Source: Escherichia coli | GTDB lineage: Bacteria > Pseudomonadota > Gammaproteobacteria > Enterobacterales > Enterobacteriaceae | Reading direction: 5' to 3' (one strand) | DNA length: 64,000 nt | NCBI RefSeq assembly: GCF_030013595.1 | Contig: NZ_CP122768.1 | Part shown: positions 1 to 64,000 of the stretch, piece after piece | How positions within the stretch are numbered: position 1 is the first letter of the stretch | Layout of the letters: every line of letters starts with the position of its first letter | The notes under the pieces: generated by a model | The model's database searches: none | Seen by the model: only the letters and a program-made list of their open reading frames with translations | Told to the model about the DNA's origin: nothing | Made by a program: the position numbers and the translations under genes

Positions 1-222
1 ATGCGCGATCACAAAATCCTTATTGCTTCAGGTTCCCGGCGCAATGTGCCAATGCAGGAATATATGGATCGCGGCTATTTCACAGTGAAAGAAACAGCGG
101 TCAATACAAATCACGGAATACAGATATCGTTCACCACAAAAATCACCGGGCGTGGCCAACAGTGGCTGACCAGAAAGCTGCTCGATAACGGAATGCTGAA
201 AGTAACAGGGGAGGCTGCTTAA
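1..222 (+). CDS. Hypothetical phage nin-region protein, possibly truncated at the window edge
   Basis: ORF immediately upstream of ybcO-like/rusA in the same direction; no family recognised. Confidence 0.35.
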   Translation: MRDHKILIASGSRRNVPMQEYMDRGYFTVKETAVNTNHGIQISFTTKITGRGQQWLTRKLLDNGMLKVTGEAA

Positions 223-512
223 TGGCCAATCTACGCAAAGAAGCACGCGGCAGAGAATGTCAGGTACGTATTTACGGCGTATGCAATGGCAATCCTGAAA
301 CTACAGTTCTGGCACATTACCGGATGGCTGGAATTTGCGGAACGGGAATGAAGCCTGACGACCTGATCGGCGCATGGGCTTGTAGCGCGTGTCACGATGA
401 AATCGACCGACGCACCCATAATCTCGACAACAAAGACGCCAGACTTTACCACCTCGAAGGTGTGATCAGGACGCAGGCGATACTGCTGAAGGAGGGGAAG
501 ATTAAGCCATGA
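222..512 (+). CDS. ybcO: YbcO-like (DUF1364) putative nuclease of lambdoid nin region
   Basis: 96 aa with Cys/His-rich motif (CQVRIYGVCNGNPETTVLAH...CSACHDEIDRR) recalled from DLP12 YbcO; synteny upstream of rusA. Confidence 0.7.
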   Translation: MANLRKEARGRECQVRIYGVCNGNPETTVLAHYRMAGICGTGMKPDDLIGAWACSACHDEIDRRTHNLDNKDARLYHLEGVIRTQAILLKEGKIKP

Positions 513-871
513 ACGAATATCAGTTTGTGCTTCCTTACCCGCCGTCGGTGAATACCTACTGGCGAAGACGGGGAAGCCAATACTACATCAGCGATAAAGG
601 CCAGAAATACCGAAAAGACGTTCAGCAAATCATTCGCCAACTCAAGTTAGACATTTTCACCAAATCACGACTCCGTATCAAAGTCATCGCAGACGTTCCA
701 GACTCCCGCCGCCGCGACCTCGACAACATCCTGAAAGGTTTACTCGACTCCCTTATCCACGCCGGATTTGCGGAAGACGACGAGCAATTCGATGACATTC
801 GCGTAATTCGTGGTGTGAAAGTACCAGGCGGAAGGCTTGGAATAAAAATCACCGAACTGGAGAACGTATGA
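509..871 (+). CDS. rusA: Holliday junction resolvase RusA
   Basis: 120 aa; motifs PPSVNTYW and RRRDLDN typical of RusA; start overlaps the upstream stop. Confidence 0.85.
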   Translation: MNEYQFVLPYPPSVNTYWRRRGSQYYISDKGQKYRKDVQQIIRQLKLDIFTKSRLRIKVIADVPDSRRRDLDNILKGLLDSLIHAGFAEDDEQFDDIRVIRGVKVPGGRLGIKITELENV

Positions 872-1056
872 ACGCCACAATTCAAACGATACCAGAACTT
901 CTTATCCAGACACGAGGCAATCAGACCGAAGTGGCGAGGAGGCTTTCCTGTGCAAGAGGAACAGTGCTCAAGTACAACAGAGACAGCAAAGGCGAGCGTC
1001 ACGCAATAGTTAACGGCGTCCTGATGGTCAAACAGGGCAAGAGGGGAAGACGATGA
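868..1056 (+). CDS. ninH: NinH-like small DNA-binding protein
   Basis: 62 aa; motif GNQTEVARRL...RGTV...HAIVNGVLMV recalled from lambda NinH; located just upstream of Q. Confidence 0.75.
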   Translation: MNATIQTIPELLIQTRGNQTEVARRLSCARGTVLKYNRDSKGERHAIVNGVLMVKQGKRGRR

Positions 1057-1676
1057 GACTCGAAAGCGTAGCTAAATTTCATTCTCCAAAAAGCCCGATG
1101 ATGAGCGACTCACCACGGGCTACAGCTTCTGACTCTCTTTCCGGTACTGATGTGATGGCTGCTATGGGGATGGCGCAATCACAAGCCGGATTCGGTATGG
1201 CTGCATTCTGCGGTAAGCATGAACTCAGCCAGAACGACAAACAAAAGGCTATCAACTATCTGATGCAATTTGCACACAAGGTATCGGGGAAATACTGTGG
1301 TGTGGCAAAGCTTGAAGGAAATACTAAGGCAAAGGTACTGCAAGTGCTCGCAACATTCGCTTATGCGGATTATTGCCGTAGTGCCGCGACGCCGGGCGCA
1401 AGATGCAGAGATTGCCACGGTACAGGCCGTGCGGTTGATATAGCCAAAACAGAGCAGTGGGGGAGAGTTGTTGAGAAAGAGTGCGGAAGATGCAAAGGTG
1501 TCGGCTATTCAAGAATGCCAGCAAGCGCCGCATATCGCGCTGTAACGATGCTAATCCCAAACCTTACTCAACCCACCTGGTCACGCACTGTTAAGCCGCT
1601 GTATGACGCTCTGGTGGTGCAATGCCACAAAGAAGAGTCAATCGCAGACAACATTTTGAATGCGGTCACACGTTAG
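1053..1676 (+). CDS. Q: Late gene antiterminator Q (lambda-type)
   Basis: 207 aa; sequence recalled as essentially lambda Q (MRLESVAKFHSPKSPMMSDSP..., zinc-binding CRDCHGTG...CGRCKG); followed by pR'-like promoter. Confidence 0.9.
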   Translation: MRLESVAKFHSPKSPMMSDSPRATASDSLSGTDVMAAMGMAQSQAGFGMAAFCGKHELSQNDKQKAINYLMQFAHKVSGKYCGVAKLEGNTKAKVLQVLATFAYADYCRSAATPGARCRDCHGTGRAVDIAKTEQWGRVVEKECGRCKGVGYSRMPASAAYRAVTMLIPNLTQPTWSRTVKPLYDALVVQCHKEESIADNILNAVTR

Positions 1677-1718
1677 CAGCATGATTGCCACGGATGGCAA
1701 CATATTAACGGCATGATA

Positions 1719-1747
1719 TTGACTTTTTGAATAAAGTTGGGTAAATT
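1719..1747 (+). promoter_or_regulatory. Late promoter pR' (-35 TTGACT, 17-nt spacer, -10 TAAATT), with the Q-utilisation region expected to overlap
   Basis: Canonical sigma70 hexamers directly downstream of Q, in the position of lambda pR'. Confidence 0.7.
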
Positions 1748-1753
1748 TGACCC

Positions 1754-1947
1754 AACGATGGGTTAATTCGCTCGTTGTGGTAGTGAGATGAAAAGAGGCG
1801 GCGCTTACTACCGATTCCGCCTAGTTGGTCACTTCGACGTATCGTCTGGAACTCCAACCATAGCAGGCTGAGAGGTCTGCAAAATGCAATCCCGAAACAG
1901 TTCGCAGGTAATAGTTAGAGCCTGCACAACGGTTTCGGGATTTTTTA
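1754..1947 (+). ncRNA. Lambda-type 6S leader RNA (pR' to tR' transcript)
   Basis: About 194 nt from the predicted pR' start to the tR' T-run, matching the known lambda 6S RNA length; start site inferred. Confidence 0.5.
1891..1947 (+). terminator. tR' intrinsic terminator
   Basis: Inverted repeat cccgaaac...gtttcggg followed by a T-run (attttttatt). Confidence 0.65.
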
Positions 1948-1950
1948 TTT

Positions 1951-2025
1951 GGGTCAGTCGTATAAAGGTCATTACGGAAGGCTGTTAACCTTCTTATCGT
2001 GGTTCGAGTCCACGCTGTCCCGCCA
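1951..2025 (+). tRNA. tRNA-like gene, anticodon GUU (Asn), with one acceptor-stem mismatch; possibly degenerate
   Basis: Hand-folded cloverleaf: anticodon stem gaagg/ccttc with loop ctgttaa, T-arm cgtgg-ttcgagt-ccacg, 3' ctgtccc-g-CCA; T:T mismatch at acceptor pair 4:69. Confidence 0.5.
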
Positions 2026-2030
2026 AATAT

Positions 2031-2106
2031 GCTGGTTTAGCTCCAATGGTAGAGCGGTCGCCTTGTAAGCGAATGGGTAGCGGTTCAAGTCCGTTAACCA
2101 GCACCA
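2031..2106 (+). tRNA. tRNA-Thr (anticodon UGU)
   Basis: Hand-folded cloverleaf: acceptor gctggtt/aaccagc, D-stem gctc/gagc, anticodon loop cttgtaa, T-loop ttcaagt, discriminator A plus CCA. Confidence 0.7.
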
Positions 2107-2348
2107 TAACTGAGCCGTAGCCACTGGCTATCCTGAATTCATGAGTGATAGTTACGCTGCGGCCTTCTACACATGATCTTCGTGAAAGCGGGTGACAGGA
2201 GGTCGCGCTAACAACCTCCTGCCGTTTTGCCCGTGCATATCGGTCACGAACAAATCTGATTACTAAACACAGTAGCCTGGATTTGTTCTATCAGTAATCG
2301 ACCTTATTCCTAATTAAATAGAGCAAATCCCCTTATTGGGGGTAAGAC

Positions 2349-2672
2349 ATGAAGATGCCAGAAAAACATGACCTGTTAGCCGCCATTCTCGCGGCAAAGG
2401 AACAAGGCATCGGGGCAATCCTTGCGTTTGCAATGGCGTACCTTCGCGGCAGATATAATGGCGGTGCGTTTACAAAAACAGTAATCGACGCAACGATGTG
2501 CGCCATTATCGCCTGGTTCATTCGTGACCTTCTCGACTTCGCCGGACTAAGTAGCAATCTCGCTTATATAACGAGCGTGTTTATCGGCTACATCGGTACT
2601 GACTCGATTGGTTCGCTTATCAAACGCTTCGCTGCTAAAAAAGCCGGAGTAGAAGATGGTGGAAATCAATAA
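2349..2672 (+). CDS. S: Holin/antiholin S (class I holin)
   Basis: 107 aa; dual-start [10 protein letters not shown]...; sequence recalled as near-identical to lambda S. Confidence 0.9.
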
Positions 2673-3132
2673 TCAACGTAAGGCGTTCCTCGATATGCTG
2701 GCGTGGTCAGAGGGAACTGATAACGGACGGCAGAAAACCAGAAATCATGGTTATGACGTCATTGTAGGCGGAGAGCTATTCACTGATTACTCCGATCATC
2801 CTTGCAAACTTGTCACGCTAAACCCCAAACTCAAATCAACAGCAGCCGGACGTTACCAGCTTCTTTCCCGTTGGTGGGATGCCTATCGTAAGCAGCTTGG
2901 CTTGAAAGATTTCTCTCCGAAAAGCCAGGACGCAGTTGCACTGCAGCAGATTAAAGAGCGTGGCGCTTTACCTATGATTGATCGCGGTGATATCCGTCAG
3001 GCAATCGACCGTTGCAGCAATATCTGGGCTTCACTGCCGGGCGCTGGTTATGGTCAGTTCGAGCATAAGGCTGACAGCCTGATTGCAAAATTCAAAGAAG
3101 CAGGCGGAGCGGTCAGAGAGATTGAGGTATGA
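2656..3132 (+). CDS. R: Endolysin R (lambda-type lytic transglycosylase)
   Basis: 158 aa; [24 protein letters not shown]... recalled from lambda R; overlaps S stop. Confidence 0.9.
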
Positions 3133-3596
3133 GCAGAGTAACCGCGATTATCTCCGCTCTGGTTATTTGCATCATCGTCTGCCTGTCATGGGCTGTTAAT
3201 CATTACCGTGATAACGCCATCGCCTACAAAGAACAGCGAGATAAAAAAGTCAGTGAGCTGAAGCAGGCGACCGCCACCATTACTGACATGCAGCAGCGCC
3301 AGCGTTCTGCTGATGCGCTCGATGCTAAATACACGAAGGAGTTAGCTGATGCGAAAGCTGAAAATGATGCTCTTCGGCGCAAGCTTGATAATGGTGGTCG
3401 GGTGTTCGTCAAAGGAAAATGCCCTGTGCCATCCTCAGCCGAAACCTCCGGCGCCTCCGGCATGGGCAATGATGCCACCGTCGAACTCTCTCCAGTTGCT
3501 GGACGAAACGTTCTCGGTGTCCGGGACGGAATTATCCGCGACCAAACAGCACTGAGAACGCTTCAGGAATACATCAGGACGCAATGCCTTCGATGA
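3129..3596 (+). CDS. Rz: Spanin inner-membrane subunit Rz
   Basis: 155 aa; N-terminal TM segment and coiled coil; N-terminal half recalled as lambda Rz, C-terminal half divergent. Confidence 0.85.
3349..3555 (+). CDS. Rz1: Spanin outer-membrane lipoprotein Rz1, embedded in Rz in the +1 frame
   Basis: Embedded ORF with lipoprotein signal (LIMVVGC lipobox) and proline-rich region; true start may be an internal Met. Confidence 0.7.
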
Positions 3597-3769
3597 TAGC
3601 GATAATTTTACTCATCATCCTTCACATCTGGCTCTGTAGACAGGGTGGTGATCACTTCTGGAGTGAATCCAGATTAAACATCTCATTGCTGATGCTTGAA
3701 GTTGAGCATCTGGCGCGCGGTAAGGGGCTGCGTTGAGATAAGAGCCAGTCATTACAAATACCAGGATTT

Positions 3770-3796
3770 AGCCTCGCATTCGCGGGGCTTTTTTAT
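3770..3796 (+). terminator. Putative intrinsic terminator downstream of lysis genes
   Basis: Hairpin gcctcgc-att-gcggggc followed by ttttttat. Confidence 0.4.
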
Positions 3797-3941
3797 ATCT
3801 GCAACAAACGCGCTTCACACGCGCGACTTATGAACACAGAACCTTTCAGGATGACCCTTGAGGATGCCGGTTTGGTGATCGGTGCCTTTCTGTGGGCCGG
3901 AATCCTGTGTGACAAGGTTCATCACTAAAAGGTGAGCACTG

Positions 3942-4484
3942 ATGAATTATCCAACTATCGTTAACGGCATCGATTTCCGAGAACTGATTTTTGTGGCAAA
4001 CAACGATCCGGTTACAGATTCTTTTATGGTGGCAAAAGCATTTGGAAAGCTGCCGAAGAACGTGGTTCGTGACATTGAGCGAACCATAGAAGCTTGCCCT
4101 CCTGAGTTTGATACAAAGCTCAACTTTGAGCTTTGCTATAAAAACAATGAGTTACAGAATGGTAAGCCGCAAAAATTCTACCGTCTACGCAAGGATGGGT
4201 TGATGCTTTTGGTTATGTCCTACACCAAAAAAGAAGCAATGCGTATCAAAATTGCTTACATCAACGCATTTAACTGGATGTACGCCATGCTTCAGGTTGG
4301 TCATCGTCAATTTGAAGAAGAGAGAAATGCCGTAATGCTGGAGTACATGAAAGAGAAGGATGTTGCCAGCATGTCAGGTCGCCTGCTAAATCGCTGGGGC
4401 AAAATTAAGAAGCCACAGTTGCTGGCTAGAATTGAACGCCTTGAACAGCACGGGCAAACCGTAATCCCCGGACTCATCAATTAA
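3942..4484 (+). CDS. rha: Rha-family phage regulatory protein
   Basis: 180 aa; N-terminal region typical of Rha/ORF6N-type phage regulators; position between lysis and terminase genes as in P22-like phages. Confidence 0.65.
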   Translation: MNYPTIVNGIDFRELIFVANNDPVTDSFMVAKAFGKLPKNVVRDIERTIEACPPEFDTKLNFELCYKNNELQNGKPQKFYRLRKDGLMLLVMSYTKKEAMRIKIAYINAFNWMYAMLQVGHRQFEEERNAVMLEYMKEKDVASMSGRLLNRWGKIKKPQLLARIERLEQHGQTVIPGLIN

Positions 4485-4691
4485 CGGCAGTACCGCGAAA
4501 CAACCCAAGCCAGTAAGTGGGGAAATAACTGAAAGATGAACCTCCAGCCTTATGGCAAAAAAGATTCTTTGTGGTGGCGGACTGATGGAAAGACATCGGA
4601 TAGAATAAAACAGTGGCTAGGGTAGCTCCCGAAAAGCGGAATCGTCACCGCCAGCCACTGAATCTATGACGAACAACTAGACGAGGTTGAT

Positions 4692-4934
4692 ATGAGTGAA
4701 ATTGATAAAATAATAAATGGTACATGTAACTTTCAATCAATGCCGCCAGGTAGTTATGTAAAACAATGTAGTGAAATAGTTAATGGTCAGCTTGTAATGT
4801 CAAATGCAGGACGTGGAGTTTCTACGGATGAAAAAAAATCAATAAATGAAGCCCTATTAAGCATCAATGTTTTTGACTTGTTTCGCCCATCTTGGGTTAT
4901 TTTGCAAAATAGTAGTCAATTCCCACATTATTGA
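4692..4934 (+). CDS. Hypothetical small protein (low-GC moron)
   Basis: 80-aa ORF with markedly AT-rich codon usage compared with flanking phage genes; followed by a T-rich stretch. Confidence 0.45.
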   Translation: MSEIDKIINGTCNFQSMPPGSYVKQCSEIVNGQLVMSNAGRGVSTDEKKSINEALLSINVFDLFRPSWVILQNSSQFPHY

Positions 4935-5081
4935 TAAATTAATTAATAAATTGGTCGCTCAGGCGGCCTTTTTTATTGCCATCACAAAAGCCATTCCCTA
5001 CAGAGTGGCTTTGATAATGGCTTATACCCTACACGGGATAACTTAACTGATATCCCTTTTAACGGATAAACGGAGCCAACA

Positions 5082-5324
5082 ATGGCAGAGATTATTCCCA
5101 TGACTGAAGAACAGAAATTCCAGTTAGAGATTTACAAGCTGGTCATGAACCAGAACGCAGCCGCAGAAGAAGCATTTCAATTCATTGGCACTGACGAACT
5201 GAAGCTTGAGCTATTCAAAATTCACTTCCAGTCAGGTGGCGCTAATTCAGATATCACGACCCGAACTATCGAAGCGGTGCGTAAATCGAAGGAAGCGTTA
5301 GACCTGTTCACTACCGGAGCATAA
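5082..5324 (+). CDS. Hypothetical phage protein upstream of small terminase
   Basis: 80-aa acidic ORF with phage-like codon usage; conserved position in P22-like genomes. Confidence 0.5.
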   Translation: MAEIIPMTEEQKFQLEIYKLVMNQNAAAEEAFQFIGTDELKLELFKIHFQSGGANSDITTRTIEAVRKSKEALDLFTTGA

Positions 5325-5403
5325 ACATGGCAACTCAAGGTTTCGACAACCCATCCAAATTCCGCGATGAATGGGATAAGCAAGCAGAAGGGAAATAATC
5401 AAT

Positions 5404-5892
5404 ATGGCAGCACCAAAGGGCAACCGATTTTGGGAGGCCCGCAGTAGTCATGGGCGAAATCCTAAATTCGAATCGCCTGAGGCGCTGTGGGCTGCTTGTT
5501 GTGAATACTTCGAGTGGGTAGAAGCTAACCCGCTATGGGAGATGAAGGCGTTCTCGTATCAGGGTGAAGTGATACAAGAGCCTATCGCCAAGATGCGAGC
5601 GATGACCATTACCGGACTCACTCTGTTCATTGATGTGACGCTTGAAACATGGCGCACATATCGCCTGCGAGAAGATTTATCTGAAGTCGTTACGCGAGCA
5701 GAGCAGGTCATCTACGACCAGAAATTCTCTGGCGCAGCCGCTGACCTTCTCAACGCTAACATCATCGCCCGTGATTTGGGCCTCAAAGAGCAGTCGCAAG
5801 TTGAAGACGTGACACCTGATAAGGGAGATCGCGATAAGCGACGCTCTCGTATCAAGGAGCTATTCAACCGTGGAACTGGACGCGATTCTTGA
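5404..5892 (+). CDS. Terminase small subunit (P22 gp3-like)
   Basis: 162 aa; [29 protein letters not shown]... recalled as P22 gene 3 product. Confidence 0.85.
5671..5692 (+). other. Putative pac site (headful packaging initiation) inside the small terminase gene
   Basis: Sequence gaagatttatctgaagtcgtta matches my recollection of the P22 pac site, which lies within gene 3. Confidence 0.5.
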
Positions 5893-7369
5893 TAACCTGA
5901 GCGACGAAGAGCAAATCGAGTTGCTCGAGCTACTCGAAGAAGAAGAGAACTACCGGAACACACACCTGCTATATGAATTTACGCCATACAGCAAACAGCG
6001 TGAGTTCATCGACGCCGGGCATGACTATCCAGAGCGCTGTTTTATGGCTGGTAACCAGCTTGGTAAGTCATTTACTGGTGCTGCTGAAGTCGCGTTTCAC
6101 CTTACCGGGCGTTATCCGGGCACAAAAGGCTATCCGGCTGATGGTAAATATGGTGGGGAGTGGAAAGGTAAGCGTTTCTATGAGCCTGTTGTCTTCTGGA
6201 TTGGCGGCGAGACAAACGAGACTGTAACCAAAACGACTCAACGCATCCTGTGCGGTCGTATCGAAGAGAATGATGAGCCTGGCTACGGCTCCATACCGAA
6301 AGAGGACATCATTAGCTGGAAGAAGTCTCCTTTCTTTCCGAACCTTGTTGATCACCTTCTGGTTAAGCATCACACGGCTGATGGCGTTGAAGATGGCATT
6401 TCAATCTGCTACTTCAAGCCATACTCGCAAGGTCGTGCTCGCTGGCAGGGTGACACAATCCACGGAGTGTGGTTTGACGAAGAACCACCATACAGCATTT
6501 ATGGCGAAGGGCTTACCCGTACCAACAAATACGGGCAATTCTCAATCCTGACGTTTACCCCGCTGATGGGGATGTCTGACGTTGTTACCAAGTTCCTGAA
6601 GAATCCCAGCAAGTCGCAGAAAGTGGTCAACATGACCATCTATGACGCTGAGCACTATACCGACGAGCAGAAAGAGCAAATCATCGCATCCTATCCAGAG
6701 CATGAGAGAGAGGCTCGAGCTCGCGGTATTCCTACGATGGGTAGTGGTCGAATCTTCCAGATACCGGAAGAGACGATTAAGTGTCAGCCGTTCGAGTGTC
6801 CTGATCACTTCTACGTAATTGGCGGGATGGATTTCGGATGGGATCACCCTCAGGCGCAGGTTCAGCTTTGGTGGGATAAGGACGCAGACACAATCTACGT
6901 TTCGCGCGTGTGGAAGGCGAAAGAAAAGACAGCTGTTCAGGCGTGGGGAGCCGTTAAACCATGGGCGCATAAAGTGCCAACCGCATGGCCCCATGACGGA
7001 AACCAGCACGAGAAGGGCGGCGGTGAGCAGCTTAAAGGGCAGTACGCGGACGCTGGTTTTATGATGTTGCAGGAGCATGCGACATGGCCTGATGGCGGTA
7101 ACGCTGTGGAGCCTGGAATCACTGAATTGCGCGACATGATGCTTGATGGTCGCTTCAAAGTATTCAACACCTGTGAGCCATTCTTTGAGGAGTTCCGCCT
7201 CTATCACCGTGATGAAAACGGGAAGATCGTCAAGCTTAACGACGACGTGCTATCCGCCGTTCGCTATGCATACATGATGCGCCGCTTCGCAAAAATGATG
7301 CGCGACATCAAAAAACCAAAAGAGAAAAAGATACCAGCCCCAATCAGGCCCATCGCACGGAGAACTTAA
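5870..7369 (+). CDS. Terminase large subunit (P22 gp2-like)
   Basis: 499 aa (same length as P22 gp2); ATPase/nuclease-type motifs; overlaps terS end. Confidence 0.85.
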
Positions 7370-9535
7370 ATGGCCGACGAAAACAGACTCAATTCCATTC
7401 TGTGTAAGTTTGACGCAGACTGGATGGCGAGCGATGAAGCCAGAACCGAGGCGACAAATGACCTGTATTTTAGCCGAGTGTCGCAATGGGATGACTGGCT
7501 ATCAAACTACACCACCCTGCAATATCGCGGACAATTCGATGTTGTCCGCCCGGTTGTCAGGAAGTTGGTCGCAGAGATGCGCCGGAACCCTATCGACGTT
7601 CTCTTCCGACCAAAAGACGGTGCTAATCCTGATGCTGCCGATGTGCTGATGGGGATGTATCGTACTGATATGCGCCATAACACGGCAAAAATTGCCGTTA
7701 ATGTTGGCGTTCGTGAGCAGATAGAGTCAGGCGTTGGTGCATGGCGTCTGGTCACGCAGTACGAAGACAACGACCCAACAAGCAACAATCAGGTAATCCG
7801 ACGCCTGCCAATCCATGAAGCCTGCTCACACGTCATATGGGACGCCAACAGCAAGCAGATGGATAAGAGCGACGCTAAGCACTGCACGGTGATTAACGCC
7901 TTGTCACGCAATGGCTGGAAAGAGTTCGCAGAGGATTACGGTATTGATCCTGACACCTTGCCATCTTTCCAGAATCCGAACGATACATGGCTGTTTCCGT
8001 GGGTATCGAATGATGTCGTCTACGTCGCTGAGTATTACGAGGTCGAAGAGAAGAAGGAGAAGGTCTTCATCTACCGCGACCCGCTGACAGGTGAGCCGGT
8101 CAGCTATTACCAGCAGGATATCAAAGACGTCATCGACGACCTGGCTAATCGTGGATTCATTAAGGTAGCAGAGCGCAAGGTGAAGCGTCGGCGTGTGTAT
8201 AAGTCGATCATCACCTGCACGCAGATACTGAAAGACCGAGAAAAGATAGCCGGAGAGCATATCCCAATCGTTCCAGTGTATGGAGAATGGTCATTCGCTG
8301 GTGACAAGGAGTGCTACGAAGGAGTGGTAAGGCTGACGAAAGACGGTCAACGCCTTCGTAACATGATCATGTCATTCAACGCCGATATTGTTGCTCGTTC
8401 ACCGAAGAAGAAACCGACCTTCTTCCCTGAGCAAATCGAAGGCTACGAATACATGTACGGTGGAAATGATGACTATCCGTACTATCTGCAGAACAGGACC
8501 GATGAAAACGGTAACGACCTGCCGATTGGTCCAATCTCCTACATGGAAAACCCTGAAGTGCCGCAAGCCAACGCTTATATGCTTGAGGCTGCCACCAACG
8601 CAGTGAAAGAGGTGGCTAGTCTTGGTGTGGATGCGCAGGCAGCAAACTCTCAGGTCGCTTTCGATACCGTCAATCAACTGAACATGCGGGCAGACCTTGA
8701 GACATACGTGTTTCAGGATAACCTGGCTACCGCAATGCGACGTGATGGCGAGATTTATGCCTCAATGGTCAACGATATTTATGACGTTCCTCGTCATGTA
8801 ACGCTGACACTTGAAGATGGAAGCGAGAAAGACGTTCAACTCTATGCGCAAGTTGTCGATTACCAGTCCGGCAATGTGGTCACACTCAACGACATTCGTG
8901 GTCGCTATGAGTGCTATACAGACGTTGGACCATCCTTCCAGAGTATGAAGGAACAGAACCGCGCAGAGATTCAGGAGTTACTCACCAAGGTTCCGCAAGG
9001 TACTCCAGAGTTCCAGATGCTGATGCTGCAATACTTCACGCTCCTTGACGGTAAAGGCGTCGAGATGATGCGAGAGTACGCGAACAAGCAACTGGTGATG
9101 ATGGGGCTGAAGAAACCAGAAACACCTGAAGAGATGGAGATGGTACAACAGGCACAACAACAGCCGCAGCAGCCATCAGCAGAGCAAATTCAGGCGCAGG
9201 GTATCCTTCTGCAAGGTCAGGCTGAATTGCTCAAGGCAGAGAACCAACAGGCACAGATTCAGGTTGAAGCCGCCAAGGTTGAAGCCCAAAACCAACTCAA
9301 CGCCGCGAAGATTGCAGAAATCTTCAACAATATGGACCTCGACAAGCAGGCAGAACTGCGTGAGTACCTCAAGCTAGTAGGTCAATTCCAGCAACAGCGC
9401 AGCAAAGATGCTCGTGCTAACGCTGAGCTGCTTCTTAAAGATGCAGACCAGAATCATTCACAACGCATGGATTTCGCGAATCTTATGCGTCAAGTTCAAA
9501 TCCCCTCCGGCGGAGTAGCCGAGACACCTCAATAA
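7370..9535 (+). CDS. Portal protein (P22 gp1-like)
   Basis: 721 aa; Gln-rich C-terminal coiled-coil barrel region; position after terL. Confidence 0.85.
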
Positions 9536-9548
9536 GAGAGAGTTAATC

Positions 9549-10460
9549 ATGGACCAAACCACCGACATTCAGGCTTCTGAAGAATTAACCCTGCCCGGCA
9601 ATCATGCAGCGGCATCTGCTGATGGCTTAGTTGTCGATAATGCCAACGACAACGCAGGTCAGGAAGAAGGCTTTGAGATTGTCCTGAAAGACGATGAGAA
9701 ACCAAAACAAGACCCGGCAACTAATGCTGAATTTGCCCGTCGCCGCATCGAACGCAAACGCCAGCGTGAGCTTGAGCAGCAGATGGAAGCGGTTAAGCGT
9801 GGAGAGTTGCCGGAGCACCTGCGGGTGAACCCTGAGTTACCAAAACAACCAGACCCTAACGATTATCTTTCCGAAGATGCACTGGCTAAGTACGACTATG
9901 ACCAGAGCCGCGCACTGGCTGCCTTCCAGCAGGCAAACAGTGAATGGCAGATCAAGGCTATGGACGCACGAAGCCAGGCTGTCGCCGAGCAGGGCCGCAA
10001 AACTCAGGAGTTCACCCAGCAATCAGCGCAATACGTCGAGGCCGCCCGTAAGCACTACGATGCAGCGGAAAAGCTTAATATCCCTGACTATCAGGAGAAA
10101 GAGGATGCATTCATGCAACTGGTGCCGCCAGCAGTCGGTGCCGACATCATGCGCCTCTTCCCGGAGAAATCCGCCGCTCTCATGTATCACCTTGGTGCTA
10201 ATCCTGAGAAAACACGCCAGTTGCTGGCGATGGACGGGCAATCCGCGCTGATTGAACTCACTCGACTGTCAGAACGTTTAACTCTCAAGCCTCGAGCAAA
10301 GCCTGTTTCAGAAGCCCCGTTACCTGATGAACCCATTCAGGGACACGCTGTTGCTGCAAATATCTCTGCGATTGAAAAGCAGATGGAAGCGGCAGCAAAC
10401 AAAGGGGATGTAGAGACGTACCGCAAGCTCAAGGCGCAACTGAATAAAGGAATTCGATAA
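9549..10460 (+). CDS. Scaffolding protein (P22 gp8-like)
   Basis: 303 aa, highly charged helical protein between portal and coat. Confidence 0.8.
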
Positions 10461-11755
10461 TGGCATTAAATGAAGGTCAACTGGTCACGTATGCTCTGGA
10501 TGAAATCATCGAAACCGTCCAGAACCTGACGCCAATGGCGTCCAAAGTGACAAAATACACCCCTCCGGCAGAATCCATGCAGCGTTCAAGCAACACCGTG
10601 TGGATGCCTGTTGAGCAGGAAGCGCCAACCCAGACTGGCTGGGATTTAACTGGCAACGCAACCGGGATTCTGGAACTCTCCGTGAAATGCAACATGGGCG
10701 ATCCGGATAACGATTTCTTCGAGCTTCGTGCAGATGACCTGCGTGATGAGCGTTCTTACCGTCGCCGCATCCAGGCATCCGCCAAAAAACTGGCGAATAA
10801 CATTGAGTCAGCGATTGCCAAACAGGCAACTGAAATGGGCTCGCTTGTTGTTCACGATACCCGCGCAATTGGTCCATCTACTGGCCTTTCTGGCTGGGAT
10901 TTTGTGTCTGATGCAGAGCGCCTGATGTTCTCCCGTGAGCTAAACCGCGATATGGGCATCAGTTACTTCCTGAACCCTGACGATTACCGCAAAGCAGGCC
11001 GCAACCTGGTAGATGGTGACATCTTCGGGCGCGTTACTGAAGACGCGTATCACAACGGTACTATTCAGCGTCAGATTGCTGGCTTTGATGAAATTCTTCG
11101 CTCACCGAAACTTCCCGCAGTTACCAAGTCAACCGCTACTGGTGTAACTGTTTCTGGTGCGCAGAAGTTTAAGCCGCAGGCATACACCCTTGATACCGAT
11201 GGTAACAAAGAGAACGTCGATAACCGTGTTGCAACGGTGACCGTATCCTCCACCACCGGATTTAAGCGCGGCGACAAAATCAGCTTCACTGGTGTGAAAT
11301 TCCTGTCTCAGATGGCGAAGAACGTGCTGACTGATGATGCGACTTTCTCAATCACCCGTGTGATCGATGGTACTCACATCGAAATCACGCCGAAGCCGAT
11401 TGCGCTGGATGACGCGTCACTGACAAAAGAAGAGAAGGCTTACGCTAACGTAAACACCTCTCTTGCTGATACCACTCCGGTAAACGTTCTGAACGTGGCA
11501 ACAACCACCGCTAACGTGTTCTGGGCTGATGACTCAATCCGTCTGCTGTCTCAGCCGATCCCGGTAACCCATGAACTGTTTGCTGGCATGAAAACGTCTT
11601 CCTTCAGCATTCCTGGTATTGGTGTTAACGGCATCTTCGCAACGCAGGGGGATATCAACACTCTGTCTGGCAAGTGCCGTATTGCTGTGTGGTATTCAGC
11701 ATGTGCTGTACGACCAGAGGCAATTGGTGTTGGTCTGCCTAACCAGACCGCGTGA
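10460..11755 (+). CDS. Major capsid (coat) protein (P22 gp5-like)
   Basis: 431 aa; [22 protein letters not shown]... closely matches recalled P22 coat protein. Confidence 0.9.
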
Positions 11756-11763
11756 TAACCAGA

Positions 11764-11787
11764 GGGAGCTTCGGCTCCCTTTTTTAT
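11764..11787 (+). terminator. Intrinsic terminator after coat gene
   Basis: Hairpin gggagc-ttcg-gctccc followed by tttttta. Confidence 0.7.
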
Positions 11788-11799
11788 CTGGAGACAAGC

Positions 11800-12054
11800 A
11801 TGACACACATGATCTTTCGTCATGGAGACATGAAGAAGTGGAAAGGCGTTGGATACGACTTTGAAATCGTGAAAGCCGAAGAGCTTCAGGAATATCTGGA
11901 TGCTGGCTGGTTTGCACATCCCGATGACCTTCTGAAGGATGTTGCAGAGTCAGAGCCAGAGCTAGAACCAGAGTCAGAGCCAGAAGAAAAACAGCGTAAA
12001 AAGCCTGGTCGAAAACCTAAGGCGGTAGCAGATGAACCTGACAACGAAGGGTGA
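11800..12054 (+). CDS. Hypothetical acidic small protein between coat and gp4
   Basis: ATG at 11800 preceded by GGAGA; 84 aa with [13 protein letters not shown] acidic repeat; the ORF-track start at 11752 would lie inside the terminator. Confidence 0.5.
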
Positions 12055-12532
12055 TTTAGTTCTTGCGGCATTACGTAAGCTCGGTGTGGCATCAAATGCC
12101 ACGTTAACCGATGTCGAACCGCAGTCTATGGAAGATGGCGTCAACGACCTTGAAATGATGATGGCTGAATGGCTTGGCGGTGATGCGTCACCTGGGATCA
12201 ACGTTGGCTACATTTTCGCTGATGCAGATGTCGCTCCAGATCCGGGCGATGAGCACGGCTTATCAAATAACGCTATAAATGCCGTCATTTTCAACCTTGC
12301 CTGCCGCATTGCTCCAGATTATGCGCTGGAAGCGCCAGCAAAACTTATAACCACTGCCAGATACGGGAAAGAGCGACTCGTCAAACCGTCTGCAATGGAC
12401 AGAGCAAAAGCCGCTAAATGTAAGTCCGGTTATCCAAACCGTATGCCTGTTGGTAGCGGTAACCAGTTGGCGAAGTGGAATGGTTGGAATTACTTCCACC
12501 GAAAGGAACCTTGCGATAACGGGAGCGAATAA
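12032..12532 (+). CDS. Head completion / tail accessory protein (P22 gp4-like)
   Basis: 166 aa, same length and position as P22 gp4. Confidence 0.75.
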
Positions 12533-13951
12533 ATGCCGATTCAGCAACTTCCGCTTATGAAAGGTGTCGGCAAAGACTTTCGAAACGCCGACTATATCGA
12601 CTATCTGCCAGTGAATATGCTGGCTACACCCAAAGAAATCCTGAACAGCAGCGGATATCTTCGCTCATTCCCTGGCATTGCCAAACGCTCTGATGTGAAC
12701 GGTGTATCTCGCGGCGTCGAGTACAACATGGCGCAGAATGCTGTTTATCGTGTGTGTGGTGGCAAGCTGTACAAAGGAGAAAGTGAAGTCGGTGACGTCG
12801 CCGGAAGTGGTCGCGTATCAATGGCGCATGGTCGTACATCTCAGGCGATAGGTGTTAATGGTCAACTGGTCGAGTATCGCTATGATGGCACGATTAAAAC
12901 CGTCTCAAACTGGCCTACAGATAGTGGATTCACTCAGTATGAGCTAGGTTCGGTTCGTGACATTACGCGCTTACGTGGGCGTTATGCGTGGTCAAAAGAC
13001 GGCACTGATTCATGGTTTATCACTGATCTTGAAGACGAATCGCATCCTGACCGCTACAGCGCACAATATCGTGCCGAGTCTCAGCCGGACGGCATCATCG
13101 GCATCGGCACATGGAGAGACTTCATCGTCTGCTTTGGTTCATCGACGATTGAATATTTCTCCCTGACTGGTGCAACCACCGTTGGTGCTGCTTTGTATGT
13201 CGCACAGCCATCACTGATGGTGCAGAAAGGCATTGCCGGGACTTACTGCAAAACGCCGTTTGCTGACTCGTATGCGTTCATCAGCAATCCGGCAACAGGT
13301 GCGCCGTCTGTATACATCATCGGCTCCGGTCAGGTATCACCAATCGCCAGCGCGAGCATTGAGAAAATACTACGCTCCTACACTGCTGATGAACTGGCTG
13401 AAGGCGTGATGGAATCGCTGCGGTTTGATGCGCATGAGTTGCTGATTATCCATCTTCCGCGCCATGTTCTCGTATACGACGCATCTTCAAGCGCCAATGG
13501 TCCGCAATGGTGTGTATTGAAAACAGGCCTGTATGACGATGTGTACCGCGCTATCGACTTCATTTACGAAGGCAATCAGATAACGTGCGGCGATAAGCTG
13601 GAATCGGTGATCGGGAAATTGCAGTTCGATATCAGCAGCCAGTACGACAAGCAACAGGAACACCTGCTGTTTACTCCGTTGTTCAAAGCGGATAACGCCA
13701 GATGCTTTGATCTGGAGGTGGAATCATCGACTGGTGTTGCGCAGTATGCTGACCGCCTGTTCCTCTCTGCAACCACTGACGGCATCAATTACGGTCGTGA
13801 GCAGATGATTGAGCAGAATGAACCGTTCGTTTACGACAAACGCGTTTTGTGGAAGCGAGTTGGGCGCATCAGGAAAAATGTCGGCTTCAAATTGCGCGTT
13901 ATCACTAAGTCACCTGTCACTCTGTCAGGCTGCCAGATAAGGATTGAGTAA
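12533..13951 (+). CDS. Tail accessory protein (P22 gp10-like)
   Basis: 472 aa, same length and position as P22 gp10. Confidence 0.75.
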
Positions 13952-14799
13952 TGGCTGATTCGAATCTCAATGTGCCGGTAATCATTCAGGCTACACGGCT
14001 CGACACATCAGTCCTTCCACGCAATATCTTCTCGCAGTCGTATCTGCTTTACGTTATCGCACAGGGTACTGATGTTGGTAACGTGGCGAACAAAGCCAAC
14101 GAGGCCGGACAGGGTGCTTATGACGCACAAGTCAGGAACGATGAGCAGGATGTGATTCTCGCTGACCATGAGCAGCGAATTTCTGCTGCGGAAGCAACGC
14201 TTGTTAATCATGAGGAGCGAATCAGCCAGGCAGAATCAACTCTTCAGGAACATGAAACGCGAATCGCTCAGAATGAAAGCGATATTGCGTCGCTTGATAC
14301 CAGAGTTCAGTCGCTGGAGTCGCAGGTTTCAGACCATGAATCGCGCATCGATTCTCTGGAGTATGCCACTACTCGCAAAAAGTCAGAGGTTGTTTACTCT
14401 GGCGTATCTGTAACCATTCCGACAGCGCCGACCAACCTTGTTAGCCTGCTGAAAACGCTCACGCCGTCATCAGGCTCGTTGGCACCATTCTTCGACACCG
14501 TTAACAACAAGATGATTGTGTTCAACGAGAACAAAACCTTGTTCTTCAAGCTGTCGATCGTCGGGACGTGGCCCAGCGGAACAGCCAACAGGTCAATGCA
14601 GCTAACCTTTTCCGGCTCTGTTCCTGACACACTGGTAAGCAGTCGCAACTCGGCTACAACAACCGATAACATCCTGTTAGCTACGTTCTTCAGCGTGGAT
14701 AAAGACGGCTTTCTTGCCACAAATGGCAGCACGTTAACCATCCAGTCAAATGGTGCGGCGTTTACTGCCACAACTATCAAAATCATTGCGGAGCAGTGA
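13951..14799 (+). CDS. Tail needle protein (P22 gp26-like) with C-terminal knob extension
   Basis: 282 aa; N-terminal heptad-repeat coiled coil ([41 protein letters not shown]) followed by an extra C-terminal domain. Confidence 0.75.
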
Positions 14800-15266
14800 T
14801 GGAAATAAAGCTCATCGATAATCCGGTGAAGCTTGCAGAATTCCTCAACAACCCGGCAAACACGGGAAATATCGTAGATAGTGGAGATAAATACTACATC
14901 AAGCCTGATGCGGTATACCTCGGCATCTACGAAGGATTAGTGCTGGCTGGCGTTCATGAAGTGCGTAACTTCTGGCATAGCGTTGTTGAATGCCATGCGG
15001 TGTACGACCCCGGATTCCGTGGTGAATATGCACTGCAAGGGCATCGATTATTCTGCAAGTGGCTTCTCGAAAACTCACCATTCCTTAACAGCATTACCAT
15101 GGTTCCTGACACCACGAAATACGGACGGGCAATTATCCGTTTGCTTGGCGCTACCCGTGTTGGTCACCTTGATGATGCGTACATGAGTAACGGAAAACCG
15201 GTTGGAATCACCCTCTATCAATTACCTCGTTCAAAATATGAGGAGCTATTAAATGTTAGTACTTAG
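14796..15266 (+). CDS. P22 gp14-like assembly/ejection-associated protein
   Basis: 156 aa in the position of P22 gene 14. Confidence 0.55.
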
Positions 15267-15933
15267 CGAAAGCTTCAAGAATAAATTGCTTCCCATGAAT
15301 GGGTATATGAAAGGCGGCAGCGACTCCGGATCTAAAGCCCAGGCACGCGCAACTGAAAAGGGCATCGAACTGCAGCGTGAAATGTGGCAAACGAACATGC
15401 AGAACCTTGCACCGTTCACGCCACTCGCTAAGCAGTACGTATCACAGTTGCAGAATCTTTCCTCTCTTCAGGGGCAAGGTCAGGCGCTTAACCAGTATTA
15501 CAACTCTCAGCAGTATAAAGACCTTGCAGGGCAGGCACGCTATCAGAGTCTGGCAGCAGCAGAGGCAACGGGTGGATTAGGCTCTACAGCAACAGGAAAC
15601 CAGTTAGCAGCAATCGCACCTACACTCGGTCAAAACTGGCTGTCAGGTCAGATGAACAACTACAACAATCTGGCAAACATTGGCCTTGGTGCTCTTACAG
15701 GTCAGGCAAACGCTGGGCAGAACTACGCTAACAACGTCAGCCAATTGTATCAACAGCAGGCGGCAGCATCTGCGGCGAATGCTAACCGACCATCAGGACT
15801 GCAATCAGCCTTGGGAGGTGCCATGAGCGGTGCGGCATCAGGGGCGATGATTGGCTCTGTGGTGCCAGGAATAGGTACAGCTGTTGGCGCTATTGGTGGC
15901 GGTATTATCGGTGGTCTTGGATCATTGTTTTAA
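15253..15933 (+). CDS. Ejection (internal) protein, P22 gp7-like
   Basis: 226 aa; Gln/Ala/Gly-rich low-complexity protein with Gly-rich C-terminus; syntenic with P22 gene 7. Confidence 0.7.
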   Translation: MLVLSESFKNKLLPMNGYMKGGSDSGSKAQARATEKGIELQREMWQTNMQNLAPFTPLAKQYVSQLQNLSSLQGQGQALNQYYNSQQYKDLAGQARYQSLAAAEATGGLGSTATGNQLAAIAPTLGQNWLSGQMNNYNNLANIGLGALTGQANAGQNYANNVSQLYQQQAAASAANANRPSGLQSALGGAMSGAASGAMIGSVVPGIGTAVGAIGGGIIGGLGSLF

Positions 15934-15942
15934 GGTGGGAAT

Positions 15943-17325
15943 ATGGCTAGTTGGCAACAAGGAATCAACTCAGGCGGCTTTCTTGCTGGTATCGGTGGGC
16001 AAAACTCAAATGCGCCAAAGGCAAGTGATGTAAGTGAGGCGTTGGCCTATATTCGCCAGAACAACGAAATGGAGCGCTCAGGTCGCAATAACATCGGCCT
16101 TCAGGCGTTGCAGGGGCTTGGTAGTGTCGCTCAAACATATCAAGCCGCAAAGCAACAGGAATTCCAAAAAGAATATGCGGCAGCCATCCAGTCAGGTGAT
16201 CGGCAGCAGGTGCGAGATCTGATGACCAAATATCCTGGTCAATTAGAGAAGATTCAGTCTGGTATGAAGTGGGCAGACGAAGACCAGCGCAATTCTATCG
16301 GCACCTTAGCGGCTGGCGCACGCCTTGCGTCATCGTCTCCAGAAGCAATGCAATCATGGCTGCAAAACAACGCCAAGGAACTGGCGCGCGTCGGTGTTGA
16401 CCCTAACAGCGTTGCTCAGATGTATCAGCAAAACCCTTCAGGATTTGGTGAGTTTGTTGATCACCTTGGAATGGCTGCTCTTGGTCCGATTGATTACTTC
16501 AATGTTCAGGACAAGATGGCTGGTCGTGAAATTGACCGAGGCAAACTGGCAGAGACAATCCGCAGCAATCAGGCTGGCGAGGCGCTAACAGCACGAGGCC
16601 AGAACATCACGATGCGCGGTCAGGACTTATCTGCTTCTACTGCGCGACGAGGTCAGGATTTGGCAATGCAGCGAGCGTCAACAAGACGAATCGCTGGGAA
16701 TGATGAGCGTACAGTTCAGTTATCAGATGGCAGAACTGTAACGGTAGGCGGGAAGCTTCACGGCGCTGGGGCTAATGCGTTCTACGAAGGCATCGACAAC
16801 GAGGGGAATATGGTTCGCGTCCCTGCTGGCTCTATTGCCGCTCCGGCTACATCGGCAGCAAGCGCGCAGAATTACGCAATGAAGAAAGATCTTGATGCAA
16901 TTTCTGGTGCATCAATTGACGATCTTGGCTTCATGACTGGCATTACAGGCTCTTCAGGTTCTCCTGCTCTTGGTGCAGATATTCGTAGCCGTGCATCTGG
17001 TGGTGATCAGAGGAAACTATACAACGCTGCACAGCGAATCCAAGGAAAGATGCAGAATCAGGGCATTGCAGCAGCCAGAGACATGGGGGCATCCGGTATC
17101 AACACCGTTGCAGAAGCAAAGATGTATTTTCAAGGTATGCCACAGGTTGATTTCTCAAGCCCTGAAGCACTGCAACAATCAATGCGCGACATTCAGCAAT
17201 ATACCGACAATTACAACCAGCAATATAACGTTAATGTTGGTAAATCTCAGCGGCAGCAATCTCAACCTGCACAGGTATCACAGCCAGCAGCCAGCAGTAA
17301 CTTTTCTTCACTATGGGGTGATTAA
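15943..17325 (+). CDS. Ejection protein, P22 gp20-like
   Basis: 460 aa; position and composition as P22 gene 20. Confidence 0.7.
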
Positions 17326-19430
17326 TGGCTAAAGCATGGAAAGATGTTATCGCTTCTCCACAGTATCAGGCGTTAGCACCAGAACAAAAAGCGCAGGCTC
17401 AGGAGCAATACTTCAATGAAGTCGTGGCCCCGCAAGCCGGAGAAAGTGTAGAGCAGGCTAAGCAGGCTTTTTATGCTGCCTATCCACTACCATCAACGAA
17501 TGAAATAGACCGATACCAATCAGCAACTCAAAATATTCAACATACATCATCTGATAATTCTCTTGCGTCAGGGTATGCAAAGTTAGCTACTCAGCAAAGA
17601 GAGGGGCTTGAGCGTTCAGCAGAACAGGGAGCCAGTCTTGGGGCTGCGATGCGCGATGCTATAACAGGCGAAAGCCGAATGACTCCAGAGATGGAGAGAC
17701 TGCAAAATGTCGACCTTGCCCCAGAGTTAACCTCACTCAGCATGGATGCTCTAAAAGCTCGATGGTCTCAACTTTTCGGCTCTGACGCATCTCAGGAAAA
17801 GATTCTTCAGAGCATGGGAGCGAAATTAAGGCAGGATGAGAAGGGGAACACTATCGTTTCCCTGCCATCCGGTGATTATGCTCTGAACAAGCCGGGTTTA
17901 TCGCCGCAAGACGTGGCATCGTTTCTGGCTAATGCGCTGGCGTTTACACCAGCGGGCAGGGCTGGAACGGTGCTTGGTGCCATAGGAAAATCAGCAGCTA
18001 CAGATTTAGCACTACAGGGAGCCACCAGCCTTGCTGGTGGAGAAGATATTGATCCGTTACAAACGGTAATTTCTGCTGGCATTGGTGGTATTGGTAAGGG
18101 GCTGGAAAATACAGCGAGTGCGGTTTCGAGGGCTGTTCGTGGTGATATGTCGCCTGAAGCAAAGGCTGCTGTCGACTTTGCATCGGAAAGAAATCTGCCG
18201 TTAATGACCAGTGACATGCTGAAAGATAAAACCTTTATGCAGAGTCAGGCTCAGACATTAGGCGAAAGAGTTCCTTTTTTTGGAACCGGTAAGAATCGGC
18301 TGAATCAACAACAAGCACGAGAAAATTTAGTCAGAACATTTAGCGATGGTCTGGGTGGTATTTCTGATAAACAGCTTTATGAATCTGCGACTAAAGGGCA
18401 ACAAAAATTCATTGAGGCAGCAGGAAAGCGATATAACCGCATAATTGACGCTATGGGGGATACCCCTGTCGATCTCTCAAACACGGTAAAAGCTATCGAC
18501 AATCAGATTGCCGTGTTAAGCCGCCCGGGCAAATCTCAGGATAGAGCCGCGGTAAAAGTCTTGCAGCAATTTAAAGACGATATCACCAGCGGGCCAAATG
18601 ACCTGCGTCTGGCGAGGGAAAACAGAACCGATCTTCGAAAGCGATTTATGGCGTCATCTGACACTGTTGATAAAGATACGCTCCAGAAAGCCAGCGATAT
18701 TATCTACAAGGCATATACGGCGGATATGAAAAAAGCCGTAGCCAAAAATCTTGGAGCAGACGAAGCCATTAATATGGCAAGGGTTGATCGCTCATGGTCT
18801 AAATTCAATGACATGATGGGAAGAACGCGCGTTCAAAAGGCAATAGCCAGCGGCAAGGCCACGCCTGAGGATGTAACAAAACTCGTTTTTAGCCAAAGCC
18901 CATCAGAACGTTCTCAGCTTTACAGGCTTCTGGATGACAATGGTAGGCAAAACGCACGAGCAGCCATAGTTCAGAATGCTGTAGATAAGGCGACTGATCC
19001 GTCTGGAAATATCAGTGTTGAGAAGTTTATTAATGCGTTACACCGGAACAGGAAGCAATCAGCAACTTTCTTTAAAGGCGTACATGGAAAGGAACTGGAC
19101 GGCGTTATTAAATACCTCAACGATACAAGACACGCGGCAAAAGCGAACGTTCAAAACTTAAATGGTCAGCAGCTTTATGGATTGTTAGTTGGTGGTGGCA
19201 TCATAAACGCAGCAGTATTAGCGGGGATGCTAAAAACGGCTGCGTTTGTTGTTCCTGCTGCTGGTGCCGTAGGCGGAGCAGCGAAGGCATACGAAAGCCC
19301 TGTTATACGAAATGCCTTGTTACGTCTGGCAAATACGCCAAAAGGTAGCACAGCATATGACAGAGCGATCAGTACGGTCACACAATCGCTCACCAGAGTC
19401 GCACAGGCATCACAAAAAGAAGCTCAATAA
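17325..19430 (+). CDS. Ejection protein, P22 gp16-like (longer than I recall for P22)
   Basis: 701 aa; last gene of the rightward virion operon. Confidence 0.7.
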   Translation: MAKAWKDVIASPQYQALAPEQKAQAQEQYFNEVVAPQAGESVEQAKQAFYAAYPLPSTNEIDRYQSATQNIQHTSSDNSLASGYAKLATQQREGLERSAEQGASLGAAMRDAITGESRMTPEMERLQNVDLAPELTSLSMDALKARWSQLFGSDASQEKILQSMGAKLRQDEKGNTIVSLPSGDYALNKPGLSPQDVASFLANALAFTPAGRAGTVLGAIGKSAATDLALQGATSLAGGEDIDPLQTVISAGIGGIGKGLENTASAVSRAVRGDMSPEAKAAVDFASERNLPLMTSDMLKDKTFMQSQAQTLGERVPFFGTGKNRLNQQQARENLVRTFSDGLGGISDKQLYESATKGQQKFIEAAGKRYNRIIDAMGDTPVDLSNTVKAIDNQIAVLSRPGKSQDRAAVKVLQQFKDDITSGPNDLRLARENRTDLRKRFMASSDTVDKDTLQKASDIIYKAYTADMKKAVAKNLGADEAINMARVDRSWSKFNDMMGRTRVQKAIASGKATPEDVTKLVFSQSPSERSQLYRLLDDNGRQNARAAIVQNAVDKATDPSGNISVEKFINALHRNRKQSATFFKGVHGKELDGVIKYLNDTRHAAKANVQNLNGQQLYGLLVGGGIINAAVLAGMLKTAAFVVPAAGAVGGAAKAYESPVIRNALLRLANTPKGSTAYDRAISTVTQSLTRVAQASQKEAQ

Positions 19431-19448
19431 CTGGTTAGCCATGGATGG

Positions 19449-19637
19449 TTATTTCCTTAGCACATGAAACAATGTTTGCTTTAATTCCACCCATACAATT
19501 ATGACCACTATAGACAGACAAAAGAAACTGAATGCATTGGCATCACGATCGAAACCTTCTCCGGCACTAAATCCGTAAAAGGTCATAAAAAATATAAAAA
19601 TTGCGCACTTTGCAACGTTTACAAATTTTTTCTTCAC
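19449..19637 (-). CDS. Hypothetical small membrane protein (moron, antisense to late operon)
   Basis: 62 aa, two predicted hydrophobic helices, low GC; lies where P22 carries sieA. Confidence 0.4.
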   Translation of the reverse strand: MKKKFVNVAKCAIFIFFMTFYGFSAGEGFDRDANAFSFFCLSIVVIIVWVELKQTLFHVLRK

Positions 19638-20011
19638 ACCAACCTCCTTAGTTTTGCTCAGGATACCAGATGATACTTTATTGGTGGAGTGGTGTGTGAA
19701 AACGTGTCAACGACAAACCATCCACAACTTGGACGAATGATTTAGCAAAAAGTGCTATTTTTGGTGTTTAGTGTCATAGAAAAGTGAATAGCTCACTTTT
19801 CAACATTGCATGAAACTTGCAGGAAATGTGACATTACCTTATAGGTAATTTCGGCGAAAATGCAGTAAATGTGAAACGTAATGGTTTAAACATGTCGCTA
19901 AAGTGGTTGTAAGTTAGCCTCCGAAGGATTGCTGATAGCTTTGTTATAGTATTAAATGACATTTGACATAGTTGGATACTTAGCTGTGGCTATCAAGATG
20001 GAGGTGTGTTC

Positions 20012-20455
20012 ATGCTTACTTGTTTTGATGTCGCCGACTACTTCCTGTCGCGGTGTGACGAGGATAGCGGTGACACAATCTCTAATTTAAAATTACAAAA
20101 GCTTGTTTACTATGCTCAGGGGTTTTCATTGGCGTTGCTTGGTGAGCCTCTTTTTCAGAATAAGATGGAAGCTTGGATGCATGGCCCTGTTGTCCCTGAG
20201 CTTTATCGCCGTTATAAACAATATGGTAATGGAGCTATCCCTTCTCCAGAGTCTTTTGATGCTGAAAAATTCAGCGAAGAACAGTTAGAGCTATTAGAAG
20301 AAGTCTGGGATGTTTTTGGGCAATTTTCTGCCTGGAAACTGAGGAACATGACACACGAAGAGTCACCATGGAGATCAAACTATATTGAGGGTGTTGGTGG
20401 TTCTGAAATTAGCTCTAAGGAGATGGCAGAGTACTTTGCAACTCGGATTAACTAA
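20012..20455 (+). CDS. DUF4065 / Panacea-domain protein (putative antitoxin, PanA/SocA-like)
   Basis: Motif LKLQKLVYYAQGFSLALLGEPLF...EAWMHGPVVPELYRRYKQYG typical of DUF4065 phage-associated proteins; GGAGG 7 nt upstream of ATG 20012 (the ORF track uses GTG 20006). Confidence 0.65.
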   Translation: MLTCFDVADYFLSRCDEDSGDTISNLKLQKLVYYAQGFSLALLGEPLFQNKMEAWMHGPVVPELYRRYKQYGNGAIPSPESFDAEKFSEEQLELLEEVWDVFGQFSAWKLRNMTHEESPWRSNYIEGVGGSEISSKEMAEYFATRIN

Positions 20456-20459
20456 CGAG

Positions 20460-20879
20460 ATGGCAAGAAAATCTAAAAGGATTATCCCCCCTGCTGAATC
20501 TACAGGTAAGTTAAAGTTAGGGCCGCAGTCAGGGGGGAATTCAGATCAAAAGAAACCGAAATTTTCATTCTGTTACATCCAAAGCTCTCACTGCATAACG
20601 AAATGCCAAAAAGATGAGAAAGCTGGCTTAGCTGATAAATTATACAGATTAAGTCAACTAACATGGGCAGAGATTAAGCAGCAAGGTAGGCATAAGCTTG
20701 GATTTGAGAAGATTGCAAGGGGTGCAATTAAAGCTGGTATCCCCGGTCATATAACGGAAGACGTAGATCATTTCTTGGCTTTTAGATTTGATGATTTGAA
20801 AGCCATGGTTGGTTATCGTCTTGGATCGACATTTTTTGTTATATGGCTTGATAGAGAGTTCAACCTATACAAGCACTAA
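20460..20879 (+). CDS. Uncharacterised partner protein of the Panacea-like gene (candidate toxin/effector)
   Basis: ATG 4 nt after upstream stop; 139 aa, basic N-terminus, Cys cluster (CYIQSSHCITKC), C-terminal GYRLGSTFFVIWLDREFNLYKH weakly like RelE/ParE-type toxin C-termini; followed by strong terminator. Confidence 0.5.
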   Translation: MARKSKRIIPPAESTGKLKLGPQSGGNSDQKKPKFSFCYIQSSHCITKCQKDEKAGLADKLYRLSQLTWAEIKQQGRHKLGFEKIARGAIKAGIPGHITEDVDHFLAFRFDDLKAMVGYRLGSTFFVIWLDREFNLYKH

Positions 20880-20908
20880 TAAAACCCACCGTCAGGTGGG
20901 TTTTTTTG
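20879..20908. terminator. Strong, probably bidirectional intrinsic terminator
   Basis: Hairpin acccacc-gtca-ggtgggt flanked by an A-run upstream and a T-run downstream; sits between convergent genes. Confidence 0.8.
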
Positions 20909-20923
20909 TTGGAGATAAAATGG

Positions 20924-21127
20924 TTAACCAAATCGATCCTTAAAGCGTCTATCGCTGTTGCGTCTCTCCATTTTACTGTTGCAGTACGGACAAAGATGCT
21001 GTTTCTTTCCATCGATAGTCCATGTGAAGTACTTTTTCTTAAATCCAGCACCACAGATATCGCAACTTCTTGGTTTAAACATACTGGCTATGAAGATAAG
21101 AACAACAAATCCTATGATCCATTCCAT
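20924..21127 (-). CDS. Hypothetical small membrane-anchored zinc-ribbon protein
   Basis: 67 aa; N-terminal hydrophobic helix then CDICG...CPYC (CxxC...CxxC); low GC. Confidence 0.45.
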   Translation of the reverse strand: MEWIIGFVVLIFIASMFKPRSCDICGAGFKKKYFTWTIDGKKQHLCPYCNSKMERRNSDRRFKDRFG

Positions 21128-21268
21128 ATCATGTACCTGTTTTAACTTTATTTTTTGATTTTTAGGGATTAATCAGAAACTTTATCTTGCGATTAAGCAA
21201 AGCTACTAGCTAACAAAAGAGTGCGTATACAATCAATCGTTTCACATCAACCTCAACAAGGAGAAATC

Positions 21269-30617: not shown

Positions 30618-31958
30618 TCAGAACGCGTAGTTAAAGTTAGTACCGAACAGCCAGGCTTTACCTTCAGACTCGAACTGGTATGGGCCTTCGTTAATTTTCA
30701 CGCTCTGACCGTGCATATAAGAAACACCAACATCGACTGAAGCATCTTTATTAAATGCGTAAGTCGTACCTGCACTCAGCCAGAAACGGTCCTGGTCCGG
30801 AATGGAGATAGAACGATTCTGTGCCGGAACTGGGCTGTCATCAAAGGCGATACCGGTACGGAAGGTCCAGTTATCATCGTAGTAATAAGTGGTTCCCAAC
30901 GCGATGCGGTAAGCATCTTTAAAGCCTTCATGTTTCTGGAACAGCGTGTCGCCACTCGTTGAGGTCGCTTTCAGCTGCTGGAACTGACTCCAGCTGGTGT
31001 AAGCCAGGCTATAGTGAATCGCCCACTGCGGATCAACACGGTTATAACCCGACACTTCCCACATTTCAGGCAGGTTCAGCGTCAGATAACCCGATTGCGT
31101 TGCGCCACCTGTCGCGGTAGGTATTGGTAAACCGTAGTTATTAAACGCACGATTAAGATCGCTGCTGTAGTTACCTTTGAAGTCAATTTTCACTTCAGAA
31201 CGGTAGGTCAGTGCATAGCGGTTATTTTTATCCAGTTCATACAGGATACCGGCGTTCCAGCCAAAGCCCCACTGGTTACCGTTCAGATGAGCGATTTTGG
31301 TATTACTGTCGATACCGTTGGCGGTAGCTGCCAATGCTTGCCCTTGAGGAGTCTGCCCGGCAGGAGATTGCATGATCTGACCGGCAACCAGCTGCCCCAG
31401 ATCGCCTGCGAAACGTTCAATCTTCGCGCGAGCGTAGACGGCGTTGAAACCAAGACCAAAGCTCCATGCATTATTTAAGCGATACGCACCGCTTAAGTTC
31501 AGGTTCATGGTTTCAAGGTCGGTTGTACCCCCGACAGAGCCGCCTGCATAAGTATCGTTAAACTCTGTTGCCAGGCCATAGTTAGAGGTAATAGAAGCGC
31601 CCCAACCAAATTGGTCGTTAATCGGTGCAACAAAGTGCATGTTCGGAACCCATGCCGTAGGCGCGATGTTATCGGCTTTCAGGCTACGACCAGATGGAGA
31701 CGTTCCGCTGATATTTACATCCGGATCAATATAAACCGCACCCGCAGAAAATGTCGGGCGGTCAAACATGGTAATCAATGCGGGGTTACGGCTAACGTTA
31801 CCTGCATCATCGGCAATTGCGCCTTCCCCTGAATAAGCCCGGCCCAGGCCAGAGGAAGAAAATTCGTTTAACTGAAAGCCTGCCGACCAGGCCTGGGTGG
31901 AGATAAGTGCCACTGCGACTGCGAGAGCAGACTTTGTAAACAGGGTTTTCTGGCTCAT
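30618..31958 (-). CDS. fadL: Long-chain fatty acid outer membrane transporter FadL
   Basis: Start at [25 protein letters not shown] signal peptide; beta-barrel ending in ...NFNYAF. Confidence 0.9.
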
Positions 31959-32329
31959 GACCATAACCTCAATGATTTATTTTTATACAAACTATGTTAC
32001 GTGCTGTAACAGGAGCGCGAAGTGTAGGGTCTGAGGTACATCTTAGAAATCAGACCAGTGGCGAGAGTATAGGTCGGACCAGCTGGAATGTTGCAAGTAT
32101 GTTTCTATCTTTTTTCAAATATGATCTAAGAAACGCGATCCAGCTGGCAAAATTTGGAGGTGGCGCACTCATGGATTCGGGTGAATTTTGTTTTAGATCA
32201 TTTTTAAGTGTGATTTCGGTCACTTATCCGATTTTGCAGAATTAACAACTGGAGCAGCACTTTCCGGAAGCGTAAAATATCCACAACGTTTATCTGGCAC
32301 CTTGGGTGCACATACAGAGGAAATCAACG

Positions 32330-32614
32330 ATGAGTAAATGTAGTGCTGATGAAACCCCGGTTTGCTGCTGTATGGATGTTGGCACCATTATGGACAACTC
32401 CGACTGCACCGCGTCTTACAGCCGCGTGTTTGCAAACCGCGCAGAAGCAGAACAAACGCTGGCGGCGCTGACTGAAAAAGCCCGTAGCGTGGAATCCGAA
32501 CCGTGCAAAATCACCCCGACTTTCACTGAAGAGTCTGACGGTGTGCGCCTGGATATCGATTTCACTTTTGCCTGCGAAGCTGAAATGCTGATCTTCCAGC
32601 TGGGTCTGCGTTAA
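32330..32614 (+). CDS. yfcZ: UPF0381 protein YfcZ
   Basis: 94 aa from MSKCSADETPVCCCMDVG...; synteny upstream of fadIJ. Confidence 0.85.
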   Translation: MSKCSADETPVCCCMDVGTIMDNSDCTASYSRVFANRAEAEQTLAALTEKARSVESEPCKITPTFTEESDGVRLDIDFTFACEAEMLIFQLGLR

Positions 32615-32631
32615 TTCCTCTCGGGTACGTA

Positions 32632-32667
32632 CGCCCCTGTCAGTTGTTGGCAGGGGCGTTTTATTTT
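32632..32667 (+). terminator. Intrinsic terminator after yfcZ
   Basis: Hairpin cgcccctg-...-caggggcg followed by ttttatttt. Confidence 0.75.
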
Positions 32668-32794
32668 CTCTTCTACTTTTCTCTCTGTGTCATAGCTCCC
32701 ACTTTCCCTTTTCTCCGCTTGGCTAAATGTAAAAAAATGGTTAAGACTATGATCAGGTCAGACCACTTTATTTATTTTTTTACAGGGGAGTGTT

Positions 32795-34105
32795 ATGGGT
32801 CAGGTTTTACCGCTGGTTACCCGCCAGGGCGATCGTATCGCCATTGTTAGCGGTTTACGTACGCCTTTTGCCCGCCAGGCGACGGCTTTTCATGGCATTC
32901 CCGCGGTTGATTTAGGGAAGATGGTGGTAGGCGAACTGCTGGCACGCAGCGAGATCCCCGCTGAAGTGATTGAACAGCTGGTCTTTGGTCAGGTCGTACA
33001 AATGCCTGAAGCCCCCAACATTGCGCGTGAAATTGTTCTCGGTACCGGAATGAATGTGCATACCGATGCTTACAGCGTCAGCCGCGCTTGCGCTACCAGT
33101 TTCCAGGCGGTTGCAAACGTCGCAGAAAGCCTAATGGCGGGAACTATTCGCGCGGGGATTGCCGGTGGGGCCGATTCCTCTTCCGTATTGCCAATTGGCG
33201 TCAGTAAAAAACTGGCGCGCGTGCTGGTTGATGTCAACAAAGCTCGAACCATGAGCCAGCGCCTGAAACTCTTCTCTCGCCTGCGTTTGCGCGACTTAAT
33301 GCCGGTGCCTCCGGCAGTGGCGGAATACTCTACTGGCTTGCGGATGGGCGACACCGCTGAACAAATGGCGAAAACCTACGGTATTACTCGCGAACAGCAA
33401 GATGCATTAGCGCACCGTTCGCATCAGCGAGCCGCTCAGGCGTGGTCAGACGGTAAACTCAAAGAAGAGGTGATGACTGCCTTTATCCCTCCTTATAAAC
33501 AACCGCTTGTCGAAGACAACAATATTCGCGGTAATTCCTCGCTTGCTGATTACGCAAAGTTGCGTCCGGCGTTTGATCGTAAACACGGGACGGTAACGGC
33601 AGCAAACAGTACGCCGCTGACCGATGGCGCAGCGGCGGTGATCCTGATGACCGAATCGCGGGCGAAAGAATTAGGGCTGGTACCGCTGGGGTATCTGCGC
33701 AGTTACGCATTTACTGCGATAGATGTCTGGCAGGACATGTTGCTCGGTCCGGCCTGGTCAACGCCGCTGGCGCTGGAACGTGCCGGTTTGACAATGAGCG
33801 ATCTGACATTGATCGATATGCACGAAGCCTTTGCAGCTCAGACACTGGCGAATATTCAGTTGCTGGGTAGCGAACGTTTTGCTCGTGATGTACTGGGGCG
33901 TGCACATGCCACTGGCGAAGTGGACGATAGCAAATTTAACGTGCTTGGCGGTTCGATTGCTTACGGGCATCCCTTCGCGGCGACCGGCGCGCGGATGATT
34001 ACCCAGACATTGCATGAACTTCGGCGTCGCGGCGGTGGATTTGGATTAGTGACCGCCTGTGCTGCGGGTGGGCTTGGCGCGGCAATGGTTGTGGAGGCGG
34101 AATAA
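32795..34105 (+). CDS. fadI: 3-ketoacyl-CoA thiolase FadI (anaerobic beta-oxidation)
   Basis: 436 aa thiolase; synteny with fadJ. Confidence 0.9.
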
Positions 34106-36249
34106 TGGAAATGGCATCAGCGTTTACCCTTAATGTCCGTCTGGACAACATTGCTGTTATCACCATCGACGTACCGGGTGAGAAAATGAATACCCTGAAG
34201 GCGGAGTTTGCCTCGCAGGTGCGCGCCATTATTAAGCAACTCCGTGAAAACAAAGAGTTGCGCGGCGTGGTGTTTATCTCCGCGAAACCAGACAACTTCA
34301 TTGCTGGCGCAGACATCAACATGATCGGTAACTGCAAAACGGCGCAAGAAGCGGAAGCACTGGCGCGGCAGGGTCAACAGTTAATGGCGGAGATTCATGC
34401 TTTGCCCGTTCCGGTTATCGCGGCTATTCATGGCGCTTGCCTGGGCGGTGGGCTGGAGTTGGCGCTGGCGTGCCACGGTCGCATGTGTACTGACGATCCT
34501 AAAACGGTGCTCGGTTTGCCTGAAGTACAACTTGGATTATTACCCGGTTCAGGCGGCACCCAGCGTTTACCGCGCCTGATAGGTGTCAGCACAGCATTGG
34601 AGATGATCCTCACCGGAAAACAACTTCGGGCGAAACAGGCATTAAAGCTGGGGCTGGTGGATGACGTTGTTCCGCACTCCATTTTGCTGGAAGCCGCTGT
34701 CGAGCTGGCGAAGAAGGATCGCCCATCTTCCCGCCCTCTACCTGTACGCGAGCGTATTCTGGCGGGGCCGTTAGGTCGTGCGCTGCTGTTCAAAATGGTC
34801 GGCAAGAAAACAGAACACAAAACTCAAGGCAATTATCCGGCGACAGAACGCATCCTGGAGGTTGTCGAAACGGGATTAGCGCAGGGCTCCAGCAGCGGTT
34901 ATGACGCCGAAGCTCGGGCGTTTGGCGAACTGGCGATGACGCCGCAATCGCAGGCGCTGCGTAGTATCTTTTTTGCCAGTACGGAAGTGAAGAAAGATCC
35001 TGGCAGTGATGCGCCGCCTGCGCCATTAAACAGCGTGGGAATTTTAGGTGGTGGCTTGATGGGCGGCGGTATTGCTTACGTCACTGCTTGTAAAGCGGGG
35101 CTTCCGGTCAGAATTAAAGATATCAACCCGCAGGGCATAAATCATGCGCTGAAGTACAGTTGGGATCAGCTGGAGGGCAAAGTTCGCCGTCGTCATCTCA
35201 AAGCCAGCGAACGTGACAGACAGCTGGCATTAATCTCCGGAACGACGGACTATCGCGGCTTTGCCCATCGCGATCTGATTATTGAAGCGGTGTTTGAAAA
35301 TCTCGAATTAAAACAACAAATGGTGACGGAAGTTGAGCAAAATTGCGCCGCTCATACCATCTTTGCTTCGAATACGTCATCTTTACCGATTGGTGATATC
35401 GCCGCTCACGCTACGCGACCTGAGCAAGTTATTGGCCTGCATTTCTTCAGTCCGGTGGAAAAAATGCCGCTGGTGGAGATTATTCCTCATGCGGGGACAT
35501 CGGCGCAAACCATCGCTACCACAGTAAAACTGGCGAAAAAACAGGGTAAAACGCCCATTGTCGTGCGTGACAAAGCCGGGTTTTACGTCAATCGCATTTT
35601 AGCGCCTTACATTAATGAAGCTATCCGCATGTTGACCGAAGGTGAACGGGTAGAGCACATTGATGCCGCGCTGGTGAAATTTGGTTTTCCGGTAGGCCCA
35701 ATCCAACTTTTGGATGAGGTAGGAATCGACACCGGGACTAAAATTATTCCTGTACTGGAAGCCGCTTATGGAGAACGTTTTAGCGCGCCTGCAAATGTTG
35801 TTTCTTCAATTTTGAACGACGATCGCAAAGGCAGAAAAAATGGTCGGGGTTTCTATCTTTATGGTCAGAAAGGGCGTAAAAGCAAAAAACAGGTCGATCC
35901 CGCCATTTACCCGCTGATTGGCACACAAGGGCAGGGGCGGCTCTCCGCACCGCAGGTAGCTGAACGGTGTGTGATGTTGATGCTGAATGAAGCAGTACGT
36001 TGTCTGGACGAGCAGGTTATCCGTAGCGTGCGTGACGGAGATATTGGCGCGGTATTTGGCATTGGTTTTCCGCCATTTCTCGGTGGTCCGTTCCGCTACA
36101 TCGATTCTCTCGGTGCGGGTGAAGTGGTTGCAATAATGCAACGACTGGCCACGCAGTATGGTTCCCGTTTTACCCCTTGCGAGCGTTTAGTCGAGATGAG
36201 CAAGCGTGGGGAAAGTTTTTGGAAAACAACTGCAACTGACCTGCAATAA
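34105..36249 (+). CDS. fadJ: Fatty acid oxidation complex alpha subunit FadJ (enoyl-CoA hydratase/3-hydroxyacyl-CoA dehydrogenase)
   Basis: 714 aa; crotonase motifs plus NAD-binding [10 protein letters not shown]. Confidence 0.9.
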
Positions 36250-36451
36250 GAAGGTCAAAGCTATATGAATCCGCGCTGAATGGCGGAGTGTTGCTCAAAA
36301 TGTAAACGCATATTGACTATACTTACGCCATTGAGGTAAAAAACAGCGTTTCATTCGGTGAATGGATAAGGCACAATGCCGGCCACCGTTTTCTTTCTCT
36401 GGTTTCAGATGAAAGAAAACGGGCGAATCTGGTTAACAAAAGCGGTGCAAT

Positions 36452-36937
36452 ATGCAAGTTTTTATCATGCGTCACGGCGACGCAGCCCTCGATGCCGCCA
36501 GTGATTCGGTTCGTCCTCTGACTACTAACGGTTGTGACGAATCTCGCCTGATGGCGAACTGGCTGAAAGGTCAAAAAGTGGAAATCGAACGCGTTCTGGT
36601 GAGCCCGTTCCTGCGAGCCGAGCAAACACTGGAAGAAGTAGGGGATTGTCTGAACCTGCCTTCCAGTGCAGAAGTTCTGCCGGAGTTAACGCCCTGCGGC
36701 GATGTTGGTCTGGTCAGTGCCTATTTACAGGCGTTGACCAATGAAGGTGTTGCTTCGGTACTGGTGATCTCCCACTTACCCTTAGTCGGGTATCTGGTTG
36801 CTGAGTTATGTCCGGGCGAAACGCCGCCTATGTTTACCACCTCGGCCATTGCCAGCGTAACGCTTGATGAAAGCGGAAACGGCACATTCAACTGGCAGAT
36901 GAGCCCGTGTAATCTGAAGATGGCAAAAGCGATTTAA
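36452..36937 (+). CDS. sixA: Phosphohistidine phosphatase SixA
   Basis: 161 aa; N-terminal RHG catalytic motif (MQVFIMRHGDA). Confidence 0.9.
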   Translation: MQVFIMRHGDAALDAASDSVRPLTTNGCDESRLMANWLKGQKVEIERVLVSPFLRAEQTLEEVGDCLNLPSSAEVLPELTPCGDVGLVSAYLQALTNEGVASVLVISHLPLVGYLVAELCPGETPPMFTTSAIASVTLDESGNGTFNWQMSPCNLKMAKAI

Positions 36938-36950
36938 TACGCATGCACAA

Positions 36951-36987
36951 GGCCCGCTGGTGTAATCTATCGGGCCTTTATTTTTTT
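36951..36987 (+). terminator. Intrinsic terminator after sixA
   Basis: Hairpin ggcccg...cgggcc followed by long T-run. Confidence 0.8.
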
Positions 36988-37598
36988 CTGGCAATGTTGA
37001 ATTTATGCAATCTTATTGTACTAACAATGATCCGCTTGTGATCGAATGGTCTTTATTTTATACGGCATGACGCTTTTATTTGTAAAAATTTACATATTGA
37101 AAGAGAATTTACTTTTATTCATAAATTATTTTTCTGGAAGCATTTTTAGGTAAATAATGACTAAAGTGAAAAATATTATTGGGTCTTGATTTTATATTAA
37201 TTATAGTGTTTTAATATTATATCGTTGCGAAATTAATATCACAAGATAGTCATCGCCATGTGATTGTTTTTGACTTTAATTTATTCACTGGATTTTTGCA
37301 TTTGCCGTTTTTTTGAACTTATTCTTCATTATTGAGATGAAAAGTTTCAGTAATTATTATCCCCGACTATTAATTAAGTTTTTCTAACTTTGAATGTTAG
37401 AAAATCTAAATTGCATCAGTCATATTAAAATATCAACATGTTCGGCGCGCCAAAGAATATTATATCAAGGAACCTGTTTTTTCAGGAGCTGACAATCTGT
37501 TCATTGGCTGCTTAAAAGTCGCTGTAAAAATTGAAGAAGCTCTGTGTCAATATTTCAGTTGGCTTATATTCTAATTATTTATGATTTAAGGACAAATA

Positions 37599-38165
37599 AT
37601 GAGTAAGTTTGTAAAAGCAGCAGTTGCCACGGCAATGCTCATGGGGGCGCTGACTTCAGCATCAGTCGTTGCCGCAGGGAACAACGGTACAGTGAGATTT
37701 TACGGCACAATTGAAGACTCCCCGTGCTCAATTGTTCCTGACGATCATAAACTGGAAGTGGATATGGGCAGCATCGGTACGGGTTCTTTAACCGGCGGCA
37801 AAACAACCACACCAAAAGATTTCCAGATTCGTTTACAGGACTGTAATTTCAATACAGAAACGACAATGGCTACCACATTCACCGGTAATCCGTACTCCAC
37901 TAACGCAGATAACTATTCTCTGTCTAACATGGATAATGGAATTGAAATTCCAAACGTTAGCCTGGTTATCGGTGACCAGCACGGTACAGGTTATGCACTG
38001 GGAGCAGAGATTAAGCAACCTATCGTGAAGGACAGTTCAACGGGAAAAGGCAAGCCTAAACAAACTCTGAACTTTAAAGCATGGTTAGTGGGTGAAACGG
38101 ATGCTGTAACACCAACACCGGCACCGTTTGAAACGCTGACGACGTTCCAGATCACGTATCTCTAA
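37599..38165 (+). CDS. yfcV: Fimbrial major subunit (YfcV-like)
   Basis: 188 aa with signal peptide and fimbrial subunit C-terminal strand; first gene of chaperone-usher operon. Confidence 0.8.
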   Translation: MSKFVKAAVATAMLMGALTSASVVAAGNNGTVRFYGTIEDSPCSIVPDDHKLEVDMGSIGTGSLTGGKTTTPKDFQIRLQDCNFNTETTMATTFTGNPYSTNADNYSLSNMDNGIEIPNVSLVIGDQHGTGYALGAEIKQPIVKDSSTGKGKPKQTLNFKAWLVGETDAVTPTPAPFETLTTFQITYL

Positions 38166-38236
38166 TGTATTTCCCCCATAGCTGCAAAGTTATGGGGTTT
38201 ATAACTACCAAATAACTAAATTATAAAAAATCATGG

Positions 38237-40888
38237 ATGGATACGCCGATGCCAGAACATTCTTTTCTCCGTTTACGGGGGCTTTCGTGGTGGATTGCTC
38301 TGGCAATTTCTGGAAGTCCATTTAATGCCCTGGCAGACGATACCATTCAGTTTGATGGCCGATTTCTTGATTTAAAAGGCAATACCAAAATTGATTTGGG
38401 CCGTTTTTCGCAAAAAGGCTATGTAGAACCGGGAAAATATAACTTACGCGTTCATGTAAATAATCAGCCGTTACCTGACGACTACGATATCTACTGGTAC
38501 GCAACTGAAAACGATCCGAATAAATCATATGCCTGCTTATCGCCAGAGCTGGTTGCCCAGTTTGGTCTGAAGGAAGATATTGCGAAGAATTTGCAATGGA
38601 TCCGCGATGGTCAGTGTCTGAATACGGCACTTTTAGCAGGTACAGAAATTAGCGGCGATTTAGGCCAGTCTGCACTCCTTGTTTCTGTACCGCAGGCTTA
38701 TCTGGAATATACCGACAGCGAGTGGGACCCGCCTTCGCGCTGGGATGACGGTATCCCTGGGCTTATTGCCGATTACAGTATCAACGCGCAAACCCGACAT
38801 GAAAATGGGGGTGATGACACTAACGACATCAGCGGTAATGGTACGGTCGGCGTTAACGTTGGGCCGTGGCGCTTACGAGCTGACTGGCAGAGCGATTATC
38901 AGCATACCCGCAGTAACGATGACGGCGACACTGACGATAGCGGTACGCAAAAAAACTGGGAGTGGAGTCGTTACTACGCCTGGCGCGCCTTGCCGTCATT
39001 AAAAGCCAAACTTTCGCTGGGCGAAGATTATCTCAACTCCGATATTTTTGATGGCTTCAGTTACATTGGCGGCAGCATCAGTACCGATGATCAAATGTTA
39101 CCGCCAAACCTGCGCGGCTACGCCCCCGATATTTCAGGTGTTGCACACACTACCGCTAAAGTGACCGTAACCCAAATGGGCCGTGTCATTTACGAAACCC
39201 AGGTGCCCGCAGGGCCATTCCGCATTCAGGATATTGGCGATTCCGTCTCTGGCACGCTGCATGTCCGCATTGAAGAACAAAACGGCCAGGTACAAGAATA
39301 CGACGTCAGCACGGCGTCCATGCCGTTCCTGACTCGCCCCGGCCAGGTGCGTTATAAAGTGACAATGGGGCGTCCACAAAACTGGGACCATCAGGTTGCA
39401 GGTAGCTTCTTCTCGGGCGGCGAGGCATCGTGGGGGATTGCCAATGGCTGGTCGCTCTACGGCGGTGCGTTAGCCGATGAAAACTACCAGTCGGCGGCGC
39501 TGGGCCTCGGTCGTGACCTGGCGCTGTTAGGCGCGTTAGCGTTTGATGTCACTCACTCTCGTGTTCAACTCGACGATAACAGCGTGTATGGCAACAAAAC
39601 GCTGGACGGCAACTCTTATCGCGTCAGCTATGCCAAAGATTTCGATGAACTCAACAGTCGGGTGACGTTTGCTGGATACCGCTTCTCTGAAAAAAACTAC
39701 ATGACCATGAGCGAGTATCTGGATGCGAACGACGACGACCGGGCGCGCACCGGTAACGACAAAGAGATGTATACGGTCACCTATAACCAGAACTTCACGG
39801 ATGCGCGCGTTTCGGTCTATCTCAACTATTCCCACCATACCTACTGGGATCGCCAGGATCAGACCAACTACAACATGATGCTTTCTCATTATTTCAATTT
39901 AGGAAGCCTTCGCAACCTGAGCGTTTCTCTGACCGGTTATCGCTACGAATACGATAAAAGTGCCGACAAGGGTGTTTATCTGTCCTTAAGTTTGCCGTGG
40001 GGCGACAACAGCACTATCAGTTACAACGGCAACTATGGCAGCGGTGCCGACAGCAATCAGGTGAGCCTGTATCACCGCATTGATGACGCCAGCCACTACA
40101 CGTTAAGCGCCGGAACCAGCGAAAACCACAGCAGCGTGGATGGCTACTACAGCCACGATGGCACTCTGGCAAAAGTTGATCTCAGTGCTAACTACCATGA
40201 AGGGCAATACACCTCAGCGGGGATCTCTTTACAGGGCGGGGCAACGCTGACCGCTCACGGCGGGGCGCTGCATCGTACACAAAACATGGGCGGTACACGT
40301 CTGTTAATCGACGCTGATGGCGTTGCTAATGTGCCGGTTGAAGGTAATGGTTCCGCCGTTTATACCAACATGTTCGGCAAAGCGGTGGTGGCAGATGTGA
40401 ATGATTACTACCGCAACCAGGCTTATATCGATTTGAACAAACTGCCGGAAAACGCCGAAGCTACAAAATCAGTGGTTCAGGCAACGCTGACGGAAGGCGC
40501 TATTGGCTACCGTAAATTTGCGGTAATCAGCGGTGAGAAGGCGATGGCAGTGCTGCGCTTGCAGGATGGCAGCCATCCGCCATTTGGGGCGGAAGTGAAA
40601 AACGATAATCAACAACAAGTAGGGTTGGTTGATGACGAAGGTAATGTTTATCTGGCAGGCGTTAAACCGGGTGAACATATGACCGTTTTCTGGGAGGGTG
40701 AATCTCACTGCGATATCAGCCTGCCAGACCCGTTACCGAATGACCTGTTCAATGGCTTGTTGTTGCCATGCCAGCAAAAGGGGGGAAGTTCTCCCGTCAT
40801 ACCGCATGATATTCAACCCGTCATTCAGGAGCAGACACAACAGGTGACACCAATGGAACCGCCGATGTCTGTTTCATCGAACCAATAA
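38237..40888 (+). CDS. yfcU: Fimbrial outer membrane usher, full-length (YfcU-type)
   Basis: 883-aa uninterrupted ORF with usher features; from memory the K-12 counterpart is annotated as disrupted. Confidence 0.8.
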   Translation: MDTPMPEHSFLRLRGLSWWIALAISGSPFNALADDTIQFDGRFLDLKGNTKIDLGRFSQKGYVEPGKYNLRVHVNNQPLPDDYDIYWYATENDPNKSYACLSPELVAQFGLKEDIAKNLQWIRDGQCLNTALLAGTEISGDLGQSALLVSVPQAYLEYTDSEWDPPSRWDDGIPGLIADYSINAQTRHENGGDDTNDISGNGTVGVNVGPWRLRADWQSDYQHTRSNDDGDTDDSGTQKNWEWSRYYAWRALPSLKAKLSLGEDYLNSDIFDGFSYIGGSISTDDQMLPPNLRGYAPDISGVAHTTAKVTVTQMGRVIYETQVPAGPFRIQDIGDSVSGTLHVRIEEQNGQVQEYDVSTASMPFLTRPGQVRYKVTMGRPQNWDHQVAGSFFSGGEASWGIANGWSLYGGALADENYQSAALGLGRDLALLGALAFDVTHSRVQLDDNSVYGNKTLDGNSYRVSYAKDFDELNSRVTFAGYRFSEKNYMTMSEYLDANDDDRARTGNDKEMYTVTYNQNFTDARVSVYLNYSHHTYWDRQDQTNYNMMLSHYFNLGSLRNLSVSLTGYRYEYDKSADKGVYLSLSLPWGDNSTISYNGNYGSGADSNQVSLYHRIDDASHYTLSAGTSENHSSVDGYYSHDGTLAKVDLSANYHEGQYTSAGISLQGGATLTAHGGALHRTQNMGGTRLLIDADGVANVPVEGNGSAVYTNMFGKAVVADVNDYYRNQAYIDLNKLPENAEATKSVVQATLTEGAIGYRKFAVISGEKAMAVLRLQDGSHPPFGAEVKNDNQQQVGLVDDEGNVYLAGVKPGEHMTVFWEGESHCDISLPDPLPNDLFNGLLLPCQQKGGSSPVIPHDIQPVIQEQTQQVTPMEPPMSVSSNQ

Positions 40889-40907
40889 CGTGATTAAGGA
40901 ATGATCC

Positions 40908-41657
40908 ATGACTAAATATCTCTCTGCCAAAACATTGACAACGGTACTGTCGTTACTGGCAGCAACGGTAAGTTTTTCTGCTCAGGCGTCAGTAACGCCC
41001 GATCGTACTCGCCTGATTTTTAATGAAAGCGATAAATCTATCAGTGTGACGCTGCGTAATAACGACCCCAAACTGCCTTATCTGGCGCAAAGCTGGATTG
41101 AAGATGAAAAGGGCGTCAAGATCAGCTCGCCGCTGGCGGTATTGCCGCCTGTACAGCGCATTGAAGCAATGATGAATGGCCAGGTTAAAATTCAGGGCCT
41201 GCCGGATATTCATAAATTACCTGCCGATCGGGAATCGATGTTCTATTTCAACGTGCGCGAAATTCCGCCGAAATCGAACAAATCCAACACGCTACAAATC
41301 GCTCTTCAGACGCGTATCAAACTTTTCTGGCGACCGAAAGCTCTGGAAAAAAACACCACGCAAAACCCGTGGCAGCATAAAGTGACCTTAACCCGCAACG
41401 GTCAGGAATTTACTGTCAATAACCCTACGCCGTATTACGTCATTTTCAGTAATGCCAGCGCACAGAAAAATGGCAATCCGGCAGCCGGTTTCTCGCCAAT
41501 AGTGATGTCGCCGAAAACCTCTGCACCGCTGAATGTGAAGATGGGGAGTGTGCCGGTACTGACCTATGTCAACGACTATGGCGCTCGGATGCCGCTCTTT
41601 TTCACCTGCAACGGCAATAGTTGCCAGGTTGATGAAGAGCAGAGCCGCAAAGGCTGA
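40908..41657 (+). CDS. yfcS: Fimbrial periplasmic chaperone (YfcS-like)
   Basis: 249 aa PapD-like chaperone with signal peptide. Confidence 0.8.
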   Translation: MTKYLSAKTLTTVLSLLAATVSFSAQASVTPDRTRLIFNESDKSISVTLRNNDPKLPYLAQSWIEDEKGVKISSPLAVLPPVQRIEAMMNGQVKIQGLPDIHKLPADRESMFYFNVREIPPKSNKSNTLQIALQTRIKLFWRPKALEKNTTQNPWQHKVTLTRNGQEFTVNNPTPYYVIFSNASAQKNGNPAAGFSPIVMSPKTSAPLNVKMGSVPVLTYVNDYGARMPLFFTCNGNSCQVDEEQSRKG

Positions 41658-41672
41658 GGCCGGGAGTGTGAG

Positions 41673-42164
41673 ATGAAACGACTACTTTTGGCCGGGCTGG
41701 GAGGAGTGCTGCTTACGGGCAGTGCTCTTGCCGGTGAAACGAAAAGTGTGCCATTGACATTGCGCGTACTGGTAGACCCACCACCTCCTTGTACCGTAAA
41801 AGGCAGTAACGTCGATTTTGGTGATGTGATCATCAAAAAAATCAATGGTACTGAATATCGCAAAGATGCAGGTTATACCCTGAACTGTGCCAATAGCCTG
41901 AGCGATGACCTTCAGATGCAGTTTAAGGGCACAACCACCACGATCAATGGCGAAACGGTGTTAAGCACGGGAATTACCGGGTTTGGCATTCGTATTGAAA
42001 ATGCAGCCGATAACTCTCTGTTTGCGATTGGCGACAATACCTGGACTCCATTTAGCGTCAGTAGCCAGCCACAACTCAAAGCAGTGCCAGTCAAACAGGA
42101 TGGCGTGACGCTGACAGGCGCGCAGTTTAACGCCAGCATGACAATGGTGGTGGATTACCAATGA
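41673..42164 (+). CDS. yfcR: Fimbrial subunit (YfcR-like)
   Basis: 163 aa, signal peptide, fimbrial subunit features, synteny. Confidence 0.7.
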   Translation: MKRLLLAGLGGVLLTGSALAGETKSVPLTLRVLVDPPPPCTVKGSNVDFGDVIIKKINGTEYRKDAGYTLNCANSLSDDLQMQFKGTTTTINGETVLSTGITGFGIRIENAADNSLFAIGDNTWTPFSVSSQPQLKAVPVKQDGVTLTGAQFNASMTMVVDYQ

Positions 42165-42640
42165 AACGACTCTCGTTAATTTTATTATCCGCTTTTTGCA
42201 CCATAACGCATGCCGCACCGGAAGATATCACCTTCACGGGTACGCTGATCGAACCTCCGGTCTGCACCGTCAGCAATGGTGATGATATTGAGATCCAGTT
42301 TATCGACGTCATTATCGACAATATTGACGGGGTTAATTACCGCAAAGATGTTCCGTACCAGATAACGTGTGACCCTGATATTACCGATGACGCCTGGGTA
42401 ATGACGCTAACCTGGACCGGTACACAGACCAGCTATAACGATGCGGCGATTCAGACGGATGTCACGGGATTAGGGATTGAACTCCAGCAAAACGGTCAGC
42501 CCTTTAAGCTGAATACCCCGCTTAACGTGACACCCGCCAACCTGCCGAAGTTGAAGGCCGCACCTGTAAAAGCTTCCGATGCCACGCTGACTGACGGTAA
42601 CTTTTCCGCTTACGCCACATTGCAGGTGGATTATCAATGA
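42161..42640 (+). CDS. yfcQ: Fimbrial subunit (YfcQ-like)
   Basis: 159 aa, signal peptide, fimbrial subunit features, synteny. Confidence 0.7.
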   Translation: MKRLSLILLSAFCTITHAAPEDITFTGTLIEPPVCTVSNGDDIEIQFIDVIIDNIDGVNYRKDVPYQITCDPDITDDAWVMTLTWTGTQTSYNDAAIQTDVTGLGIELQQNGQPFKLNTPLNVTPANLPKLKAAPVKASDATLTDGNFSAYATLQVDYQ

Positions 42641-43182
42641 ACAAACTGAAGAAATATCAATGTATCAGGGTGCAAACCTTTCTGTTGTGCGGTGTGCTGG
42701 TGCTGGCGAGTCATTCAGCACTGGCAGCTAATAATTTGCATTTTTACGGCAACCTGATGAGCAAAACCTGTACTCCGGTGGAACAGGCTGGAACGTTGGC
42801 AGAGGTACAGTTTGCGAATATTAGCCACAAAGATTTGATGGTGCGCGGTCAGTCCGATCGTGTACCGGTGGTTTTTCGCCTGAAAGATTGCCGTGGGCCA
42901 GCGCAGTACAGCGTAAAAGTTACCCTGACCGGAACAGAAGACAGTGGGCAACCGGGATTCCTCGCTCTGGATGGTACCTCCGGCGCACAGGGCGTAGGCA
43001 TTGGTATGGAAACTACTGATGGTACTGCTGTTGCTATTAATAACACGACGGGAGTGACCTTTGTGCTGAATGATGGCAATAACAGTCTTAATTTCAGAGC
43101 ATGGTTACAGGCAAAAGAGGGGCGTGATGTAACACCTGGTGATTTTACCGCCCAGTTAACCGCAACGTTTGAGTATATTTAA
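42637..43182 (+). CDS. yfcP: Fimbrial subunit (YfcP-like)
   Basis: 181 aa, signal peptide, fimbrial subunit features, synteny. Confidence 0.7.
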   Translation: MNKLKKYQCIRVQTFLLCGVLVLASHSALAANNLHFYGNLMSKTCTPVEQAGTLAEVQFANISHKDLMVRGQSDRVPVVFRLKDCRGPAQYSVKVTLTGTEDSGQPGFLALDGTSGAQGVGIGMETTDGTAVAINNTTGVTFVLNDGNNSLNFRAWLQAKEGRDVTPGDFTAQLTATFEYI

Positions 43183-44047
43183 GATGAAAATAATGCGCTG
43201 GATTTTGGGCCTGCTGATATCACTTTTCTTCAGTACAGCAGTTCAGGCGAATGTCATTGTTGCAACAATGTATACACCGATAGGGTATGCAAGCTACACA
43301 ACGAAGATAACTTATTATCTTGATGTTCTTACCCCCGATAGCGTCAATCACGGTGTTTATGAGACACCAAATAACACCGGTTTAATCACTGGATGGATAC
43401 CTTTGAAAAGCTGGACGGGACCTGGCCCTGCACCATCATTAAAAGTCATATCGATGACAGCGATATCACAATCATCTTGTCCGGGGCTTGCAGAGTATGA
43501 CAGCCGTGCGCAAAGGACGATGTGGACTTGTTATGAAATACGAATGGAAGTCTGGAAGGAAGACTCCAGCGTTCATGGCTGCCCGTGGCTGGTATCGACA
43601 CATGCAGATAGCATTGATCTTATTGATCCTGCTCCGGGAACCTATTCCGGACGCACAGTCAGTAACTCTTCTTGTCCACCTATACCGTTAGGGCCTTATG
43701 ATGTCTCCTGGAATGAAAGTCGGGTTGTGCATGATAAGACGTTAGCGCTCCAGTCTACCGGCGGGATAATTGAAAAAACGCTCTCCACCTACCTGATGAA
43801 AGACGGCAAACTGTGTGACGGCAGCAAATTTGGTGATACTGACGATCGTGGTGCTTATTGTCGTTGGGTGTCGCAGATGCTCACCTTCACCTCATCGGGC
43901 TGTGACAATGCCAAAGTGACGGTAACACCAAATCGTCACCCCATTACCGACAAAGAGCTTCATGATATGGTGCTTCGCGTGGATACCACCTCGCGGCAAC
44001 CTATTGATTCTACCTGTCGATTCCAGTACGTGCTGAATATGCTGTAG
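43169..44047 (+). CDS. yfcO: Putative fimbrial tip adhesin-like protein (YfcO-like)
   Basis: 292 aa Cys-containing secreted protein at the operon end. Confidence 0.65.
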   Translation: MSIFKMKIMRWILGLLISLFFSTAVQANVIVATMYTPIGYASYTTKITYYLDVLTPDSVNHGVYETPNNTGLITGWIPLKSWTGPGPAPSLKVISMTAISQSSCPGLAEYDSRAQRTMWTCYEIRMEVWKEDSSVHGCPWLVSTHADSIDLIDPAPGTYSGRTVSNSSCPPIPLGPYDVSWNESRVVHDKTLALQSTGGIIEKTLSTYLMKDGKLCDGSKFGDTDDRGAYCRWVSQMLTFTSSGCDNAKVTVTPNRHPITDKELHDMVLRVDTTSRQPIDSTCRFQYVLNML

Positions 44048-44067
44048 TAGTTCGTCGTTGTGCACTG

Positions 44068-44104
44068 ATGCCTGATGCGACGCTGAAGCGTCTTATCAGG
44101 CATT
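44068..44104. repeat. REP (repetitive extragenic palindromic) element
   Basis: gcctgatgcgacgctgaagcgtcttatcaggc imperfect palindrome typical of E. coli REP. Confidence 0.8.
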
Positions 44105-44116
44105 CGATGCCAGCAT

Positions 44117-44668
44117 TCACGGTAATTCCGGTGGCAACCACTCATCCACTTCAATCAACACCAGCAATGCCGCATCACCACCGTACTCTTTTGGTGCCTG
44201 GTGAAATGCCATCACATGCGGATGTTGCGCCAGCCACAGCGGCGTTTGCTGCTTCAAAATATGCTTCCCATGACCATGCATCACGCAGGCACAAAACACA
44301 TGTTCGCGGCGACAGGCGGCAATCAATGCACCTAACTCCTGCTTGGCTTGCAGCTGCGTCAAACCGTGCAAATCCAAAAACAGCTCCGGTGAATAATCGC
44401 CACGGCGTAACTTCTTCGCCTCAAAATGGCTTACATCTGGGCGAACATATTTCACCGGACCTTCGGTATTCAACAACGGCTGAAACTCATCGGAAAAATA
44501 ATGGCTGGCATCGGCCTGCTCCTGAATCAACCGCTTTACTGGCACTTCGCTGATTTTCTTACGCTGCGGTCGGTGGACAATCGTGTCCTGCTTAATCTTG
44601 CGAGTCCCCGCCATCAACTGGCGAAACAGCGCCTGGTCCTCCTCGCTAAGTGTTGTTTTCTTTTTCAT
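44117..44668 (-). CDS. smrB: Ribosome rescue endonuclease SmrB
   Basis: 183 aa with C-terminal Smr domain; synteny with prmB. Confidence 0.9.
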
Positions 44669-44833
44669 TTATCTGTCTCTATTTCTAATTTTCCTACAGT
44701 TTACCCGACTCGTAGCGCAATCGATCGTTTTAAACGTATTTTTCCTCACTCACCGCGCGTGAATGCTGATTTATCGTCATCTTCATGGCAAACTAGCCGC
44801 CGAAATTATTGCGATCATGCCCTGGAGGAATAC

Positions 44834-45766
44834 GTGGATAAAATTTTCGTTGATGAAGCAGTAAATGAGCTGCAAACCATTCAGGACATGTTGCGCTGGT
44901 CGGTGAGCCGCTTCAGCGCGGCAAATATCTGGTACGGTCACGGCACCGATAACCCGTGGGATGAAGCCGTACAGCTGGTGTTGCCTTCGCTCTACCTGCC
45001 GCTGGATATCCCGGAAGATATGCGCACCGCGCGTCTGACCTCCAGCGAAAAACACCGTATTGTTGAACGCGTGATCCGCCGCGTCAATGAACGCATTCCG
45101 GTGGCTTACCTGACTAACAAAGCGTGGTTCTGCGGTCATGAATTTTACGTCGATGAACGCGTGCTGGTGCCGCGCTCGCCGATTGGTGAACTGATCAACA
45201 ATAAATTTGCCGGACTTATCAGCAAGCAACCGCAGCACATTCTGGATATGTGTACCGGTAGCGGCTGCATTGCGATTGCCTGTGCTTATGCTTTCCCGGA
45301 AGCGGAAGTCGATGCGGTAGATATCTCTCCCGACGCGCTGGCGGTTGCTGAACAGAACATCGAAGAACACGGTCTGATCCACAACGTCATCCCGATTCGC
45401 TCCGATCTGTTCCGTGATTTGCCGAAAGTACAGTACGACCTGATTGTCACTAACCCGCCGTATGTCGATGCGGAAGATATGTCCGACCTGCCAAATGAGT
45501 ACCGTCACGAGCCGGAACTGGGCCTGGCATCTGGCACCGACGGCCTGAAACTGACGCGTCGCATTCTCGGTAACGCGGCAGATTATCTTGCTGATGATGG
45601 CGTGCTGATTTGTGAAGTCGGCAACAGCATGGTACATCTTATGGAACAATATCCGGATGTTCCGTTCACCTGGCTGGAGTTTGATAACGGCGGCGATGGT
45701 GTGTTTATGCTCACCAAAGAGCAGCTGCTGGCGGCCCGTGAACATTTCGCGATTTATAAAGATTAA
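44834..45766 (+). CDS. prmB: Ribosomal protein uL3 glutamine methyltransferase PrmB
   Basis: 310 aa from GTG start ([13 protein letters not shown]...); NPPY motif; the longer ORF-track start would overlap smrB. Confidence 0.85.
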
Positions 45767-45800
45767 GTAAACACGCAAACACAACAATAACGGAGCCGTG

Positions 45801-46886
45801 ATGGCTGGAAACACAATTGGACAACTCTTTCGCGTAACCACCTTCGGCGAATCGCACGGGCTGGCGCTCGGCTGCATCGTCGATGGTGTTCCGCCAGGCA
45901 TTCCGCTGACGGAAGCGGACCTGCAACATGACCTTGATCGTCGTCGCCCTGGGACATCGCGCTATACCACCCAGCGCCGCGAGCCGGATCAGGTCAAAAT
46001 ACTCTCCGGTGTTTTTGAAGGTGTTACTACCGGCACCAGCATTGGCTTGTTGATCGAAAATACCGACCAGCGTTCTCAGGATTACAGCGCCATTAAAGAC
46101 GTTTTCCGTCCAGGCCATGCCGATTACACCTACGAACAAAAATACGGCCTGCGCGATTATCGCGGCGGTGGACGTTCTTCCGCCCGCGAAACCGCCATGC
46201 GCGTGGCGGCGGGGGCGATTGCCAAAAAATATCTCGCCGAGAAATTTGGCATTGAGATTCGCGGCTGCCTGACCCAGATGGGCGACATTCCGCTGGAAAT
46301 CAAAGACTGGTCGCAGGTCGAGCAAAATCCGTTTTTCTGCCCGGACCCGGACAAAATCGACGCGTTAGATGAACTGATGCGCGCGCTGAAAAAAGAGGGC
46401 AACTCCATCGGCGCGAAAGTCACCGTCGTTGTCAGTGGCGTACCCGCCGGACTTGGCGAGCCGGTCTTTGACCGCCTGGATGCCGACATCGCCCATGCGC
46501 TGATGAGCATCAACGCGGTGAAAGGCGTAGAAATTGGTGATGGTTTTGACGTGGTAGCGCTGCGTGGCAGCCAGAACCGCGACGAAATCACCAAAGACGG
46601 TTTCCAGAGCAACCATGCAGGCGGCATTCTTGGCGGTATCAGCAGCGGACAGCAAATCATTGCCCATATGGCGCTGAAACCGACCTCCAGCATTACCGTG
46701 CCAGGGCGCACAATCAACCGCTTTGGCGAAGAAGTTGAGATGATCACCAAAGGCCGTCACGATCCTTGTGTCGGGATCCGTGCGGTGCCGATCGCAGAAG
46801 CGATGCTGGCGATCGTTTTGATGGATCACCTGTTACGGCAACGGGCGCAAAATGCCGATGTGAAGACTGATATTCCACGCTGGTAA
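45801..46886 (+). CDS. aroC: Chorismate synthase AroC
   Basis: Start [20 protein letters not shown]; 361 aa. Confidence 0.9.
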
Positions 46887-46889
46887 AAA

Positions 46890-47714
46890 ATGAACAAAAC
46901 CGCGATTGCGCTGCTGGCCCTGCTTGCCAGTAGCGCCAGCCTGGCAGCGACGCCGTGGCAAAAAATAACCCAACCTGTGCCGGGTAGCGCACAATCGATA
47001 GGCAGTTTTTCTAATGGTTGTATCGTCGGCGCTGACACGCTGCCGATACAGTCCGAACATTATCAGGTCATGCGTACCGATCAGCGCCGCTATTTCGGAC
47101 ACCCGGATCTGGTGATGTTTATCCAGCGTCTGAGTAGCCAGGTGAGCAATCTGGGCTTGGGCACGGTGCTGATTGGCGATATGGGGATGCCTGCTGGTGG
47201 TCGTTTCAACGGCGGTCACGCCAGCCACCAGACCGGACTGGATGTTGATATCTTCCTGCAACTGCCAAAAACACGCTGGACCTCCGCGCAGCTCTTGCGC
47301 CCGCAAGCGTTAGATTTAGTTTCCCGCGACGGTAAACACGTTGTTCCGACGCTGTGGAAGCCGGAAATTTTCAGCTTGATCAAACTCGCCGCCCAGGACA
47401 AAGACGTCACGCGTATTTTTGTTAATCCGGCGATTAAACAACAACTTTGCCTTGATGCGGGCACCGATCGCGACTGGTTGCGCAAAGTGCGACCCTGGTT
47501 CCAGCATCGCGCGCATATGCATGTACGATTACGTTGTCCTGCCGATAGTCTGGAGTGTGAAGATCAACCTTTACCGCCACCAGGCGATGGTTGCGGGGCA
47601 GAACTGCAAAGCTGGTTTGAACCTCCAAAACCGGGAACAACAAAGCCTGAGAAGAAGACACCGCCTCCGTTGCCGCCTTCCTGCCAGGCGCTACTGGATG
47701 AGCACGTGATCTAA
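46890..47714 (+). CDS. mepA: Penicillin-insensitive murein DD-endopeptidase MepA
   Basis: 274 aa with signal peptide; synteny. Confidence 0.9.
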
Positions 47715-48523
47715 TGGAAACGTTTAATAGCCTGTTTATGGTTTCCCCGCTGTTGCTGGGAGTTCTCTTTTTTGTCGCCATGCTGGCGGGATTTATCGAC
47801 TCGATTGCCGGTGGCGGTGGGTTACTCACCATTCCGGCATTGATGGCAGCGGGGATGTCTCCCGCTAATGCGCTGGCAACCAATAAACTGCAAGCCTGCG
47901 GCGGCTCTATTTCCGCCACTATCTACTTTATTCGCCGCAAAGTGGTTAGTTTAAGCGATCAGAAACTCAATATTGCCATGACCTTTGTCGGCTCAATGAG
48001 CGGCGCACTGTTGGTACAGTACGTTCAGGCTGATGTCTTACGGCAGATTTTGCCCATTCTGGTGATTTGTATCGGCCTCTATTTCTTGCTGATGCCAAAG
48101 CTGGGTGAAGAAGATCGCCAGCGCCGGATGTACGGTTTACCCTTCGCGTTAATTGCCGGTGGCTGCGTCGGTTTTTATGACGGATTCTTTGGTCCGGCAG
48201 CCGGATCGTTTTACGCGCTGGCCTTTGTTACGCTGTGCGGATTCAACCTCGCCAAAGCCACGGCTCACGCCAAATTACTCAACGCAACGTCAAATATCGG
48301 CGGTTTACTGCTGTTTATTCTCGGTGGCAAAGTGATTTGGGCGACAGGATTCGTGATGCTGGTGGGGCAGTTCCTCGGCGCGCGCATGGGTTCACGACTG
48401 GTGTTGAGCAAAGGACAAAAGCTGATCCGCCCGATGATTGTTATTGTCTCAGCGGTGATGAGTGCCAAATTACTTTACGATAGCCACGGACAGGAGATCC
48501 TCCACTGGTTGGGGATGAACTAA
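47714..48523 (+). CDS. yfcA: TauE/SafE-family inner membrane transporter YfcA
   Basis: 269 aa polytopic membrane protein; synteny. Confidence 0.85.
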   Translation: METFNSLFMVSPLLLGVLFFVAMLAGFIDSIAGGGGLLTIPALMAAGMSPANALATNKLQACGGSISATIYFIRRKVVSLSDQKLNIAMTFVGSMSGALLVQYVQADVLRQILPILVICIGLYFLLMPKLGEEDRQRRMYGLPFALIAGGCVGFYDGFFGPAAGSFYALAFVTLCGFNLAKATAHAKLLNATSNIGGLLLFILGGKVIWATGFVMLVGQFLGARMGSRLVLSKGQKLIRPMIVIVSAVMSAKLLYDSHGQEILHWLGMN

Positions 48524-49071
48524 TGAACAGTACACACCACTATGAGCAGTTGATTGAAATTTTTAATAGCTGCTTTGCCGATGAATTTAATACCCGTCTG
48601 ATTAAAGGCGACGACGAACCGATCTATCTTCCTGCTGATGCGGAAGTACCATATAACCGAATCGTCTTTGCTCATGGCTTTTATGCCAGCGCAATTCATG
48701 AGATTTCGCACTGGTGTATTGCCGGGAAAGCGCGTCGTGAGCAGATTGATTTCGGCTACTGGTATTGCCCGGACGGTCGCGATGCCCAGACGCAAAGCCA
48801 GTTTGAAGATGTTGAAGTGAAGCCGCAGGCGCTCGACTGGTTGTTCTGCGTGGCGGCGGGATATCCGTTTAACGTCAGTTGCGACAATCTGGAAGGGGAT
48901 TTCGAACCGGACCGCGTGGTGTTTCAACGGCGGGTACATGCGCAGGTGATGGATTACCTGGCAAACGGCATTCCTGAACGCCCGGCACGCTTCATTAAAG
49001 CACTACAAAATTATTATCACACGCCGGAACTTACGGCGGAACAGTTCCCGTGGCCGGAAGCGCTCAACTAA
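48523..49071 (+). CDS. epmC: EF-P hydroxylase EpmC (YfcM)
   Basis: 182 aa; synteny. Confidence 0.85.
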   Translation: MNSTHHYEQLIEIFNSCFADEFNTRLIKGDDEPIYLPADAEVPYNRIVFAHGFYASAIHEISHWCIAGKARREQIDFGYWYCPDGRDAQTQSQFEDVEVKPQALDWLFCVAAGYPFNVSCDNLEGDFEPDRVVFQRRVHAQVMDYLANGIPERPARFIKALQNYYHTPELTAEQFPWPEALN

Positions 49072-49104
49072 AGCCAGCGCCACGTTTTACAATGAGGAAA
49101 GAAG

Positions 49105-49383
49105 ATGATCGCGGAGTTTGAATCACGCATTCTGGCATTAATCGACGGTATGGTTGACCATGCCAGTGATGATGAGTTGTTTGCCAGTGGGTATTTGCGT
49201 GGCCACCTGACATTAGCCATCGCAGAACTGGAAAGTGGTGATGACCACTCCGCCCAGGCGGTACATACGACCGTTAGCCAGAGTCTGGAAAAAGCCATTG
49301 GTGCCGGTGAGTTGTCGCCGCGTGACCAGGCGCTGGTGACCGATATGTGGGAAAACCTGTTTCAGCAGGCGTCACAGCAGTAA
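49105..49383 (+). CDS. yfcL: Uncharacterised protein YfcL
   Basis: 92 aa; synteny. Confidence 0.8.
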
Positions 49384-49390
49384 GTAATGT

Positions 49391-49420
49391 GCCGGATGCG
49401 GCGTTCACGCCATATCCGGC
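49391..49420. repeat. REP element
   Basis: gccggatgcggcgttcacgccatatccggc palindromic REP-type sequence. Confidence 0.75.
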
Positions 49421-49438
49421 AAGCAATGCCAGAGCAGA

Positions 49439-51511
<2,073 letters not shown>

Positions 51512-51603
51512 CTATTAATTGGCTGATCGGACTTGTTCGGCGTACAAGTGTACGCTATTGTGCATTCGAAACTTACTCTATGTGCGACTTACAGAGGTAT
51601 TGA

Positions 51604-52824
51604 ATGAAACGTGCAGTGATTACTGGCCTGGGCATTGTTTCCAGCATCGGTAATAACCAGCAGGAAGTCCTGGCATCTCTGCGTGAAGGACGTTCAGGGA
51701 TCACTTTCTCTCAGGAGCTGAAGGATTCCGGCATGCGTAGCCACGTCTGGGGCAACGTAAAACTGGATACCACTGGCCTCATTGACCGCAAAGTTGTGCG
51801 CTTTATGAGCGACGCATCCATTTATGCATTCCTTTCTATGGAGCAGGCAATCGCAGATGCTGGCCTCTCCCCGGAAGCTTACCAGAATAACCCGCGCGTT
51901 GGCCTGATTGCAGGTTCCGGCGGCGGTTCCCCGCGTTTCCAGGTCTTCGGCGCGGACGCAATGCGCGGCCCGCGCGGCCTGAAAGCGGTTGGCCCGTATG
52001 TGGTCACCAAAGCGATGGCATCTGGCGTTTCTGCCTGCCTCGCCACGCCGTTTAAAATTCACGGCGTTAACTACTCCATCAGCTCCGCGTGTGCGACCTC
52101 CGCACACTGTATCGGTAACGCAGTAGAGCAGATCCAACTGGGCAAACAGGACATCGTGTTTGCTGGTGGCGGCGAAGAGCTGTGCTGGGAAATGGCTTGT
52201 GAATTCGACGCGATGGGTGCGCTGTCTACCAAATACAACGACACCCCGGAAAAAGCCTCCCGTACTTATGACGCTCACCGTGACGGTTTCGTTATCGCTG
52301 GCGGCGGCGGTATGGTAGTGGTTGAAGAGCTGGAACACGCGTTGGCACGTGGTGCTCATATCTACGCTGAAATCGTTGGCTACGGCGCAACGTCTGATGG
52401 CGCAGACATGGTTGCTCCGTCTGGCGAAGGCGCAGTGCGTTGCATGAAGATGGCGATGCACGGTGTTGATACCCCAATCGACTACCTGAACTCCCACGGT
52501 ACTTCGACTCCGGTTGGCGACGTGAAAGAGCTGGCGGCTATCCGTGAAGTGTTCGGCGATAAGAGCCCGGCGATTTCTGCAACCAAAGCAATGACCGGTC
52601 ACTCTCTGGGCGCTGCTGGCGTACAGGAAGCTATCTACTCTCTGCTGATGCTGGAACACGGCTTTATCGCCCCGAGCATCAACATTGAAGAGCTGGACGA
52701 GCAGGCTGCGGGTCTGAACATCGTGACCGAAACGACCGATCGCGAACTGACCACCGTTATGTCTAACAGCTTCGGCTTCGGCGGCACCAACGCCACGCTG
52801 GTAATGCGCAAGCTGAAAGATTAA
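51604..52824 (+). CDS. fabB: 3-oxoacyl-ACP synthase I FabB
   Basis: 406 aa beta-ketoacyl synthase; synteny. Confidence 0.95.
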
Positions 52825-52830
52825 TTCGCA

Positions 52831-52866
52831 GTAGGTCGGATAGGACGCGTCAGCGTCGCATCCGAC
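52831..52866. repeat. REP element
   Basis: gtaggtcggataggacgcgtcagcgtcgcatccgac palindromic REP-type sequence. Confidence 0.75.
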
Positions 52867-53085
52867 GATATGCGGCAATGCTGCCTCCGGTACTAAAGAA
52901 TAAGGGAACCTGATGGTTCCCTTTTTCACATTATTGACAATCGCCGCCTGTTCCAGGCAAACTTCCCGCTTTGTCGATTTCCTTCTGAAAAGACGTACGC
53001 GTTAAATCCTGCCAACGCACCGTAACCCTGAAACCAGAGAGATGAGACGGGGAAATTCCTCGCCTTGCGCTGCATTCTGGAGTAA

Positions 53086-55259
<2,174 letters not shown>

Positions 55260-55357
55260 TACGTATCCTTATACCTGAAATCTTCGCAAGTATGCCTGGC
55301 CGCGAGATTATGGCACACTTGTCCGGTTAACTCTCGTCTCATACAGGTAACACAAAC

Positions 55358-56494
55358 GTGAAAATCCTTGTTGATGAAAATATGCCTTATGCCCGCGACT
55401 TATTTAGCCGTTTGGGTGAGGTGACCGCGGTTCCCGGGCGTCCAATTCCCGTGGCTCAACTGGCAGACGCGGATGCGATGATGGTGCGTTCGGTCACGAA
55501 AGTGAATGAATCTTTGCTGGCAGGAAAACCCATTAAATTTGTTGGCACTGCCACCGCGGGGACCGACCATGTCGATGAAGCGTGGTTAAAGCAGGCGGGA
55601 ATTGGTTTTTCCGCGGCACCTGGCTGTAATGCGATTGCGGTGGTGGAATATGTTTTCTCCTCACTGCTGATGCTTGCCGAACGCGATGGATTTTCACTGC
55701 ACGAGCGTACCGTGGGGATCGTGGGCGTTGGTAACGTTGGTCGCCGTTTACAGGCGCGACTGGAAGCGTTAGGGATTACAACCTTGCTTTGCGATCCGCC
55801 CCGCGCCGACCGTGGGGATGAGGGGGATTTCCGCTCGCTGGATGAATTAGTTCAGCATGCGGATATTCTGACTTTCCATACGCCACTCTTTAAAGATGGT
55901 CCGTACAAAACGCTGCATCTGGCGGATGAAAAACTGATCCGCAGCCTGAAGCCGGGAGCGATTCTGATTAACGCCTGCCGTGGCGCAGTTGTCGATAATA
56001 CCGCCCTGCTGACCTGCCTGAACGAAGGCCAGAAGTTAAGCGTAGTGCTGGATGTCTGGGAAGGCGAACCGGAACTTAACGTGGAATTGCTGAAAAAAGT
56101 GGATATCGGCACGCCGCATATCGCAGGCTATACCCTGGAAGGTAAAGCACGCGGTACTACGCAAGTGTTTGAAGCTTATAGCAAGTTTATTGGGCATGAA
56201 CAGCACGTTGCGCTGGATACATTACTGCCCGCGCCAGAGTTTGGTCGCATTACGCTGCATGGCCCGCTCGATCAGCCAACGCTGAAAAGGCTGGTGCATT
56301 TGGTGTATGATGTGCGCCGCGATGACGCACCGCTGCGTAAAGTCGCCGGGATACCGGGTGAGTTCGATAAACTGCGCAAAAACTATCTTGAGCGCCGTGA
56401 ATGGTCATCTCTGTATGTGATTTGTGATGACGCCAGCGCGGCATCATTGCTGTGTAAACTGGGTTTTAACGCCGTTCATCATCCGGCACGTTAA
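55358..56494 (+). CDS. pdxB: Erythronate-4-phosphate dehydrogenase PdxB
   Basis: 378 aa, GTG start, [16 protein letters not shown]...; 2-hydroxyacid dehydrogenase NAD-binding motif. Confidence 0.9.
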
Positions 56495-56559
56495 TCTCTT
56501 CTTCATGCTCTCTGCTGTAATATTGGCAGGGAGCTTTGCTATTTCTGGAGTAAACCACC

Positions 56560-57573
56560 ATGTCTGAAGGCTGGAACATTGCCGTCCTGGGCGCAACTGG
56601 CGCTGTGGGCGAAGCCCTGCTTGAAACGCTGGCTGAACGTCAGTTCCCGGTTGGGGAAATTTATGCACTGGCACGTAACGAAAGCGCAGGCGAACAACTG
56701 CGCTTTGGTGGTAAGACAATCACCGTGCAGGATGCTGCTGAATTCGACTGGACGCAGGCGCAGCTGGCGTTTTTTGTCGCAGGCAAAGAAGCTACCGCTG
56801 CCTGGGTTGAAGAAGCGACCAACTCAGGTTGTCTGGTGATCGACAGCAGCGGATTGTTTGCTCTCGAACCTGACGTACCGCTGGTGGTGCCGGAAGTAAA
56901 CCCGTTTGTACTGACCGATTACCGCAACCGGAATGTCATCGCCGTACCGGACAGTCTGACCAGCCAACTGCTGGCGGCACTGAAACCGTTAATCGATCAG
57001 GGCGGTTTGTCGCGTATCAGCGTTACCAGCCTGATTTCAGCCTCCGCCCAGGGCAAAAAAGCGGTCGATGCGTTAGCGGGGCAGAGTGCGAAATTACTCA
57101 ATGGCATTCCGATTGACGAAGAAGATTTCTTCGGGCGTCAGCTGGCATTCAATATGCTGCCGTTACTGCCGGATAGCGAAGGTAGCGTGCGTGAAGAACG
57201 TCGTATCGTTGACGAAGTACGCAAAATCCTGCAGGACGAAGGGCTGATGATTTCGGCAAGCGTCGTCCAGGCACCGGTATTCTATGGTCATGCCCAGATG
57301 GTCAACTTTGAAGCACTGCGTCCGCTGGCGGCAGAAGAAGCGCGTGATGCGTTTGCTCAGGGCGAAGATATTGTGCTCTCTGAAGAGAACGAATTCCCGA
57401 CTCAGGTGGGGGATGCTTCTGGTACGCCGCATCTTTCCGTTGGCTGCGTACGTAATGACTACGGTATGCCGGAGCAAGTCCAGTTCTGGTCGGTGGCCGA
57501 TAACGTTCGCTTTGGCGGCGCGCTGATGGCAGTAAAAATCGCCGAGAAACTGGTGCAGGAGTATCTGTACTAA
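56560..57573 (+). CDS. usg: Aspartate-semialdehyde dehydrogenase paralogue USG-1
   Basis: 337 aa; N-terminal NAD-binding GATGAVG; synteny. Confidence 0.9.
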
Positions 57574-58385
57574 TGTCCGACCAGCAACAACCGCCAGTTT
57601 ATAAAATTGCGCTGGGCATTGAGTACGACGGCAGTAAGTATTACGGCTGGCAACGGCAGAACGAAGTCCGCAGTGTGCAGGAGAAGCTGGAAAAGGCGCT
57701 CTCCCAGGTGGCGAACGAACCGATCACCGTCTTCTGCGCCGGGCGTACTGACGCAGGTGTACACGGCACCGGGCAGGTTGTGCATTTCGAAACGACCGCG
57801 CAGCGCAAAGACGCTGCGTGGACGTTGGGCGTAAATGCGAATTTACCTGGTGACATCGCCGTGCGTTGGGTTAAAGCTGTACCTGATGATTTTCATGCCC
57901 GATTTAGCGCCACGGCTCGCCGTTATCGCTACATCATCTACAATCATCGGCTGCGCCCGGCGGTATTGAGTAAAGGGGTAACCCATTTTTACGAACCGCT
58001 GGACGCTGAACGGATGCATCGGGCTGCGCAATGTTTGCTGGGCGAGAATGATTTCACCTCGTTCCGTGCGGTGCAGTGTCAGTCCCGGACCCCGTGGCGC
58101 AACGTTATGCATATTAATGTCACGCGTCACGGTCCTTATGTGGTGGTAGATATCAAAGCGAATGCCTTTGTACATCATATGGTCAGGAATATTGTCGGCA
58201 GCCTGATGGAAGTCGGTGCCCACAACCAGCCGGAGAGCTGGATAGCAGAGTTGCTGGCGGCAAAGGACAGAACGCTGGCGGCAGCAACGGCAAAAGCGGA
58301 AGGGCTATATCTGGTCGCGGTGGATTACCCTGACCGATATGATCTTCCAAAACCGCCAATGGGCCCGCTATTTCTGGCGGACTAA
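57573..58385 (+). CDS. truA: tRNA pseudouridine(38-40) synthase TruA
   Basis: 270 aa; catalytic RTDAGVH motif. Confidence 0.9.
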
Positions 58386-58467
58386 CGAGAATAATGCTCG
58401 GAACATTTCAGGCTGTAGCCAACGTAGTTACAGCCTGATAGATGACGAGTACAAGGCATAGGCAAAT

Positions 58468-59127
58468 ATGGACCTGATTTATTTCCTCATCTATTTTATC
58501 CTGCACATTGACGTGCATCTGGCAGAACTGGTCGCGGAGTATGGCGTCTGGGTTTATGCCATTTTGTTCTTAATTTTGTTCTGTGAAACCGGTCTGGTGG
58601 TAACGCCGTTTTTACCGGGTGATTCATTGCTGTTTGTTGCCGGTGCGTTGGCATCACTGGAAACCAACGATCTCAACGTCCATATGATGGTGGTGCTGAT
58701 GCTGATCGCCGCGATTGTGGGTGACGCGGTGAACTACACCATTGGACGGTTATTTGGTGACAAACTGTTCAGTAATCCGGATTCGAAAATCTTTCGTCGC
58801 AGTTATCTTGATAAGACTCATCAGTTTTACGAGAAACATGGCGGCAAAACGATTATTCTCGCCCGTTTTGTGCCGATCGTCAGAACGTTCGCGCCGTTCG
58901 TTGCGGGAATGGGCCACATGTCGTATCGTCATTTCGCCGCTTTTAACGTCATCGGCGCGTTGCTATGGGTACTGATTTTTACCTACGCGGGTTATTTCTT
59001 CGGAACGCTCCCCTTCATTCAGAGCAACCTTAAACTGATGATTGTTGGCATTATTTTTGTTTCAATATTGCCAGGTGTTTTCGAATTTATTCGCCACAAA
59101 CGCGCTGCGGCACGCGCCGCAAAATAA
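58468..59127 (+). CDS. dedA: DedA-family inner membrane protein
   Basis: 219 aa polytopic membrane protein; synteny. Confidence 0.9.
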
Positions 59128-59282
59128 AAAGTAACTCCGCGGTTCGACCACTTTTTTATCCAAAGTTTCGGGCTGTTATGTTTTAATGTGCAACATTCAT
59201 GGTCTGTTGGGGGCAAAAATGGCATTATGCGTCCCCAAAGATAAAACTGGCATCGAACCAGGTTCAGACAGAAAGGTCCCTA

Positions 59283-64000: not shown

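Follow-up and report, generated by a model that had tools for sequence, protein, structure and literature searches.

The late-gene region of a prophage in Escherichia coli (contig NZ_CP122768.1) raises the question of whether its lambda-type lysis genes and P22-type packaging genes were joined in one event or assembled by many exchanges. The window, meaning the whole stretch of 64,000 nucleotides that was analysed, opens with this region at positions 1-5400, which the first-pass annotation had read as a lambda-type module fused to a P22-type module across one recombination joint at 3600-5400. Gene families were assigned with Pfam and PHROGs, and identity maps were made against eleven reference phages, partly in 100-bp bins.

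Prophage setting and layout of the late operon

The integrase gene and a tRNA-Arg(CCU) gene at 26665-26739 complete the right end of the prophage (ARAGORN; gene-family searches), and from 26.7 kb on the flanking sequence matches the E. coli yfdC-mlaA-fadL-fadI region at 99.8% identity. The gene order is canonical and uninterrupted from nin through Q, lysis, terminase, portal, scaffold, coat, tail accessory and ejection genes, tailspike and int to attR, with intact ORFs; the remaining virion genes are present, including a tailspike with the P22 head-binding domain (Pfam/PHROGs). These sequence features indicate that the window from 1 to ~26,700 very probably constitutes the right-hand portion of a temperate Lederbergvirus (P22-like) prophage at the argW tRNA-Arg(CCU) gene, and we hold with high confidence that positions 1-5400 run from the last part of its early-right operon into the beginning of its late operon. 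The left half lies outside the window and all statements concern the right-hand part. The modules are common to lambda, P22 and other lambdoid phages, and their arrangement is already well known. The first part of the region contains the following features.

1-1056, + strand: end of the nin region (Pfam ANT, YbcO, RusA, Phage_NinH)
1-222, + strand: C-terminus of a roi/ant-type gene (Pfam ANT)
222-512, + strand: ybcO (Pfam YbcO)
509-871, + strand: rusA (Pfam RusA)
868-1056, + strand: ninH (Pfam Phage_NinH)
1053-1676, + strand: late antiterminator gene Q, lambda specificity type (Pfam Antiterm)
1719-1947, + strand: pR', qut/6S leader and predicted terminator tR' (97-98% identity to lambda 44509-44781)
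1719-1747, + strand: predicted late promoter pR' (TTGACT-17-TAAATT by promoter scan; lambda pR' hexamers)
1891-1947, + strand: predicted terminator tR' (lambda match stops just past its T-run)
1951-2025, + strand: tRNA-Asn (GTT) (ARAGORN; Rfam tRNA)
2031-2106, + strand: tRNA-Thr (TGT) (ARAGORN; Rfam tRNA)
2349-2672, + strand: holin gene S, lambda allele (Pfam Phage_holin_3_1)
2656-3132, + strand: endolysin gene R, lambda allele (protein identity to lambda)
3129-3596, + strand: spanin gene Rz, HK620/Kapi1 allele (Pfam Phage_lysis)
3349-3555, + strand: spanin gene Rz1, HK620/Kapi1 allele, embedded in Rz in the +1 frame (Pfam Rz1)

The nin segment is 92-100% identical to HK620, Kapi1, CUS-3, HK97 and E212, and the identity maps revealed no DNA match to lambda or P22 at 1-1040; these genes are of the HK620/HK97 type and of neither lambda nor P22 origin. 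Lambda similarity begins at the start of Q, where lambda 43875-44781 aligns with window 1043-1948 at 97.4% nucleotide identity through pR', qut and tR' (blastn and alignments). At the protein level, Q shares 99.0% identity with lambda Q and 97.6% with P22 gp23, and P22 gene 23 matches the Q gene at 94.8% nucleotide identity. Judged by these sequences, Q cannot tell lambda from P22, since P22 itself carries a lambda-type Q. According to the epsilon34 genome paper (PMC2629481), P22-like phages typically have a lambda-type Q and qut, lysis cassettes that can be interchanged, and nin regions of mosaic make-up.

Directly downstream of tR', the tRNA pair (Rfam scores 55 and 61 bits) interrupts the lambda match at 1949-2107, standing in place of lambda 44782-44944; it is 99% identical to Kapi1 and 93-98% to Sf6. 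These two genes had not been listed in the first-pass annotation. The match resumes between lambda 44945-46213 and window 2108-3376 at 95.4% identity (blastn), taking in S, R and the beginning of Rz. The near-identity of Q, S and R to lambda that had been proposed at first is borne out, with S at 99.1% and R at 97.5% protein identity, and protein comparison found no match of R to the P22 endolysin gp19. The proposed change of partner within Rz was likewise found. Nucleotide identity to lambda is ~95% up to ~3220, falls to ~80% over 3221-3330, returns to a high level over 3330-3373 and is lost from 3374, 25 nt into Rz1, placing breakpoints at ~3220 and ~3376. For Rz, protein identity amounts to 97% with Kapi1, 91% with HK620 and 61% with lambda; for Rz1 it is 98.5% with Kapi1 and 43% with lambda.

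If the prophage works as lambda and P22 do, Q of lambda specificity would load onto RNA polymerase at qut in pR', the modified polymerase would pass tR', and transcription would then run through both tRNA genes, the S-R-Rz/Rz1 cassette and a small number of accessory genes into the pac terminase of P22 specificity and the virion genes. The promoter, terminators and Q-dependent read-through are predicted from sequence identity and consensus scans, and the regulatory flow from the established biology of both phages.

The region between the lysis and packaging genes, and the packaging genes themselves, are organized as follows.

3584-3800, + strand: anchor 1, a 50-aa ORF (3584-3736, Sf6 gene 65 homologue; phrog_11822, E = 8.6e-38) and a terminator-like hairpin (3770-3789; terminator scan)
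3942-4484, + strand: rha-family regulator gene in variable slot A (3800-4475) (Pfam Phage_pRha and ORF11CD3; TIGR02681)
4475-4602, + strand: anchor 2, non-coding boundary sequence (blastn and identity maps)
4603-4971, + strand: variable slot B, AT-rich moron of 369 bp (empty site in relatives; Rfam hit; cargo swapping)
4981-5324, + strand: anchor 3, an intergenic hairpin and a DUF2560 gene (5082-5324; Pfam DUF2560, E = 1e-43)
5404-5892, + strand: small terminase gene, P22 gene 3 type (Pfam GP3_package)
5671-5692, + strand: pac site, 22 bp (exact match to P22 pac)
5870-7369, + strand: large terminase gene (Pfam Terminase_6N/6C)
7370-9535, + strand: portal gene (Pfam P22_portal)

The interval 3600-5400 is not a single joint; it consists of three conserved anchors, kept in nearly all relatives and spanning 3597-3800, 4475-4602 and 4981-5322, with two variable slots between them, and further breakpoints lie elsewhere. 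It is the usual accessory-gene region of P22-like phages between lysis and packaging genes, where P22 carries rha, orf25, orf80 and orf59c. Anchor 1 is 95-100% identical in HK620, Kapi1, Sf6, E212, CUS-3 and APC_JM3.2, and anchor 2 is 97-100% identical in P22, HK620, Kapi1, Sf6, E212, CUS-3, BIS08P22, APC_JM3.2, HK97 and POCJ13. The DUF2560 gene of anchor 3 is the counterpart of HK620 hkbM and P22 orf80, with 98.8-100% protein identity to P22, HK620, Kapi1 and Sf6. In slot A, rha is 96-100% identical to Shigella phage POCJ13 and, from position 4000, 99% identical to CUS-3, and the protein is 55% identical to the P22 Rha at the equivalent position.

From about 5398-5404 onward the sequence is P22-type, and its pac site matches that of P22 exactly. 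The small terminase protein is 100% identical to P22 gp3, with 6 of 489 nucleotides differing. The assignment of the packaging and virion genes to the P22 type holds, but similarity to P22 is not uniform: nucleotide identity is 92-100% over 5398-6800, then ~72% (64-80% in 50-bp bins). This places a recombination breakpoint at ~6800 inside the large terminase gene, up to ~6750 of which identity is 94-100% (50-bp bins), while APC_JM3.2 remains 94-100% identical throughout the terminase/portal segment 5870-9535.

The AT-rich segment and its structured leader

The AT-rich moron that had been placed at the joint is present in slot B, with a GC content of 33% over 4651-4950 against ~50% around it, and its site is empty in Kapi1, HK620 and P22. 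Its parts are as follows.

4601-4606, + strand: -10-like TAGAAT (predicted)
4610-4672, + strand: int-alpA RNA motif (Rfam RF02996, 42 bits against a gathering score of 35.8)
4683-4694, + strand: RBS and ATG
4692-4934, + strand: 80-aa orphan ORF (6 matching protein clusters among 5.8 billion)
4953-4974, + strand: predicted terminator hairpin with T-run

From these sequence elements the moron is likely a self-contained expression cassette with its own -10, an int-alpA-type structured leader, an RBS, an 80-aa protein and an intrinsic terminator. The motif at 4610-4672 has the three-stem fold of RF02996, an outer stem around two hairpins, and keeps the conserved CUAG and CGAAAAGCGG elements. Rfam classes this family as a small-RNA gene; in contrast, in the window and in ~90 related loci the motif lies directly after a -10 box and 20 nt upstream of the start codon of a variable small ORF, a placement which suggests the 5' leader of an mRNA.

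The segment could instead be an ordinary accessory gene of the late operon, its int-alpA hit reflecting a trans-acting small RNA or chance, and we regard this as possible but rather unlikely. The Rfam score is just 6 bits over the gathering score, the -35 region fits the consensus poorly (3 of 6 positions by eye), the family is listed as a small-RNA gene, and the segment, lying within a Q-antiterminated operon, would be transcribed anyway. Against this, in 92 of 131 leader copies a conserved RBS and ATG follow the motif at a distance of 20 nt, and -10-like hexamers precede it at a fixed distance in unrelated flanks (48 at three adjacent offsets, 71 contexts, against 0-6 per other offset). Covariation is seen in the outer stem, where each of four pairs has 9-11 double changes, and a diverged copy between Q and S preserves both inner hairpins by compensatory changes. 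The whole unit, terminator included, occurs at two different sites, the second of them between Q and S. In relatives the cargo ORF is exchanged precisely between ATG and terminator, and in other phages the same leader precedes at least 22 unrelated ORF families. The moron, with a conserved leader before swapped ORFs, is the sole part of the region with some novelty; the rest is ordinary.

One fusion or many exchanges

The identity maps against lambda, P22 and their relatives revealed no uniform similarity to one known phage, and none of the phage records covers 80% or more of 1-5400. The best matches are E212, Kapi1 and HK620 for 1-1948; lambda, at 95-97%, for 1043-1948 and 2108-3376; Kapi1 and Sf6 for the tRNA genes; HK620 and Kapi1 for the 3' half of Rz and Rz1; POCJ13 and CUS-3 for rha; P22 and APC_JM3.2 for 5398-6800; and APC_JM3.2 for 5300-12400. 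Breakpoints outside 3600-5400 lie at the Q start codon, after tR', at the two positions in Rz and in the large terminase gene, and several exchange points adjoin short sequences that nearly all relatives have kept. Window 1-12000 is covered to 80% or more in 89 complete E. coli genomes. These identities, breakpoints and gene content, with the recurrence of the architecture in many phages and genomes, were observed directly. In light of established lambda and P22 biology, the sequence would be a patchwork because lambdoid phages swap segments by recombination.

Modular mosaicism, as proposed at first, stands, and the single fusion does not. A recent hybridisation of a lambda-like with a P22-like phage through one crossover in 3600-5400 would account for the 97-99% protein identity of Q, S and R to lambda, for the identity of gp3 to P22 gp3, and for the vanishing of similarity to both phages between 3376 and 4254. 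However, Kapi1 is 97.7% identical over 1-3796, whereas lambda reaches 95-97% over only 2.2 kb. The nin genes, tRNA genes, Rz 3' half, Rz1, 50-aa ORF and rha come from neither phage, at least eight breakpoints are present rather than one, lambda-type Q occurs in P22 itself, and the architecture recurs in the isolated phages HK620, Sf6, CUS-3, Kapi1, E212 and APC_JM3.2 and in the 89 complete genomes. A single lambda by P22 fusion was rejected because this is the usual architecture of E. coli and Shigella P22-like phages (HK620, Sf6, Kapi1, APC_JM3.2, E212), and we consider it extremely improbable. Equally little credence is given to an assembly chimera or to two adjacent or degraded prophage remnants: similarity partners change abruptly and phage records cover the region incompletely, but each junction recurs in independent sources (loci from eight assemblies, phages APC_JM3.2 and E212, the 89 genomes) and the gene order from nin to attR is unbroken. 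In the patchwork, no one segment boundary is the lambda/P22 junction, and the nearest kin of the lambda-type part are other P22-like phages and not lambda.

Comparison with known phages

Kapi1 (vB_EcoP_Kapi1, MT813197) and HK620 (NC_002730), both Lederbergvirus, share the order roi, ybcO, rusA, ninH, Q, S, R, Rz/Rz1, 50-aa ORF and DUF2560 and the same Rz/Rz1 allele. The similarity to Kapi1 over 1-3796 includes the tRNA-Asn/Thr pair. Their integrase is ~96% identical, and the 17-nt attB annotated in the Kapi1 record falls in an aligned segment ending at window 26662, beside tRNA-Arg(CCU). They differ in their terminase, portal, scaffold and coat genes, which are of Sf6/CUS-3 types and do not match the window in DNA (the portal proteins are 33-34% identical), in carrying other genes in slot A (KilA-N in HK620) and in an empty slot B of 19 bp.

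In APC_JM3.2 (MG197996) and E212 (MZ043897), as in the window, lambda-type Q, S and R occur together with a P22-type gp3/gp2 terminase. APC_JM3.2 is 94-100% identical over 5300-12400 and has the same Rz allele, but carries lambda-like ninG-ninH-ninI in place of ybcO-rusA and another rha allele, and lacks the tRNA genes and the moron. E212 is 99-100% identical over 1-1400 (100-bp bins), but its Rz allele is of the Sf6 type, and it departs from the window in gene 3 (5500-5700) and past ~6800.

Lambda (NC_001416) differs in carrying ninI upstream of Q, no tRNA genes after tR', other Rz C-terminal and Rz1 alleles, bor and a cos-type Nu1/A terminase downstream, and siphovirus virion genes. Its Q, pR', qut, tR', S, R and first ~30 codons of Rz are 95-99% identical to the window, and lambda-like Q-dependent late control would be expected in this prophage. 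The Salmonella phage P22 (NC_002371) differs in an endolysin gp19 unlike R, a holin gene at 83%, another Rz allele, the Rha noted above, the presence of orf25 and orf59c, and nucleotide identity of only ~72-78% from ~6800 onward. It has the same late-operon order (23, lysis genes, rha, orf80, genes 3, 2, 1, 8 and 5), the identical pac site, and gp23, orf80, gp3 and gp2 proteins that are 97.6%, 98.8%, 100% and 92.6% identical to those of the window.

Gene content and prophage setting

Genes in the region were called on the + strand from an ORF listing and Pfam/PHROG scans.

Features of the window (+ strand entries with no source in brackets were called from the ORF listing with Pfam/PHROG scans)
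1-222, +: C-terminus of a roi/ant-type gene
222-512, +: ybcO
509-871, +: rusA
868-1056, +: ninH
1053-1676, +: Q
1951-2025, between Q and S: tRNA-Asn(GTT) (ARAGORN and Rfam)
2031-2106, between Q and S: tRNA-Thr(TGT) (ARAGORN and Rfam)
2349-2672, +: holin S (Pfam Phage_holin_3_1)
2656-3132, +: endolysin R
3129-3596, +: Rz, with Rz1 (3349-3555) embedded (Pfam Phage_lysis, Rz1)
3584-3736, +: 50-aa ORF (phrog_11822)
3942-4484, +: rha-family gene
4692-4934, +: 80-aa ORF without family (ORF listing)
5082-5324, +: DUF2560
5404-5892, +: small terminase (Pfam GP3_package)
5870-7369, +: large terminase
7370-9535, +: P22-type portal (Pfam P22_portal, E = 2.6e-162)
9549-10460, after the portal: scaffold-size ORF (ORF size)
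10460-11755, after the scaffold-size ORF: coat-size ORF (ORF size)
13951-14799: ORF with Sf6-type needle knob (PF16532)
23377-25272: tailspike of 631 aa with P22 head-binding domain (Pfam Head_binding, E = 5.5e-67)
25349-26539, minus strand: integrase
26665-26739: tRNA-Arg(CCU), prophage end

The virion genes continue to the tailspike and integrase and the prophage ends at tRNA-Arg(CCU), beyond which the sequence is 99.8% identical to the E. coli yfdC-mlaA-fadL-fadI region. The window therefore takes in the right-hand portion of a prophage of P22-like type adjoining the tRNA-Arg(CCU) gene. The integrase region is ~96% and the gene 10/26 region 93-94% identical to Sf6, HK620 and Kapi1. The features that define the P22-like group (Lederbergvirus) were all found: a portal/scaffold/coat cluster standing in P22 order, with the coat of relatives annotated in RefSeq as 'P22 phage major capsid protein family', a short-tail machine (gp4/gp10/gp26 homologues, ejection proteins and tailspike), and a gp3-type terminase. 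In the 'ant moron' region, bounded by the gene 16 homologue and the antirepressor gene, two overlapping ORFs (20006-20879) may constitute a prophage-borne toxin-antitoxin pair: one (20006-20455) has a SocA/Panacea antitoxin domain (E = 1.9e-24) and the other (20385-20879, 164 aa) belongs to no family.

Lambda-type and P22-type segments

The first-pass annotation described window 1-5400 as a fusion of lambda-type late-control and lysis genes to P22-type packaging and virion genes, with 3600-5400 as the apparent recombination joint. The sequence was compared, by blastn matches and per-100-bp identities, with 11 reference phages (lambda, P22, HK620, Kapi1, Sf6, E212, CUS-3, BIS08P22, APC_JM3.2, HK97 and POCJ13). 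Window 1043-1948 matched lambda 43875-44781 with 97.4% identity and window 2108-3376 matched lambda 44945-46213 with 95.4% identity. The left edge of lambda similarity is the ribosome-binding site and start codon of Q; similarity ends directly past the tR' T-run and picks up again at ~2108. The lambda proteins Q, S and R were 99.0%, 99.1% and 97.5% identical. Rz was ~95% identical to lambda as far as ~3220, ~80% over 3221-3330 and again highly similar over 3330-3373, with no similarity remaining from 3374 onward, 25 nt inside Rz1. The overall protein identities of 61% for Rz and 43% for Rz1 identify the C-terminal half of Rz and Rz1 as a non-lambda allele. Downstream of Q, window 1676-1948 was 97-98% identical to lambda 44509-44781, with pR' hexamers TTGACT/TAAATT and a tR' hairpin that aligns with that of lambda. 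Judged by sequence, a Q of lambda specificity is present with its cognate pR'-qut-tR' leader, for which antitermination activity is predicted, as is a complete holin-endolysin-spanin cassette comprising a class I holin, the R transglycosylase and Rz with Rz1 in the +1 frame. The tRNA-Asn/tRNA-Thr pair (1951-2106), absent from the first-pass description, lies immediately 3' of the tR' T-run, where 159 bp stand in place of the 163 bp of lambda (44782-44944). Sf6 and Kapi1 have the same pair at the same position, annotated in the Sf6 record as 'similar to phage 21'.

The small terminase was 100% identical in protein sequence to P22 gp3, with differences at 6 of 489 nt, and the 22-bp P22 pac site, as annotated, was found exactly at 5671-5692. 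The small terminase is thereby of gp3 type and P22 specificity, and packaging is predicted to be headful (pac). The identity with P22 was 92.6% for gp2 and 77.6% for the portal. A single 6-kb blastn match to P22 (78%) concealed a 1.4-kb stretch at ~97%, which binning by position exposed. P22 identity was 94-100% from 5398 to ~6750 and then ~72%, placing a sharp breakpoint at 6750-6850 within the large terminase gene; identity to APC_JM3.2 stayed at 94-100% across this breakpoint and through 12400. The DNA of P22 genes 1, 8 and 5 was 68-92% identical in 200-bp bins, ~78% overall, compared with 94-100% for APC_JM3.2. According to the epsilon34 genome paper (PMC2629481), P22-like phages of Salmonella and those of E. 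coli/Shigella have exchanged the procapsid assembly gene cluster little or not at all. The breakpoint, together with a gp3 protein identical to that of Salmonella phage P22 and an exact pac site in an E. coli prophage, indicates that Salmonella and E. coli lineages have recently exchanged the terminase genes bordering that cluster.

The lambda and P22 identities, combined with a low-GC element described below, establish that the features recorded in the first-pass annotation are real and far beyond chance. That is, Q, S, R and early Rz are near-identical to lambda, the distal part of Rz with Rz1 has diverged, and the packaging genes are of P22 type; no single phage matched uniformly, the best covering 78% of 1-5400. 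The origin proposed from these features, a lambda module fused to a P22 module, was only partly borne out by the comparison. Over the 'lambda' part other phages come closer than lambda itself: Kapi1 was 97.7% identical over 1-3796, unbroken and with the tRNA genes included, and E212 was 99-100% identical over 1-1400. Nor can Q tell lambda from P22, the window Q being 94.8% identical in nucleotide and 97.6% in protein sequence to P22 gene 23. Another P22-like phage also has a lambda-type Q, and in this group it is typical for lysis cassettes to be interchangeable and for nin regions to be mosaic (epsilon34 genome paper, PMC2629481). The architecture is common, with lambda-type Q, S and R ahead of P22-like virion genes in HK620, Sf6, CUS-3, Kapi1, E212, APC_JM3.2, HZ41, Dewey and IME10. 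Complete E. coli genomes containing at least 80% of window 1-12000, at ~97% identity, numbered 89 and included that of E. coli W. The prophage is a new combination of already known segments. By extension from lambda and P22 biology, the patchwork would have arisen by recombination among lambdoid phages, in several cases beside conserved sequences; Q-modified polymerase would read past tR', and the tRNA, lysis, accessory and virion genes would be expressed together as one late operon.

Anchors and slots between the lysis and packaging genes

The interval 3600-5400 proved to be an accessory region between lysis and packaging genes, found in all P22-like phages, rather than the recombination joint; breakpoints lie elsewhere as well. 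The corresponding region of P22 contains rha, orf25, orf80 and orf59c. Three anchors, 95-100% conserved in almost every relative examined, separate two variable slots.

Anchors and slots
3597-3800: anchor 1, 50-aa ORF and terminator-like hairpin (3770-3789)
3800-4475: slot A, containing the rha allele
4475-4602: anchor 2, non-coding
4603-4971: slot B, AT-rich insert
4981-5322: anchor 3, hairpin and DUF2560

The rha allele in slot A was 96-100% identical to that of POCJ13, a Stx-type Shigella phage, and from position 4000 was 99% identical to CUS-3. In relatives the slot is occupied by KilA-N, Tad2-like or other genes, or by nothing. A gene matching the Pfam Tad2-like family PF11195 fills it in loci L013-L015 (5227-5706), and in the phage Huey record the stretch that matches window 3560-5322 (Rz to DUF2560) has anti-CRISPR genes annotated. 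These genes raise the possibility of an anti-defence hot spot in the interval from Rz to the terminase. The hairpin 5' of DUF2560 (4981-5010) was compared with Kapi1 (locus L004, 18165-18200) and P22 (locus L002, 40310-40345). It reads AAAGCCA...TGGCTTT in the window and GAGGCCA...TGGCCTC in HK620/P22, compensatory changes that suggest a conserved RNA or terminator structure. A 23-aa ORF (5328-5399) between DUF2560 and the small terminase, 99-100% conserved in E212 and APC_JM3.2, has the position of P22 orf59c and HK620 hkbN.

The AT-rich insert and its proposed int-alpA leader

Morons are recognized by their location between genes that are adjacent in relatives, their own promoter and terminator, and deviant base composition (epsilon34 genome paper, PMC2629481, citing Juhala et al. 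2000). In Kapi1, HK620 and P22 the site is empty and reads ...GACATCGG followed directly by TTATTGC...; between these two sequences the window carries a 369-bp insert (4603-4971). The GC content was 33% over 4651-4950 versus 45-53% in flanking bins, consistent with the AT-rich moron recognized in the first-pass annotation. Location and composition are both those of a moron, and a candidate promoter, with a weak -35 region, and a predicted terminator were identified.

Elements of the insert
4601-4606: -10-like TAGAAT
4610-4672: int-alpA RNA motif (Rfam RF02996)
between the motif and the 80-aa ORF: conserved linker with ribosome-binding site
4953-4974: GC-rich terminator hairpin and T-run

A promoter-like site at 4687-4714 from a consensus scan was dismissed because it overlaps the start codon. 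A second ORF (4867-5046, 59 aa), lacking family matches and overlapping both the terminator and a conserved non-coding anchor sequence, was treated as spurious.

The 80-aa ORF had no match in Pfam, PHROGs, PADLOC or NCBIfam, and its homologues formed only 6 clusters, all unnamed, among 5.8 billion proteins. The AlphaFold2 model from a 7-sequence alignment comprised three helices, with a mean pLDDT of 64 and pTM of 0.45, too weak for a fold search. A 95%-identical protein was encoded in eight independent assemblies, always directly upstream of DUF2560 with varying upstream neighbours and with terminases of P22, Sf6 and CUS-3 types downstream. In alignments with BIS08P22 and a metagenomic locus, the terminator is kept, as is the leader up to and including the ATG, and the coding sequences between them are unrelated ORFs; the ORF swapped into locus L021 matches Pfam DUF551. 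In other prophages (loci L020 and L021, both 5917-6300) a diverged copy of the whole moron, comprising leader, 73%-identical ORF and the same terminator, lies between Q and S, inserted directly past the late-leader terminator in the slot of the tRNA genes of the window.

The int-alpA match scored 42.0 bits (gathering score 35.8) over the full model length of 1-71, with E = 8e-7 in a 2-kb search. The three-stem Rfam fold was recovered by RNAalifold on 26 diverse leaders. The outer stem covaries, four of its pairs each being changed on both sides in 9-11 sequences; the inner hairpins were set by the search pattern and so are little informative on covariation in this set. Both inner hairpins are kept in the diverged leader between Q and S through compensatory changes (GGG/CCC to GAT/ATC and GCGG/CCGC to GAGT/ACTC). 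Scanning viral contigs with an exact 25-nt seed, which biases coverage, located at least 120 leader loci, and 23 of 50,697 cultured-phage records contained the leader, from phages of Salmonella, Enterobacter, Klebsiella, Edwardsiella, Pantoea, Vibrio, Shewanella and Pseudomonas. The ORFs behind the leader belong to at least 22 unrelated families, most without a Pfam match. Among the matches listed, GAYGAGG-N-ATG was conserved 3' of the motif in 92 of 131 copies, and the cassette was usually downstream of Rz where marker genes were within range. The motif is 20 nt upstream of the start codon of these ORF families (window 4610-4672 and loci L012-L144). Among the matches listed, -10-like hexamers clustered at three adjacent offsets just upstream of the motif (48 hits in 71 contexts) with 0-6 hits at each other offset, notwithstanding upstream flanks that are unrelated between contexts.

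Rfam classes int-alpA as a small-RNA gene. Among the papers searched, a single one mentions the motif, as a list entry, and the main text of the discovery paper contains no discussion of it. The arrangement of a -10 box and then the motif 20 nt before varied ORFs looks like an mRNA leader, not a small-RNA gene. There is about an even chance, perhaps slightly better, that the moron is an autonomous cassette with a transcript starting at the int-alpA structure, so that the motif would serve as mRNA leader; expression may occur from the prophage as well. More tentatively, with odds falling a little short of even, int-alpA would form the 5' leader of a 'plug-in' cassette, portable and self-transcribed, that belongs to temperate phages of gamma-proteobacteria and is composed of the -10 box, the ~60-nt three-stem leader, conserved ribosome-binding site and ATG, and terminator. 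The cargo, mostly orphan small ORFs, would be exchanged precisely between start codon and terminator. Most cassettes occupy the slot 3' of the lysis genes, with the Q-S interval as an occasional site. A host-interaction role for the 80-aa product is a guess by analogy with genes of the neighbouring slot, the Tad2-like genes of relatives and the anti-CRISPR annotations of Huey. If correct, the 80-aa cargo would be a candidate for anti-defence, exclusion or lysogenic conversion. The moron would tie an uncharacterised motif to a defined role as leader of a swappable accessory-gene cassette, and so make both the RNA and a group of orphan phage proteins open to concrete tests.

The first-pass observation is correct and ordinary in kind, the prophage belonging to a well-known class of mosaic P22-like prophages. 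Reports of mosaicism in lambdoid phages go back to the genome papers on HK97/HK022, HK620 and Sf6, and lambda-type late control and lysis genes are usual in P22-like phages of E. coli. The mosaic is one further example of this documented phenomenon, with teaching value, and changes nothing; the swappable cassette led by int-alpA is a modest exception.

Follow-up and report, generated by a model that had tools for sequence, protein, structure and literature searches.

A phage 21/Sf6-type tRNA-Asn and tRNA-Thr cassette in the late leader of a P22-like Escherichia coli prophage and its proposed role as a source of a nuclease-resistant ACA reader

[quoted passage not shown] The feature is the known phage 21/Sf6-type Asn-Thr late-leader cassette and displays all of the testable features that define it. 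The cassette is already known: it is annotated automatically and has been described in phage genome papers, and an anti-defence activity of its tRNA-Thr has recently been published. As the best explanation of its presence, we propose that this late-operon cassette gives the phage a nuclease-resistant reader of the ACA codon, counter-defence and codon supply being two sides of one function, an interpretation that we hold, with some reserve, to be probable.

The late region of the prophage contains the following features, all on the plus strand and numbered from the first letter of the window:

1053..1676, plus strand: lambda-type antiterminator gene Q, an ORF of 207 aa (PHROG 127, anti-termination protein Q-like, E = 1e-82)
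1719..1747, plus strand: late promoter pR', with TTGACT, a 17-nt spacer and TAAATT, within a lambda-like (97%) stretch
1754..1947, plus strand: late leader equivalent to the lambda 6S RNA, including qut; collinear with lambda, its ends approximate and set by homology
1888..1948, plus strand: terminator tR', a long hairpin (1888-1942) followed by the run TTTTTTAT, which ends at 1948
1949..2107, plus strand: tRNA cassette of 159 bp, which replaces 163 bp of lambda (44782-44944)
1951..2025, plus strand: tRNA-Asn (ARAGORN; Rfam RF00005, 55.3 bits, E = 3e-9)
1984-1986, plus strand: anticodon GUU of tRNA-Asn, in a gene with discriminator G73 and an encoded CCA
2026..2030, plus strand: intergenic spacer AATAT of 5 nt, read directly from the sequence
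2031..2106, plus strand: tRNA-Thr (ARAGORN; Rfam RF00005, 61.2 bits, E = 8e-11)
2064-2066, plus strand: anticodon UGU of tRNA-Thr, in a gene with G1-C72, C2-G71, discriminator A73 and an encoded CCA
2108..2348, plus strand: lambda-type lysis-operon leader, 97% identical to lambda, with a G+C-rich hairpin (2196-2221) followed by CCGTTTTG
2349..2672, plus strand: lambda-type holin/antiholin gene S (PHROG 126, holin/anti-holin, E = 1e-40), the first protein gene downstream

A preliminary description of this DNA had claimed two tRNA-like genes at 1951-2106 with the anticodons GUU and UGU, and both ARAGORN and Rfam confirm them with exact coordinates. The two genes match the Rfam model RF00005 over positions 1-71 of 71 and score 55.3 and 61.2 bits, the gathering score being 29. 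Together with the host argW, they are the only tRNA genes that ARAGORN calls in the 64-kb window. The sequence and the cmscan alignment place U33, a purine at position 37, G18-G19, the T-loop GTTC and the 3' CCA in both tRNAs. In E. coli, the identity elements are G34, U35, U36 and G73 for the Asn synthetase and G1-C72, C2-G71, G35 and U36 for the Thr synthetase, and the sequences of the respective tRNAs contain all of them. The acceptor-stem mismatch noticed earlier in the first tRNA is confirmed as U4·U69, and it is accompanied by U13·U22 in the D stem. A mismatch that the earlier description lacks, G27·A43, lies at the base of the anticodon stem of tRNA-Thr, the anticodon arm of which reads GUCGC/CUUGUAA/GCGAA with G27·A43 unpaired. 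Minimum free energy folding of tRNA-Thr gave no cloverleaf, but the fold of a single unmodified sequence is uninformative, and a covariance model and covariation counts were therefore used instead.

The two genes lie in a lambda-type setting. In E. coli strain PA45B, Kapi1 and HK446, the Q homologue bears the annotation antitermination protein, and the record of HK446 labels the pR' site 'similar to coliphage lambda PR''. The leader from pR' through qut and 6S to tR' corresponds to lambda 44513-44781 at about 97% identity, a match that covers both the promoter hexamers and the hairpin of the terminator; the 6S RNA of lambda is about 194 nt long. The tR' hairpin, nearly identical in sequence to that of lambda, folds as RNA with -26.9 kcal/mol (z = -6.7), and none of 200 shuffled sequences was as good. 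The segment 1680-2350 matches lambda in two pieces of about 97% identity each, one on either flank, excluding the tRNA block. The borders of the cassette were set by a three-way alignment with lambda and Kapi1 and by exact string matching: it starts 2 nt past the T-run of tR', the left junction reads TTTTTTATTT|GGGTCAG and the right junction CACCA|TAACTGAGCCG, and both are the same in phage 21, Sf6, HK446 and Kapi1. The alignment agrees with the earlier claim that the tRNAs directly follow the T-run of a lambda-type tR' and replace lambda sequence. Lambda itself has no tRNA at this place, as ARAGORN called none in the replaced stretch (44782-44944); a tRNA remnant within these 163 bp was considered and rejected, since a permissive Rfam search also returned nothing relevant. 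The replaced lambda segment is a long hairpin that is found in P1 too.

Downstream of the cassette, S begins 243 nt after tRNA-Thr, in the same position as in Sf6. The hairpin at 2196-2221 is seen in the RNA fold of 2150-2260 but was not called by a simple terminator scan of 1500-2500, so that it can be considered only a putative terminator. In the same interval, pR' was the only sigma-70-like site found by a promoter scan, with no internal promoter for the tRNAs. Because the stretch between tR' and S holds no promoter-like site, the Q-dependent late transcription suggested before is the natural reading of the position of the genes downstream of pR' and tR'. As this position suggests, transcription would start at pR' and reach the tRNAs after Q-driven read-through of tR', and the tRNAs would be excised from the late transcript by host tRNA-processing enzymes.

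The first 26.7 kb of the window constitute the right half of the P22-like prophage, comprising nin genes, Q, lysis genes, terminase, portal, a P22-type coat gene, ejection proteins, an immI region, tailspike and integrase; a P22-like prophage carries here a lambda-type Q/pR'/tR'/S module. The prophage is integrated at argW, the gene of tRNA-Arg(CCU), which is intact at 26665-26739 beside the integrase gene, and the 17-bp att core of Kapi1 is found at 26662. For HK446, the authors of bioRxiv 10.64898/2026.07.10.737580 raised the explanation that the phage tRNAs compensate for a host tRNA gene damaged by integration. For the present prophage this is hardly credible, and we reject it on the ground that the integration site, argW, is intact and is neither a Thr nor an Asn gene. 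The host gene thrW encodes a Thr isoacceptor different from that of thrU. The cassette is also carried by phages with other attachment sites, for example SfI at thrW (PMC3636060), and the integration of Kapi1 has been described to regenerate argW (Kapi1 literature).

The cassette has close relatives in many phages. The tRNA-Asn is identical (75/75) to the Asn gene of phage 21, Sf6, HK446, Kapi1, ST64T and JLK-2012, while the tRNA-Thr is 75/76 identical to that of phage 21, HK446, Sf6 and Kapi1, with A26G as the sole difference, and 100% identical to that of SfI; G26 is shared by SfI and at least 25 E. coli genomes. At this hinge position, the experimentally tested tRNA-Thr21 and HK446 tRNA-Thr have A26; the tRNA-Thr21 sequence compared here is that of the phage 21 genome record. 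The spacer is 5 nt long both here and in phage 21, Sf6 and ST64T, reading AATAT in the former and AACAT in the latter. The Asn-Thr pair is annotated in Sf6, SfI, HK446, Kapi1, mEp506, BTP1 and many P22-like phages of Salmonella; that of Sf6 is annotated as 'similar to phage 21' and begins 2 nt after a 21-type tR'. The genome paper of SfI (2013) described tandem Asn(GUU) and Thr(UGU) genes downstream of Q, and one or both tRNAs at the same position in Sf6, ST64T, PS3 and phage 21 (PMC3636060). In the annotation of the NCBI pipeline, the pair is present in 368 of 5426 complete E. coli genomes (about 7%), whereas the alternative of lambda itself, the 163-bp segment at full length, is found in fewer (153 genomes). 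A paper on a P22 small RNA (PMC13397905) was considered as a source for the cassette and set aside, as its subject is a tRNA-Thr fragment at attP instead, and the paper on the BASEL collection contains nothing on these tRNAs.

A scan of IMG/VR for this type of tRNA-Asn gave at least 120 viral contigs, and Thr(UGU) lies directly downstream of Asn in 104 of the 120 matches listed. Among the same 120 listed matches, the upstream terminator is of the 21 type in at least 77, of the lambda and a Klebsiella type in 10 each, and of a third hairpin type in 4, so that the lambda-type Q/tR' preceding the cassette here, in HK446 and in Kapi1 represents a minority (10/120). The cassette adjoins at least three terminator types (lambda, 21 and a third), with the junction TTTTTTATTT in most loci, and its carriers span three tail morphologies: HK446 is a siphovirus, SfI a myovirus, and Sf6, Kapi1 and the present prophage are podoviruses. 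Given these multiple terminator contexts and all three tail morphologies, the cassette is a mosaic module, which moves together with the boundary at which the late terminator meets the lysis genes.

The pair studied here is the same element as that of phage 21, Sf6, SfI, HK446, Kapi1 and BTP1, with both junctions in common as well as the location behind the late terminator and ahead of the holin gene. From the phage 21 pair it differs by A26G in tRNA-Thr and by an upstream module of the lambda type instead of the 21 type. The ileZ-argN-argO tRNAs of Stx phages lie between Q and stx, read rare Ile and Arg codons and are usually explained by rare-codon supply. They are likewise tRNA cargo downstream of pR' and tR', but the present pair has other anticodons (GUU and UGU) and other sequences. 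Thus, the earlier impression that this pair looks different is correct with respect to ileZ-argN-argO only; it is not unusual, being the routinely annotated pair of phage 21, Sf6, SfI and HK446.

The occurrence of the cassette in about 7% of complete E. coli genomes could also point to a role in the lysogen. A low level of tR' read-through from a constitutive pR' would then supply resistant tRNAs that protect the cell and the prophage against tRNA-targeting toxins or the abortive systems of co-resident elements. In lambda lysogens, pR' is unrepressed, and this possibility is further consistent with the start of the cassette only 2 nt past the T-run and with the G+C-rich hairpin, followed by GTTTTG, 90 nt downstream of tRNA-Thr. 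On the other hand, the tR' hairpin is strong, the downstream hairpin falls below the terminator criteria of the scan, over the tRNAs the transcriptome paper on Kapi1 reports antisense signal only, and a search of the literature found no expression of the tRNAs in lysogens. We consider both the supply of tRNAs in the lysogen and their use against such threats improbable.

Both tRNA genes look functional, with cloverleaves backed by compensatory changes. In the covariation set of tRNA-Asn, 93% of the cells are paired and 10 pairs have changed on both sides, a result reached by none of 500 shuffles and beyond all slid controls; the corresponding values for tRNA-Thr are 94% of the cells paired and 13 pairs changed on both sides (0/500 shuffles; slid controls 23-50% paired). 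Further compensatory variants occur among the IMG/VR sequences. The phage tRNA-Asn is only 59% identical to asnT of E. coli, and its nearest relatives outside the lambdoid group are the tRNA-Asn of T4-like and jumbo phages (72-77% identity). The U4·U69 mismatch is confined to the lambdoid subgroup, nearly all variants of which keep it (one IMG/VR variant has U4·G69), and distant relatives have U·G or C-G at position 4-69. Compensatory changes flank the mismatch, A6-U67/G7-C66 having become G6-C67/A7-U66 in Mulock, and we therefore regard it as tolerated and not as decay. The suspicion that the first tRNA is degenerate is not borne out, since the Asn gene recurs unchanged in phages of E. coli, Shigella and Salmonella, and covariation of its stems is seen in more distant relatives.

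Decay has affected tRNA-Thr in other carriers. The Thr copy of the ST64T-type phages is degenerate, the records of phage L labelling it tRNA-Leu, and that of JLK-2012 resembles a chimera, its 3' half being host-like and its anticodon stem having no more than three pairs, indicating that loss is tolerated in some lineages. These cases favour a view in which the genes have a non-decoding role, as RNase P/RNase E processing signals that part the leader from the late mRNA, or are simply decaying passengers. Neither would account for the intact anticodon loops, identity elements and CCA ends of the present pair, for the compensatory changes that keep all four stems or for the published rescue, which depends on the UGU anticodon (PMC12445682), and we judge this view very improbable.

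The tRNA-Thr can be compared directly with published targets of tRNA-cleaving Toprim nucleases. P2 Old is a Toprim tRNase with tRNA-ThrU, the only UGU-anticodon tRNA of E. coli, as its main target, which it cuts after C28 and after C40 in a paired CNG motif (PMC12445682). The tRNA-Thr21 of phage 21 protects cells, resists cleavage in vitro and replaces the cleaved host tRNA, its resistance being credited to C28U/G42A and to 'a shorter anticodon stem'; rescue by phage Thr tRNAs required the UGU anticodon (PMC12445682). Over-expression of the host thrU fails to rescue where the phage tRNA succeeds (PMC12445682; bioRxiv 10.64898/2026.07.10.737580), and HK97, HK542 and Bas34, which are sensitive to Old, regain plating with the Thr(UGU) of HK446 (bioRxiv 10.64898/2026.07.10.737580). 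These functional data on phage Thr tRNAs were all obtained by over-expression from plasmids and not from the native late-operon position (PMC12445682; bioRxiv 10.64898/2026.07.10.737580). Besides, viral Thr(UGU) alone rescued neither lambda nor recB cells from OLD toxicity, and HK446 also encodes a protein inhibitor of OLD, Oad2, the authors doubting that the tRNA is primarily anti-OLD (bioRxiv 10.64898/2026.07.10.737580).

The anticodon stem of the tRNA-Thr in the window is GUCGC/GCGAA, whereas that of the host thrU is ACUGA/UCAGU, and no CNG is present on either strand of the former. With U28-C29-G30 and C40-G41-A42 against C28-U29-G30 and C40-A41-G42 in thrU, it has the C28U/G42A change described for tRNA-Thr21. 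The differences from thrU are concentrated in this stem (8 of 10 positions, as compared to 19 of 66 elsewhere; p = 0.003). Among 23 Thr variants from IMG/VR, the odd anticodon arm is invariant in all members of the lineage but one, G27·A43 being present in all of them, while the acceptor stem drifts with compensatory pairs. The invariance of the arm amid this drift would fit selection on the anticodon arm itself. Compared with the OLD-resistant Thr tRNAs (tRNA-Thr21 and tRNA-Thr6, PMC12445682; HK446), the present one has the same anticodon, the C28U/G42A change and the shortened stem, together with G26. It thus shows every sequence feature of the published OLD-resistant tRNA-Thr(UGU) class and is predicted to be resistant.

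[quoted passage not shown] Positions 36-41 of tRNA-Thr read UAAGCG in the window and UAAUCA in the host, and the 40|41 context is UAAGC|G against UAAUC|A for Thr and UAACC|U against UAAUC|C for Asn. In comparison with the PARIS-neutralising set of T5 (PMC12409363), the present pair shares two of the three anticodons, a position 39 that is not U and an altered 40|41 context. It differs in being a set of two tRNAs of a temperate phage, at 56-60% identity to the tRNAs of T5 and with no tRNA-Lys. Lacking tRNA-Lys(UUU), the cassette could not alone neutralise the PARIS system that has been studied.

The codon usage of the prophage gives a second line of evidence. ACA occurs at 15.3 per 1000 codons in the prophage ORFs and at 9.1 per 1000 in the flanking host ORFs (1.7-fold; p = 2e-4), and its share of the Thr codons is 28% in the former versus 15.7% in the latter (p = 2e-6). 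AAC shows a slight increase (p = 0.013), AAU none. The enrichment of ACA is exceeded by that of AGG, AAG, UCA, AGA, CGA and CUA, and codon usage alone therefore does not single out the Asn and Thr tRNAs. The earlier suggestion that the tRNAs might match the codon usage of late or moron genes is thus partly borne out for Thr, for which ACA is enriched, but hardly for the Asn codons, and six other codons exceed ACA.

These data bear on a purely supplementary function, in which the cassette would provide more tRNA for late-gene codons and faster synthesis of late proteins, with no link to defence. The ACA share and the slightly raised AAC are in line with it, and the late-operon position suits a need during late translation. 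However, the six more enriched codons have no carried tRNA, and several Asn tRNA genes exist in E. coli, which counts against a need for another one. In SfI the same ACA bias was found, but no bias in Asn codons (PMC3636060), and the single UGU tRNA gene of E. coli (PMC12445682) agrees with a demand for Thr(UGU). Supplementation would leave unexplained both the near-invariant, mismatched anticodon stem of tRNA-Thr while other stems drift and the failure of host thrU over-expression where the phage tRNA succeeds. We thus regard codon supplementation without any defence function as rather unlikely.

We instead favour the explanation in which both aspects are combined. The Asn and Thr genes would be functional phage tRNAs on a compact mobile cassette behind the late-leader terminator of lambdoid and P22-like phages, and tRNA-Thr(UGU) would stand in for tRNA-ThrU, the single ACA reader of the host, when this is cleaved in its anticodon stem by the abortive-infection tRNases P2 Old or PARIS AriB. 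[quoted passage not shown]

For the tRNA-Asn, the same counter-defence role, directed to a secondary target of these nucleases, would be the most likely one; Asn(GUU) is a biologically relevant secondary target of AriB (PMC12409363). The host tRNA-Asn reads UAAUCC at positions 36-41 and the phage one UAACCU, with C39 kept in all variants of the latter, so that U39 and C41 of the host are replaced by C39 and U41; the T5 rescue variants also all lack U39. However, both strands of a common Klebsiella-type Asn variant (GCAGG/CCUGC) contain CNG, and the Asn of P1 keeps UAAU and has A41, so that avoidance of the cleavage motifs by tRNA-Asn is inconsistent. As a general rule for OLD resistance, the absence of CNG from Asn was accordingly rejected: it is true of the variant in the window and broken by the Klebsiella-type variant. 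Neither a link between a temperate-phage tRNA-Asn and escape from nucleases nor an experiment with AriB on these tRNAs was found in the literature consulted.

A second and separate Asn lineage, that of P1 and Cyrano, also has Asn followed by Thr; its Asn is only 55-61% identical to the one in the window. In P1, P7 and D6, Asn(GUU) is likewise directly followed by Thr(UGU), but there the pair precedes tciA and tciB, in a different genomic context. The P1 Asn belongs to the other lineage (55% identity), and the P1 Thr is 78% identical, with a fully paired stem and CNG on both strands.

A more far-reaching proposal is that the Asn-Thr pair is a co-selected two-tRNA counter-defence module, in which Asn, with its conserved C39 and altered 40|41 context, is itself nuclease-resistant and needed for full escape from some natural PARIS/OLD-like systems. 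Both anticodons are within the targets of the OLD-family Toprim tRNases (Lys, Thr and Asn for AriB; chiefly Thr for P2 Old), this Asn is almost always accompanied by Thr(UGU), and the same pairing has arisen or persisted in two unrelated Asn lineages, the phage 21 type and the P1 type. On the other hand, the cassette supplies no tRNA-Lys, CNG is found on both strands of the Klebsiella-type Asn variant, UAAU is retained by the Asn of P1, and lambda was not rescued from Old by viral Thr(UGU) on its own. We therefore advance this proposal tentatively, as possible but on balance doubtful.

Overall, these results tie the published anti-defence activity of the tRNA-Thr to a cassette carried by about 7% of complete E. 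coli genomes, the natural variants of which hardly differ in the resistance determinants U28/A42 and G27·A43 while other stems drift. The usually accompanying tRNA-Asn may represent a concrete candidate for a second nuclease-resistant tRNA.

Comparison of the cassette with other phages suggests that the Thr copies have not been kept equally well. Two of these copies are concerned:

JLK-2012 locus L008, 987-1062: annotated tRNA-Thr gene of phage JLK-2012
ST64T locus L007, 985-1062: Thr copy of phage ST64T

The JLK-2012 gene looks like a chimera, with a phage-type 5' half and a 3' half resembling the host gene thrU; its anticodon-stem pairs are down to three, and ARAGORN gave no call for it. In ST64T/phage L, the Thr copy is degenerate, while the neighbouring Asn gene is 100% conserved. 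JLK-2012 also resembles P1 in that tciA and tciB follow the tRNA genes on their 3' side in both phages.

Phage P1 further shares a structure with the lambda sequence found in place of the cassette:

lambda 44782-44944 (locus L001, 870-1032): lambda segment opposite the cassette, counterpart of window 1949-2107

A long, imperfectly paired hairpin, GCACAACAGGTAAGAGC...GCTCTTTCCGTTGTGC (-40 kcal/mol, z = -2.6), stands at the start of this lambda segment. In P1, the same motif and hairpin are located directly 3' of tRNA-Thr (P1 locus L011, 1579-1668; -51 kcal/mol, z = -5.1), enclosing a T-arm-like GGGTTCGAATCCC, and two further copies of the motif CACAACAGGTAAGGG occur close by (L011, near 1141 and 1797). 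Rfam gave no match for the lambda/P1 hairpin, which may act as a processing site or derive from a tRNA that has decayed.

The codon usage of the ORFs in the prophage (window 1-26560) was compared with that of the flanking host ORFs (26800-64000). AGG was approximately 4-fold and AAG approximately 3-fold richer in the prophage, and UCA, AGA, CGA, and CUA were also much richer, all exceeding the enrichment of ACA, the codon read by the UGU anticodon. None of these six more strongly enriched codons has a corresponding tRNA on the phage.

The prophage ends in the region containing the integrase gene, argW, and the attachment core (window 25349-26739), with host genes beyond. The 17-bp att core of phage Kapi1 is present at window 26662, next to the following genes:

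25349-26539, minus strand: integrase gene, adjoining argW
26665-26739, minus strand: argW, intact tRNA-Arg(CCU) gene, beside the integrase gene

Two other features were detected within the prophage:

4610-4672, plus strand: int-alpA RNA motif (Rfam match, 42 bits versus a gathering score of 35.8)
20006-20455, plus strand: ORF of the immI region (match to PHROG 1281, a family with no assigned function)

While the int-alpA RNA motif is usually found upstream of int or alpA, this copy is flanked within the late region by a Rha-like regulator gene (3942-4484) on one side and, on the other, by small ORFs preceding the terminase genes. The stretch containing the immI-region ORF shares 84% DNA identity with part of a prophage of E. 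coli strain PA45B that includes a gene annotated as 'Panacea domain-containing protein', and the ORF could represent toxin-antitoxin-related prophage cargo.

Regarding transcription around the cassette, a clear antisense signal across both tRNAs has been reported in the Kapi1 lysogen transcriptome, and a similar one in BTP1 in the interval between the tRNAs and the holin gene (PMC12922286). In window 1951-2348, a simple scan of the minus strand detected nothing resembling a promoter. At 2196-2229 on the plus strand, 90 nt 3' of tRNA-Thr, a hairpin rich in G+C (CAGGAGG...CCTCCTG) precedes CCGTTTTG; this hairpin is also present in lambda, and the simple scan did not class it as a terminator. Should it stop polymerase that has not been modified, transcription past tR' would produce a short RNA carrying the leader and the tRNAs without the lysis genes.

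What the first reader, a model, noticed from the sequence alone, without database searches (positions are those of the whole stretch)
3593..3739. Unannotated 48-aa ORF overlapping the Rz stop codon
An ATG overlapping the Rz stop (ATGA) opens a 48-codon frame ([19 protein letters not shown]...) with a strongly hydrophobic N-terminal segment. It lies in a ~340-bp gap between the lysis genes and rha and could be a small membrane protein or simply a chance ORF.
Basis: seen in the sequence. Interest (0 to 1): 0.2.

Follow-up and report, generated by a model that had tools for sequence, protein, structure and literature searches.

The report
Small lysis-cassette gene inside structured RNA
The short reading frame after the phage lysis gene Rz is a real, widely conserved but uncharacterised small gene for a hydrophobic peptide, and its message also folds into a conserved RNA structure that no database lists.

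Summary
A second in-frame ATG at 3584, with an AGGA 4 nt upstream, gives 50 aa.

It is not a chance ORF. It matches PHROG 11822 (unknown function). It is annotated as a hypothetical protein in Sf6 (gene 65), epsilon34 (gp67), Kapi1 and mEp460, and in most sampled copies of the 1,961 of 5,426 complete E. coli genomes that hold the element. 44-46-aa relatives occur in Klebsiella, Raoultella and Kluyvera prophages.

The element always sits directly 3' of the last lysis gene, whatever that gene is, and keeps its start codon, usually with a Shine-Dalgarno. The hydrophobic N-terminus shows a coding signature. The middle of the peptide does not.

The 3' two-thirds of the ORF, the stop codon and 12 nt beyond it form a multi-helix RNA structure supported by compensatory changes. 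A terminator or a long covarying hairpin follows. Rfam, Pfam, NCBIfam, PADLOC and PDB have no match.

Best reading: a late-expressed small membrane peptide gene, translationally coupled to Rz, embedded in a structured 3' end of the lysis mRNA. Its function is unknown.

The parts
3129..3596 (+). Rz (i-spanin), the upstream gene. Rz1 is embedded at 3349-3555. The last ~30 nt of Rz (from ~3563) belong to the conserved block that travels with the small ORF.
   Evidence: annotation of homologues; two Rz alleles diverge sharply up to ~3563 and are identical afterwards
3576..3586 (+). AGGA (3576-3579) plus the alternative start ATG 3584-3586, which gives the 50-aa form
   Evidence: PGAP and several phage records use this start
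3593..3736 (+). Small ORF, 47 aa plus stop. ATG overlaps the Rz stop (ATGA). Hydrophobic N-terminus [15 protein letters not shown], then R, a variable middle, and C-terminal EHLARGKGLR.
   Evidence: (phrog_11822, E=8.6e-38)
3628..3748 (+). Structured RNA domain. Outer helix A is 3628-3635 with 3741-3748.
   Evidence: covariance-model score 126 bits at 3623-3754
3657..3673 (+). Hairpin B (3657-3662 with 3668-3673). It lies in the part of the peptide that varies freely.
   Evidence: 95.8% of cells paired; three pairs with changes on both sides (35-51: GC15, AU6, CG3, UA2)
3680..3739 (+). Helix C (3680-3685 with 3734-3739). Its 3' arm contains the UGA stop codon. It encloses hairpin D (3688-3697 with 3704-3714) and hairpin E (3715-3721 with 3727-3733).
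   Evidence: helix C 96.4% paired with 3 covarying pairs; helix E 91.5% paired with 5 covarying pairs; for the individual compensated sequences
3770..3796 (+). Intrinsic terminator (8-bp stem AGCCTCGC/GCGGGGCT plus a T-run). It marks the right end of the conserved module in this variant.
   Evidence: annotated as a Rho-independent terminator in epsilon34; homology in E. coli genomes ends at query 234-237, which is window 3793-3796

Best explanation
The frame at 3593-3736 (or 3584-3736) is a real small gene, the last gene of the lysis cassette. It is transcribed only as part of the Q-antiterminated late transcript, because the module has no room for its own promoter. Ribosomes finishing Rz translate it by stop-start overlap (ATGA) and/or the AGGA-ATG 3584 start; relatives use a strong GAGGTG or AGGTGA Shine-Dalgarno. 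The product is a 45-50-aa peptide. It has a 13-15-residue hydrophobic N-terminal helix ending in IWLCR, and it is inferred to sit in the inner membrane with a basic C-terminal tail in the cytoplasm. The RNA that encodes residues ~12-47, the stop codon and the next 12 nt folds into a conserved multi-helix domain. That domain is followed by a terminator here, or by a long covarying hairpin in other variants. I infer that this structure forms a nuclease-resistant, defined 3' end for the lysis-gene message and/or limits translation of the peptide. Shown: conservation, synteny, the coding signature of the N-terminus, and the RNA covariation. Inferred: translation, membrane location, and any role in lysis or mRNA stability.
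For: - **Family and spread.** The ORF matches phrog_11822 over its full length. The element is in 1,961 of 5,426 complete E. coli genomes. In 38 of 40 rows spread across the ranking, a hypothetical protein is annotated under the match beside the 'lysis protein' (gene tables).
- **Relatives.** 44-46-aa relatives occur in Klebsiella, Raoultella and Kluyvera. A full HMM scan of 1.84 billion representative proteins found only 28 clusters with E <= 0.001; most are 44-50 aa.
- **Synteny.** The ORF always lies directly 3' of the last lysis gene, with gaps of -1 to +7 nt in most cases. That gene may be embedded Rz/Rz1, a DUF2514 i-spanin, a separate o-spanin, or a 58-66-aa membrane protein after the endolysin. 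The downstream genes differ.
- **Start signals.** The ATG is kept in all unrelated upstream contexts. A strong Shine-Dalgarno lies 3-7 nt upstream in most non-E. coli contexts, but is weak or absent in a few (L110, L114, L118, L128, L155).
- **Coding signature.** In the N-terminal 12 codons the synonymous fraction is 0.51 against 0.31 +/- 0.08 for column shuffles (9 of 2000). Leu codon 2 uses five Leu codons, and the Ile before W uses all three Ile codons. pN/pS is lowest in this frame among the six frames (0.64 against 0.81-1.31; N-terminus 0.29).
- **Indels.** Indels inside the ORF are 6, 3, 3 and 3 nt long.
- **RNA structure.** The window's minimum-energy fold equals the RNAalifold consensus, z = -2.98; the Klebsiella sequence gives z = -3.86. 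On 32 sequences, 16 pairs change on both sides against 9.1 +/- 1.5 in shuffles (0 of 500), and pair types number 54 against 42.8 (0 of 500).
- **Downstream hairpin.** 8 of its 15 pairs have compensatory changes.
Against: - There is no direct evidence of translation or of any phenotype, and no paper mentions the family.
- Over the whole ORF the coding signature is not significant (synonymous fraction 0.337 against 0.327 null). The middle 21 codons evolve as if neutral (pN/pS 0.92).
- In divergent members the C-terminal motif changes non-conservatively (ARGKGLR to AHSKGLC in L175; L to P in L173) while RNA pairing is kept. Part of the 'protein' conservation is therefore RNA conservation.
- The hydrophobic stretch is short for a transmembrane helix. 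It has no positive n-region and no lipobox.
- Some copies carry nonsense, frameshift or stop-loss changes (L088, L089, L163-L166).
- Most loci were retrieved by protein similarity, which favours intact frames.
- The AlphaFold model has low confidence (pLDDT 68).
Confidence: 0.55

Rival explanations
1. The functional unit is the RNA, not the peptide. It would be a structured cis-acting 3' element of the lysis transcript: a processing site, a stabiliser, or a processed 3'-derived RNA. Translation of the frame would be incidental, or would serve only to modulate the fold.
For: - Covariation supports helices B, C and E and the downstream hairpin.
- Invariant non-coding bases after the stop (GATAAGAGCC) are explained by pairing with ATCTCA and GGCTCT inside the ORF.
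- Synonymous sites in stems are invariant.
- L175 and L173 keep the pairs at the cost of non-conservative residue changes.
- The middle of the ORF shows no coding signature.
Against: - The N-terminal segment lies outside the structure and shows period-3 conservation, with the second-position T fixed and Leu and Ile codons freely exchanged.
- The ATG is kept in every unrelated upstream context, most with a good Shine-Dalgarno.
- Indels are multiples of three.
- Loop residues such as AAGGG are invariant, although a pure stem constraint would let them vary.
Confidence: 0.25
2. A regulatory nascent peptide or leader-type ORF. Translation, and possibly membrane engagement of the hydrophobic N-terminus, would remodel the RNA domain around the stop codon. 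That would set termination, processing or read-through at the border between the lysis and packaging genes.
For: - The ORF is translationally coupled and runs through the whole structure.
- The stop codon lies inside helix C.
- ORF length is fixed at 44-47 codons, so the N-terminus would just emerge from the ribosome tunnel at termination.
- A terminator or hairpin follows 30-35 nt later.
Against: - No fixed downstream gene or Shine-Dalgarno is sequestered; the downstream genes vary.
- A terminating ribosome would not reach the terminator stem, which lies 34 nt away.
- Q-modified RNA polymerase ignores terminators (established lambda biology).
- The C-terminal motif is not strictly kept (L175).
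Confidence: 0.08
3. A type-I-toxin-like element: a small toxic membrane peptide whose structured mRNA restrains translation, kept in check by an antisense RNA.
For: The ORF encodes a small hydrophobic peptide of under 60 aa. Its mRNA is highly structured, with a long-range helix between the ORF and the post-stop sequence.
Against: - No promoter-like site was found on either strand within 3600-3800.
- The module's left edge lies ~10 nt before the ATG, so it has no promoter of its own.
- The Shine-Dalgarno and start are not sequestered by the predicted fold.
- There is no similarity to Hok, Ldr, TisB or related families.
Confidence: 0.05
4. A chance ORF in a conserved non-functional spacer, or a decaying remnant of a longer gene.
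For: ORFs of this size are common by chance. Identity among E. coli copies is 95-99%, so the frame could persist passively.
Against: The frame, its length and its start persist down to ~50% amino-acid identity in other genera and in different flanks. The N-terminal synonymous pattern also argues against chance. No longer homologue exists in 1.84 billion representative proteins.
Confidence: 0.03

Closest known systems
PHROG 11822 / Sf6 gene 65 / epsilon34 gp67 / mEp460 gp58 / Kapi1_042 / RefSeq WP_001139680 and WP_001139679 (all 'hypothetical protein')
   Same: Same family and same position right after Rz. The window's product matches the profile end to end.
   Different: Nothing differs. No member of the family has a tested function, and none of these annotations mentions an RNA structure.
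Type I toxin mRNAs such as hok/sok
   Same: Both have a small hydrophobic peptide ORF of about 50 codons embedded in a strongly folded mRNA with long-range pairing.
   Different: This element has no promoter of its own and no antisense RNA or promoter. Its start region is not occluded. It has no sequence similarity, and it sits inside a late operon, coupled to Rz.
Dual-function RNAs (SgrS/SgrT, RNAIII/delta-haemolysin, AzuCR/AzuC)
   Same: One RNA segment is under both peptide-coding and RNA-structure constraint, and the peptide is small and hydrophobic or amphipathic.
   Different: Those are independent transcripts with a base-pairing regulatory domain. Here no independent transcript, seed region or target is known.
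Rz1 and other spanin or lipoprotein lysis genes (phage HF4s labels this ORF 'Rz2 o-spanin')
   Same: It is a small gene in the lysis cassette with an N-terminal hydrophobic stretch followed by Cys.
   Different: It has no lipobox (IWLC). The Cys is replaced by Y, F, W or D in some members. The true Rz1 is embedded in Rz at 3349-3555. The HF4s label is most likely a mis-annotation.
lambda bor, the moron that occupies the slot after Rz in lambda
   Same: It occupies the same slot at the end of the lysis cassette and is flanked by mosaic boundaries and a terminator.
   Different: bor lies on the opposite strand with its own promoter and encodes a lipoprotein expressed from the prophage. This ORF is co-oriented, has no promoter and is coupled to Rz.
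Inter-cistronic hairpins of phage late or early mRNAs (for example T7 RNase III sites, which leave stabilising 3' hairpins)
   Same: Both are conserved stem-loops placed exactly between functional gene blocks of a long polycistronic phage transcript.
   Different: No cleavage has been shown here. The structure overlaps a translated frame, and it is a branched domain rather than a single irregular duplex.

Membership tests
PHROG 11822 (Sf6 gp65-like small proteins) | Full-length match to the family profile | tested here: met
   E=8.6e-38, residues 1-50 against profile positions 1-50 of 50
PHROG 11822 (Sf6 gp65-like small proteins) | Position immediately 3' of the spanin or last lysis gene | tested here: met
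Protein-coding gene (in general) | Excess of synonymous over non-synonymous change in this frame | tested here: inconclusive
   Met for the N-terminal 12 codons (9 of 2000 shuffles; pN/pS 0.29). Not met for the middle (pN/pS 0.92) or for the whole ORF (768 of 2000).
Protein-coding gene (in general) | Start codon and ribosome-binding site kept in different contexts | tested here: met
   the ATG is kept in 39 distinct upstream contexts. GAGGTG, AGGTGA or TAAGG lies 3-7 nt upstream in most non-E. coli types; the site is weak or absent in L110, L114, L118, L128 and L155. The E. coli type has the ATGA overlap plus AGGA-ATG 3584.
Outer-membrane lipoprotein / o-spanin | Lipobox [LVI][ASTVI][GAS]C with an invariant Cys | tested here: not met
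   The sequence is I-W-L-C. Cys is replaced by Y, F, W or D in P0081, L109, L155 and P0105.
Holin | Match to a holin family; usually two or more transmembrane domains; located at the head of the cassette | tested here: not met
   No Pfam or NCBIfam hit. One short hydrophobic segment. The lambda-type holin is at 2349-2672.
Type I toxin-antitoxin | Own promoter and an antisense or overlapping antitoxin RNA | tested here: not met
   no promoter-like site on either strand in 3600-3800. The module's edge lies ~10 nt before the ATG. This is only a consensus scan, so weak promoters are not excluded.
Type I toxin-antitoxin | Toxicity of the peptide | not testable with these tools
   Needs an expression experiment.
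Structured RNA (conserved secondary structure) | Base pairs kept through compensatory changes beyond controls | tested here: met
   16 pairs with double changes against 9.1 +/- 1.5 (0 of 500); pair types 54 against 42.8 (0 of 500); 88% of cells paired against 29-41% when slid. one search covers the downstream hairpin. Caveats: the structure was derived from the window's own sequence, and the sequences are related.
Any Rfam family | Covariance-model hit at E <= 1 | tested here: not met
   nothing on the + strand in 3593-3800
Intrinsic terminator | G+C-rich hairpin followed by a U-run | tested here: met
   3770-3789, 8 pairs of which 6 are G-C, followed by TTTTTTAT. Annotated as a terminator in epsilon34.
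Regulatory arrest peptide (SecM, MifM or TnaC type) | Invariant C-terminal arrest motif, and a downstream gene whose expression depends on the stall | tested here: inconclusive
   The C-terminus is conserved, but RNA pairing explains this, and L175 alters it. No fixed downstream gene. Stalling cannot be tested here.
Known prophage sRNAs (svsR; HnrS = EcOnc10-12) | Same locus and same distribution | tested here: not met
   svsR lies at the 3' end of cI (PMC12803456). HnrS is 66 nt, has three copies in Sakai and is 98% restricted to EHEC/EPEC (10.1101/2025.11.27.690950). This element has one place per O157 record listed and occurs in 36% of all complete E. coli genomes.

The most novel reading that the evidence does not exclude
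The module is a previously undescribed translation-coupled RNA device that marks the boundary between the lysis and packaging genes in enterobacterial lambdoid phages. Translation of a membrane-targeted mini-peptide through a branched RNA domain, whose helix C contains the stop codon, would set the fate of the lysis message. That fate could be 3'-end formation, processing or stability, and it would influence the timing or level of lysis. Peptide and RNA fold would be two halves of one regulator.
Probability: 0.12. Interest if true: 0.8.

Novelty: new variant of a known kind. Interest (0 to 1): 0.42.

Why it matters
Lambdoid lysis cassettes (holin, endolysin, spanins) are among the best-studied gene sets in biology, yet this fifth, tightly coupled element is carried by prophages in about a third of complete E. 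coli genomes and by Sf6, HK620, CUS-3 and epsilon34, and has no assigned role. If the peptide or its RNA fold affects lysis timing or the stability of the lysis message, the textbook cassette is incomplete. The element is also a clean natural case of overlapping peptide and RNA-structure constraints. Intergenic-only searches for RNA motifs may overlook it, because it is often annotated as a CDS. If it has no phenotype, it remains an ordinary hypothetical small ORF.

Tried and rejected
- **Database searches with no match.** Rfam at E <= 1. Pfam, NCBIfam, PADLOC and PDB for the peptide.
- **Minus-strand ORF 3615-3752 (45 aa).** It has no family hit, and pN/pS in the reverse frames is 0.81-1.31, no lower than expected for non-coding sequence. 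Rejected.
- **Lipoprotein or o-spanin reading (the HF4s 'Rz2' label).** Rejected for lack of a lipobox and because the Cys is replaceable.
- **Independent sRNA gene or type I toxin.** No promoter-like site on either strand, and the module has no room for one.
- **Identity with published prophage sRNAs.** svsR and HnrS (EcOnc10-12) differ in locus and distribution.
- **E. coli K-12.** I looked for a copy in the hope of using K-12 ribosome-profiling data. The Qin lysis region has a DUF2514-type RzpQ and gave no covariance-model hit. DLP12 and Rac were not checked.
- **Literature.** Searches on accessions and on lysis-cassette small ORFs found nothing on this family.
- **Structure prediction.** AlphaFold gave only two low-confidence helices, so no fold search was run.
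- **A sigma-70 promoter from TTACAG/GATAAT in the downstream conserved flanks.** Rejected because the spacer is 22 nt. The flanks CAUUA and UAAUG pair with each other instead.
- **Covariance-model hit at 61632-61731 (minus strand).** 16.9 bits, E=0.025. Treated as chance.

Full report
**Observation**

The window carries the late region of a P22-like (Lederbergvirus-type) phage or prophage. The order is:
- Q-like gene, 1053-1676
- tRNA-Asn and tRNA-Thr
- lambda-type holin, 2349-2672
- endolysin, 2656-3132
- Rz, 3129-3596, with Rz1 embedded at 3349-3555
- a 345-nt gap
- rha, 3942-4484
- small terminase at 5404 and large terminase at 5870

The frame encodes [47 protein letters not shown] and stops at 3734-3736. 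The same frame also has an ATG at 3584, with AGGA 4 nt upstream, which gives a 50-aa form. An ORF of this size is unremarkable on its own: one search lists 79 ORFs of at least 30 aa in 7 kb.

**It is a catalogued but uncharacterised family**

The 50-aa product matches phrog_11822 ('unknown function') end to end at E=8.6e-38. It has no Pfam, NCBIfam, PADLOC or PDB match.

The same ORF is annotated as a hypothetical protein in:
- Kapi1 (Kapi1_042, 47-aa form)
- mEp460 (gp58)
- PhiR70_1
- epsilon34 (gp67, 'similar to Sf6 gene 65', with a Rho-independent terminator annotated after it)
- RefSeq E. coli genomes (WP_001139679 and WP_001139680)

HK620 and CUS-3 leave it unannotated. HF4s labels it 'Rz2 o-spanin'.

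The 271-nt query 3560-3830 matches 1,961 of 5,426 complete E. coli genomes. In 38 of 40 rows sampled across the ranking, a hypothetical protein is annotated under the match next to the 'lysis protein'.

**It is a portable module with sharp edges**

Alignment of related loci shows two Rz alleles that differ at almost half of their positions up to about 3563. They become identical from the last ~30 nt of Rz through the ORF. To the right, homology ends at one of two points: about 3758, or about 3796 after the terminator.

**Distant relatives**

A Klebsiella phage (ST16-OXA48phi5.2) has a 45-aa ORF, MLILFILLSIWLCRLSEKPGWFKVSHIISMLALEDEHPARGKGLR. It starts 2 nt after its Rz stop and has a GAGGT Shine-Dalgarno.

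Protein and locus searches then gave a family running through Klebsiella, Raoultella and Kluyvera, down to about 50% identity with the E. coli form. A full HMM scan of 1.84 billion representative proteins found only 28 clusters with E <= 0.001. Most are 44-50 aa and share this pattern: M, 8-12 hydrophobic residues, IWLCR..., W..., (I/V)S.L.L..E..AR.KGLR, stop. The family is narrow, confined to Enterobacteriaceae, and its length is fixed.

**Synteny**

In every context examined, the ORF lies directly 3' of the last lysis gene. The gap is -1 to +7 nt in most cases. The upstream gene varies:
- Rz with embedded Rz1 (PF03245)
- a DUF2514-type i-spanin
- a separate o-spanin lipoprotein
- a 58-66-aa membrane protein that follows the endolysin

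The downstream genes vary widely and include different small terminases, rha, KilA-N and an integrase.

Where the upstream gene is not Rz, the module sometimes drags along just the last ~30 nt of an Rz gene, and these carry the Shine-Dalgarno. The left edge of the module is about 10 nt before the ATG. The element therefore has no promoter of its own and must be read as part of the late transcript. This last point is an inference.

**Evidence that it is translated**

- *Start signals.* The ATG is kept in all 39 distinct upstream contexts. Most non-E. coli contexts have GAGGTG, AGGTGA or TAAGG 3-7 nt upstream; a few (L110, L114, L118, L128, L155) have a weak site or none. In the E. coli type, the Rz Arg codon is CGA instead of AGG. 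That removes the Shine-Dalgarno but creates the ATGA overlap, and the upstream AGGA-ATG 3584 is present.
- *N-terminal codons.* In the hydrophobic N-terminus the second codon position is essentially invariant T, while the first and third positions vary. Leu codon 2 appears as CTG, CTA, CTC, CTT and TTG. The Ile before Trp appears as ATC, ATA and ATT. Arg appears as CGA, CGG and AGA.
- *Shuffle test.* A column-shuffle test gives a synonymous fraction of 0.51 against 0.31 +/- 0.08 for these 12 codons (9 of 2000).
- *pN/pS.* The value is 0.29 for the N-terminus and 0.64 over the whole ORF. That is the lowest of the six frames; the others are 0.81-1.31.
- *Indels.* Indels inside the frame are 6, 3, 3 and 3 nt long.

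Against this, the middle 21 codons look neutral (pN/pS 0.92; synonymous fraction 0.26 against 0.33). The whole-ORF test is not significant. Some copies are broken:
- nonsense mutations in L088 and L163/L164
- a broken frame in L089
- stop loss in L165/L166
- a 1-nt deletion near the end in L178

Most loci were retrieved by protein similarity, which favours intact frames.

**A conserved RNA structure overlaps the ORF**

Bases after the stop (TGAGATAAGAGCC) are nearly invariant across the whole family, which a protein cannot explain.

RNAalifold on 29 diverse sequences predicts a branched domain, and the window's own minimum-energy fold reproduces it (-63 kcal/mol, z = -2.98). The Klebsiella sequence gives z = -3.86. 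In window coordinates the helices are:
- helix A: 3628-3635 with 3741-3748
- hairpin B: 3657-3662 with 3668-3673
- helix C: 3680-3685 with 3734-3739, so its 3' arm contains the UGA stop
- hairpin D: 3688-3697 with 3704-3714
- hairpin E: 3715-3721 with 3727-3733

I added divergent members fetched by their proteins and counted pairs on a MAFFT alignment of 32 sequences:
- 88% of cells are paired, against 29-41% when the partner is slid.
- 16 pairs change on both sides, against 9.1 +/- 1.5 in shuffles (0 of 500).
- Pair types number 54, against 42.8 (0 of 500).
- Helices B, C and E are 92-96% paired and carry 3, 3 and 5 covarying pairs.

Individual sequences make the point clearly:
- L175 keeps helix E through two compensated pairs (G-C to A-U and C-G to U-A), while the peptide changes from ARGKGLR to AHSKGLC.
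- L173 turns an A/G-U pair into G-C at the cost of a Leu-to-Pro change.
- L171 and L174 compensate helix C by changing a codon (ATC to CTA) together with non-coding bases after the stop.

Within the C-terminal codons, the sites that vary are the ones that are both synonymous or conservative and structurally neutral. That is the pattern expected under a double constraint.

Two caveats apply. The tested structure was derived from one of the aligned sequences, and the sequences are related. No Rfam family matches. A covariance model built from the alignment finds one copy in the window, at 3623-3754 with 126 bits.

**The 3' end of the module**

In the window, an intrinsic terminator at 3770-3796 follows 34 nt after the stop.

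Most other variants have something else at that position. CAUUA pairs with UAAUG around a 10-bp stem, with no U-run, and 8 of the 15 pairs show compensatory changes. This pairing explains why homology ends exactly at 'GATAATG'.

**Interpretation**

Neither a protein alone nor an RNA alone accounts for all the data. The start signals, the period-3 pattern of the N-terminus and the in-frame indels argue for translation. The covariation, the invariant post-stop bases and the residues sacrificed to keep pairs argue for a selected fold.

My best reading (confidence about 0.55) has two parts:
- The ORF is a late-expressed small hydrophobic peptide gene, translationally coupled to the last lysis gene.
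- Its message doubles as a structured 3' end of the lysis mRNA.

Membrane insertion, topology and any role in lysis or mRNA stability are inferred, not shown. AlphaFold gives only a helix at residues 2-16 and a weaker helix at 19-35 (pLDDT 68). The Kapi1 record notes a DeepTMHMM 'signal' call for residues 1-15.

The rivals are:
- an RNA-only element (0.25)
- a regulatory nascent-peptide device (0.08)
- a type-I-toxin-like element (0.05)
- a chance ORF (0.03)

**Comparison with what is known**

The ORF is a member of PHROG 11822, the Sf6 gp65 family. It is not any of the following:
- a lipoprotein or o-spanin: it has no lipobox and the Cys is replaceable
- a holin
- svsR, which lies at the 3' end of cI (PMC12803456)
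- HnrS (EcOnc10-12), which has a different copy number and distribution (10.1101/2025.11.27.690950)

It resembles type I toxin mRNAs and dual-function RNAs in combining a small hydrophobic ORF with a folded RNA. It lacks their independent promoter and their antisense partner. I found no paper on the family.

**Verdict**

It is already annotated elsewhere as a hypothetical protein, so it is not a new gene. What appears to be new is the portable lysis-cassette association together with the overlapping, covariation-supported RNA structure. That lifts interest from low to moderate.

Noticed in passing
window 4610-4672 (+): Rfam match to the int-alpA RNA motif (RF02996), 42 bits against a gathering score of 35.8, E=3e-6. 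It lies in the spacer between rha (ends 4484) and the ORF at 4692.
   Followed up: no
window 1951-2025 and 2031-2106 (+): tRNA-Asn(GTT) and tRNA-Thr(TGT) lie between the Q-like antiterminator gene and the holin, as in phage Kapi1.
   Followed up: partly
window 3830-3928 (+): A 32-aa ORF just upstream of rha (MNTEPFRMTLEDAGLVIGAFLWAGILCDKVHH) matches phrog_16173 (unknown function) at E=2e-23, positions 23-54 of a 63-position profile. It may be another conserved small ORF, or a truncated one.
   Followed up: no
L091 1173-1340 (Escherichia phage HF4s, MT833387): The homologue of this ORF is annotated 'Rz2 protein; o-spanin', and the Rz gene is annotated 'Rz1; i-spanin'. This is very likely a mis-annotation, since the ORF has no lipobox.
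   Followed up: partly
L087 1558-1608 and 20 other variants (alignment A5): In most non-P22-like variants the window's terminator is replaced by a long hairpin without a U-run. CAUUA pairs with UAAUG around a 10-bp stem, and 8 of 15 pairs covary. The mosaic boundary falls exactly after GATAATG. Its role (processing site, stabiliser or atypical terminator) is unknown.
   Followed up: partly
L088 1390-1420 and L103/L137 1466-1500: Where the gene upstream of the module is not Rz, a ~30-nt remnant of the Rz 3' end (encoding QEYITTQCLR*) still precedes the small ORF. The remnant supplies its Shine-Dalgarno (GAGGTGA, formed by the Arg codon AGG and the stop TGA).
   Followed up: partly
window 3809-3825 (-): A terminator-like hairpin on the minus strand (CGCGCGTGTGAAGCGCG followed by TTTGTT) lies in the window-specific right flank, facing the plus-strand terminator at 3770-3796.
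   Followed up: no
window 61632-61731 (-): A weak hit of the covariance model built here (16.9 bits, E=0.025, G+C 0.67). Probably chance.
   Followed up: no

Follow-up and report, generated by a model that had tools for sequence, protein, structure and literature searches.

Downstream of the rha gene in a prophage of Escherichia coli lies an open reading frame (ORF) of 80 codons (positions 4692–4934, plus strand) whose base composition differs strongly from that of its neighbours. It raises the questions of whether it is a gene at all, how it came to occupy this position, and what its product and the RNA in front of it might do. Positions are given throughout in the coordinates of the window, i.e. 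the whole 64,000-nt stretch of DNA that was analysed (contig NZ_CP122768.1). A first-pass annotation, made from the DNA letters, had described the ORF as a cassette that was acquired independently and sits at a module junction, with defence or anti-defence as its likely business.

The open reading frame and the cassette around it

The ORF runs from an ATG start to a TGA stop, and its product is identical to RefSeq WP_133158974.1. Its GC content is 0.329 and its GC3 is 0.198, compared to 0.433 and 0.492 for rha, 0.449 and 0.506 for the DUF2560 gene, 0.519 and 0.521 for terS, and 0.511 and 0.574 for terL. The entire window has a GC content of 0.495, and the lowest value of the sliding GC profile (0.33) is located exactly at the ORF. 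The AT-rich codon usage noticed at first pass is borne out by these values (GC3 of 0.49–0.57 in the flanking genes), as are the intergenic spacers of its own, which measure 207 nt from rha and 147 nt to the next gene.

Both neighbouring genes are on the plus strand and lie outside the cassette. The rha gene (3942–4484), with Phage_pRha and ORF11CD3 domains, is variable between phages, while the DUF2560 gene (5082–5324; PF10834, Pfam match 1e-43) is a conserved flank, and its product has 98.8% amino-acid identity to P22 ORF80. The ORF had been placed between rha and the terminase genes; this is correct on the rha side, but the ORF does not directly adjoin the terminase genes, as the DUF2560 gene intervenes. 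Identification of the ORF itself as P22 ORF80 was rejected: it has no PF10834 match, P22 does not contain it, and the annotated ORF80 is the gene at 5082–5324. Since P22 ORF80 is the DUF2560 gene, the shared length of 80 residues is coincidental.

Judged by its pattern of substitution, the ORF is a protein-coding gene under purifying selection. At its base composition, the chance of an open frame of 80 codons is ~0.001, and a Shine-Dalgarno sequence, GAGG (4683–4686), is located 5 nt upstream of the ATG. Comparison with homologues of 73–74% protein identity gave dN/dS values of 0.17–0.22 at a dS of 0.6–0.9, which indicates that the protein sequence has long been maintained. The differences are distributed 10/8/27 over the three codon positions, and change is over-represented at synonymous sites (Fisher p = 2.6e-7 and 2.6e-5). 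Within the family, 53 residues are invariant at 73% identity, including Cys12 and Cys26, the sole cysteines of the product and the one Cys pair that had been pointed out earlier. Of 14 close copies examined, 13 retain an intact frame, as do 6 of 6 distant ones; variants in other genomes that are truncated to 52 residues have indels in or close to an A8 homopolymer (4831–4838, plus strand).

The empty site in HK620 and P22 served as the reference for the boundaries of the insertion. Homology to these two phages ends at window position 4602 and restarts at 5003, so that the entire insertion spans 4603–5002 (plus strand). P22, HK620 and Sf6 are functional phages without the ORF, which is thus dispensable. 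In other prophages, the same site is occupied by DUF551 or Gp49 genes. The DUF551 genes fill the exact position of the ORF, with an identical leader up to 4689 and an identical terminator from 4953, such that only 4690–4952 (plus strand) is swapped; the Gp49 genes (PF13876) span 4598–4980. Cargo swaps between the same leader and terminator were found with DUF551 in two prophages (L012 and L005) and with an 89-aa ORF in another (L001). In one case (L011) the cassette with the ORF is followed by a stacked Gp49 cassette, and in another (L004) a NUMOD4/HNH_3 gene lies directly 3′ of the ORF homologue.

The unit of leader, ORF and terminator (4630–4979, plus strand) also occurs at a second site: five other contigs, from other Escherichia-type P22-like phages, have a 79.5%-identical copy between the Q antiterminator and holin genes. 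The cassette is seen at two sites that flank the lysis genes: the first separates Q from holin, the second separates Rz from the packaging genes. The presence/absence comparison showed the ORF to be rare, occurring in 14 of 5426 complete E. coli genomes (0.26%), in 14 of the 2519 that share its flanks, and in none of 199 phage records with the same flanks. The E. coli strains 19KM2326N and N9 are among those with an identical ORF. DUF551 cargo, in comparison, is present in many of the 2519.

The region downstream of the stop codon, described at first pass as T-rich, contains an intrinsic-terminator-like hairpin and T-run (4953–4978, plus strand), which on its sequence would close the cassette. 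The hairpin GGTCGC-TCAG-GCGGCC (4953–4968) is followed by TTTTTTATT, and its predicted fold has an energy of –13 kcal/mol (z = –2.7). The same terminator-like element is common to the DUF551 cassettes and to a cassette with a 57-aa ORF in other prophages. Upstream, a promoter-like site (4578–4606, plus strand) consists of a –35 hexamer CGGACT (4578–4583), a 17-nt spacer and a –10 hexamer TAGAAT (4601–4606). This is a consensus match only, at 8 of 12 positions (the –35 hexamer agrees at just 3 of its 6), and falls below the threshold of the scanning tool. Its predicted start, at ~4611–4613, coincides with the first bases of helix P1 of the leader described below. Across 103 distinct copies of this leader, –10-like hexamers located 13–19 nt upstream of GGCTAGG numbered 79, compared to 53 ± 4.4 in shuffled sequences, and promoter-like sites with a score of 9 of 12 or better numbered 20, compared to 4.4 ± 2. 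A short monocistronic RNA might thus be made from the promoter-like site to the terminator, and read-through of Q-modified late transcription could provide a second route.

The late operon of a P22-like (Lederbergvirus-type) E. coli prophage contains, at 4603–5002, a self-contained accessory cassette, a moron in the sense of Hendrix, and we consider it very likely that this is a real, coding moron cassette. That the cassette was acquired independently and lies at a module junction, as suggested at first pass, is supported by the empty site in P22 and HK620, the alternative cargo and the copy at a second site, and by no means all P22-like phages have the ORF at this position.

The int-alpA leader and the complementarity of its loop

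The segment at 4610–4672 (plus strand) matches the Rfam family RF02996, int-alpA RNA, with a covariance-model score of 42 bits (gathering threshold 35.8) over model positions 1–71 of 71. This structured 5′ leader was missed in the first-pass annotation. Its helix P1 is formed by 4611–4617 paired with 4654–4660 and encloses hairpin 1 (4620–4622 paired with 4628–4630) and hairpin 2 (4636–4639 paired with 4648–4651), the latter with the loop AAUCGUCA at 4640–4647. The minimum-energy fold recovers the three-way junction (–21.7 kcal/mol, z = –3.7), and the conserved RF02996 core, CUAGG...CCGAAAAG, is present. Rfam lists int-alpA under the type sRNA. It is a candidate sRNA from the screen of Weinberg et al. 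2017 (PMC5737381), the main text of which does not contain the name int-alpA; the one other paper found to name it includes it in a list.

The leader is widespread. It was found at 75–89% identity in 21 phage records, with hosts in Enterobacter, Edwardsiella, Pantoea, Klebsiella, Vibrio, Shewanella and Pseudomonas, and also in at least 120 IMG/VR contigs. The hairpin-2 stems vary (GCGG, GCAG, CTTG, GACG, GGGTGT and others), each with a matching 3′ strand, and such a stem was found in 113 of 121 copies examined; P1 likewise varies with compensation. By this pattern of base changes, the three-stem junction is kept by compensatory changes. In at least 100 viral copies, the leader is located directly 5′ of a start codon, suggesting that it functions as a cis-acting 5′ UTR instead of, or besides, a free sRNA. 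A purely trans-acting or other role is possible.

The genes behind the leader are diverse, and include NUMOD4/HNH_3 and NUMOD3/AP2 homing endonucleases, antirepressor-type proteins (KilA-N, Bro-N/ANT, Rha), replication proteins (DUF1376, DUF927) and DUF551. HNH and GIY-YIG-type endonucleases are common among them. For the endonucleases, the antirepressor-type proteins and the replication proteins, mis-expression would plausibly be harmful. Two simpler accounts of the leader were rejected. It is not merely the remnant of a homing-endonuclease cassette, as endonucleases are a minority of the cargo among 29 clusters. Nor does it resemble an intrinsic attenuator, in which P1 would be followed by a U-tract: such a tract is found in 13 of 63 distinct copies, and none follows P1 in the window. 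In the copy at the Q-holin site, hairpin 1 is degenerate and the score falls below the Rfam threshold, which indicates that an intact leader may not be required.

The hairpin-2 loop contains the sequence UCGUCA (4642–4647), and two sites complementary to it can be read downstream on the plus strand, between 4667 and 4686. Site 1 is UGACGA (4667–4672), and site 2 is GACGA (4680–4684), which overlaps the Shine-Dalgarno sequence. Covariation between loop and target was examined in a set of 87 distinct leaders from viral contigs, with 60 different loops, using re-paired loops and downstream regions as the control. A downstream Watson–Crick complement of at least 5 nt to the loop was present in 76 of the 87 leaders (re-paired control, 21%). 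Complements occurred in the Shine-Dalgarno zone in 63% (control, 15%), at a distal site in 62% (control, 8%), and at both sites in 38% (control, 2%).

We hypothesize that the leader gates translation of the ORF, with a logic like that of the P1 c4 and P4 CI antisense RNAs. Pairing of the loop with site 1 would leave the ribosome-binding site free, while pairing with site 2 (GACGA-GG) would occlude it. We lean towards such a gate, though only slightly. The covariation of loop and target, together with the change of downstream genes, suggests that the gate may be portable, resembling the P1 c4 and P4 CI RNAs. A bolder extension, which we regard as rather doubtful, is that int-alpA-class leaders constitute a portable, programmable antisense gate, in which the hairpin-2 loop on a conserved three-way junction co-evolves with two targets in its own mRNA, the ribosome-binding site being one of them. 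Many unrelated phages and satellites would thereby hold potentially harmful cargo (homing endonucleases, antirepressors, replication initiators) silent up to a defined moment, and perhaps silence incoming copies in trans in the manner of P1 c4 and P4 CI; the ORF studied here would then be one such gated cargo, a new small effector in phage–host or phage–phage conflict, without relatives.

Relatives and possible role of the 80-residue protein

The product of the ORF has a mass of 8.9 kDa, a pI of 5.6 (mildly acidic) and no membrane segment, its peak 19-residue hydropathy being 1.1. The C-terminal third is both its most hydrophobic and its most conserved part. From these properties, it is inferred to be a small soluble cytoplasmic protein acting alone.

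The earlier statement that the product has no recognisable motifs agrees with the searches, none of which returned a match: Pfam at E up to 0.1, PHROGs, the anti-phage defence models of PADLOC-DB 2.0 at E up to 1, and, with the family profile as query, PDB sequences. Searches with tblastn gave a single chance match (E = 8) in 50,697 phage records and no match in 72,556 plasmids, and the protein was not found in a scan of 100,044 species-representative genomes. Among 5.8 billion proteins, a word-indexed search identified six clusters, with agreement between the single sequence and the family profile. An exhaustive phmmer search of 1.84 billion representatives gave 38 matches at E < 1e-3, of which one (P0004) is a true relative. 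All the others were rejected as homologues, being giant repeat proteins whose scores are sums of per-repeat matches of 4–15 bits, over up to 13 repeats. These repeats are of two unrelated types, a bacterial Ig-like repeat (P0007) and a Cys-rich 41-aa repeat (P0011 and similar), for single units of which profile–profile comparison with hhalign gave probabilities of 17% and 28%, respectively; kinship with the Ig-like repeat is also disfavoured by the AlphaFold model of the protein, which is helical and not beta. That model, obtained with AlphaFold2 from a four-sequence alignment, comprises three helices and is of low confidence (pLDDT 65, pTM 0.47). A Foldseek search with it against the PDB returned nothing below E = 1.6, the hits being mostly myoglobins, and the model was set aside. 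Homology and structure prediction, which had been proposed as a check on the ORF, thus yield six clusters and no confident fold, and the protein is without detectable family, domain or confident fold.

Given that functional phages lack the gene, the protein would have a dispensable accessory role, for example in phage–host or phage–phage conflict or in host takeover, and would be more likely to bind a protein of the host or of a competing phage than to act as a catalyst. That it is a conflict or takeover effector is a tentative assignment, which may well prove wrong. The anti-defence form of the first-pass reading, in which the protein is an inhibitor (anti-CRISPR, anti-restriction or anti-abortive-infection), is an unlikely one. 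It accords with a small, mildly acidic, single-gene product encoded at a variable accessory site by a gene that moves as a unit, and in the record of phage Huey two genes of this region, the one at the Gp49 position and the one upstream of it, are annotated as 'anti-CRISPR protein'. However, that label is the depositor's annotation, for unrelated proteins; the ORF is in the late operon, whereas anti-defence genes are usually early; and the general searches gave no similarity to anything. We give similarly little weight to the idea that the prophage expresses the protein for protection of the lysogen, by superinfection exclusion or by defence against other phages, in the manner of classical morons. 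Lambdoid phages have late-operon morons that act in this way (lambda bor and lom, HK97 gp15), and the promoter-like site and terminator would provide a monocistronic transcript independent of late antitermination. On the other hand, PADLOC gave no match, the membrane segment or signal peptide common in exclusion proteins is missing, DNA of 33% GC is probably silenced by H-NS in the lysogen, and the gene is present in 0.26% of genomes only.

The cassette could also be a selfish or nearly neutral passenger, whose leader–ORF–terminator unit recombines through conserved arms and so spreads, perhaps trailing homing endonucleases that use this leader too, with no benefit from the protein. The truncated alleles and the extreme rarity and patchiness of the gene are both compatible with this, and HNH and GIY-YIG-type endonucleases are frequent behind the leader, one of them (NUMOD4/HNH_3) directly 3′ of a homologue of the ORF. 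A dN/dS of ~0.2 sustained over the observed dS, and the intact frame in nearly all close and all distant copies, nevertheless make a passenger a poor candidate. Still less probable is an accessory lysis factor such as a modulator of lysis timing. Both insertion sites border the lysis cassette and the hydrophobic C-terminal third is the best conserved, but both are general moron sites of lambdoid late operons, shared with tRNAs, DUF551, Gp49 and rha; the hydropathy profile shows no membrane segment; and P22, HK620 and Sf6 lyse without the ORF. Finally, the ORF is short, has no homologues of known function and sits behind a regulatory leader, much as the small icd ORF sits behind the P1 c4 regulatory RNA. 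It might thus be a chance frame in an AT-rich spacer, or a leader-peptide-like ORF of which translation alone matters. We consider this highly improbable in view of the low chance of such an open frame, the codon-position split and the invariant residues; in addition, the terminator directly 3′ of the ORF leaves no downstream cassette gene for translational coupling. Taken as a whole, a moron cassette with a structured leader and an accessory effector is probably the right description of the locus.

The ORF is a clean case of a known kind, a classic moron at a classic moron site, whose family is unusually small. Screens of small phage accessory proteins could reasonably include its product, though without priority. 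Of the two results, the one on the leader is more useful: this Rfam candidate sRNA stands directly before start codons in at least 100 viral contigs from many hosts, and its loop covaries with the ribosome-binding region of the following gene, which differs from one copy to the next. If the gate is confirmed, the int-alpA motif would gain a function as a cis or trans translational gate; the precise exchange of cargo between conserved leader and terminator in P22-like prophages would be explained; and the leader would constitute a compact, re-targetable regulatory part.

Comparison with known systems

The gene lambda bor occupies the gap between the lysis and packaging genes. Lambdoid morons, as defined by Juhala and Hendrix, are likewise extra genes found in only some syntenic relatives, inserted between late-operon genes with a distinct base composition, directly followed by a terminator and preceded by a promoter-like site, and dispensable for lytic growth; examples are lambda bor and lom, HK97 gp15 and the P22-like 'ant moron' discussed in PMC2629481. 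Their products, however, are membrane proteins or lipoproteins, whereas the 80-residue protein appears to be soluble and is unrelated to them. The cassette in the window also differs in occurring at two sites, and in its long structured leader, which lies outside the classical picture. Among the neighbours, P22 ORF80 (DUF2560) shares the length, neighbourhood and strand of the ORF but is a different gene. The DUF551 and Gp49 cassettes share its site but have no sequence similarity to it, and are common whereas the ORF is rare; on the function of DUF551 at the moron site, the literature search returned nothing beyond the C-terminal domain of lambda Ea22.

The leader in the window forms the same three-way junction as RF02996 and scores above the gathering threshold over the whole model. 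The RF02996 consensus likewise shows complementarity between the hairpin-2 loop (CCuU) and the 3′ tail (AAgG). The name int-alpA refers to proximity to integrase and alpA. The leader in the window, in contrast, has neither gene nearby: the integrase is 20 kb away, and the leader is located between rha and the ORF in the late operon, 20 nt upstream of the ORF and in sense orientation.

The closest parallels in regulatory logic are the antisense immunity RNAs P1/P7 c4 and P4 CI (Rfam C4 family), summarised in PMC3632133. The Rfam C4 model has no match at E up to 1 in window positions 3800–5500. Like the leader described here, the c4 and CI RNAs are structured RNAs encoded in the leader of the operon that they control, with a loop complementary to two sites on the same transcript, one of them at the ribosome-binding site of the first ORF. 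They control antirepressors (P1 icd-ant) or replication genes (P4 alpha), classes of gene that are also common behind the int-alpA-type leader. The two differ in that P1 c4 uses two loops, whereas the leader in the window would use a single loop for both sites.

Position, composition and coding of ORF80

The window begins within a P22-like prophage carrying a Q antiterminator gene (1053-1676), tRNA-Asn(GTT) and tRNA-Thr(TGT) genes that fill the Q-holin gap (1951-2106), and holin, lysozyme and Rz genes (2349-3596). The 80-codon ORF80 (4692-4934, + strand; ATG start, TGA stop) had been placed between rha and the terminase genes in the first-pass annotation. The upstream half of this placement is right, as rha (3942-4484) lies directly before the cassette; the next gene downstream is a conserved DUF2560 gene (5082-5324, named ORF80 in P22 itself), not terminase. 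The terS, terL and portal genes (5404-9535) come later, followed by P22-type coat protein, ant, tailspike, integrase and tRNA-Arg(CCT) (26665-26739, - strand), the probable attachment site. At the right prophage end (23377-27864), the tailspike gene (23377-25272, + strand) and the P4-type integrase gene (25349-26539, - strand) converge 76 bp apart, and a host formate/nitrite-transporter-family gene comes after the tRNA gene.

The AT-rich codon usage remarked on earlier is borne out: ORF80 has a GC content of 0.329 and a GC3 of 0.198, compared with 0.433 and 0.492 for rha, 0.449 and 0.506 for the next gene, 0.519 and 0.521 for terS, and 0.511 and 0.574 for terL, and a local minimum of the GC profile coincides exactly with the ORF. 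A GAGG translation signal (4683-4686, + strand) lies 5 nt 5' of the ATG. The chance of an 80-codon open frame is ~0.001 at this base composition. Two homologues, P0002 and P0004, share 73-74% protein identity with the product; comparison with their genes gave dS of 0.64-0.88, dN of 0.14-0.15 and dN/dS of 0.17-0.22 (Nei-Gojobori), with differences of 10/8/27 at codon positions 1/2/3 and change enriched at synonymous sites (Fisher p = 2.6e-7 and 2.6e-5). Of the copies examined, 13 of the 14 close ones and all 6 distant ones keep the frame intact. On these sequence data, ORF80 is a real gene.

An A8 homopolymer lies within the gene (4831-4838), and indels at or near it occur in truncated 52-residue variants (P0005, with 15 members, P0006, and the IMG/VR locus L023); among the 14 E. 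coli copies, one has 244 nt in place of 243. Such length changes may reflect sequencing error, decay or a switch between on and off states.

The product (8.9 kDa, pI 5.6) has no match in Pfam, PHROGs, PADLOC or PDB, in agreement with the earlier description of a protein devoid of recognisable motifs, and its single Cys pair, also noted then, consists of C12 and C26, invariant across the family. This family comprises six clusters among 5.8 billion proteins, profile search included. An exhaustive phmmer search of 1.84 billion representatives returned one real relative together with 37 giant repeat proteins that owe their scores to summed weak per-repeat matches; the two unrelated repeat types involved gave hhalign probabilities of 17% and 28%, and both were rejected. 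The AlphaFold2 model consists of three helices (pLDDT 65) and found no match with Foldseek. The top 19-residue hydropathy of 1.1 indicates no membrane segment.

Occupancy of the site and movement of the cassette

The boundaries of the cassette were defined by pairwise BLAST and alignment. In HK620 and P22 the site is empty, with homology ending at 4602 and restarting at 5003. The flanks (4485-4602 and 5003-5081) are present in 199 phage records, none of which covers the middle, and no match to the ORF80 protein was found in phage records by tblastn. Other occupants were found: Huey has a Gp49-family gene in place of 4598-4980, E. coli NCCP15648 (L012) and L005 have a DUF551 gene in place of exactly 4690-4952 with the same leader and terminator on either side, and BIS08P22 (L001) has an 89-residue ORF at this position. 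In the E. coli locus L011 the ORF80 and Gp49-family cassettes are stacked head to tail (763-1177). Nine bases (window 4981-4989) are found at both junctions of this stack, which suggests that new cassettes join by way of short shared sequences.

Among 5426 complete E. coli genomes, 2519 contain the flanks and only 14 contain ORF80, single-copy and always chromosomal. ORF80 is absent from all plasmids searched and from 100,044 species-representative genomes. IMG/VR provided 11 copies (90-100% identity), all at the lysis-packaging site and flanked by the same leader and terminator, in varying surroundings (rha in only one; different Rz and terS types). P0002 is encoded at this site in a phage lacking rha. 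The P0004 gene lies between the Q and holin genes in five contigs, whose backbones share ~97% identity with P22-like phages of E. coli and Shigella; their homology to the window covers 4630-4979 (part of the leader, ORF and terminator) at 79.5% identity. The gap that the tRNA genes fill in the window's prophage thereby holds, in the P22-like phages L004-L008, the cassette of the 73%-identical ORF79.

Since its site occupancy varies and it moves as a unit, the cassette is, by the comparative definition, a moron: an element of a known kind with an orphan product. The empty site in HK620 and P22, the exchange of cargo and the second site strongly support the first-pass proposal of independent acquisition. 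Because a 350-bp unit carries the gene between sites, the protein presumably acts alone.

Several further features were observed in related loci. Before its DUF2560 gene, phage P22 (AB426868, about 900-1590) has ~650 bp of other DNA, containing an unannotated opposite-strand open frame followed by a hairpin and T-run; the record annotates only a 33-codon 'ORF25'. In E. coli 19KM2326N (L002, 2703-9802), IS911 and IS30 have broken up the lysozyme and terminase region of a prophage with an identical ORF80, yet the cassette is still intact. A NUMOD4/HNH_3 homing-endonuclease gene lies directly 3' of the ORF79 cassette in L004 (6533-7060). The Q-holin gap of L003, from a phage carrying P0002, also has an HNH_3 gene, and a full-length Rfam isrJ match (RF01393, 44 bits; 2807-2885) lies just 3' of its Q gene.

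The int-alpA leader and its cargo

The leader (4610-4672, + strand) matches the whole Rfam int-alpA model (RF02996; 42 bits, gathering score 35.8), and its junction is reproduced by the minimum-energy fold (z = -3.7): P1 pairs 4611-4617 with 4654-4660 and encloses hairpin 1 (GGG-UAGCU-CCC) and hairpin 2 (GCGG-AAUCGUCA-CCGC). DUF551 cargo follows this element in L005, L012 and L001, as does ORF80 in L011. L005 has two leaders with an identical UCGUCA loop, one (5937-6000) before ORF79 at the Q-holin site, with a degenerate hairpin 1 and a score under the Rfam threshold, the other (8214-8276) at the lysis-packaging site, in front of the DUF551 gene; a trans-acting RNA would make the two cross-regulate.

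An 89-nt query (4603-4691) matched 21 phage records at 75-89% identity, from phages of Enterobacter, Edwardsiella, Pantoea, Klebsiella, Vibrio, Shewanella and Pseudomonas. In every phage record inspected, the leader ends a few nt 5' of a start codon, of a different gene each time. At least 120 IMG/VR contigs contain its 20-nt core pattern. Among the matches listed (L029-L148), the 107 ORFs 3' of the leader form 29 unrelated clusters, the largest being DUF1376 (33) and DUF927 primase-like proteins of ~950 residues (25), which would suit genes that open the replication module of a phage or satellite; tail-tube-like proteins account for 5. Cargo also includes NUMOD4/HNH_3 and NUMOD3/AP2 homing endonucleases, which often follow this leader in other phages, as well as KilA-N with ORF11CD3, Bro-N with ANT, Rha, PAPS reductase, HTH_36, MUG113/T5orf172, DUF551 and several small proteins of unknown family.

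A putative two-site switch

The hairpin-2 loop UCGUCA (4642-4647) is complementary to UGACGA (4667-4672) and to GACGA (4680-4684), the latter overlapping the Shine-Dalgarno GAGG. Covariation was assessed in 87 distinct leaders with 60 different loops among the matches listed, using a Watson-Crick complement of at least 5 nt and, as control, random re-pairing of loops and downstream regions. A complement was found downstream in 76 of 87 (87%; control 21%), in the Shine-Dalgarno zone (-16 to -4) in 63% (15%), at the distal site in 62% (8%), and at both in 38% (2%). Examples are loop CCUCA, matched by UGAGG and AGAGG in Pseudomonas phage IME307, and loop CGUUAC, matched by GUAACG and AACGUAAGG in many marine contigs; the Rfam consensus line has the same relation (loop CCuU, tail AAgG). 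This covariation favours a structure whose loop could pair with either site, the proximal pairing hiding the ribosome-binding site; we infer that this acts as a switch.

A weak promoter-like site, CGGACT-17-TAGAAT (4578-4606, + strand), would start the RNA at the first P1 bases. Among the matches listed, -10-like boxes occur at this position in 79 of 103 leader copies (53 ± 4.4 in shuffles), and strong promoter-like sites in 20 (4.4 in shuffles). The T-rich stretch previously seen after the stop belongs to a predicted terminator, in which the hairpin GGTCGC-TCAG-GCGGCC (4953-4968, + strand), 18 nt after the stop, is followed by TTTTTTATT. Judging by lambdoid late antitermination in general, this terminator right after the ORF would barely affect Q-modified late transcription, which points to a possible second, monocistronic mode of ORF80 expression alongside it.

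On the favoured account, ORF80 would provide a dispensable, single-protein accessory function, its translation probably gated by the widespread int-alpA-type leader. The defence or anti-defence role suggested at first is a guess; a part in phage-host or phage-phage conflict, with defence and counter-defence not separated, is possible, though less likely than not. The part worth pursuing is the leader's apparent role as a cis-acting gate before swappable cargo. Its closest analogues, with mechanistic details taken from general background, are the c4 antisense RNA of P1/P7 and the CI antisense RNA of P4. Each is encoded in the leader of its own target operon, the targets being antirepressor and replication operons (PMC3632133). 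Because the Rfam C4 model gave no match to the int-alpA-type leader, its likeness to these RNAs would be an analogy of mechanism rather than membership.

Follow-up and report, generated by a model that had tools for sequence, protein, structure and literature searches.

An exact P22-type pac site in the small terminase gene of a P22-like prophage at argW of Escherichia coli

At which point of its own DNA would a headful-packaging prophage begin to fill heads, and which genes of the host may be taken along if it is induced? This question is raised by a sequence of 22 bp, GAAGATTTATCTGAAGTCGTTA, which lies within the small terminase gene of a P22-like prophage in the 64-kb stretch of E. coli chromosome that was analysed here (further on, the window). 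The sequence-only reading of this stretch had taken the 22 bp for the pac site of phage P22, and had asked for its comparison with the published pac sequence; the comparison was run, and the two are identical. The site in gene 3 of P22 was reportedly described by Wu, Sampson, Hendrix and Casjens in 2002. The features of the gene are as follows.

5404..5892, plus strand: terS, homologue of gene 3, small terminase subunit of 162 aa (PF16677 GP3_package, E 3.5e-33)
5671..5692, plus strand: P22-type pac site of 22 bp, the terminase recognition site (exact and unique; equal to BK000583 4..25)
5672..5688, plus strand: functional core AAGATTTATCTGAAGTC, 17 nt, with the consensus common to host pseudo-pac sites (regular expression of PMC11226127; P22 pac row in Table 1 of PMC11260489)

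Over the whole 64 kb searched the 22-mer has a single exact match, at 5671-5692 (+), no other place in the window matches it with up to three mismatches, and none of 100 dinucleotide-preserving shuffles yielded one. It takes nucleotides 268-289 of the 489-nt terS, in the orientation of the gene, and is read there as codons E90 to V96 (EDLSEVV) together with base 1 of T97. The same 22 bases form, in the curated genome of P22 (BK000583), the misc_feature 4..25, 'packaging recognition by terminase (pac) site', and the GenBank note of phage g341c (FJ000341) gives pacP22 as gaagatttatctgaagtcgtta, again the sequence of the window, so that the identification was correct. Both the epsilon34 and the g341c records annotate pac at these gene coordinates, nt 268-289. 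The literature agrees in describing the P22 pac as an asymmetric 22 bp in terS (PMC9611059), and the phage L paper locates a 22-bp pac within gene 3 (PMC8022706). The core at 5672-5688 fits the expression AA[GC][AG][TC][AT][AT][ATC][TC][TC]T[GT][ACG][ACG][ACG]TC (PMC11226127) and is the sequence listed for P22 in Table 1 of PMC11260489, where the native context, GAG-AAGATTTATCTGAAGTC-GTT, is exactly that of the window. The feature is confirmed as a textbook P22 pac site in a P22-like E. coli prophage, already known and ordinary.

The small terminase itself is also that of P22: all 162 of 162 residues are identical to the wild-type gp3 sequence. At the level of DNA 483 of the 489 nt agree with P22 gene 3, and the six differences (gene nt 6, 117, 210, 213, 265 and 300) are all synonymous, with none of them inside the 22-mer; within about 60 bp of pac only four are met, again synonymous (210, 213, 265 and 300), and one difference stands 3 nt upstream of the site. 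As the changes are synonymous only, ongoing purifying selection is indicated. Since both the site and TerS are identical to those of P22, the P22 mechanism is the best-supported explanation, and with high confidence we read 5671-5692 as pac, the start site for packaging by a temperate, P22-like headful phage that has integrated at argW.

The element is a P22-like prophage in the E. coli chromosome at argW; it is not P22 itself, and the host is not Salmonella. The window covers its right ~26.7 kb, and the left half (repressor, replication genes, excisionase) lies outside. Position 1 of the window falls within the nin region (YbcO, RusA, Q), and terS is preceded by a Q-type antiterminator, two phage tRNAs, holin, endolysin, Rz/Rz1, rha and a DUF2560 gene. 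The phage-borne tRNAs, tRNA-Asn(GTT) and tRNA-Thr(TGT), sit at 1951-2106 (+) between the Q antiterminator and the holin genes; phage L is likewise reported to have two tRNA genes (PMC8022706). From the large terminase rightwards the main features are these.

5870..7369, plus strand: terL, homologue of gene 2, large terminase, ATPase and nuclease (Terminase_6N E 1.3e-47; Terminase_6C E 5.7e-28)
7370..9535, plus strand: portal protein, homologue of gene 1, the headful sensor in P22 (PF16510 P22_portal, E 2.6e-162)
9549..19430, plus strand: remaining virion module, with scaffold, coat, gp4, gp10, tail needle, gp14-like, gp7, gp20 and gp16-like ejection proteins
23377..25272, plus strand: tailspike with a P22-type head-binding N-terminus (phrog_8280, phrog_7173; tailspike annotation in related E. 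coli prophages)
25349..26539, minus strand: intS-type tyrosine integrase at the right prophage end (Phage_integrase, Phage_int_M, Arm-DNA-bind_3; 'prophage integrase IntS' in relatives)
26665..26739, minus strand: tRNA-Arg(CCT), argW, the right prophage/host junction (attR), found by ARAGORN and followed by yfdC and mlaA

As in P22, terL begins before terS ends. Every ORF of the virion module is full-length and stands in P22 order, with Pfam matches to Phage-scaffold, P22_CoatProtein, P22_Tail-4, Phage_stabilise, Phage_tail_NK, DUF2824, P22_gp7 and Inj_translocase and a match to the phrog_770 DNA transfer protein; a P22-type large terminase and portal and a complete assembly module in P22 order are the make-up of a Lederbergvirus-type phage. 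The ejection-protein genes are followed by the mnt/arc/ant immunity region and then by the tailspike, with full-length ORFs here too and again the order of P22. Homology to a genome without the prophage starts at window position 26664, and the host flank from there onward is 99.9% identical to E. coli strain HCP5S3_I2. The arrangement of tailspike, intS, argW and yfdC is common in E. coli, the best junction match among complete E. coli genomes reaching 91% coverage at 97.3% identity. The integration module is one that we take to be of the KplE1/HK620/Sf6 type.

Several details of the region deserve a record in their own right. In HCP5S3_I2 (NZ_CM149870.1, 36320-48213) argW holds a P4-like, satellite-type element instead of the P22-like prophage, with genes for an integrase, a toprim primase, an Icd-like protein, an ogr/Delta-like protein and a P2 family major capsid protein, and an IS1397 that follows the fimbrial operon of that strain is absent from the window. 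The tail needle of the prophage (13951-14799, +) ends in an Sf6-type C-terminal knob (PF16532), which the P22 needle is not known to have. The ejection protein in the gp16 position (17325-19430, +) has 701 aa and matches also phrog_29864, annotated as a transglycosylase. Between the genes for the ejection proteins and the mnt/arc/ant immunity region there is an accessory slot of low GC. It carries two ORFs at 20006-20879 (+), one of 149 aa in which a SocA/Panacea antitoxin domain is recognised (PF13274, E 1.9e-24) and, overlapping and following it, one of ~140-164 aa (phrog_8366, no Pfam matches); the two are a candidate Panacea antitoxin/toxin pair. In the accessory region adjoining the mnt-like gene a 105-aa ORF at 21464-21781 (-), belonging to phrog_19844 and with no Pfam matches, has an N-terminus resembling a signal peptide.

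Remnants of P22-like prophages that have become cryptic are familiar from argW, KplE1/CPS-53 of K-12 being an example, and the window takes in no more than the right ~26.7 kb of the element. Both facts lend some ground to the thought that a genuine pac of P22 type has come down here by descent but is never used, the prophage being defective, for instance, in the early region outside the window. In that case the site would matter for gene transfer only if a related helper phage supplied the functions. We consider it unlikely: all late genes examined, from Q via lysis, terminase, head and tailspike to intS, are full-length with strong family matches, terS differs from P22 by synonymous changes only, and the intact late region and this purely synonymous divergence argue against a cryptic prophage with an unused pac. 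Closely related phages, moreover, exist in the free state, namely APC_JM3.2, JEP4, IME10 and Louie.

The comparison with these relatives, and with P22, places the prophage more exactly. The closest free phages are the E. coli P22-like APC_JM3.2, IME10, HZ41 and Louie. In APC_JM3.2 and JEP4, which are E. coli P22-like phages with a P22-type terS, the terS DNA is 99.0% identical to that of the window, and roughly half of the first 25 kb of the window has its counterpart in APC_JM3.2 at 95.7%; relatives of this type differ in the tailspike and in the accessory genes that lie between ant and those for the ejection proteins. A complete relative at argW is found in strain SJC33, where it spans ~39.8 kb and runs from torI through terS to tailspike-intS-argW. 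With Salmonella phage P22 the prophage has in common the 22 bp, their position at gene nt 268-289, the TerS protein, the terS-terL overlap and the downstream gene order; it differs in being integrated at argW with an IntS/TorI-type module in an E. coli host, whereas P22 integrates at thrW, and in its TerL, which is 7% off, mostly in the C-terminal nuclease domain, besides the six synonymous terS differences.

Small terminases of the gp3 family occur as cassette-like types, in which the N-terminal ~37 and the C-terminal ~60 residues are identical and a central block has diverged, and this block (gene nt 116-304, window ~5519-5707, by comparison with IME10 and Emek) contains the pac position. 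IME10 and HZ41, whose genomes are otherwise very similar (95%), belong together with Emek to the same gp3 family with the same identical ends and with a core that still fits the consensus; the central segment of IME10 terS (nt 116-304) is only 63.5% identical to the window, the 22-mer of IME10 and Emek is off at 7-8 positions, and EDLSEVV of the window becomes EGFSDVT or EGFSDIT. In phages L, ST64T, epsilon34 and g341c, whose records annotate pac, the site is at the same position with two synonymous bases changed (T273C and A282G); the window has the exact P22 version, not this two-base variant, and the L-type variant has been judged to be of P22 specificity (PMC8022706).

How the site is kept in a broader sample can be seen from IMG/VR, in which relatives of TerS are encoded on 455 contigs. 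Among the best 80 of these 455 relatives the exact 22-mer is present in 76, and the other four carry the single change A282G, while the terS DNA allele of the window is identical to none of these best 80 loci. Exact copies of the 22-mer number 88 in IMG/VR. Each of them is found at the corresponding place within a gp3-type terS, its flanks being 88% or more identical to terS of the window, and none of the 88 lies outside terS, as on satellites or hitch-hiking elements. Within the 22-mer one of 7 wobble positions varies, against 59 of 163 gene-wide, in an underpowered sample of 64 distinct terS DNA alleles (the 80 IMG/VR loci and the window); it is the expected direction, but with a binomial p of about 0.2 it gives no evidence by itself. 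Sliding identity along the diverged segment tells little more: the core agrees with IME10 at 14 of its 17 nt, but 33 of 173 windows of equal length are at least as conserved, and against Emek and L the core does not stand out in conservation.

The comparisons with divergent alleles are informative in one respect only, the agreement of the substitutions with the experimental consensus. This consensus was derived from P22 transduction hot spots, the host pseudo-pac sites sharing a 17-nt motif (PMC11226127, PMC11260489), and a fit to it is expected by chance at about 1.2e-6 per position. The core position (gene nt 269-285) fits the pseudo-pac expression in the alleles of L, epsilon34, g341c, IME10 and Emek; the core has 3 changes in IME10 and 5 in Emek, and both still fit despite the altered peptide, the chance that three random substitutions in the core would all be tolerated by the consensus being about 0.03. 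The allele of Proteus phage Brookers gives no fit to the pseudo-pac consensus. As the diverged alleles of the former kind still fit, the comparison supports a constraint on pac that would act at the level of DNA across the Salmonella and E. coli members, whose lineages and codon constraints are not independent.

The same numbers bear on the idea that the 22-mer is kept solely as coding sequence for EDLSEVV(T), packaging starting elsewhere or with no specific site. The wobble conservation that falls short of significance and the 33 of 173 IME10 windows that equal or exceed the core are both compatible with it, and so is the fact that sequence-specific binding of P22 TerS to pac was not reproduced or demonstrated in vitro, recognition resting mainly on genetics (PMC9611059). 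We regard this idea as very improbable, since it is contradicted by experiments in P22, which has the identical TerS and site: four wobble-base mutations in pac weaken packaging from it, and terS/pac inserted elsewhere redirects packaging (PMC11260489). The motif shared by host pseudo-pac sites, and the divergent alleles that change the peptide and yet fit this motif, stand against it as well.

The large terminase is 93% identical to P22 gp2 (460 of 497 residues), with differences concentrated after residue ~317. It appears as a mosaic, residues 1-317 having one substitution and the C-terminal nuclease domain being ~80% identical, and such a step from near identity to ~80% suggests a recombination joint inside terL, putatively near codon 317 (about nt 6820). 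Packaging from cos, with fixed cohesive ends and an incidental pac match, for which no support was found, is hardly conceivable and is excluded by the terminase families, as TerL has Terminase_6N/6C and is this close to the P22 headful terminase, the portal is P22-type, TerS is of the gp3 family and not Nu1-like, and an exact 22-nt match has essentially zero chance expectation. A lambda-like terminase (Nu1/GpA) with cos was considered too; the two terminase subunits have matches to no families but GP3_package and Terminase_6N/6C.

Headful packaging and transduction of P22 have been studied experimentally (PMC9611059, PMC8575938, PMC11260489), and by homology to this system we infer the use of the site, the direction of packaging, the size of the headful and the transduction that would ensue. 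A holoenzyme of the TerS ring and TerL would recognise the asymmetric 22-bp pac on replicated phage DNA, and the cut by TerL would fall within roughly 60 bp either side of it; in P22 the initiation cuts fall in a 120-bp region around pac (PMC11226127), which would correspond to the following zone.

5611..5752, no strand assigned: putative cut zone for the initiation of a packaging series, about 120 bp around pac, with approximate limits (PMC11226127)

From there the DNA would be pumped through the portal one way only, toward the 3' end of terS, which is rightwards in the window. The head would be full at about 104-105% of the genome, ~44 kb, and a sequence-independent cut would close one headful and open the next; both the direction of packaging and the headful of ~44 kb are documented for P22 (PMC8575938).

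The pac at 5671 (+) points at the argW junction (26665-26739), which is ~21 kb downstream and so nearer than one headful of ~44 kb. Because pac faces the junction 21 kb to its right, packaging that set in before excision would bring about 22 kb of host DNA into the first headful already, and later headfuls from the unexcised prophage would carry more. By calculation, a first headful of ~43.4-44 kb from the unexcised prophage would end near 49.1-49.7 kb of the window.

26740..49400, plus strand: host DNA that would complete the first headful if packaging precedes excision (PMC8575938 and computed coordinates)

The host genes of this first headful would be yfdC, mlaA, fadL, fadIJ, sixA, the yfc-type fimbrial operon, smrB, prmB, aroC, mepA and yfcA, to roughly epmC/yfcL, and those of the second mnmC, fabB, pdxB, truA, accD, folC, cvpA, purF and beyond. 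Lateral transduction of this kind has been demonstrated for SOS-induced P22 lysogens (PMC8575938, PMC8008629), with replication in situ and packaging before excision in the Salmonella phages P22 and ES18 (PMC8575938). In these two late excision has been demonstrated, whereas the prophage of the window has a different recombination module (IntS/TorI); whether lateral transduction would occur here depends on the timing of excision and on a functional other half of the prophage, beyond the window.

Generalised transduction, in its turn, would result from rare initiation at pac-like sequences of the host. One sequence of this sort, AACGTAATCTTGAGGTC at 59401-59417 (+) in accD, fits the P22 pseudo-pac expression in the same orientation as the prophage pac; against a chance expectation of 0.15-0.18 per window it may mean nothing. 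The ~1 kb of purF that lies within the window contains nothing that corresponds to the pseudo-pac in purF of Salmonella. The claim of the sequence-only reading that the prophage has headful packaging and a capacity for generalised transduction is upheld by homology to P22 (pac, TerS, TerL and portal), but the generalised route alone is too narrow a view: for an integrated prophage, lateral transduction of the right flank would probably be of more relevance than generalised transduction by itself.

As for the spread of the system, a gp3-type terS is found in 472 of 5,426 complete E. coli genomes, and at a DNA identity of at least 95% in about 140 of them (~2.6%). The exact P22 TerS/pac cassette circulates among E. 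coli P22-like prophages, as the present one illustrates. In E. coli records another terS type, with 80-90% DNA identity, is commoner (295 against about 180), and IME10, HZ41 and CurroJimenez are otherwise very similar E. coli phages with this other type.

It may be tentatively suggested, at somewhat less than even confidence, that P22-like phages of E. coli and Salmonella make up one packaging-specificity group, in which co-resident or superinfecting relatives would package each other's DNA, and that on SOS induction lateral transduction would proceed from argW at high frequency. If this is true, the flank mobilised from argW would include the fad genes, the yfc-type fimbrial operon, aroC, fabB and accD, to purF and beyond. 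The significance of the finding beyond annotation is small, and what it adds is the direction of packaging and the host genes carried: the pac site predicts where packaging would start and which way it would run, and with it that, on induction of the prophage, mobilisation is likeliest for the host genes to the right of argW.

Follow-up and report, generated by a model that had tools for sequence, protein, structure and literature searches.

A tail needle gene of the Sf6 subtype in a P22-like prophage at the argW tRNA gene of Escherichia coli

The trimeric needle formed by gp26 of phage P22 plugs the channel of the tail hub and keeps the DNA inside the virion; it projects past the tailspikes and should be the first part to reach the outer membrane (PMC3741392). 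At infection, the needle leaves the virion, and the ejection proteins and the DNA exit afterwards (PMC9728967, PMC3741392). Shafts of 11 heptads have been reported for both the Sf6 and the P22 needle, and the tip types of the two phages are described as 'completely different' (PMC3741392). The knob of Sf6 comprises residues 140-282, and its fold has been likened to that of PRD1 P5 and TNF-type trimers; it contacts L-glutamate through E146, K200, S248, D250, L255 and K277 and phosphate through the triad S231-R232-N233 (PMC3741392). As of 2013, this knob type had been found only in P22-like phages of Escherichia and Shigella, with a knob divergence of at most 4.9% (PMC3741392).

P22-like needles fall into two tip types, exchanged as cassettes where the coiled coil ends, so that a length difference of about 50 aa can conceal a complete domain replacement. 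Here, we analysed a window of 64,000 nucleotides of the E. coli contig NZ_CP122768.1 (assembly GCF_030013595.1), in which the gene at 13951..14799 (+) almost certainly encodes the Sf6-type knobbed tail needle of a P22-like temperate podophage of the Sf6 subtype, integrated as a prophage at argW. The protein is already known and already annotated, and it belongs to a structurally and functionally characterised family: two crystal structures, a whole-tail cryo-EM model and a dedicated functional study exist for the needle subtype that this prophage is confirmed to carry. The useful general point is the corrected domain arithmetic; beyond this, the analysis adds little to a correct annotation. 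It covers what the protein is, where its domains begin and end, the heptad register, predicted fold, ligand-residue conservation, operon position and purifying selection.

Identity of the needle protein

The open reading frame begins with ATG, encodes 282 aa and is the sole long one at its position in the ORF listing. Its start shares one base with the stop of the upstream 472-aa gene (TAATG), and its TGA stop overlaps the ATG of the downstream gene (TGATG); the Sf6 genes 8, 9 and 10 show both of these overlaps as well. In BLASTP, the product is identical to the Sf6 gene 9 protein, the prototype among knobbed needles, at 274 of 282 positions (97%), without a gap over all 282 residues, and the two share their length, three-domain layout, neighbouring genes and ligand-contact residues (Sf6 knob, 3RWN). 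The Pfam family PF16532, 'Sf6-type phage tail needle knob' (Phage_tail_NK), is matched over profile positions 1-175 of 175 with 383 bits (E=1.9e-115; gathering score 27 bits), and the PHROGs family phrog_1030, 'tail needle knob', with E=4.5e-134. No other Pfam match in the protein rises above threshold, the remainder being sub-threshold coiled-coil noise. We therefore assign the gene as the homologue of Sf6 gene 9 and P22 gene 26.

Relative to Sf6 gene 9, the whole gene has a dN/dS of 0.07 and its knob part one of 0.05, which indicates that the gene is under purifying selection; the first value, together with the Pfam and PHROG matches, argues against a chance open reading frame. Among the PDB sequences (phmmer), residues 130-282 match the knobs of Sf6 (3RWN, E=6e-90) and of the HS1 needle from an E. 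coli prophage (4K6B, E=1.8e-89), aligning end to end with both 161-residue constructs and with 150 of 153 residues identical to the 3RWN construct, whereas residues 1-144 match the P22 gp26 structures (2POH, 3C9I, 4ZXQ and others) with E of about 1e-43. Nothing in the sequence contradicts an Sf6-type needle.

The protein is also common in E. coli. The identical 282-aa sequence, deposited in NCBI, UniRef and ENA, bears the name 'tail needle knob protein [Escherichia coli]' and occurs on 50 contigs; the 90%-identity cluster that contains it has 3620 members. Of 5426 complete E. coli genomes, 473 contain at least 80% of the needle gene, under the PGAP name 'tail needle knob protein'. The same 90%-identity cluster also lists DUF2824 proteins of 153-159 aa, that is, the product of the neighbouring gene, which looks like an artefact of database clustering.

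Plug, shaft and knob

A preliminary description of this DNA had compared the 282 aa of the needle with about 233 aa in P22. The comparison is sound: 2POH contains 233 residues, and the needle coding sequences of HK620 and of Salmonella phage 118970_sal4 measure 702 bp; since P22-type needles are thus 233 aa long, the difference is real. The same description had also proposed an Sf6-type C-terminal knob on a gp26-like needle, and this is borne out by the identity to Sf6 gp9, the matched knob crystal structures and the structural model described below. It had, however, placed the knob in an extra 50-60 aa or so after the coiled coil, and on this point the alignments disagree, as the region that is not shared with P22 begins around residue 138-140 and spans about 143 aa.

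By BLASTP, the needle is 58% identical to the P22-type needle over residues 1-137, and nothing is aligned from residue 138 on. A multiple alignment of the Sf6, HK620 and P22-type needles contains no conserved block past the shaft; there is no alignment to the HK620 needle beyond residue 148, and at the DNA level the similarity of the gene to that of HK620 stops at nucleotide 224. Because only residues 1-137 align to the P22-type needle and residues 130-282 align to the knob constructs, the knob is about 143 aa long and, as judged by these alignments, replaces the P22 tip, an unrelated stretch of about 95 aa, with a net gain of 49 aa. This net gain accounts for the earlier picture of an added 50-60 aa. 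The alignment with P22-type and Sf6 needles that had been suggested as a check hence supports the presence of an unshared domain, but as a substitute for the P22 tip and not as an addition to it.

The alternative, a complete P22 gp26 architecture that retains the P22-type tip and carries a short terminal domain of 50-60 aa, would fit the net length difference and the homology of the N-terminal 137 residues to gp26. It has practically no chance of being right, as the residues from 138 onward do not align to the P22-type needle, no conserved block follows the shaft, and residues 130-282 cover the Sf6 and HS1 knob constructs from end to end. A literal extension of 50-60 aa is ruled out by both the pairwise and the multiple alignments with the P22-type and HK620 needles. 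Nor is there homology to gp26 residues of about 140-233, which places the needle outside the P22-type tip subtype (the P22, HK620 and epsilon34 branches). The likeness to P22 gp26 (2POH, 3C9I) lies in the homologous plug and shaft, the gene position and the DNA-retaining role of the plug; the difference lies in the P22 tip, which has no sequence similarity to the 143-aa knob found here.

With the knob taken as a replacement, three domains can be delimited. The N-terminal domain (aa 1-62; 13951..14136, +) attaches the needle to the tail hub and closes off the channel through which the DNA exits, a role known from published work (PMC3741392, PMC9728967). Residues 1-73 are nearly invariant among the Sf6, HK620 and P22-type needles, the 62-residue needle chain of 8EAP matches residues 3-64 (E=1.7e-27), and dN relative to Sf6 is 0 across aa 1-62.

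The coiled-coil shaft (aa 63-139; 14137..14367, +) has a continuous heptad register throughout, without a break from residue 70 to 136 and with L, I or V at position a (residues 70, 77, 84, 91, 98, 105, 112, 119, 126 and 133), and its strongest hydrophobicity periodicity is a period of 7. The resulting 11 heptads equal the Sf6 and P22 count. The HS1 needle, the knob of which is nearly identical and carries an Ala at the equivalent of Sf6 Ser270 as here, differs in having a shaft of 16 heptads; a long shaft of the HS1 type is thus ruled out for this needle, and the long-shaft relatives of phages Gally and JEP4 show a 35-aa insertion when aligned to it. Within the shaft heptads (14137-14367), an 'xxHExRI' motif recurs, with His at the core d position (H73, H87, H101 and H129). 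Some of these d-position histidines are common to P22-type needles, and buried histidines might make the stability of the shaft sensitive to pH.

The knob (aa 140-282; 14368..14796, +) folds as a TNF-like jelly roll of the kind seen in 3RWN and 4K6B, according to the structural model. An AlphaFold2 monomer model built from a 13-sequence alignment (mean pLDDT 86) has a single long helix from residue 29 to 140 and, after it, a beta sandwich. In Foldseek, the knob of the model superposes on 3RWN and 4K6B with a TM score of 0.93 and an rmsd of 1.6 A, and the N-terminal half of the model superposes on P22 gp26 1-140 with a TM score of 0.83. After these, the best-scoring folds are those of PRD1 P5 and the TNF/C1q family (E about 5e-5 to 1e-3), with which the knob shares the class of trimeric jelly rolls; at 7-15% sequence identity and a query-normalised TM score of 0.26-0.37, this is a likeness of fold only and not membership of a family. 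From the near-identity to the crystal structures, the needle is predicted to be a homotrimer, a trimeric coiled-coil fibre.

Ligand sites and the role of the knob

All nine published contact residues for L-glutamate and phosphate (9/9) are present at the same positions in the needle. In an alignment of 13 knob proteins from P22-like phages, Murrayvirus, Gofduovirus, T4-like phages, Ackermannviridae and jumbo phages, no variation occurs at E146, K200, R232 and S248, and hardly any at D250. By its near-identity to the crystallised knobs, the trimer probably binds three L-glutamate molecules. The eight differences from Sf6 (window residue first) are S92R, E100D, A113S, S131T, S135A, S176T, I189V and A270S; all are conservative, and none of them falls on a ligand-contact residue. 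Three of the eight lie in the knob, a divergence of 2.1%, which is inside the published range of up to 4.9%. The needle was considered as an unusual allele and this reading was dropped, given the conservative changes, the low knob divergence, the dN/dS of 0.07 and the prior deposition of the exact protein.

Knobs of this type extend well beyond the range described in 2013. Full-length knobbed needles occur in P22-like phages of Salmonella (S9-5 and ABTNLsp11242, 61% identity), Aeromonas (4_4512, 56%), Shewanella (ZP9, 49%) and Klebsiella (phiKp_30, 97%), so the restriction to Escherichia and Shigella and the 4.9% limit are outdated. More distantly, proteins of T4-like, Ackermannviridae and jumbo phages (Citrobacter phage Margaery, Aeromonas phage 31, Salmonella phage SS9 and E. 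coli phage PBECO4) carry a C-terminal knob of the PF16532 type at 27-50% identity, in which the glutamate contacts E146, K200 and S248 do not vary; they differ from the needle in lacking a gp26-type plug or shaft and in their genomic context.

What the knob does has been addressed in P22. A P22 chimera with the HS1 knob is efficient on Salmonella, and truncated or foldon-tipped needles still yield viable P22 in the laboratory; an altered tip slows potassium efflux, that is, DNA delivery (PMC3741392). The authors of that study concluded that the tip aids genome delivery kinetically and probably does not confer host specificity, leaving a specific role in Shigella possible (PMC3741392). In Sf6, all host-range expansion mutations are in the tailspike and none in the needle, and OmpC binding has been placed at the tailspike's distal tip.

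We propose the following scheme, in which the trimer state, plug function, ligand binding, needle release and kinetic effect are taken from published work on Sf6, HS1 and P22. Three copies of the needle would assemble into a fibre, with residues 1-62 inserted in the hexameric hub of the gp10-like protein, thus plugging the portal channel and retaining the DNA. Residues 63-139 would form the trimeric coiled-coil shaft of 11 heptads, and residues 140-282 would form the trimeric jelly-roll knob at the distal tip, with three L-glutamates buried at the subunit interfaces and an apical phosphate site. During infection, the tailspikes would digest the O-antigen and the tip of the needle would reach the outer membrane; expulsion of the needle would then open the channel for the gp7-, gp20- and gp16-like ejection proteins and the DNA. 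The knob may tune the kinetics of needle release and DNA delivery, and would not choose the host.

A different reading is that the knob is a receptor-binding domain, recognising a secondary receptor on E. coli or Shigella and thereby setting host specificity, or that it is an obligatory trigger of DNA release. Its fold is common to the receptor-binding knobs of PRD1 P5 and the TNF family, the needle extends past the tailspikes and should contact the outer membrane first, the knob type was seen in 2013 in P22-like phages of Escherichia and Shigella only, and a specific function in Sf6 infection of Shigella is allowed for by the authors of PMC3741392. Against this, P22 with the HS1 knob infects Salmonella efficiently, virions with foldon-tipped needles are functional, the Sf6 host-range mutations and OmpC binding are assigned to the tailspike, and phages recorded on Klebsiella, Salmonella, Aeromonas and Shewanella have knobbed needles that are related or nearly identical; we consider this reading improbable. 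The preliminary description had raised two roles for the knob in hedged form. Its suggestion of envelope penetration, or else a part in DNA-delivery kinetics, is favoured by the published data, whereas receptor sensing, taken as host specificity, finds no support in published experiments.

A narrower version would give the knob a host-specific job in E. coli or Shigella, such as envelope sensing or an L-glutamate-dependent trigger, that the P22/Salmonella chimeras could not reveal. Nothing that we computed points there, and we hold it to be slightly less probable still; if it were true, the knob substitutions S176, I189 and A270 would mark an E. coli-adapted variant. A role in the kinetics of delivery is the reading that we retain for the knob.

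The late operon and its prophage

The needle gene is flanked by the gp10-like hub gene on one side and the gp14-like gene on the other, and the genes for the ejection proteins follow downstream. The order gp4-gp10-needle-gp14-gp7-gp20-gp16 is the same as in Sf6, and the position of the needle gene is also the same in HK620 and in an annotated E. coli prophage. The head-to-tail adaptor gene (gp4-like; 12032..12532, +) matches PF11650 P22_Tail-4 (E=3e-58). It is followed by the gp10-like gene (12533..13951, +; PF11134 Phage_stabilise, E=5e-302), which occupies the position of Sf6 gene 8 and encodes the hub, a hexamer plugged by the needle; this gene is translationally coupled to the needle gene. 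Downstream, at the position of Sf6 gene 10, is the gp14-like gene (14796..15266, +; PF11039 DUF2824, E=2.6e-65), the true start of which is probably the ATG at 14799 that overlaps the needle stop.

Three ejection proteins follow on the same strand. The gp7-like protein (15253-15933, +) matches PF25688 P22_gp7 (E=8e-92) and the gp20-like protein (15943-17325, +) matches PF16928 Inj_translocase (E=2e-68). The gp16-like protein of 701 aa (17325-19430, +) is assigned by the position of Sf6 gene 13 only, having no Pfam match at E<=0.001, and it is longer than the 665-aa product of Sf6 gene 13. The locus departs from Sf6 in two further respects: the host is E. coli and not Shigella flexneri, and the head genes of the window have P22-like and not Sf6-like lengths.

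The tailspike gene (23377..25272, +) matches PF09008 Head_binding over residues 1-113 (E=5.5e-67), and the N-terminal 170-190 aa of its product match the Sf6 and P22 tailspike chains, that is, their head-binding domain. No solved structure is matched in sequence by the receptor-binding body, which spans about 440 aa. In the assembled tail, the needle is ringed by six tailspike trimers.

An integrase-sized open reading frame of 396 aa (25349-26539, -) lies at the integrase position and adjoins tRNA-Arg(CCT) (26665-26739, -), the attachment site of the prophage; the same site is annotated for Sf6 and HK620 and is reported as argW for Kapi1. The E. coli chromosome adjoins the tRNA directly on its right, with the fadJ/fadI/fadL region at 99.8% identity. 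The closest phage genomes are those of the E. coli Lederbergvirus-type phages APC_JM3.2, HZ41, Louie and IME10, to which half of the first 25 kb is about 95% identical; the prophage in the window is a typical mosaic.

Many E. coli genomes have just a small P22-like remnant containing the needle gene (PMC3741392), and the gene could likewise be a non-functional passenger of a decaying prophage from which no needle is made. In keeping with this, the window begins inside the prophage, and the left end, with the regulatory and replication region, falls outside it. The late operon is nevertheless unbroken in the window, with terminase, portal, scaffold, coat, gp4, gp10, needle, gp14, the three ejection proteins, tailspike and the integrase-position frame all full-length and with tRNA-Arg adjoining; the equivalent stretch of a related prophage has annotated lysis genes and an annotated antiterminator, and the dN/dS relative to Sf6 speaks for maintained selection. 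A decaying passenger is accordingly an unlikely explanation. An isolated P22-like remnant is rejected within the window, where the late operon, the tailspike, the integrase-position frame and the tRNA-Arg site are all present.

In the related prophage of E. coli DLL7555, a gene with a NUMOD4 domain that resembles homing endonucleases (13463-14008) is located between the gp10-like and needle genes. The window differs in having no NUMOD4 gene, and its gp10-like and needle genes overlap directly. Inside the prophage of the window, genes for tRNA-Asn(GTT) and tRNA-Thr(TGT) stand side by side at 1951-2106 (+). The pair is located between an open reading frame (1053..1676) and the lysis genes, and this frame takes the position of the antiterminator in the DLL7555 prophage.

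The interval between the gp16-like gene and the tailspike (19430-23280) is an accessory region similar to P22 immI. Its immI-like genes encode an Mnt-like Arc/RHH protein (21778..22029, -), an Arc-like protein (22107..22280, +) and the antirepressor Ant (22347..23276, +). Three small open reading frames without an assigned function are also present: a hydrophobic one of 62 aa (19449..19637, -), one of 67 aa with a hydrophobic N-terminus and CxxC...CxxC cysteine pairs (20924..21127, -), and one of 105 aa with a signal-peptide-like N-terminus (21464..21781, -). At 20006-20879 (+), a 149-aa frame with a SocA/Panacea antitoxin domain (PF13274, E=1.9e-24) is followed by an overlapping frame of about 139 aa (phrog_8366), which weakly matches the C-terminal part of the PADLOC NsnC model (E=9e-6). 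These two genes, between the gp16-like gene and immI, may constitute a PanA-type toxin-antitoxin or defence module, and a Panacea gene is annotated at the equivalent place (20483-20932) in the DLL7555 prophage.

Follow-up and report, generated by a model that had tools for sequence, protein, structure and literature searches.

A gp16-family ejection protein of 701 amino acids in an Escherichia coli P22-like prophage: ordinary length, mosaic gene structure and near-identical copies in PICI satellites

The stretch of Escherichia coli DNA analysed here (64,000 nucleotides of contig NZ_CP122768.1, referred to below as the window) contained a single intact ORF of 701 aa on the plus strand (17325..19430, ATG start), encoding a gp16-family ejection (“injection” or DNA transfer) protein. 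This was very probably a standard member of the gp16 family of ejection proteins, belonging to a P22-like (Lederbergvirus-type) prophage and of a length ordinary for its family. A preliminary description made from the sequence had called the protein an “extended” gp16; the label was wrong because P22 gp16, the protein used for comparison, is a short outlier. Size variation and mosaicism are well documented for P22-like ejection proteins. The gene was a mosaic of three parts and, outside the window, the same allele was found mostly in PICIs rather than in phages, linking P22-like prophages with EcCIMP1-type satellites.

The gene was the third of a gp7-gp20-gp16 cluster with the needle and gp14 genes on one side and the immI/tailspike region on the other, and its identification as the gene of the last ejection protein, 701 aa long, was correct. 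The two preceding genes, also on the plus strand, encoded a gp7-type ejection protein of 226 aa (15253..15933; Pfam PF25688 P22_gp7, E=8e-92; PHROG 598, “DNA ejection”) and a gp20-type ejection protein of 460 aa (15943..17325; Pfam PF16928 Inj_translocase, E=2e-68). The latter ended in an Sf6/CUS-3-type C-terminal tail (...NFSSLWGD) and was 93% identical to Louie gp20 and 61% identical to P22 gp20 over aa 1-421. Pfam and PHROG searches on the neighbours gave the order needle, gp14, gp7, gp20, gp16, mnt/ant, tailspike, integrase, tRNA-Arg; the gp16 copy belonged to a P22-like prophage located at argW and lay within a complete P22-like morphogenesis operon, its flanks holding the terminase, portal, coat, gp10, needle and tailspike genes as well as the phage integrase next to tRNA-Arg. 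The gp16 ATG shared one base with the gp20 TAA stop (TAATG) and was preceded by a GGGGTGA Shine-Dalgarno-like run. The start codon was judged correct because the first 169-170 nt of the gene agreed at about 96% of positions with Sf6 gene 13, counted from its annotated start. No terminator was found downstream of the gene on the plus strand.

Membership in the gp16 family, proposed in the preliminary description, was upheld by a match to PHROG 770, “DNA transfer protein” (E=1e-161; query residues 19-700 on profile positions 3-667 of 668), and by tblastn, which matched gene 16 of Sf6, L and ST64T over 100% of the query (31-33% identity) and N7 ORF13 over aa 61-701 (67% identity). The ORF was collinear over its entire length, both termini included, with N7, Sf6 and P22, and cluster representatives 94-96% identical to the query carried the precomputed label PF26808 Phage_P22_gp16. 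Pfam and NCBIfam scans of the 701-aa query, made with a Pfam set that did not include the PF26808 model, returned sub-threshold noise only, and for this reason the family was assigned from PHROGs, from BLAST and from the precomputed label; a sequence search of the PDB gave no match below E=0.7. The protein belongs to a known family, is already annotated and is very common: its cluster (P0002) had 2,417 members, the identical RefSeq protein (WP_151529489.1) is named “injection protein”, and 397 of 5,426 complete E. coli genomes held at least 80% of the gene.

The length given for P22 gp16 in the preliminary description was accurate: P22 gene 16 (NC_002371, 11484-13313; YP_063718) encodes 609 aa, 92 fewer than the query. 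The other characterised homologues were longer than that of P22 (Sf6, 665; N7, 668; Louie, 718; CUS-3, 719; HK620, 722 aa), and ejection-protein sizes are tabulated in Table 1 of PMC8954989. Among 134 full-length representatives the median was 663 aa (interquartile range 644-692), with 22% at 701 aa or more and 7% at 609 aa or less; as the 150 representatives were the best-scoring of 1,400 matches, these length statistics, like the domain statistics below, are biased towards query-like proteins. The length is unremarkable within the family and, for a common protein of a known family, matters little. Alignment with the homologues removed one part of the original proposal, the lengths being similar, and left another standing, a segment (aa 108-203) being missing from P22, Sf6, CUS-3 and HK620. 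By gap accounting, the 92 residues over P22 consisted mainly of a longer N-terminal cassette, this domain of about 95 aa and a longer C-proximal hydrophobic stretch.

The three parts of the mosaic were an Sf6/CUS-3-type head (aa 1-56), a private linker (aa 57-80) and a body (aa ~120-701). At the left mosaic edge, a junction cassette (17263..17492, plus strand) comprised the last ~60 nt of gp20 and gp16 aa 1-56 (MAKAWKDV...AAYPLP); its match to Sf6 (~96% nt identity over gene nt 1-169, 99% by sliding window in nt 1-90) ended at nt 169. This swapped-in head, longer than that of P22, was predicted to form one long confident helix (pLDDT 90-97), and gp20 tail type and gp16 head type were paired in all seven phages and prophages examined. 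The block formed by aa 1-56 and the gp20 tail may be a gp20-gp16 docking or recombination junction; gp16 and gp20 have to be cognate, and E-proteins have been described as “highly mosaically related” (PMC10461980). The linker (17493..17564, plus strand) was variable, rich in Q, S and T and predicted to be disordered (pLDDT below 50 at aa 68-79), with an alignment occupancy of 0.10-0.28; its residues 58-67 were missing in N7. From nt 361 onwards the gene shared 84-100% of its nucleotides with the alleles of 670 aa that occur in other E. coli P22-like prophages. GC content across the gene was 0.44-0.52, with no shift worth noting at the mosaic boundaries.

The segment at aa 108-203 (17646..17933, plus strand) was an alpha/beta domain of about 95 aa with the motif TGxxRxTPE...APELN...RQDEKGNxIxxLPSGxYALNKPGxSxQD. 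It was confidently folded in the full-length AF2 model (overall pLDDT 81), and modelled in isolation it reached pLDDT 65, below its value in the full-length context. The domain was not found in P22, Sf6 (by profile search), CUS-3, HK620 or Louie; among 140 representatives it was detected in 62 by phmmer and in 99 by profile (44-71%), in many genera. P22 and Sf6 either lost it or never had it. A Pfam scan of 55 sequences of the domain gave no match, and neither did a fold search. Functional work on gp16 (P22, Sf6, L, CUS-3, HK620) has used proteins without this domain, and since many family members carry it, the model gp16 proteins are not representative.

Downstream of this domain the predicted architecture was that of the family. 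A Gly/Ala-rich segment of low confidence (aa 204-270; 17934..18134, plus strand; pLDDT 33-43) was conserved, with a family occupancy of ~0.95-0.98, and was followed by a conserved all-helical core (aa 277-610; 18153..19154, plus strand; pLDDT mostly 85-98, falling to 74 around aa 501-510). Of 141 family sequences, 137 were matched by segment 201-420 and likewise 137 by segment 421-610, including P22 and Sf6, and 131 by segment 611-701. A C-proximal hydrophobic stretch (aa 615-653; 19167..19283, plus strand), a putative membrane-inserting element, had 10 residues (635-644) more than P22 and Sf6, and hydropathy prediction gave a peak Kyte-Doolittle 19-residue mean of 1.79, against no window above 1.2 in P22. 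The conserved Gly614, just before the stretch, aligned with P22 Gly532, a SieA-escape site; SieA-escape mutations lie in the C-terminal region of gp16, and P22 gp16 is membrane-associated (PMC10461980). The protein ended in conserved helices (aa 656-701; 19290..19427, plus strand) with the motif YES..IRNALLRLANTPKGS, and the columns of the YES..RN.LLRLANT motif showed no variation between the query, N7, Sf6 and P22.

By homology with P22 gp16, each capsid would contain roughly a dozen copies of the protein, to be expelled through the tail at infection; with gp7 and gp20 it would build a trans-envelope DNA conduit, itself acting at the inner-membrane end. P22 virions contain gp16, which is ejected during infection and needed for DNA delivery (PMC10461980, PMC8402733), and E-proteins make a trans-periplasmic conduit (PMC8402733). 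The analysis itself shows homology, synteny, mosaic boundaries, the length distribution and the predicted architecture; that the 701-aa protein is packaged in virions, is ejected, inserts into membranes and docks to gp20 we infer along the same lines.

A block in the window (17263..19448, plus strand) matched the gp16 cassette of EcCIMP1-like PICIs, with 99.5% identity by blastn to the PICI of strain C 236-04A (L013) and unrelated flanks on both sides; its right-hand break, at ~19438-19454, was confirmed across the 5,426 genomes. The window copy itself did not lie in the backbone of a PICI, which has integrase, AlpA and primase and lacks capsid and tail genes, and matched PICIs in this block only. 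In the PICIs, gp16 copies followed a primase, together with DUF2824, gp7 and gp20 (L013) or with gp20 alone (L001, L016), with no head or tail genes nearby, and a distant SieA homologue (204 aa) lay 20 nt downstream of gp16. L013 followed the published EcCIMP1 for 11.5 kb at 98.9% identity and diverged from it where gp20 begins; the 232-aa protein downstream in EcCIMP1 had no similarity to SieA. The islands with gp20 and gp16 were considered as a new satellite type, which was rejected, the family having been published as EcCIMP1 (PMC11773190). The literature search found no paper on ejection-protein-carrying satellites beyond that one.

Two other explanations of the extra length were weighed against an ordinary gp16. 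That it is artefactual (wrong start, read-through or fusion of two genes) can practically be dismissed: fused or chimeric calls do exist in public assemblies (a 1,019-aa gp20+gp16 protein, P0004; primase domains joined to 43% of the query, P0115; and P0116), but the start shared with Sf6 gene 13, the translational coupling to gp20, the collinear alignment of the whole ORF and the annotation in many genomes of 701-aa proteins identical to the query all argue for a genuine gene. It was also quite improbable that the extra sequence adds an activity (for instance peptidoglycan hydrolysis, as in T7 gp16) or fits the conduit to a different envelope, as the preliminary description had proposed. In its favour are the excess over P22, the confidently folded domain at aa 108-203, a match over aa 66-411 to PHROG 29864, labelled “transglycosylase”, and the existence in related elements of SLT-bearing proteins in the gp16 position. 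However, the length is typical of the family and below that of CUS-3 and HK620, and a domain spread over many genera is not a host-specific addition. Neither the query nor the domain had an SLT or other Pfam match: no SLT domain was detected in the query at E<=1, while the 906-aa protein of EcCIMP1, used as positive control, gave PF01464 at E=1e-12. The PHROG 29864 label was rejected as a functional clue, since the query had no SLT domain and P22 gp16, for which no such activity is on record, matches the same PHROG. Searches on the sequence extra to P22 gave no enzymatic domain, no Pfam match and no structural homologue, and domain prediction on this region lent no support to an added activity.

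The distribution of the allele raised a different possibility, that it is satellite-derived: the gp16 cassette would have moved recently between an EcCIMP1-like PICI and the prophage and be specialised for satellite biology, for example by differing in how sensitive it is to the SieA-like exclusion protein adjoining gp16 in PICIs, and the allele would merely occupy the phage's gp16 position in the window. At 80% coverage or more, the PICI context was found in at least 181 of the 5,426 complete E. coli genomes, against 397 that held at least 80% of the gene, and the prophage context of the window in none, which suggests exchange of the gp16 cassette between helper and satellite. Only two genomes had the right junction of the window, and these were of the 670-aa type; the three genomes sampled among carriers of the 701-aa allele all had it in PICIs; and the gene body matched no phage among 50,697 records at megablast level. 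The near-identity of the block to the PICI of strain C 236-04A, the relationship of that island to EcCIMP1 and the adjacent SieA homologue point the same way. The identity of the gene body to 670-aa alleles of ordinary P22-like prophages, however, leaves nothing demonstrably satellite-specific, and a satellite origin, though possible, was considered rather doubtful. A little less likely again was that a P22-like helper prophage and a PICI of the EcCIMP1 family had recently exchanged gp16 alone, with the crossover at the gp20-tail/gp16-head junction cassette.

If such an exchange did take place, EcCIMP1-family PICIs would keep a swappable phage-derived block (gp14, gp7, gp20, gp16 and the SieA-like gene), the DNA-delivery proteins in hijacked capsids would be those of the satellite, and the linked SieA-like protein would exclude incoming helper phage. 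Having a longer hydrophobic segment in the region targeted by SieA, the 701-aa allele would then be tuned to the conflict between satellite and helper. The SieA-like gene is a candidate for satellite-mediated superinfection immunity in the PICI variants that carry it.

The window copy was also compared with named homologues and analogues. P22 gp16 occupied the same gp7-gp20-gp16 position, showed homology (30% identity, E=3e-52) that began at ~aa 210 and extended to the C-terminus, and shared the YES..RN.LLRLANT motif and the glycine at 532, but it had a short N-terminal cassette (MKVTANGKTF) paired with a ...FTVE gp20 tail, no aa 108-203 domain and a far less hydrophobic C-proximal segment, and stood at the short extreme of the family. 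Sf6 gp13 had a nearly identical cassette, paired with a nearly identical gp20 tail (FSSLWGD), with collinear homology over its full length (33% identity), but its body was of a different sequence type, without the aa 108-203 domain and residues 635-644. N7 ORF13 and the 670-aa prophage alleles (such as WP_191519231 and WP_033809932) had the body type of the query, the aa 108-203 domain included, and a short P22-type cassette with a shorter linker, which accounted for the entire difference in length (31-33 aa).

The PICI gp16 copies (for example WP_096249158 in E. coli C 236-04A and WP_151529489 in CUPS04) were the query gene at 99.5-100% identity, whereas EcCIMP1, whose family was described by Pick et al. 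(ISME J 2025; PMC11773190), has another protein, the SLT-bearing one of 906 aa, in the gp16 position. The likeness to T7 gp16 and the large internal-core proteins of podoviruses was one of functional analogy: the protein comes last among the ejection proteins, is the largest of them and has membrane-spanning elements towards its C-terminus (PMC8954989). T7 gp16 had no detectable sequence or fold similarity to the query, which lacked the N-terminal lytic transglycosylase domain and was half its size (701 vs. ~1,318 aa; PMC8954989).

The open reading frame at window 17325-19430 (plus strand) started with ATG and comprised 701 codons. This ATG shared one base with the TAA stop codon of the upstream gene (TAATG) and was preceded by a GGGGTGA run; the start was considered secure, because the first 169-170 nt of the gene were about 96% identical to the beginning of the annotated gene 13 of Sf6. 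Its neighbourhood was that of a classic late operon of P22-like phages, with large terminase, a portal of P22 type, P22 coat protein, gp10, a needle of Sf6 type bearing a knob, gp14 (DUF2824), gp7 (PF25688), gp20 (Inj_translocase, PF16928), gp16 followed by an Mnt/Arc-Ant region, and a tailspike bearing the P22 head-binding domain. This order puts gp16 third and last among the ejection-protein genes. The prophage ended, on the minus strand (25349-26539), with a tyrosine integrase adjoining a tRNA-Arg(CCT) gene (26665-26739), beyond which lay a gene of the formate/nitrite-transporter family and mlaA; the prophage was therefore placed at argW, which the Kapi1 paper gives as the integration site of that phage. 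A gene with a SocA/Panacea domain (PF13274, E=2e-24) was located about 575 nt 3' of gp16 (20006-20455, plus strand), in the moron region on the immI side; Panacea-domain genes were also present in phage-parasitic satellite islands (PICIs), at 22492-22947 of the E. coli C 236-04A locus (L013) and in a Pectobacterium carotovorum locus (L011).

The preliminary description had called this protein extended, setting its 701 aa against about 609 aa for P22 gp16. The two lengths and the position as last ejection gene were confirmed by the open reading frame and by measurement of P22 gene 16 (609 codons), but the word "extended" did not hold: gp16 of the other reference phages measured 665-722 aa (Sf6, 665; N7, 668; Louie, 718; CUS-3, 719; HK620, 722). 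Equal figures for P22, Sf6, CUS-3 and HK620 are given in Table 1 of the Swanson, Hou and Cingolani review, where P22 and Sf6 gp16 are labelled "XS" (PMC8954989). A phmmer search against 1.84 billion cluster representatives (one per 50%-identity cluster) retrieved 1,400 relatives; within the 150 highest-scoring ones, which lean towards query-like proteins, the 134 full-length representatives (at least 550 aa) had a median length of 663 aa (interquartile range 644-692), 22% of them having 701 aa or more and only 7% having 609 aa or fewer. The PHROG 770 profile (668 positions) was spanned end to end by the 701-aa protein, and P22 gp16 covered the same profile with deletions. One 90%-identity cluster of the 701-aa form held 2,417 sequences, at least 80% of the gene was present in 397 of 5,426 complete E. 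coli genomes, and RefSeq already annotates identical proteins as "injection protein". That P22-like ejection proteins vary in size and are pervasively mosaic is established (Casjens and Thuman-Commike 2011, as cited in PMC10461980 and PMC8954989). The 701-aa gp16 is real, but ordinary and already known.

In a four-way alignment, 123 residues of this protein stood opposite P22 gaps and 31 P22 residues opposite gaps in the query (net +92), the extra residues lying at three sites: the N-terminus, residues ~108-203 and residues 635-644. At the N-terminus, a 56-residue cassette (MAKAWKDV...AAYPLP) was common to the query, Sf6, CUS-3, HK620 and Louie; P22 and N7 had a shorter MKVTANGKTF cassette. 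In a model built by AlphaFold2 from 113 aligned sequences (mean pLDDT 81, pTM 0.62), residues ~108-203 formed a small domain of helices and three strands (pLDDT 76-95) with a conserved motif, TGxxRxTPE...APELN...RQDEKGNxIxxLPSGxYALNKPGxSxQD. Sixty-two of 140 family representatives contained this domain by phmmer with the segment, and 99 of 140 by a profile built from the sequences so found; the profile did not detect it in P22, Sf6, CUS-3, HK620 or Louie, even at E<=10. Since the domain is frequent in the family and undetectable in P22 and Sf6, sequence comparison indicates that these two phages are without a module common in the wider family, and not that the query gained one. The proposal of an extra module was partly upheld, in that the domain was absent from all studied gp16; the domain is common in the family and without a detectable catalytic signature. 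Residues 635-644 fell within a Gly/Ala/Val-rich hydrophobic stretch (615-653), in which the Kyte-Doolittle mean peaked at 1.79; no P22 window exceeded 1.2. Compared with its closest relatives by body type, N7 (668 aa) and alleles of E. coli prophages (670 aa), the whole excess of 31-33 aa was in the first ~120 codons (cassette and linker). Four representatives of 757-780 aa from Pectobacterium-like sources (P0100, P0106, P0107, P0109) had a further N-terminal insertion of ~100 aa with the motif GMVEPGNIDIHNRPVVKN(A/P)DGSISTV, in which no Pfam match was found.

The query belonged to the P22 gp16 family by sequence, by synteny, by its C-terminal motifs and by its hydrophobic element; it did not belong to the lytic-transglycosylase-bearing ejection proteins. 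By analogy with P22 (PMC8402733, PMC10461980), about 12 copies would be packaged per virion and leave through the tail, and the protein would act where the gp7/gp20/gp16 conduit meets the inner membrane. P22 Gly532, a SieA-escape position reported as conserved, aligned with Gly614 of the query, where the hydrophobic stretch begins, and P22 Pro546 with Ile627, within the stretch.

Sliding-window nucleotide identity indicated that the query is a mosaic gp16: nt 1-90 of the gene were 99% identical to Sf6, nt 91-180 82% (the match stopping at nt 169), nt 181-360 only 60-71% to anything beyond its own allele, and nt 361-2106 84-100% to the 670-aa alleles of two E. coli P22-like prophages (L014, L015). 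The N-terminal cassette was inherited jointly with the end of gp20. The gp20 tail ...(N/G)FSSLWGD always accompanied the MAKAWKDV head (window, Sf6, CUS-3, HK620, Louie) and the tail ...SKSGI(K/Q)FTVE the MKVTANGKTF head (P22, N7), a pairing perfect in 7 of 7 elements, though the flanking gene bodies assort independently; four more head types each had their own gp20 tail. The junction lay at window 17263-17492 and was also present in the comparison loci L002, L003, L004, L005, L007 and L008. This pairing may mark a gp20-gp16 contact or docking interface, or it may be mere linkage of adjacent DNA combined with a conserved recombination junction. The report of Leavitt et al. (PMC10461980) that P22 can use Sf6 gp16 only if Sf6 gp20 accompanies it fits a contact without proving one.

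Among 50,697 records, no phage carrier of the gene body was found at megablast level. The CUPS04 copy (100% identical) was in an island, not a prophage, with integrase, HTH, AntA/AntB, ash, Icd, primase, gp20 and gp16 genes, and the copies of two further sampled genomes, C 236-04A and SA186 (99.6-99.7% identical), were also in such islands, ordered in C 236-04A as integrase (at thrW), AlpA, AntA/B, ash, TOPRIM/DUF927 primase, DUF2824 (gp14), P22_gp7, Inj_translocase (gp20), gp16 (701 aa) and PerC. The window gp16 cassette was 98-100% identical to the copies in these EcCIMP1-like PICIs (C 236-04A, L013 17069-19254; CUPS04, L001 19400-22124; SA186, L016 7001-9106). The PICI context, reaching from the 3' end of primase to gp16, was covered to 80% or more in no fewer than 181 of the 5,426 complete E. 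coli genomes, strain 042 included; at that coverage none had the window context (needle to gp16). Judged from this count and the three sampled genomes, the 701-aa allele appears to be mainly a satellite allele. Window 17263-19448 matched the C 236-04A PICI at 99.5% with both flanks unrelated, and the right-hand break (~19438-19454) was sharp across the whole 5,426-genome collection. The simplest reading suggests that a helper-type prophage and a PICI recently recombined, in either direction, so that the gp16 cassette alone was replaced; the left crossover would fall in the conserved junction cassette.

Primase, one or more small ORFs, gp20 and gp16 also occurred together, unaccompanied by head or tail genes, in P. 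carotovorum (JBBBPV010000007.1; L011 1-4971) and in E. coli E1739 (L009 11705-19396), the latter with a 447-aa gp20 and a 698-aa protein weakly similar to HK620 gp16; as the arrangement recurs in a second genus and with different allele pairs, the ejection-protein module looks variable but regular in such islands. Five proteins from public assemblies (P0004, P0038, P0115, P0116, P0117) were chimeras of large parts of the query (94-100% identity) with gp20, gp7, a Zn-ribbon/Toprim/DUF927 primase or DUF968, and could be real PICI/prophage rearrangements or artefacts of assembly or gene calling.

Twenty nucleotides 3' of the 701-aa gp16, the PICIs carried an oppositely oriented gene for a 204-aa protein (L013 19256-19870, L001 22126-22740 and L016 9125-9781, all minus), positioned as sieA is in P22; neither the window nor EcCIMP1 itself had this gene. 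Its product was a distant SieA homologue (29% identity to P22 SieA over 108 aa, E=8e-8) that kept the RYPGEA motif and matched PHROG 7745 (E=4e-4), making it a candidate factor for superinfection exclusion by these satellites. Sharing of the allele between helper and satellite, together with this PICI-linked gene, is a more interesting lead than length.

The additional activity suggested for the extra sequence was not detected: Pfam and NCBIfam scans of the query gave no match, nor did Pfam on 55 copies of the isolated 108-203 domain, the PDB sequence search gave no relative, and Foldseek gave no structure matching the model at E<=0.001. The "transglycosylase" label of PHROG 29864 was uninformative, as P22 gp16 matched it equally well and Pfam found no SLT domain in the query. 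The same method is able to see such a domain, since it recovered one (PF01464, E=1e-12) at the N-terminus of a 906-aa protein in the gp16 position of EcCIMP1 (L017, E. coli MP1, NZ_CP139039, 12598-15318, minus strand), which shared no BLASTP similarity with the window protein. The gp16 position can therefore hold truly extended forms with an added activity, and the query is not among them. EcCIMP1 is a PICI whose mobilisation by Kapi1, a P22-like phage, has been shown experimentally (Pick et al., PMC11773190). The C 236-04A island was 98.9% identical to it over 11.5 kb, starting at thrW and taking in the first ~160 nt of gp20, but diverged in the remaining gp20, gp16 and the next gene. The 906-aa protein of EcCIMP1, with its SLT domain, does qualify as an extended ejection protein, but it belongs to an element other than the window prophage.
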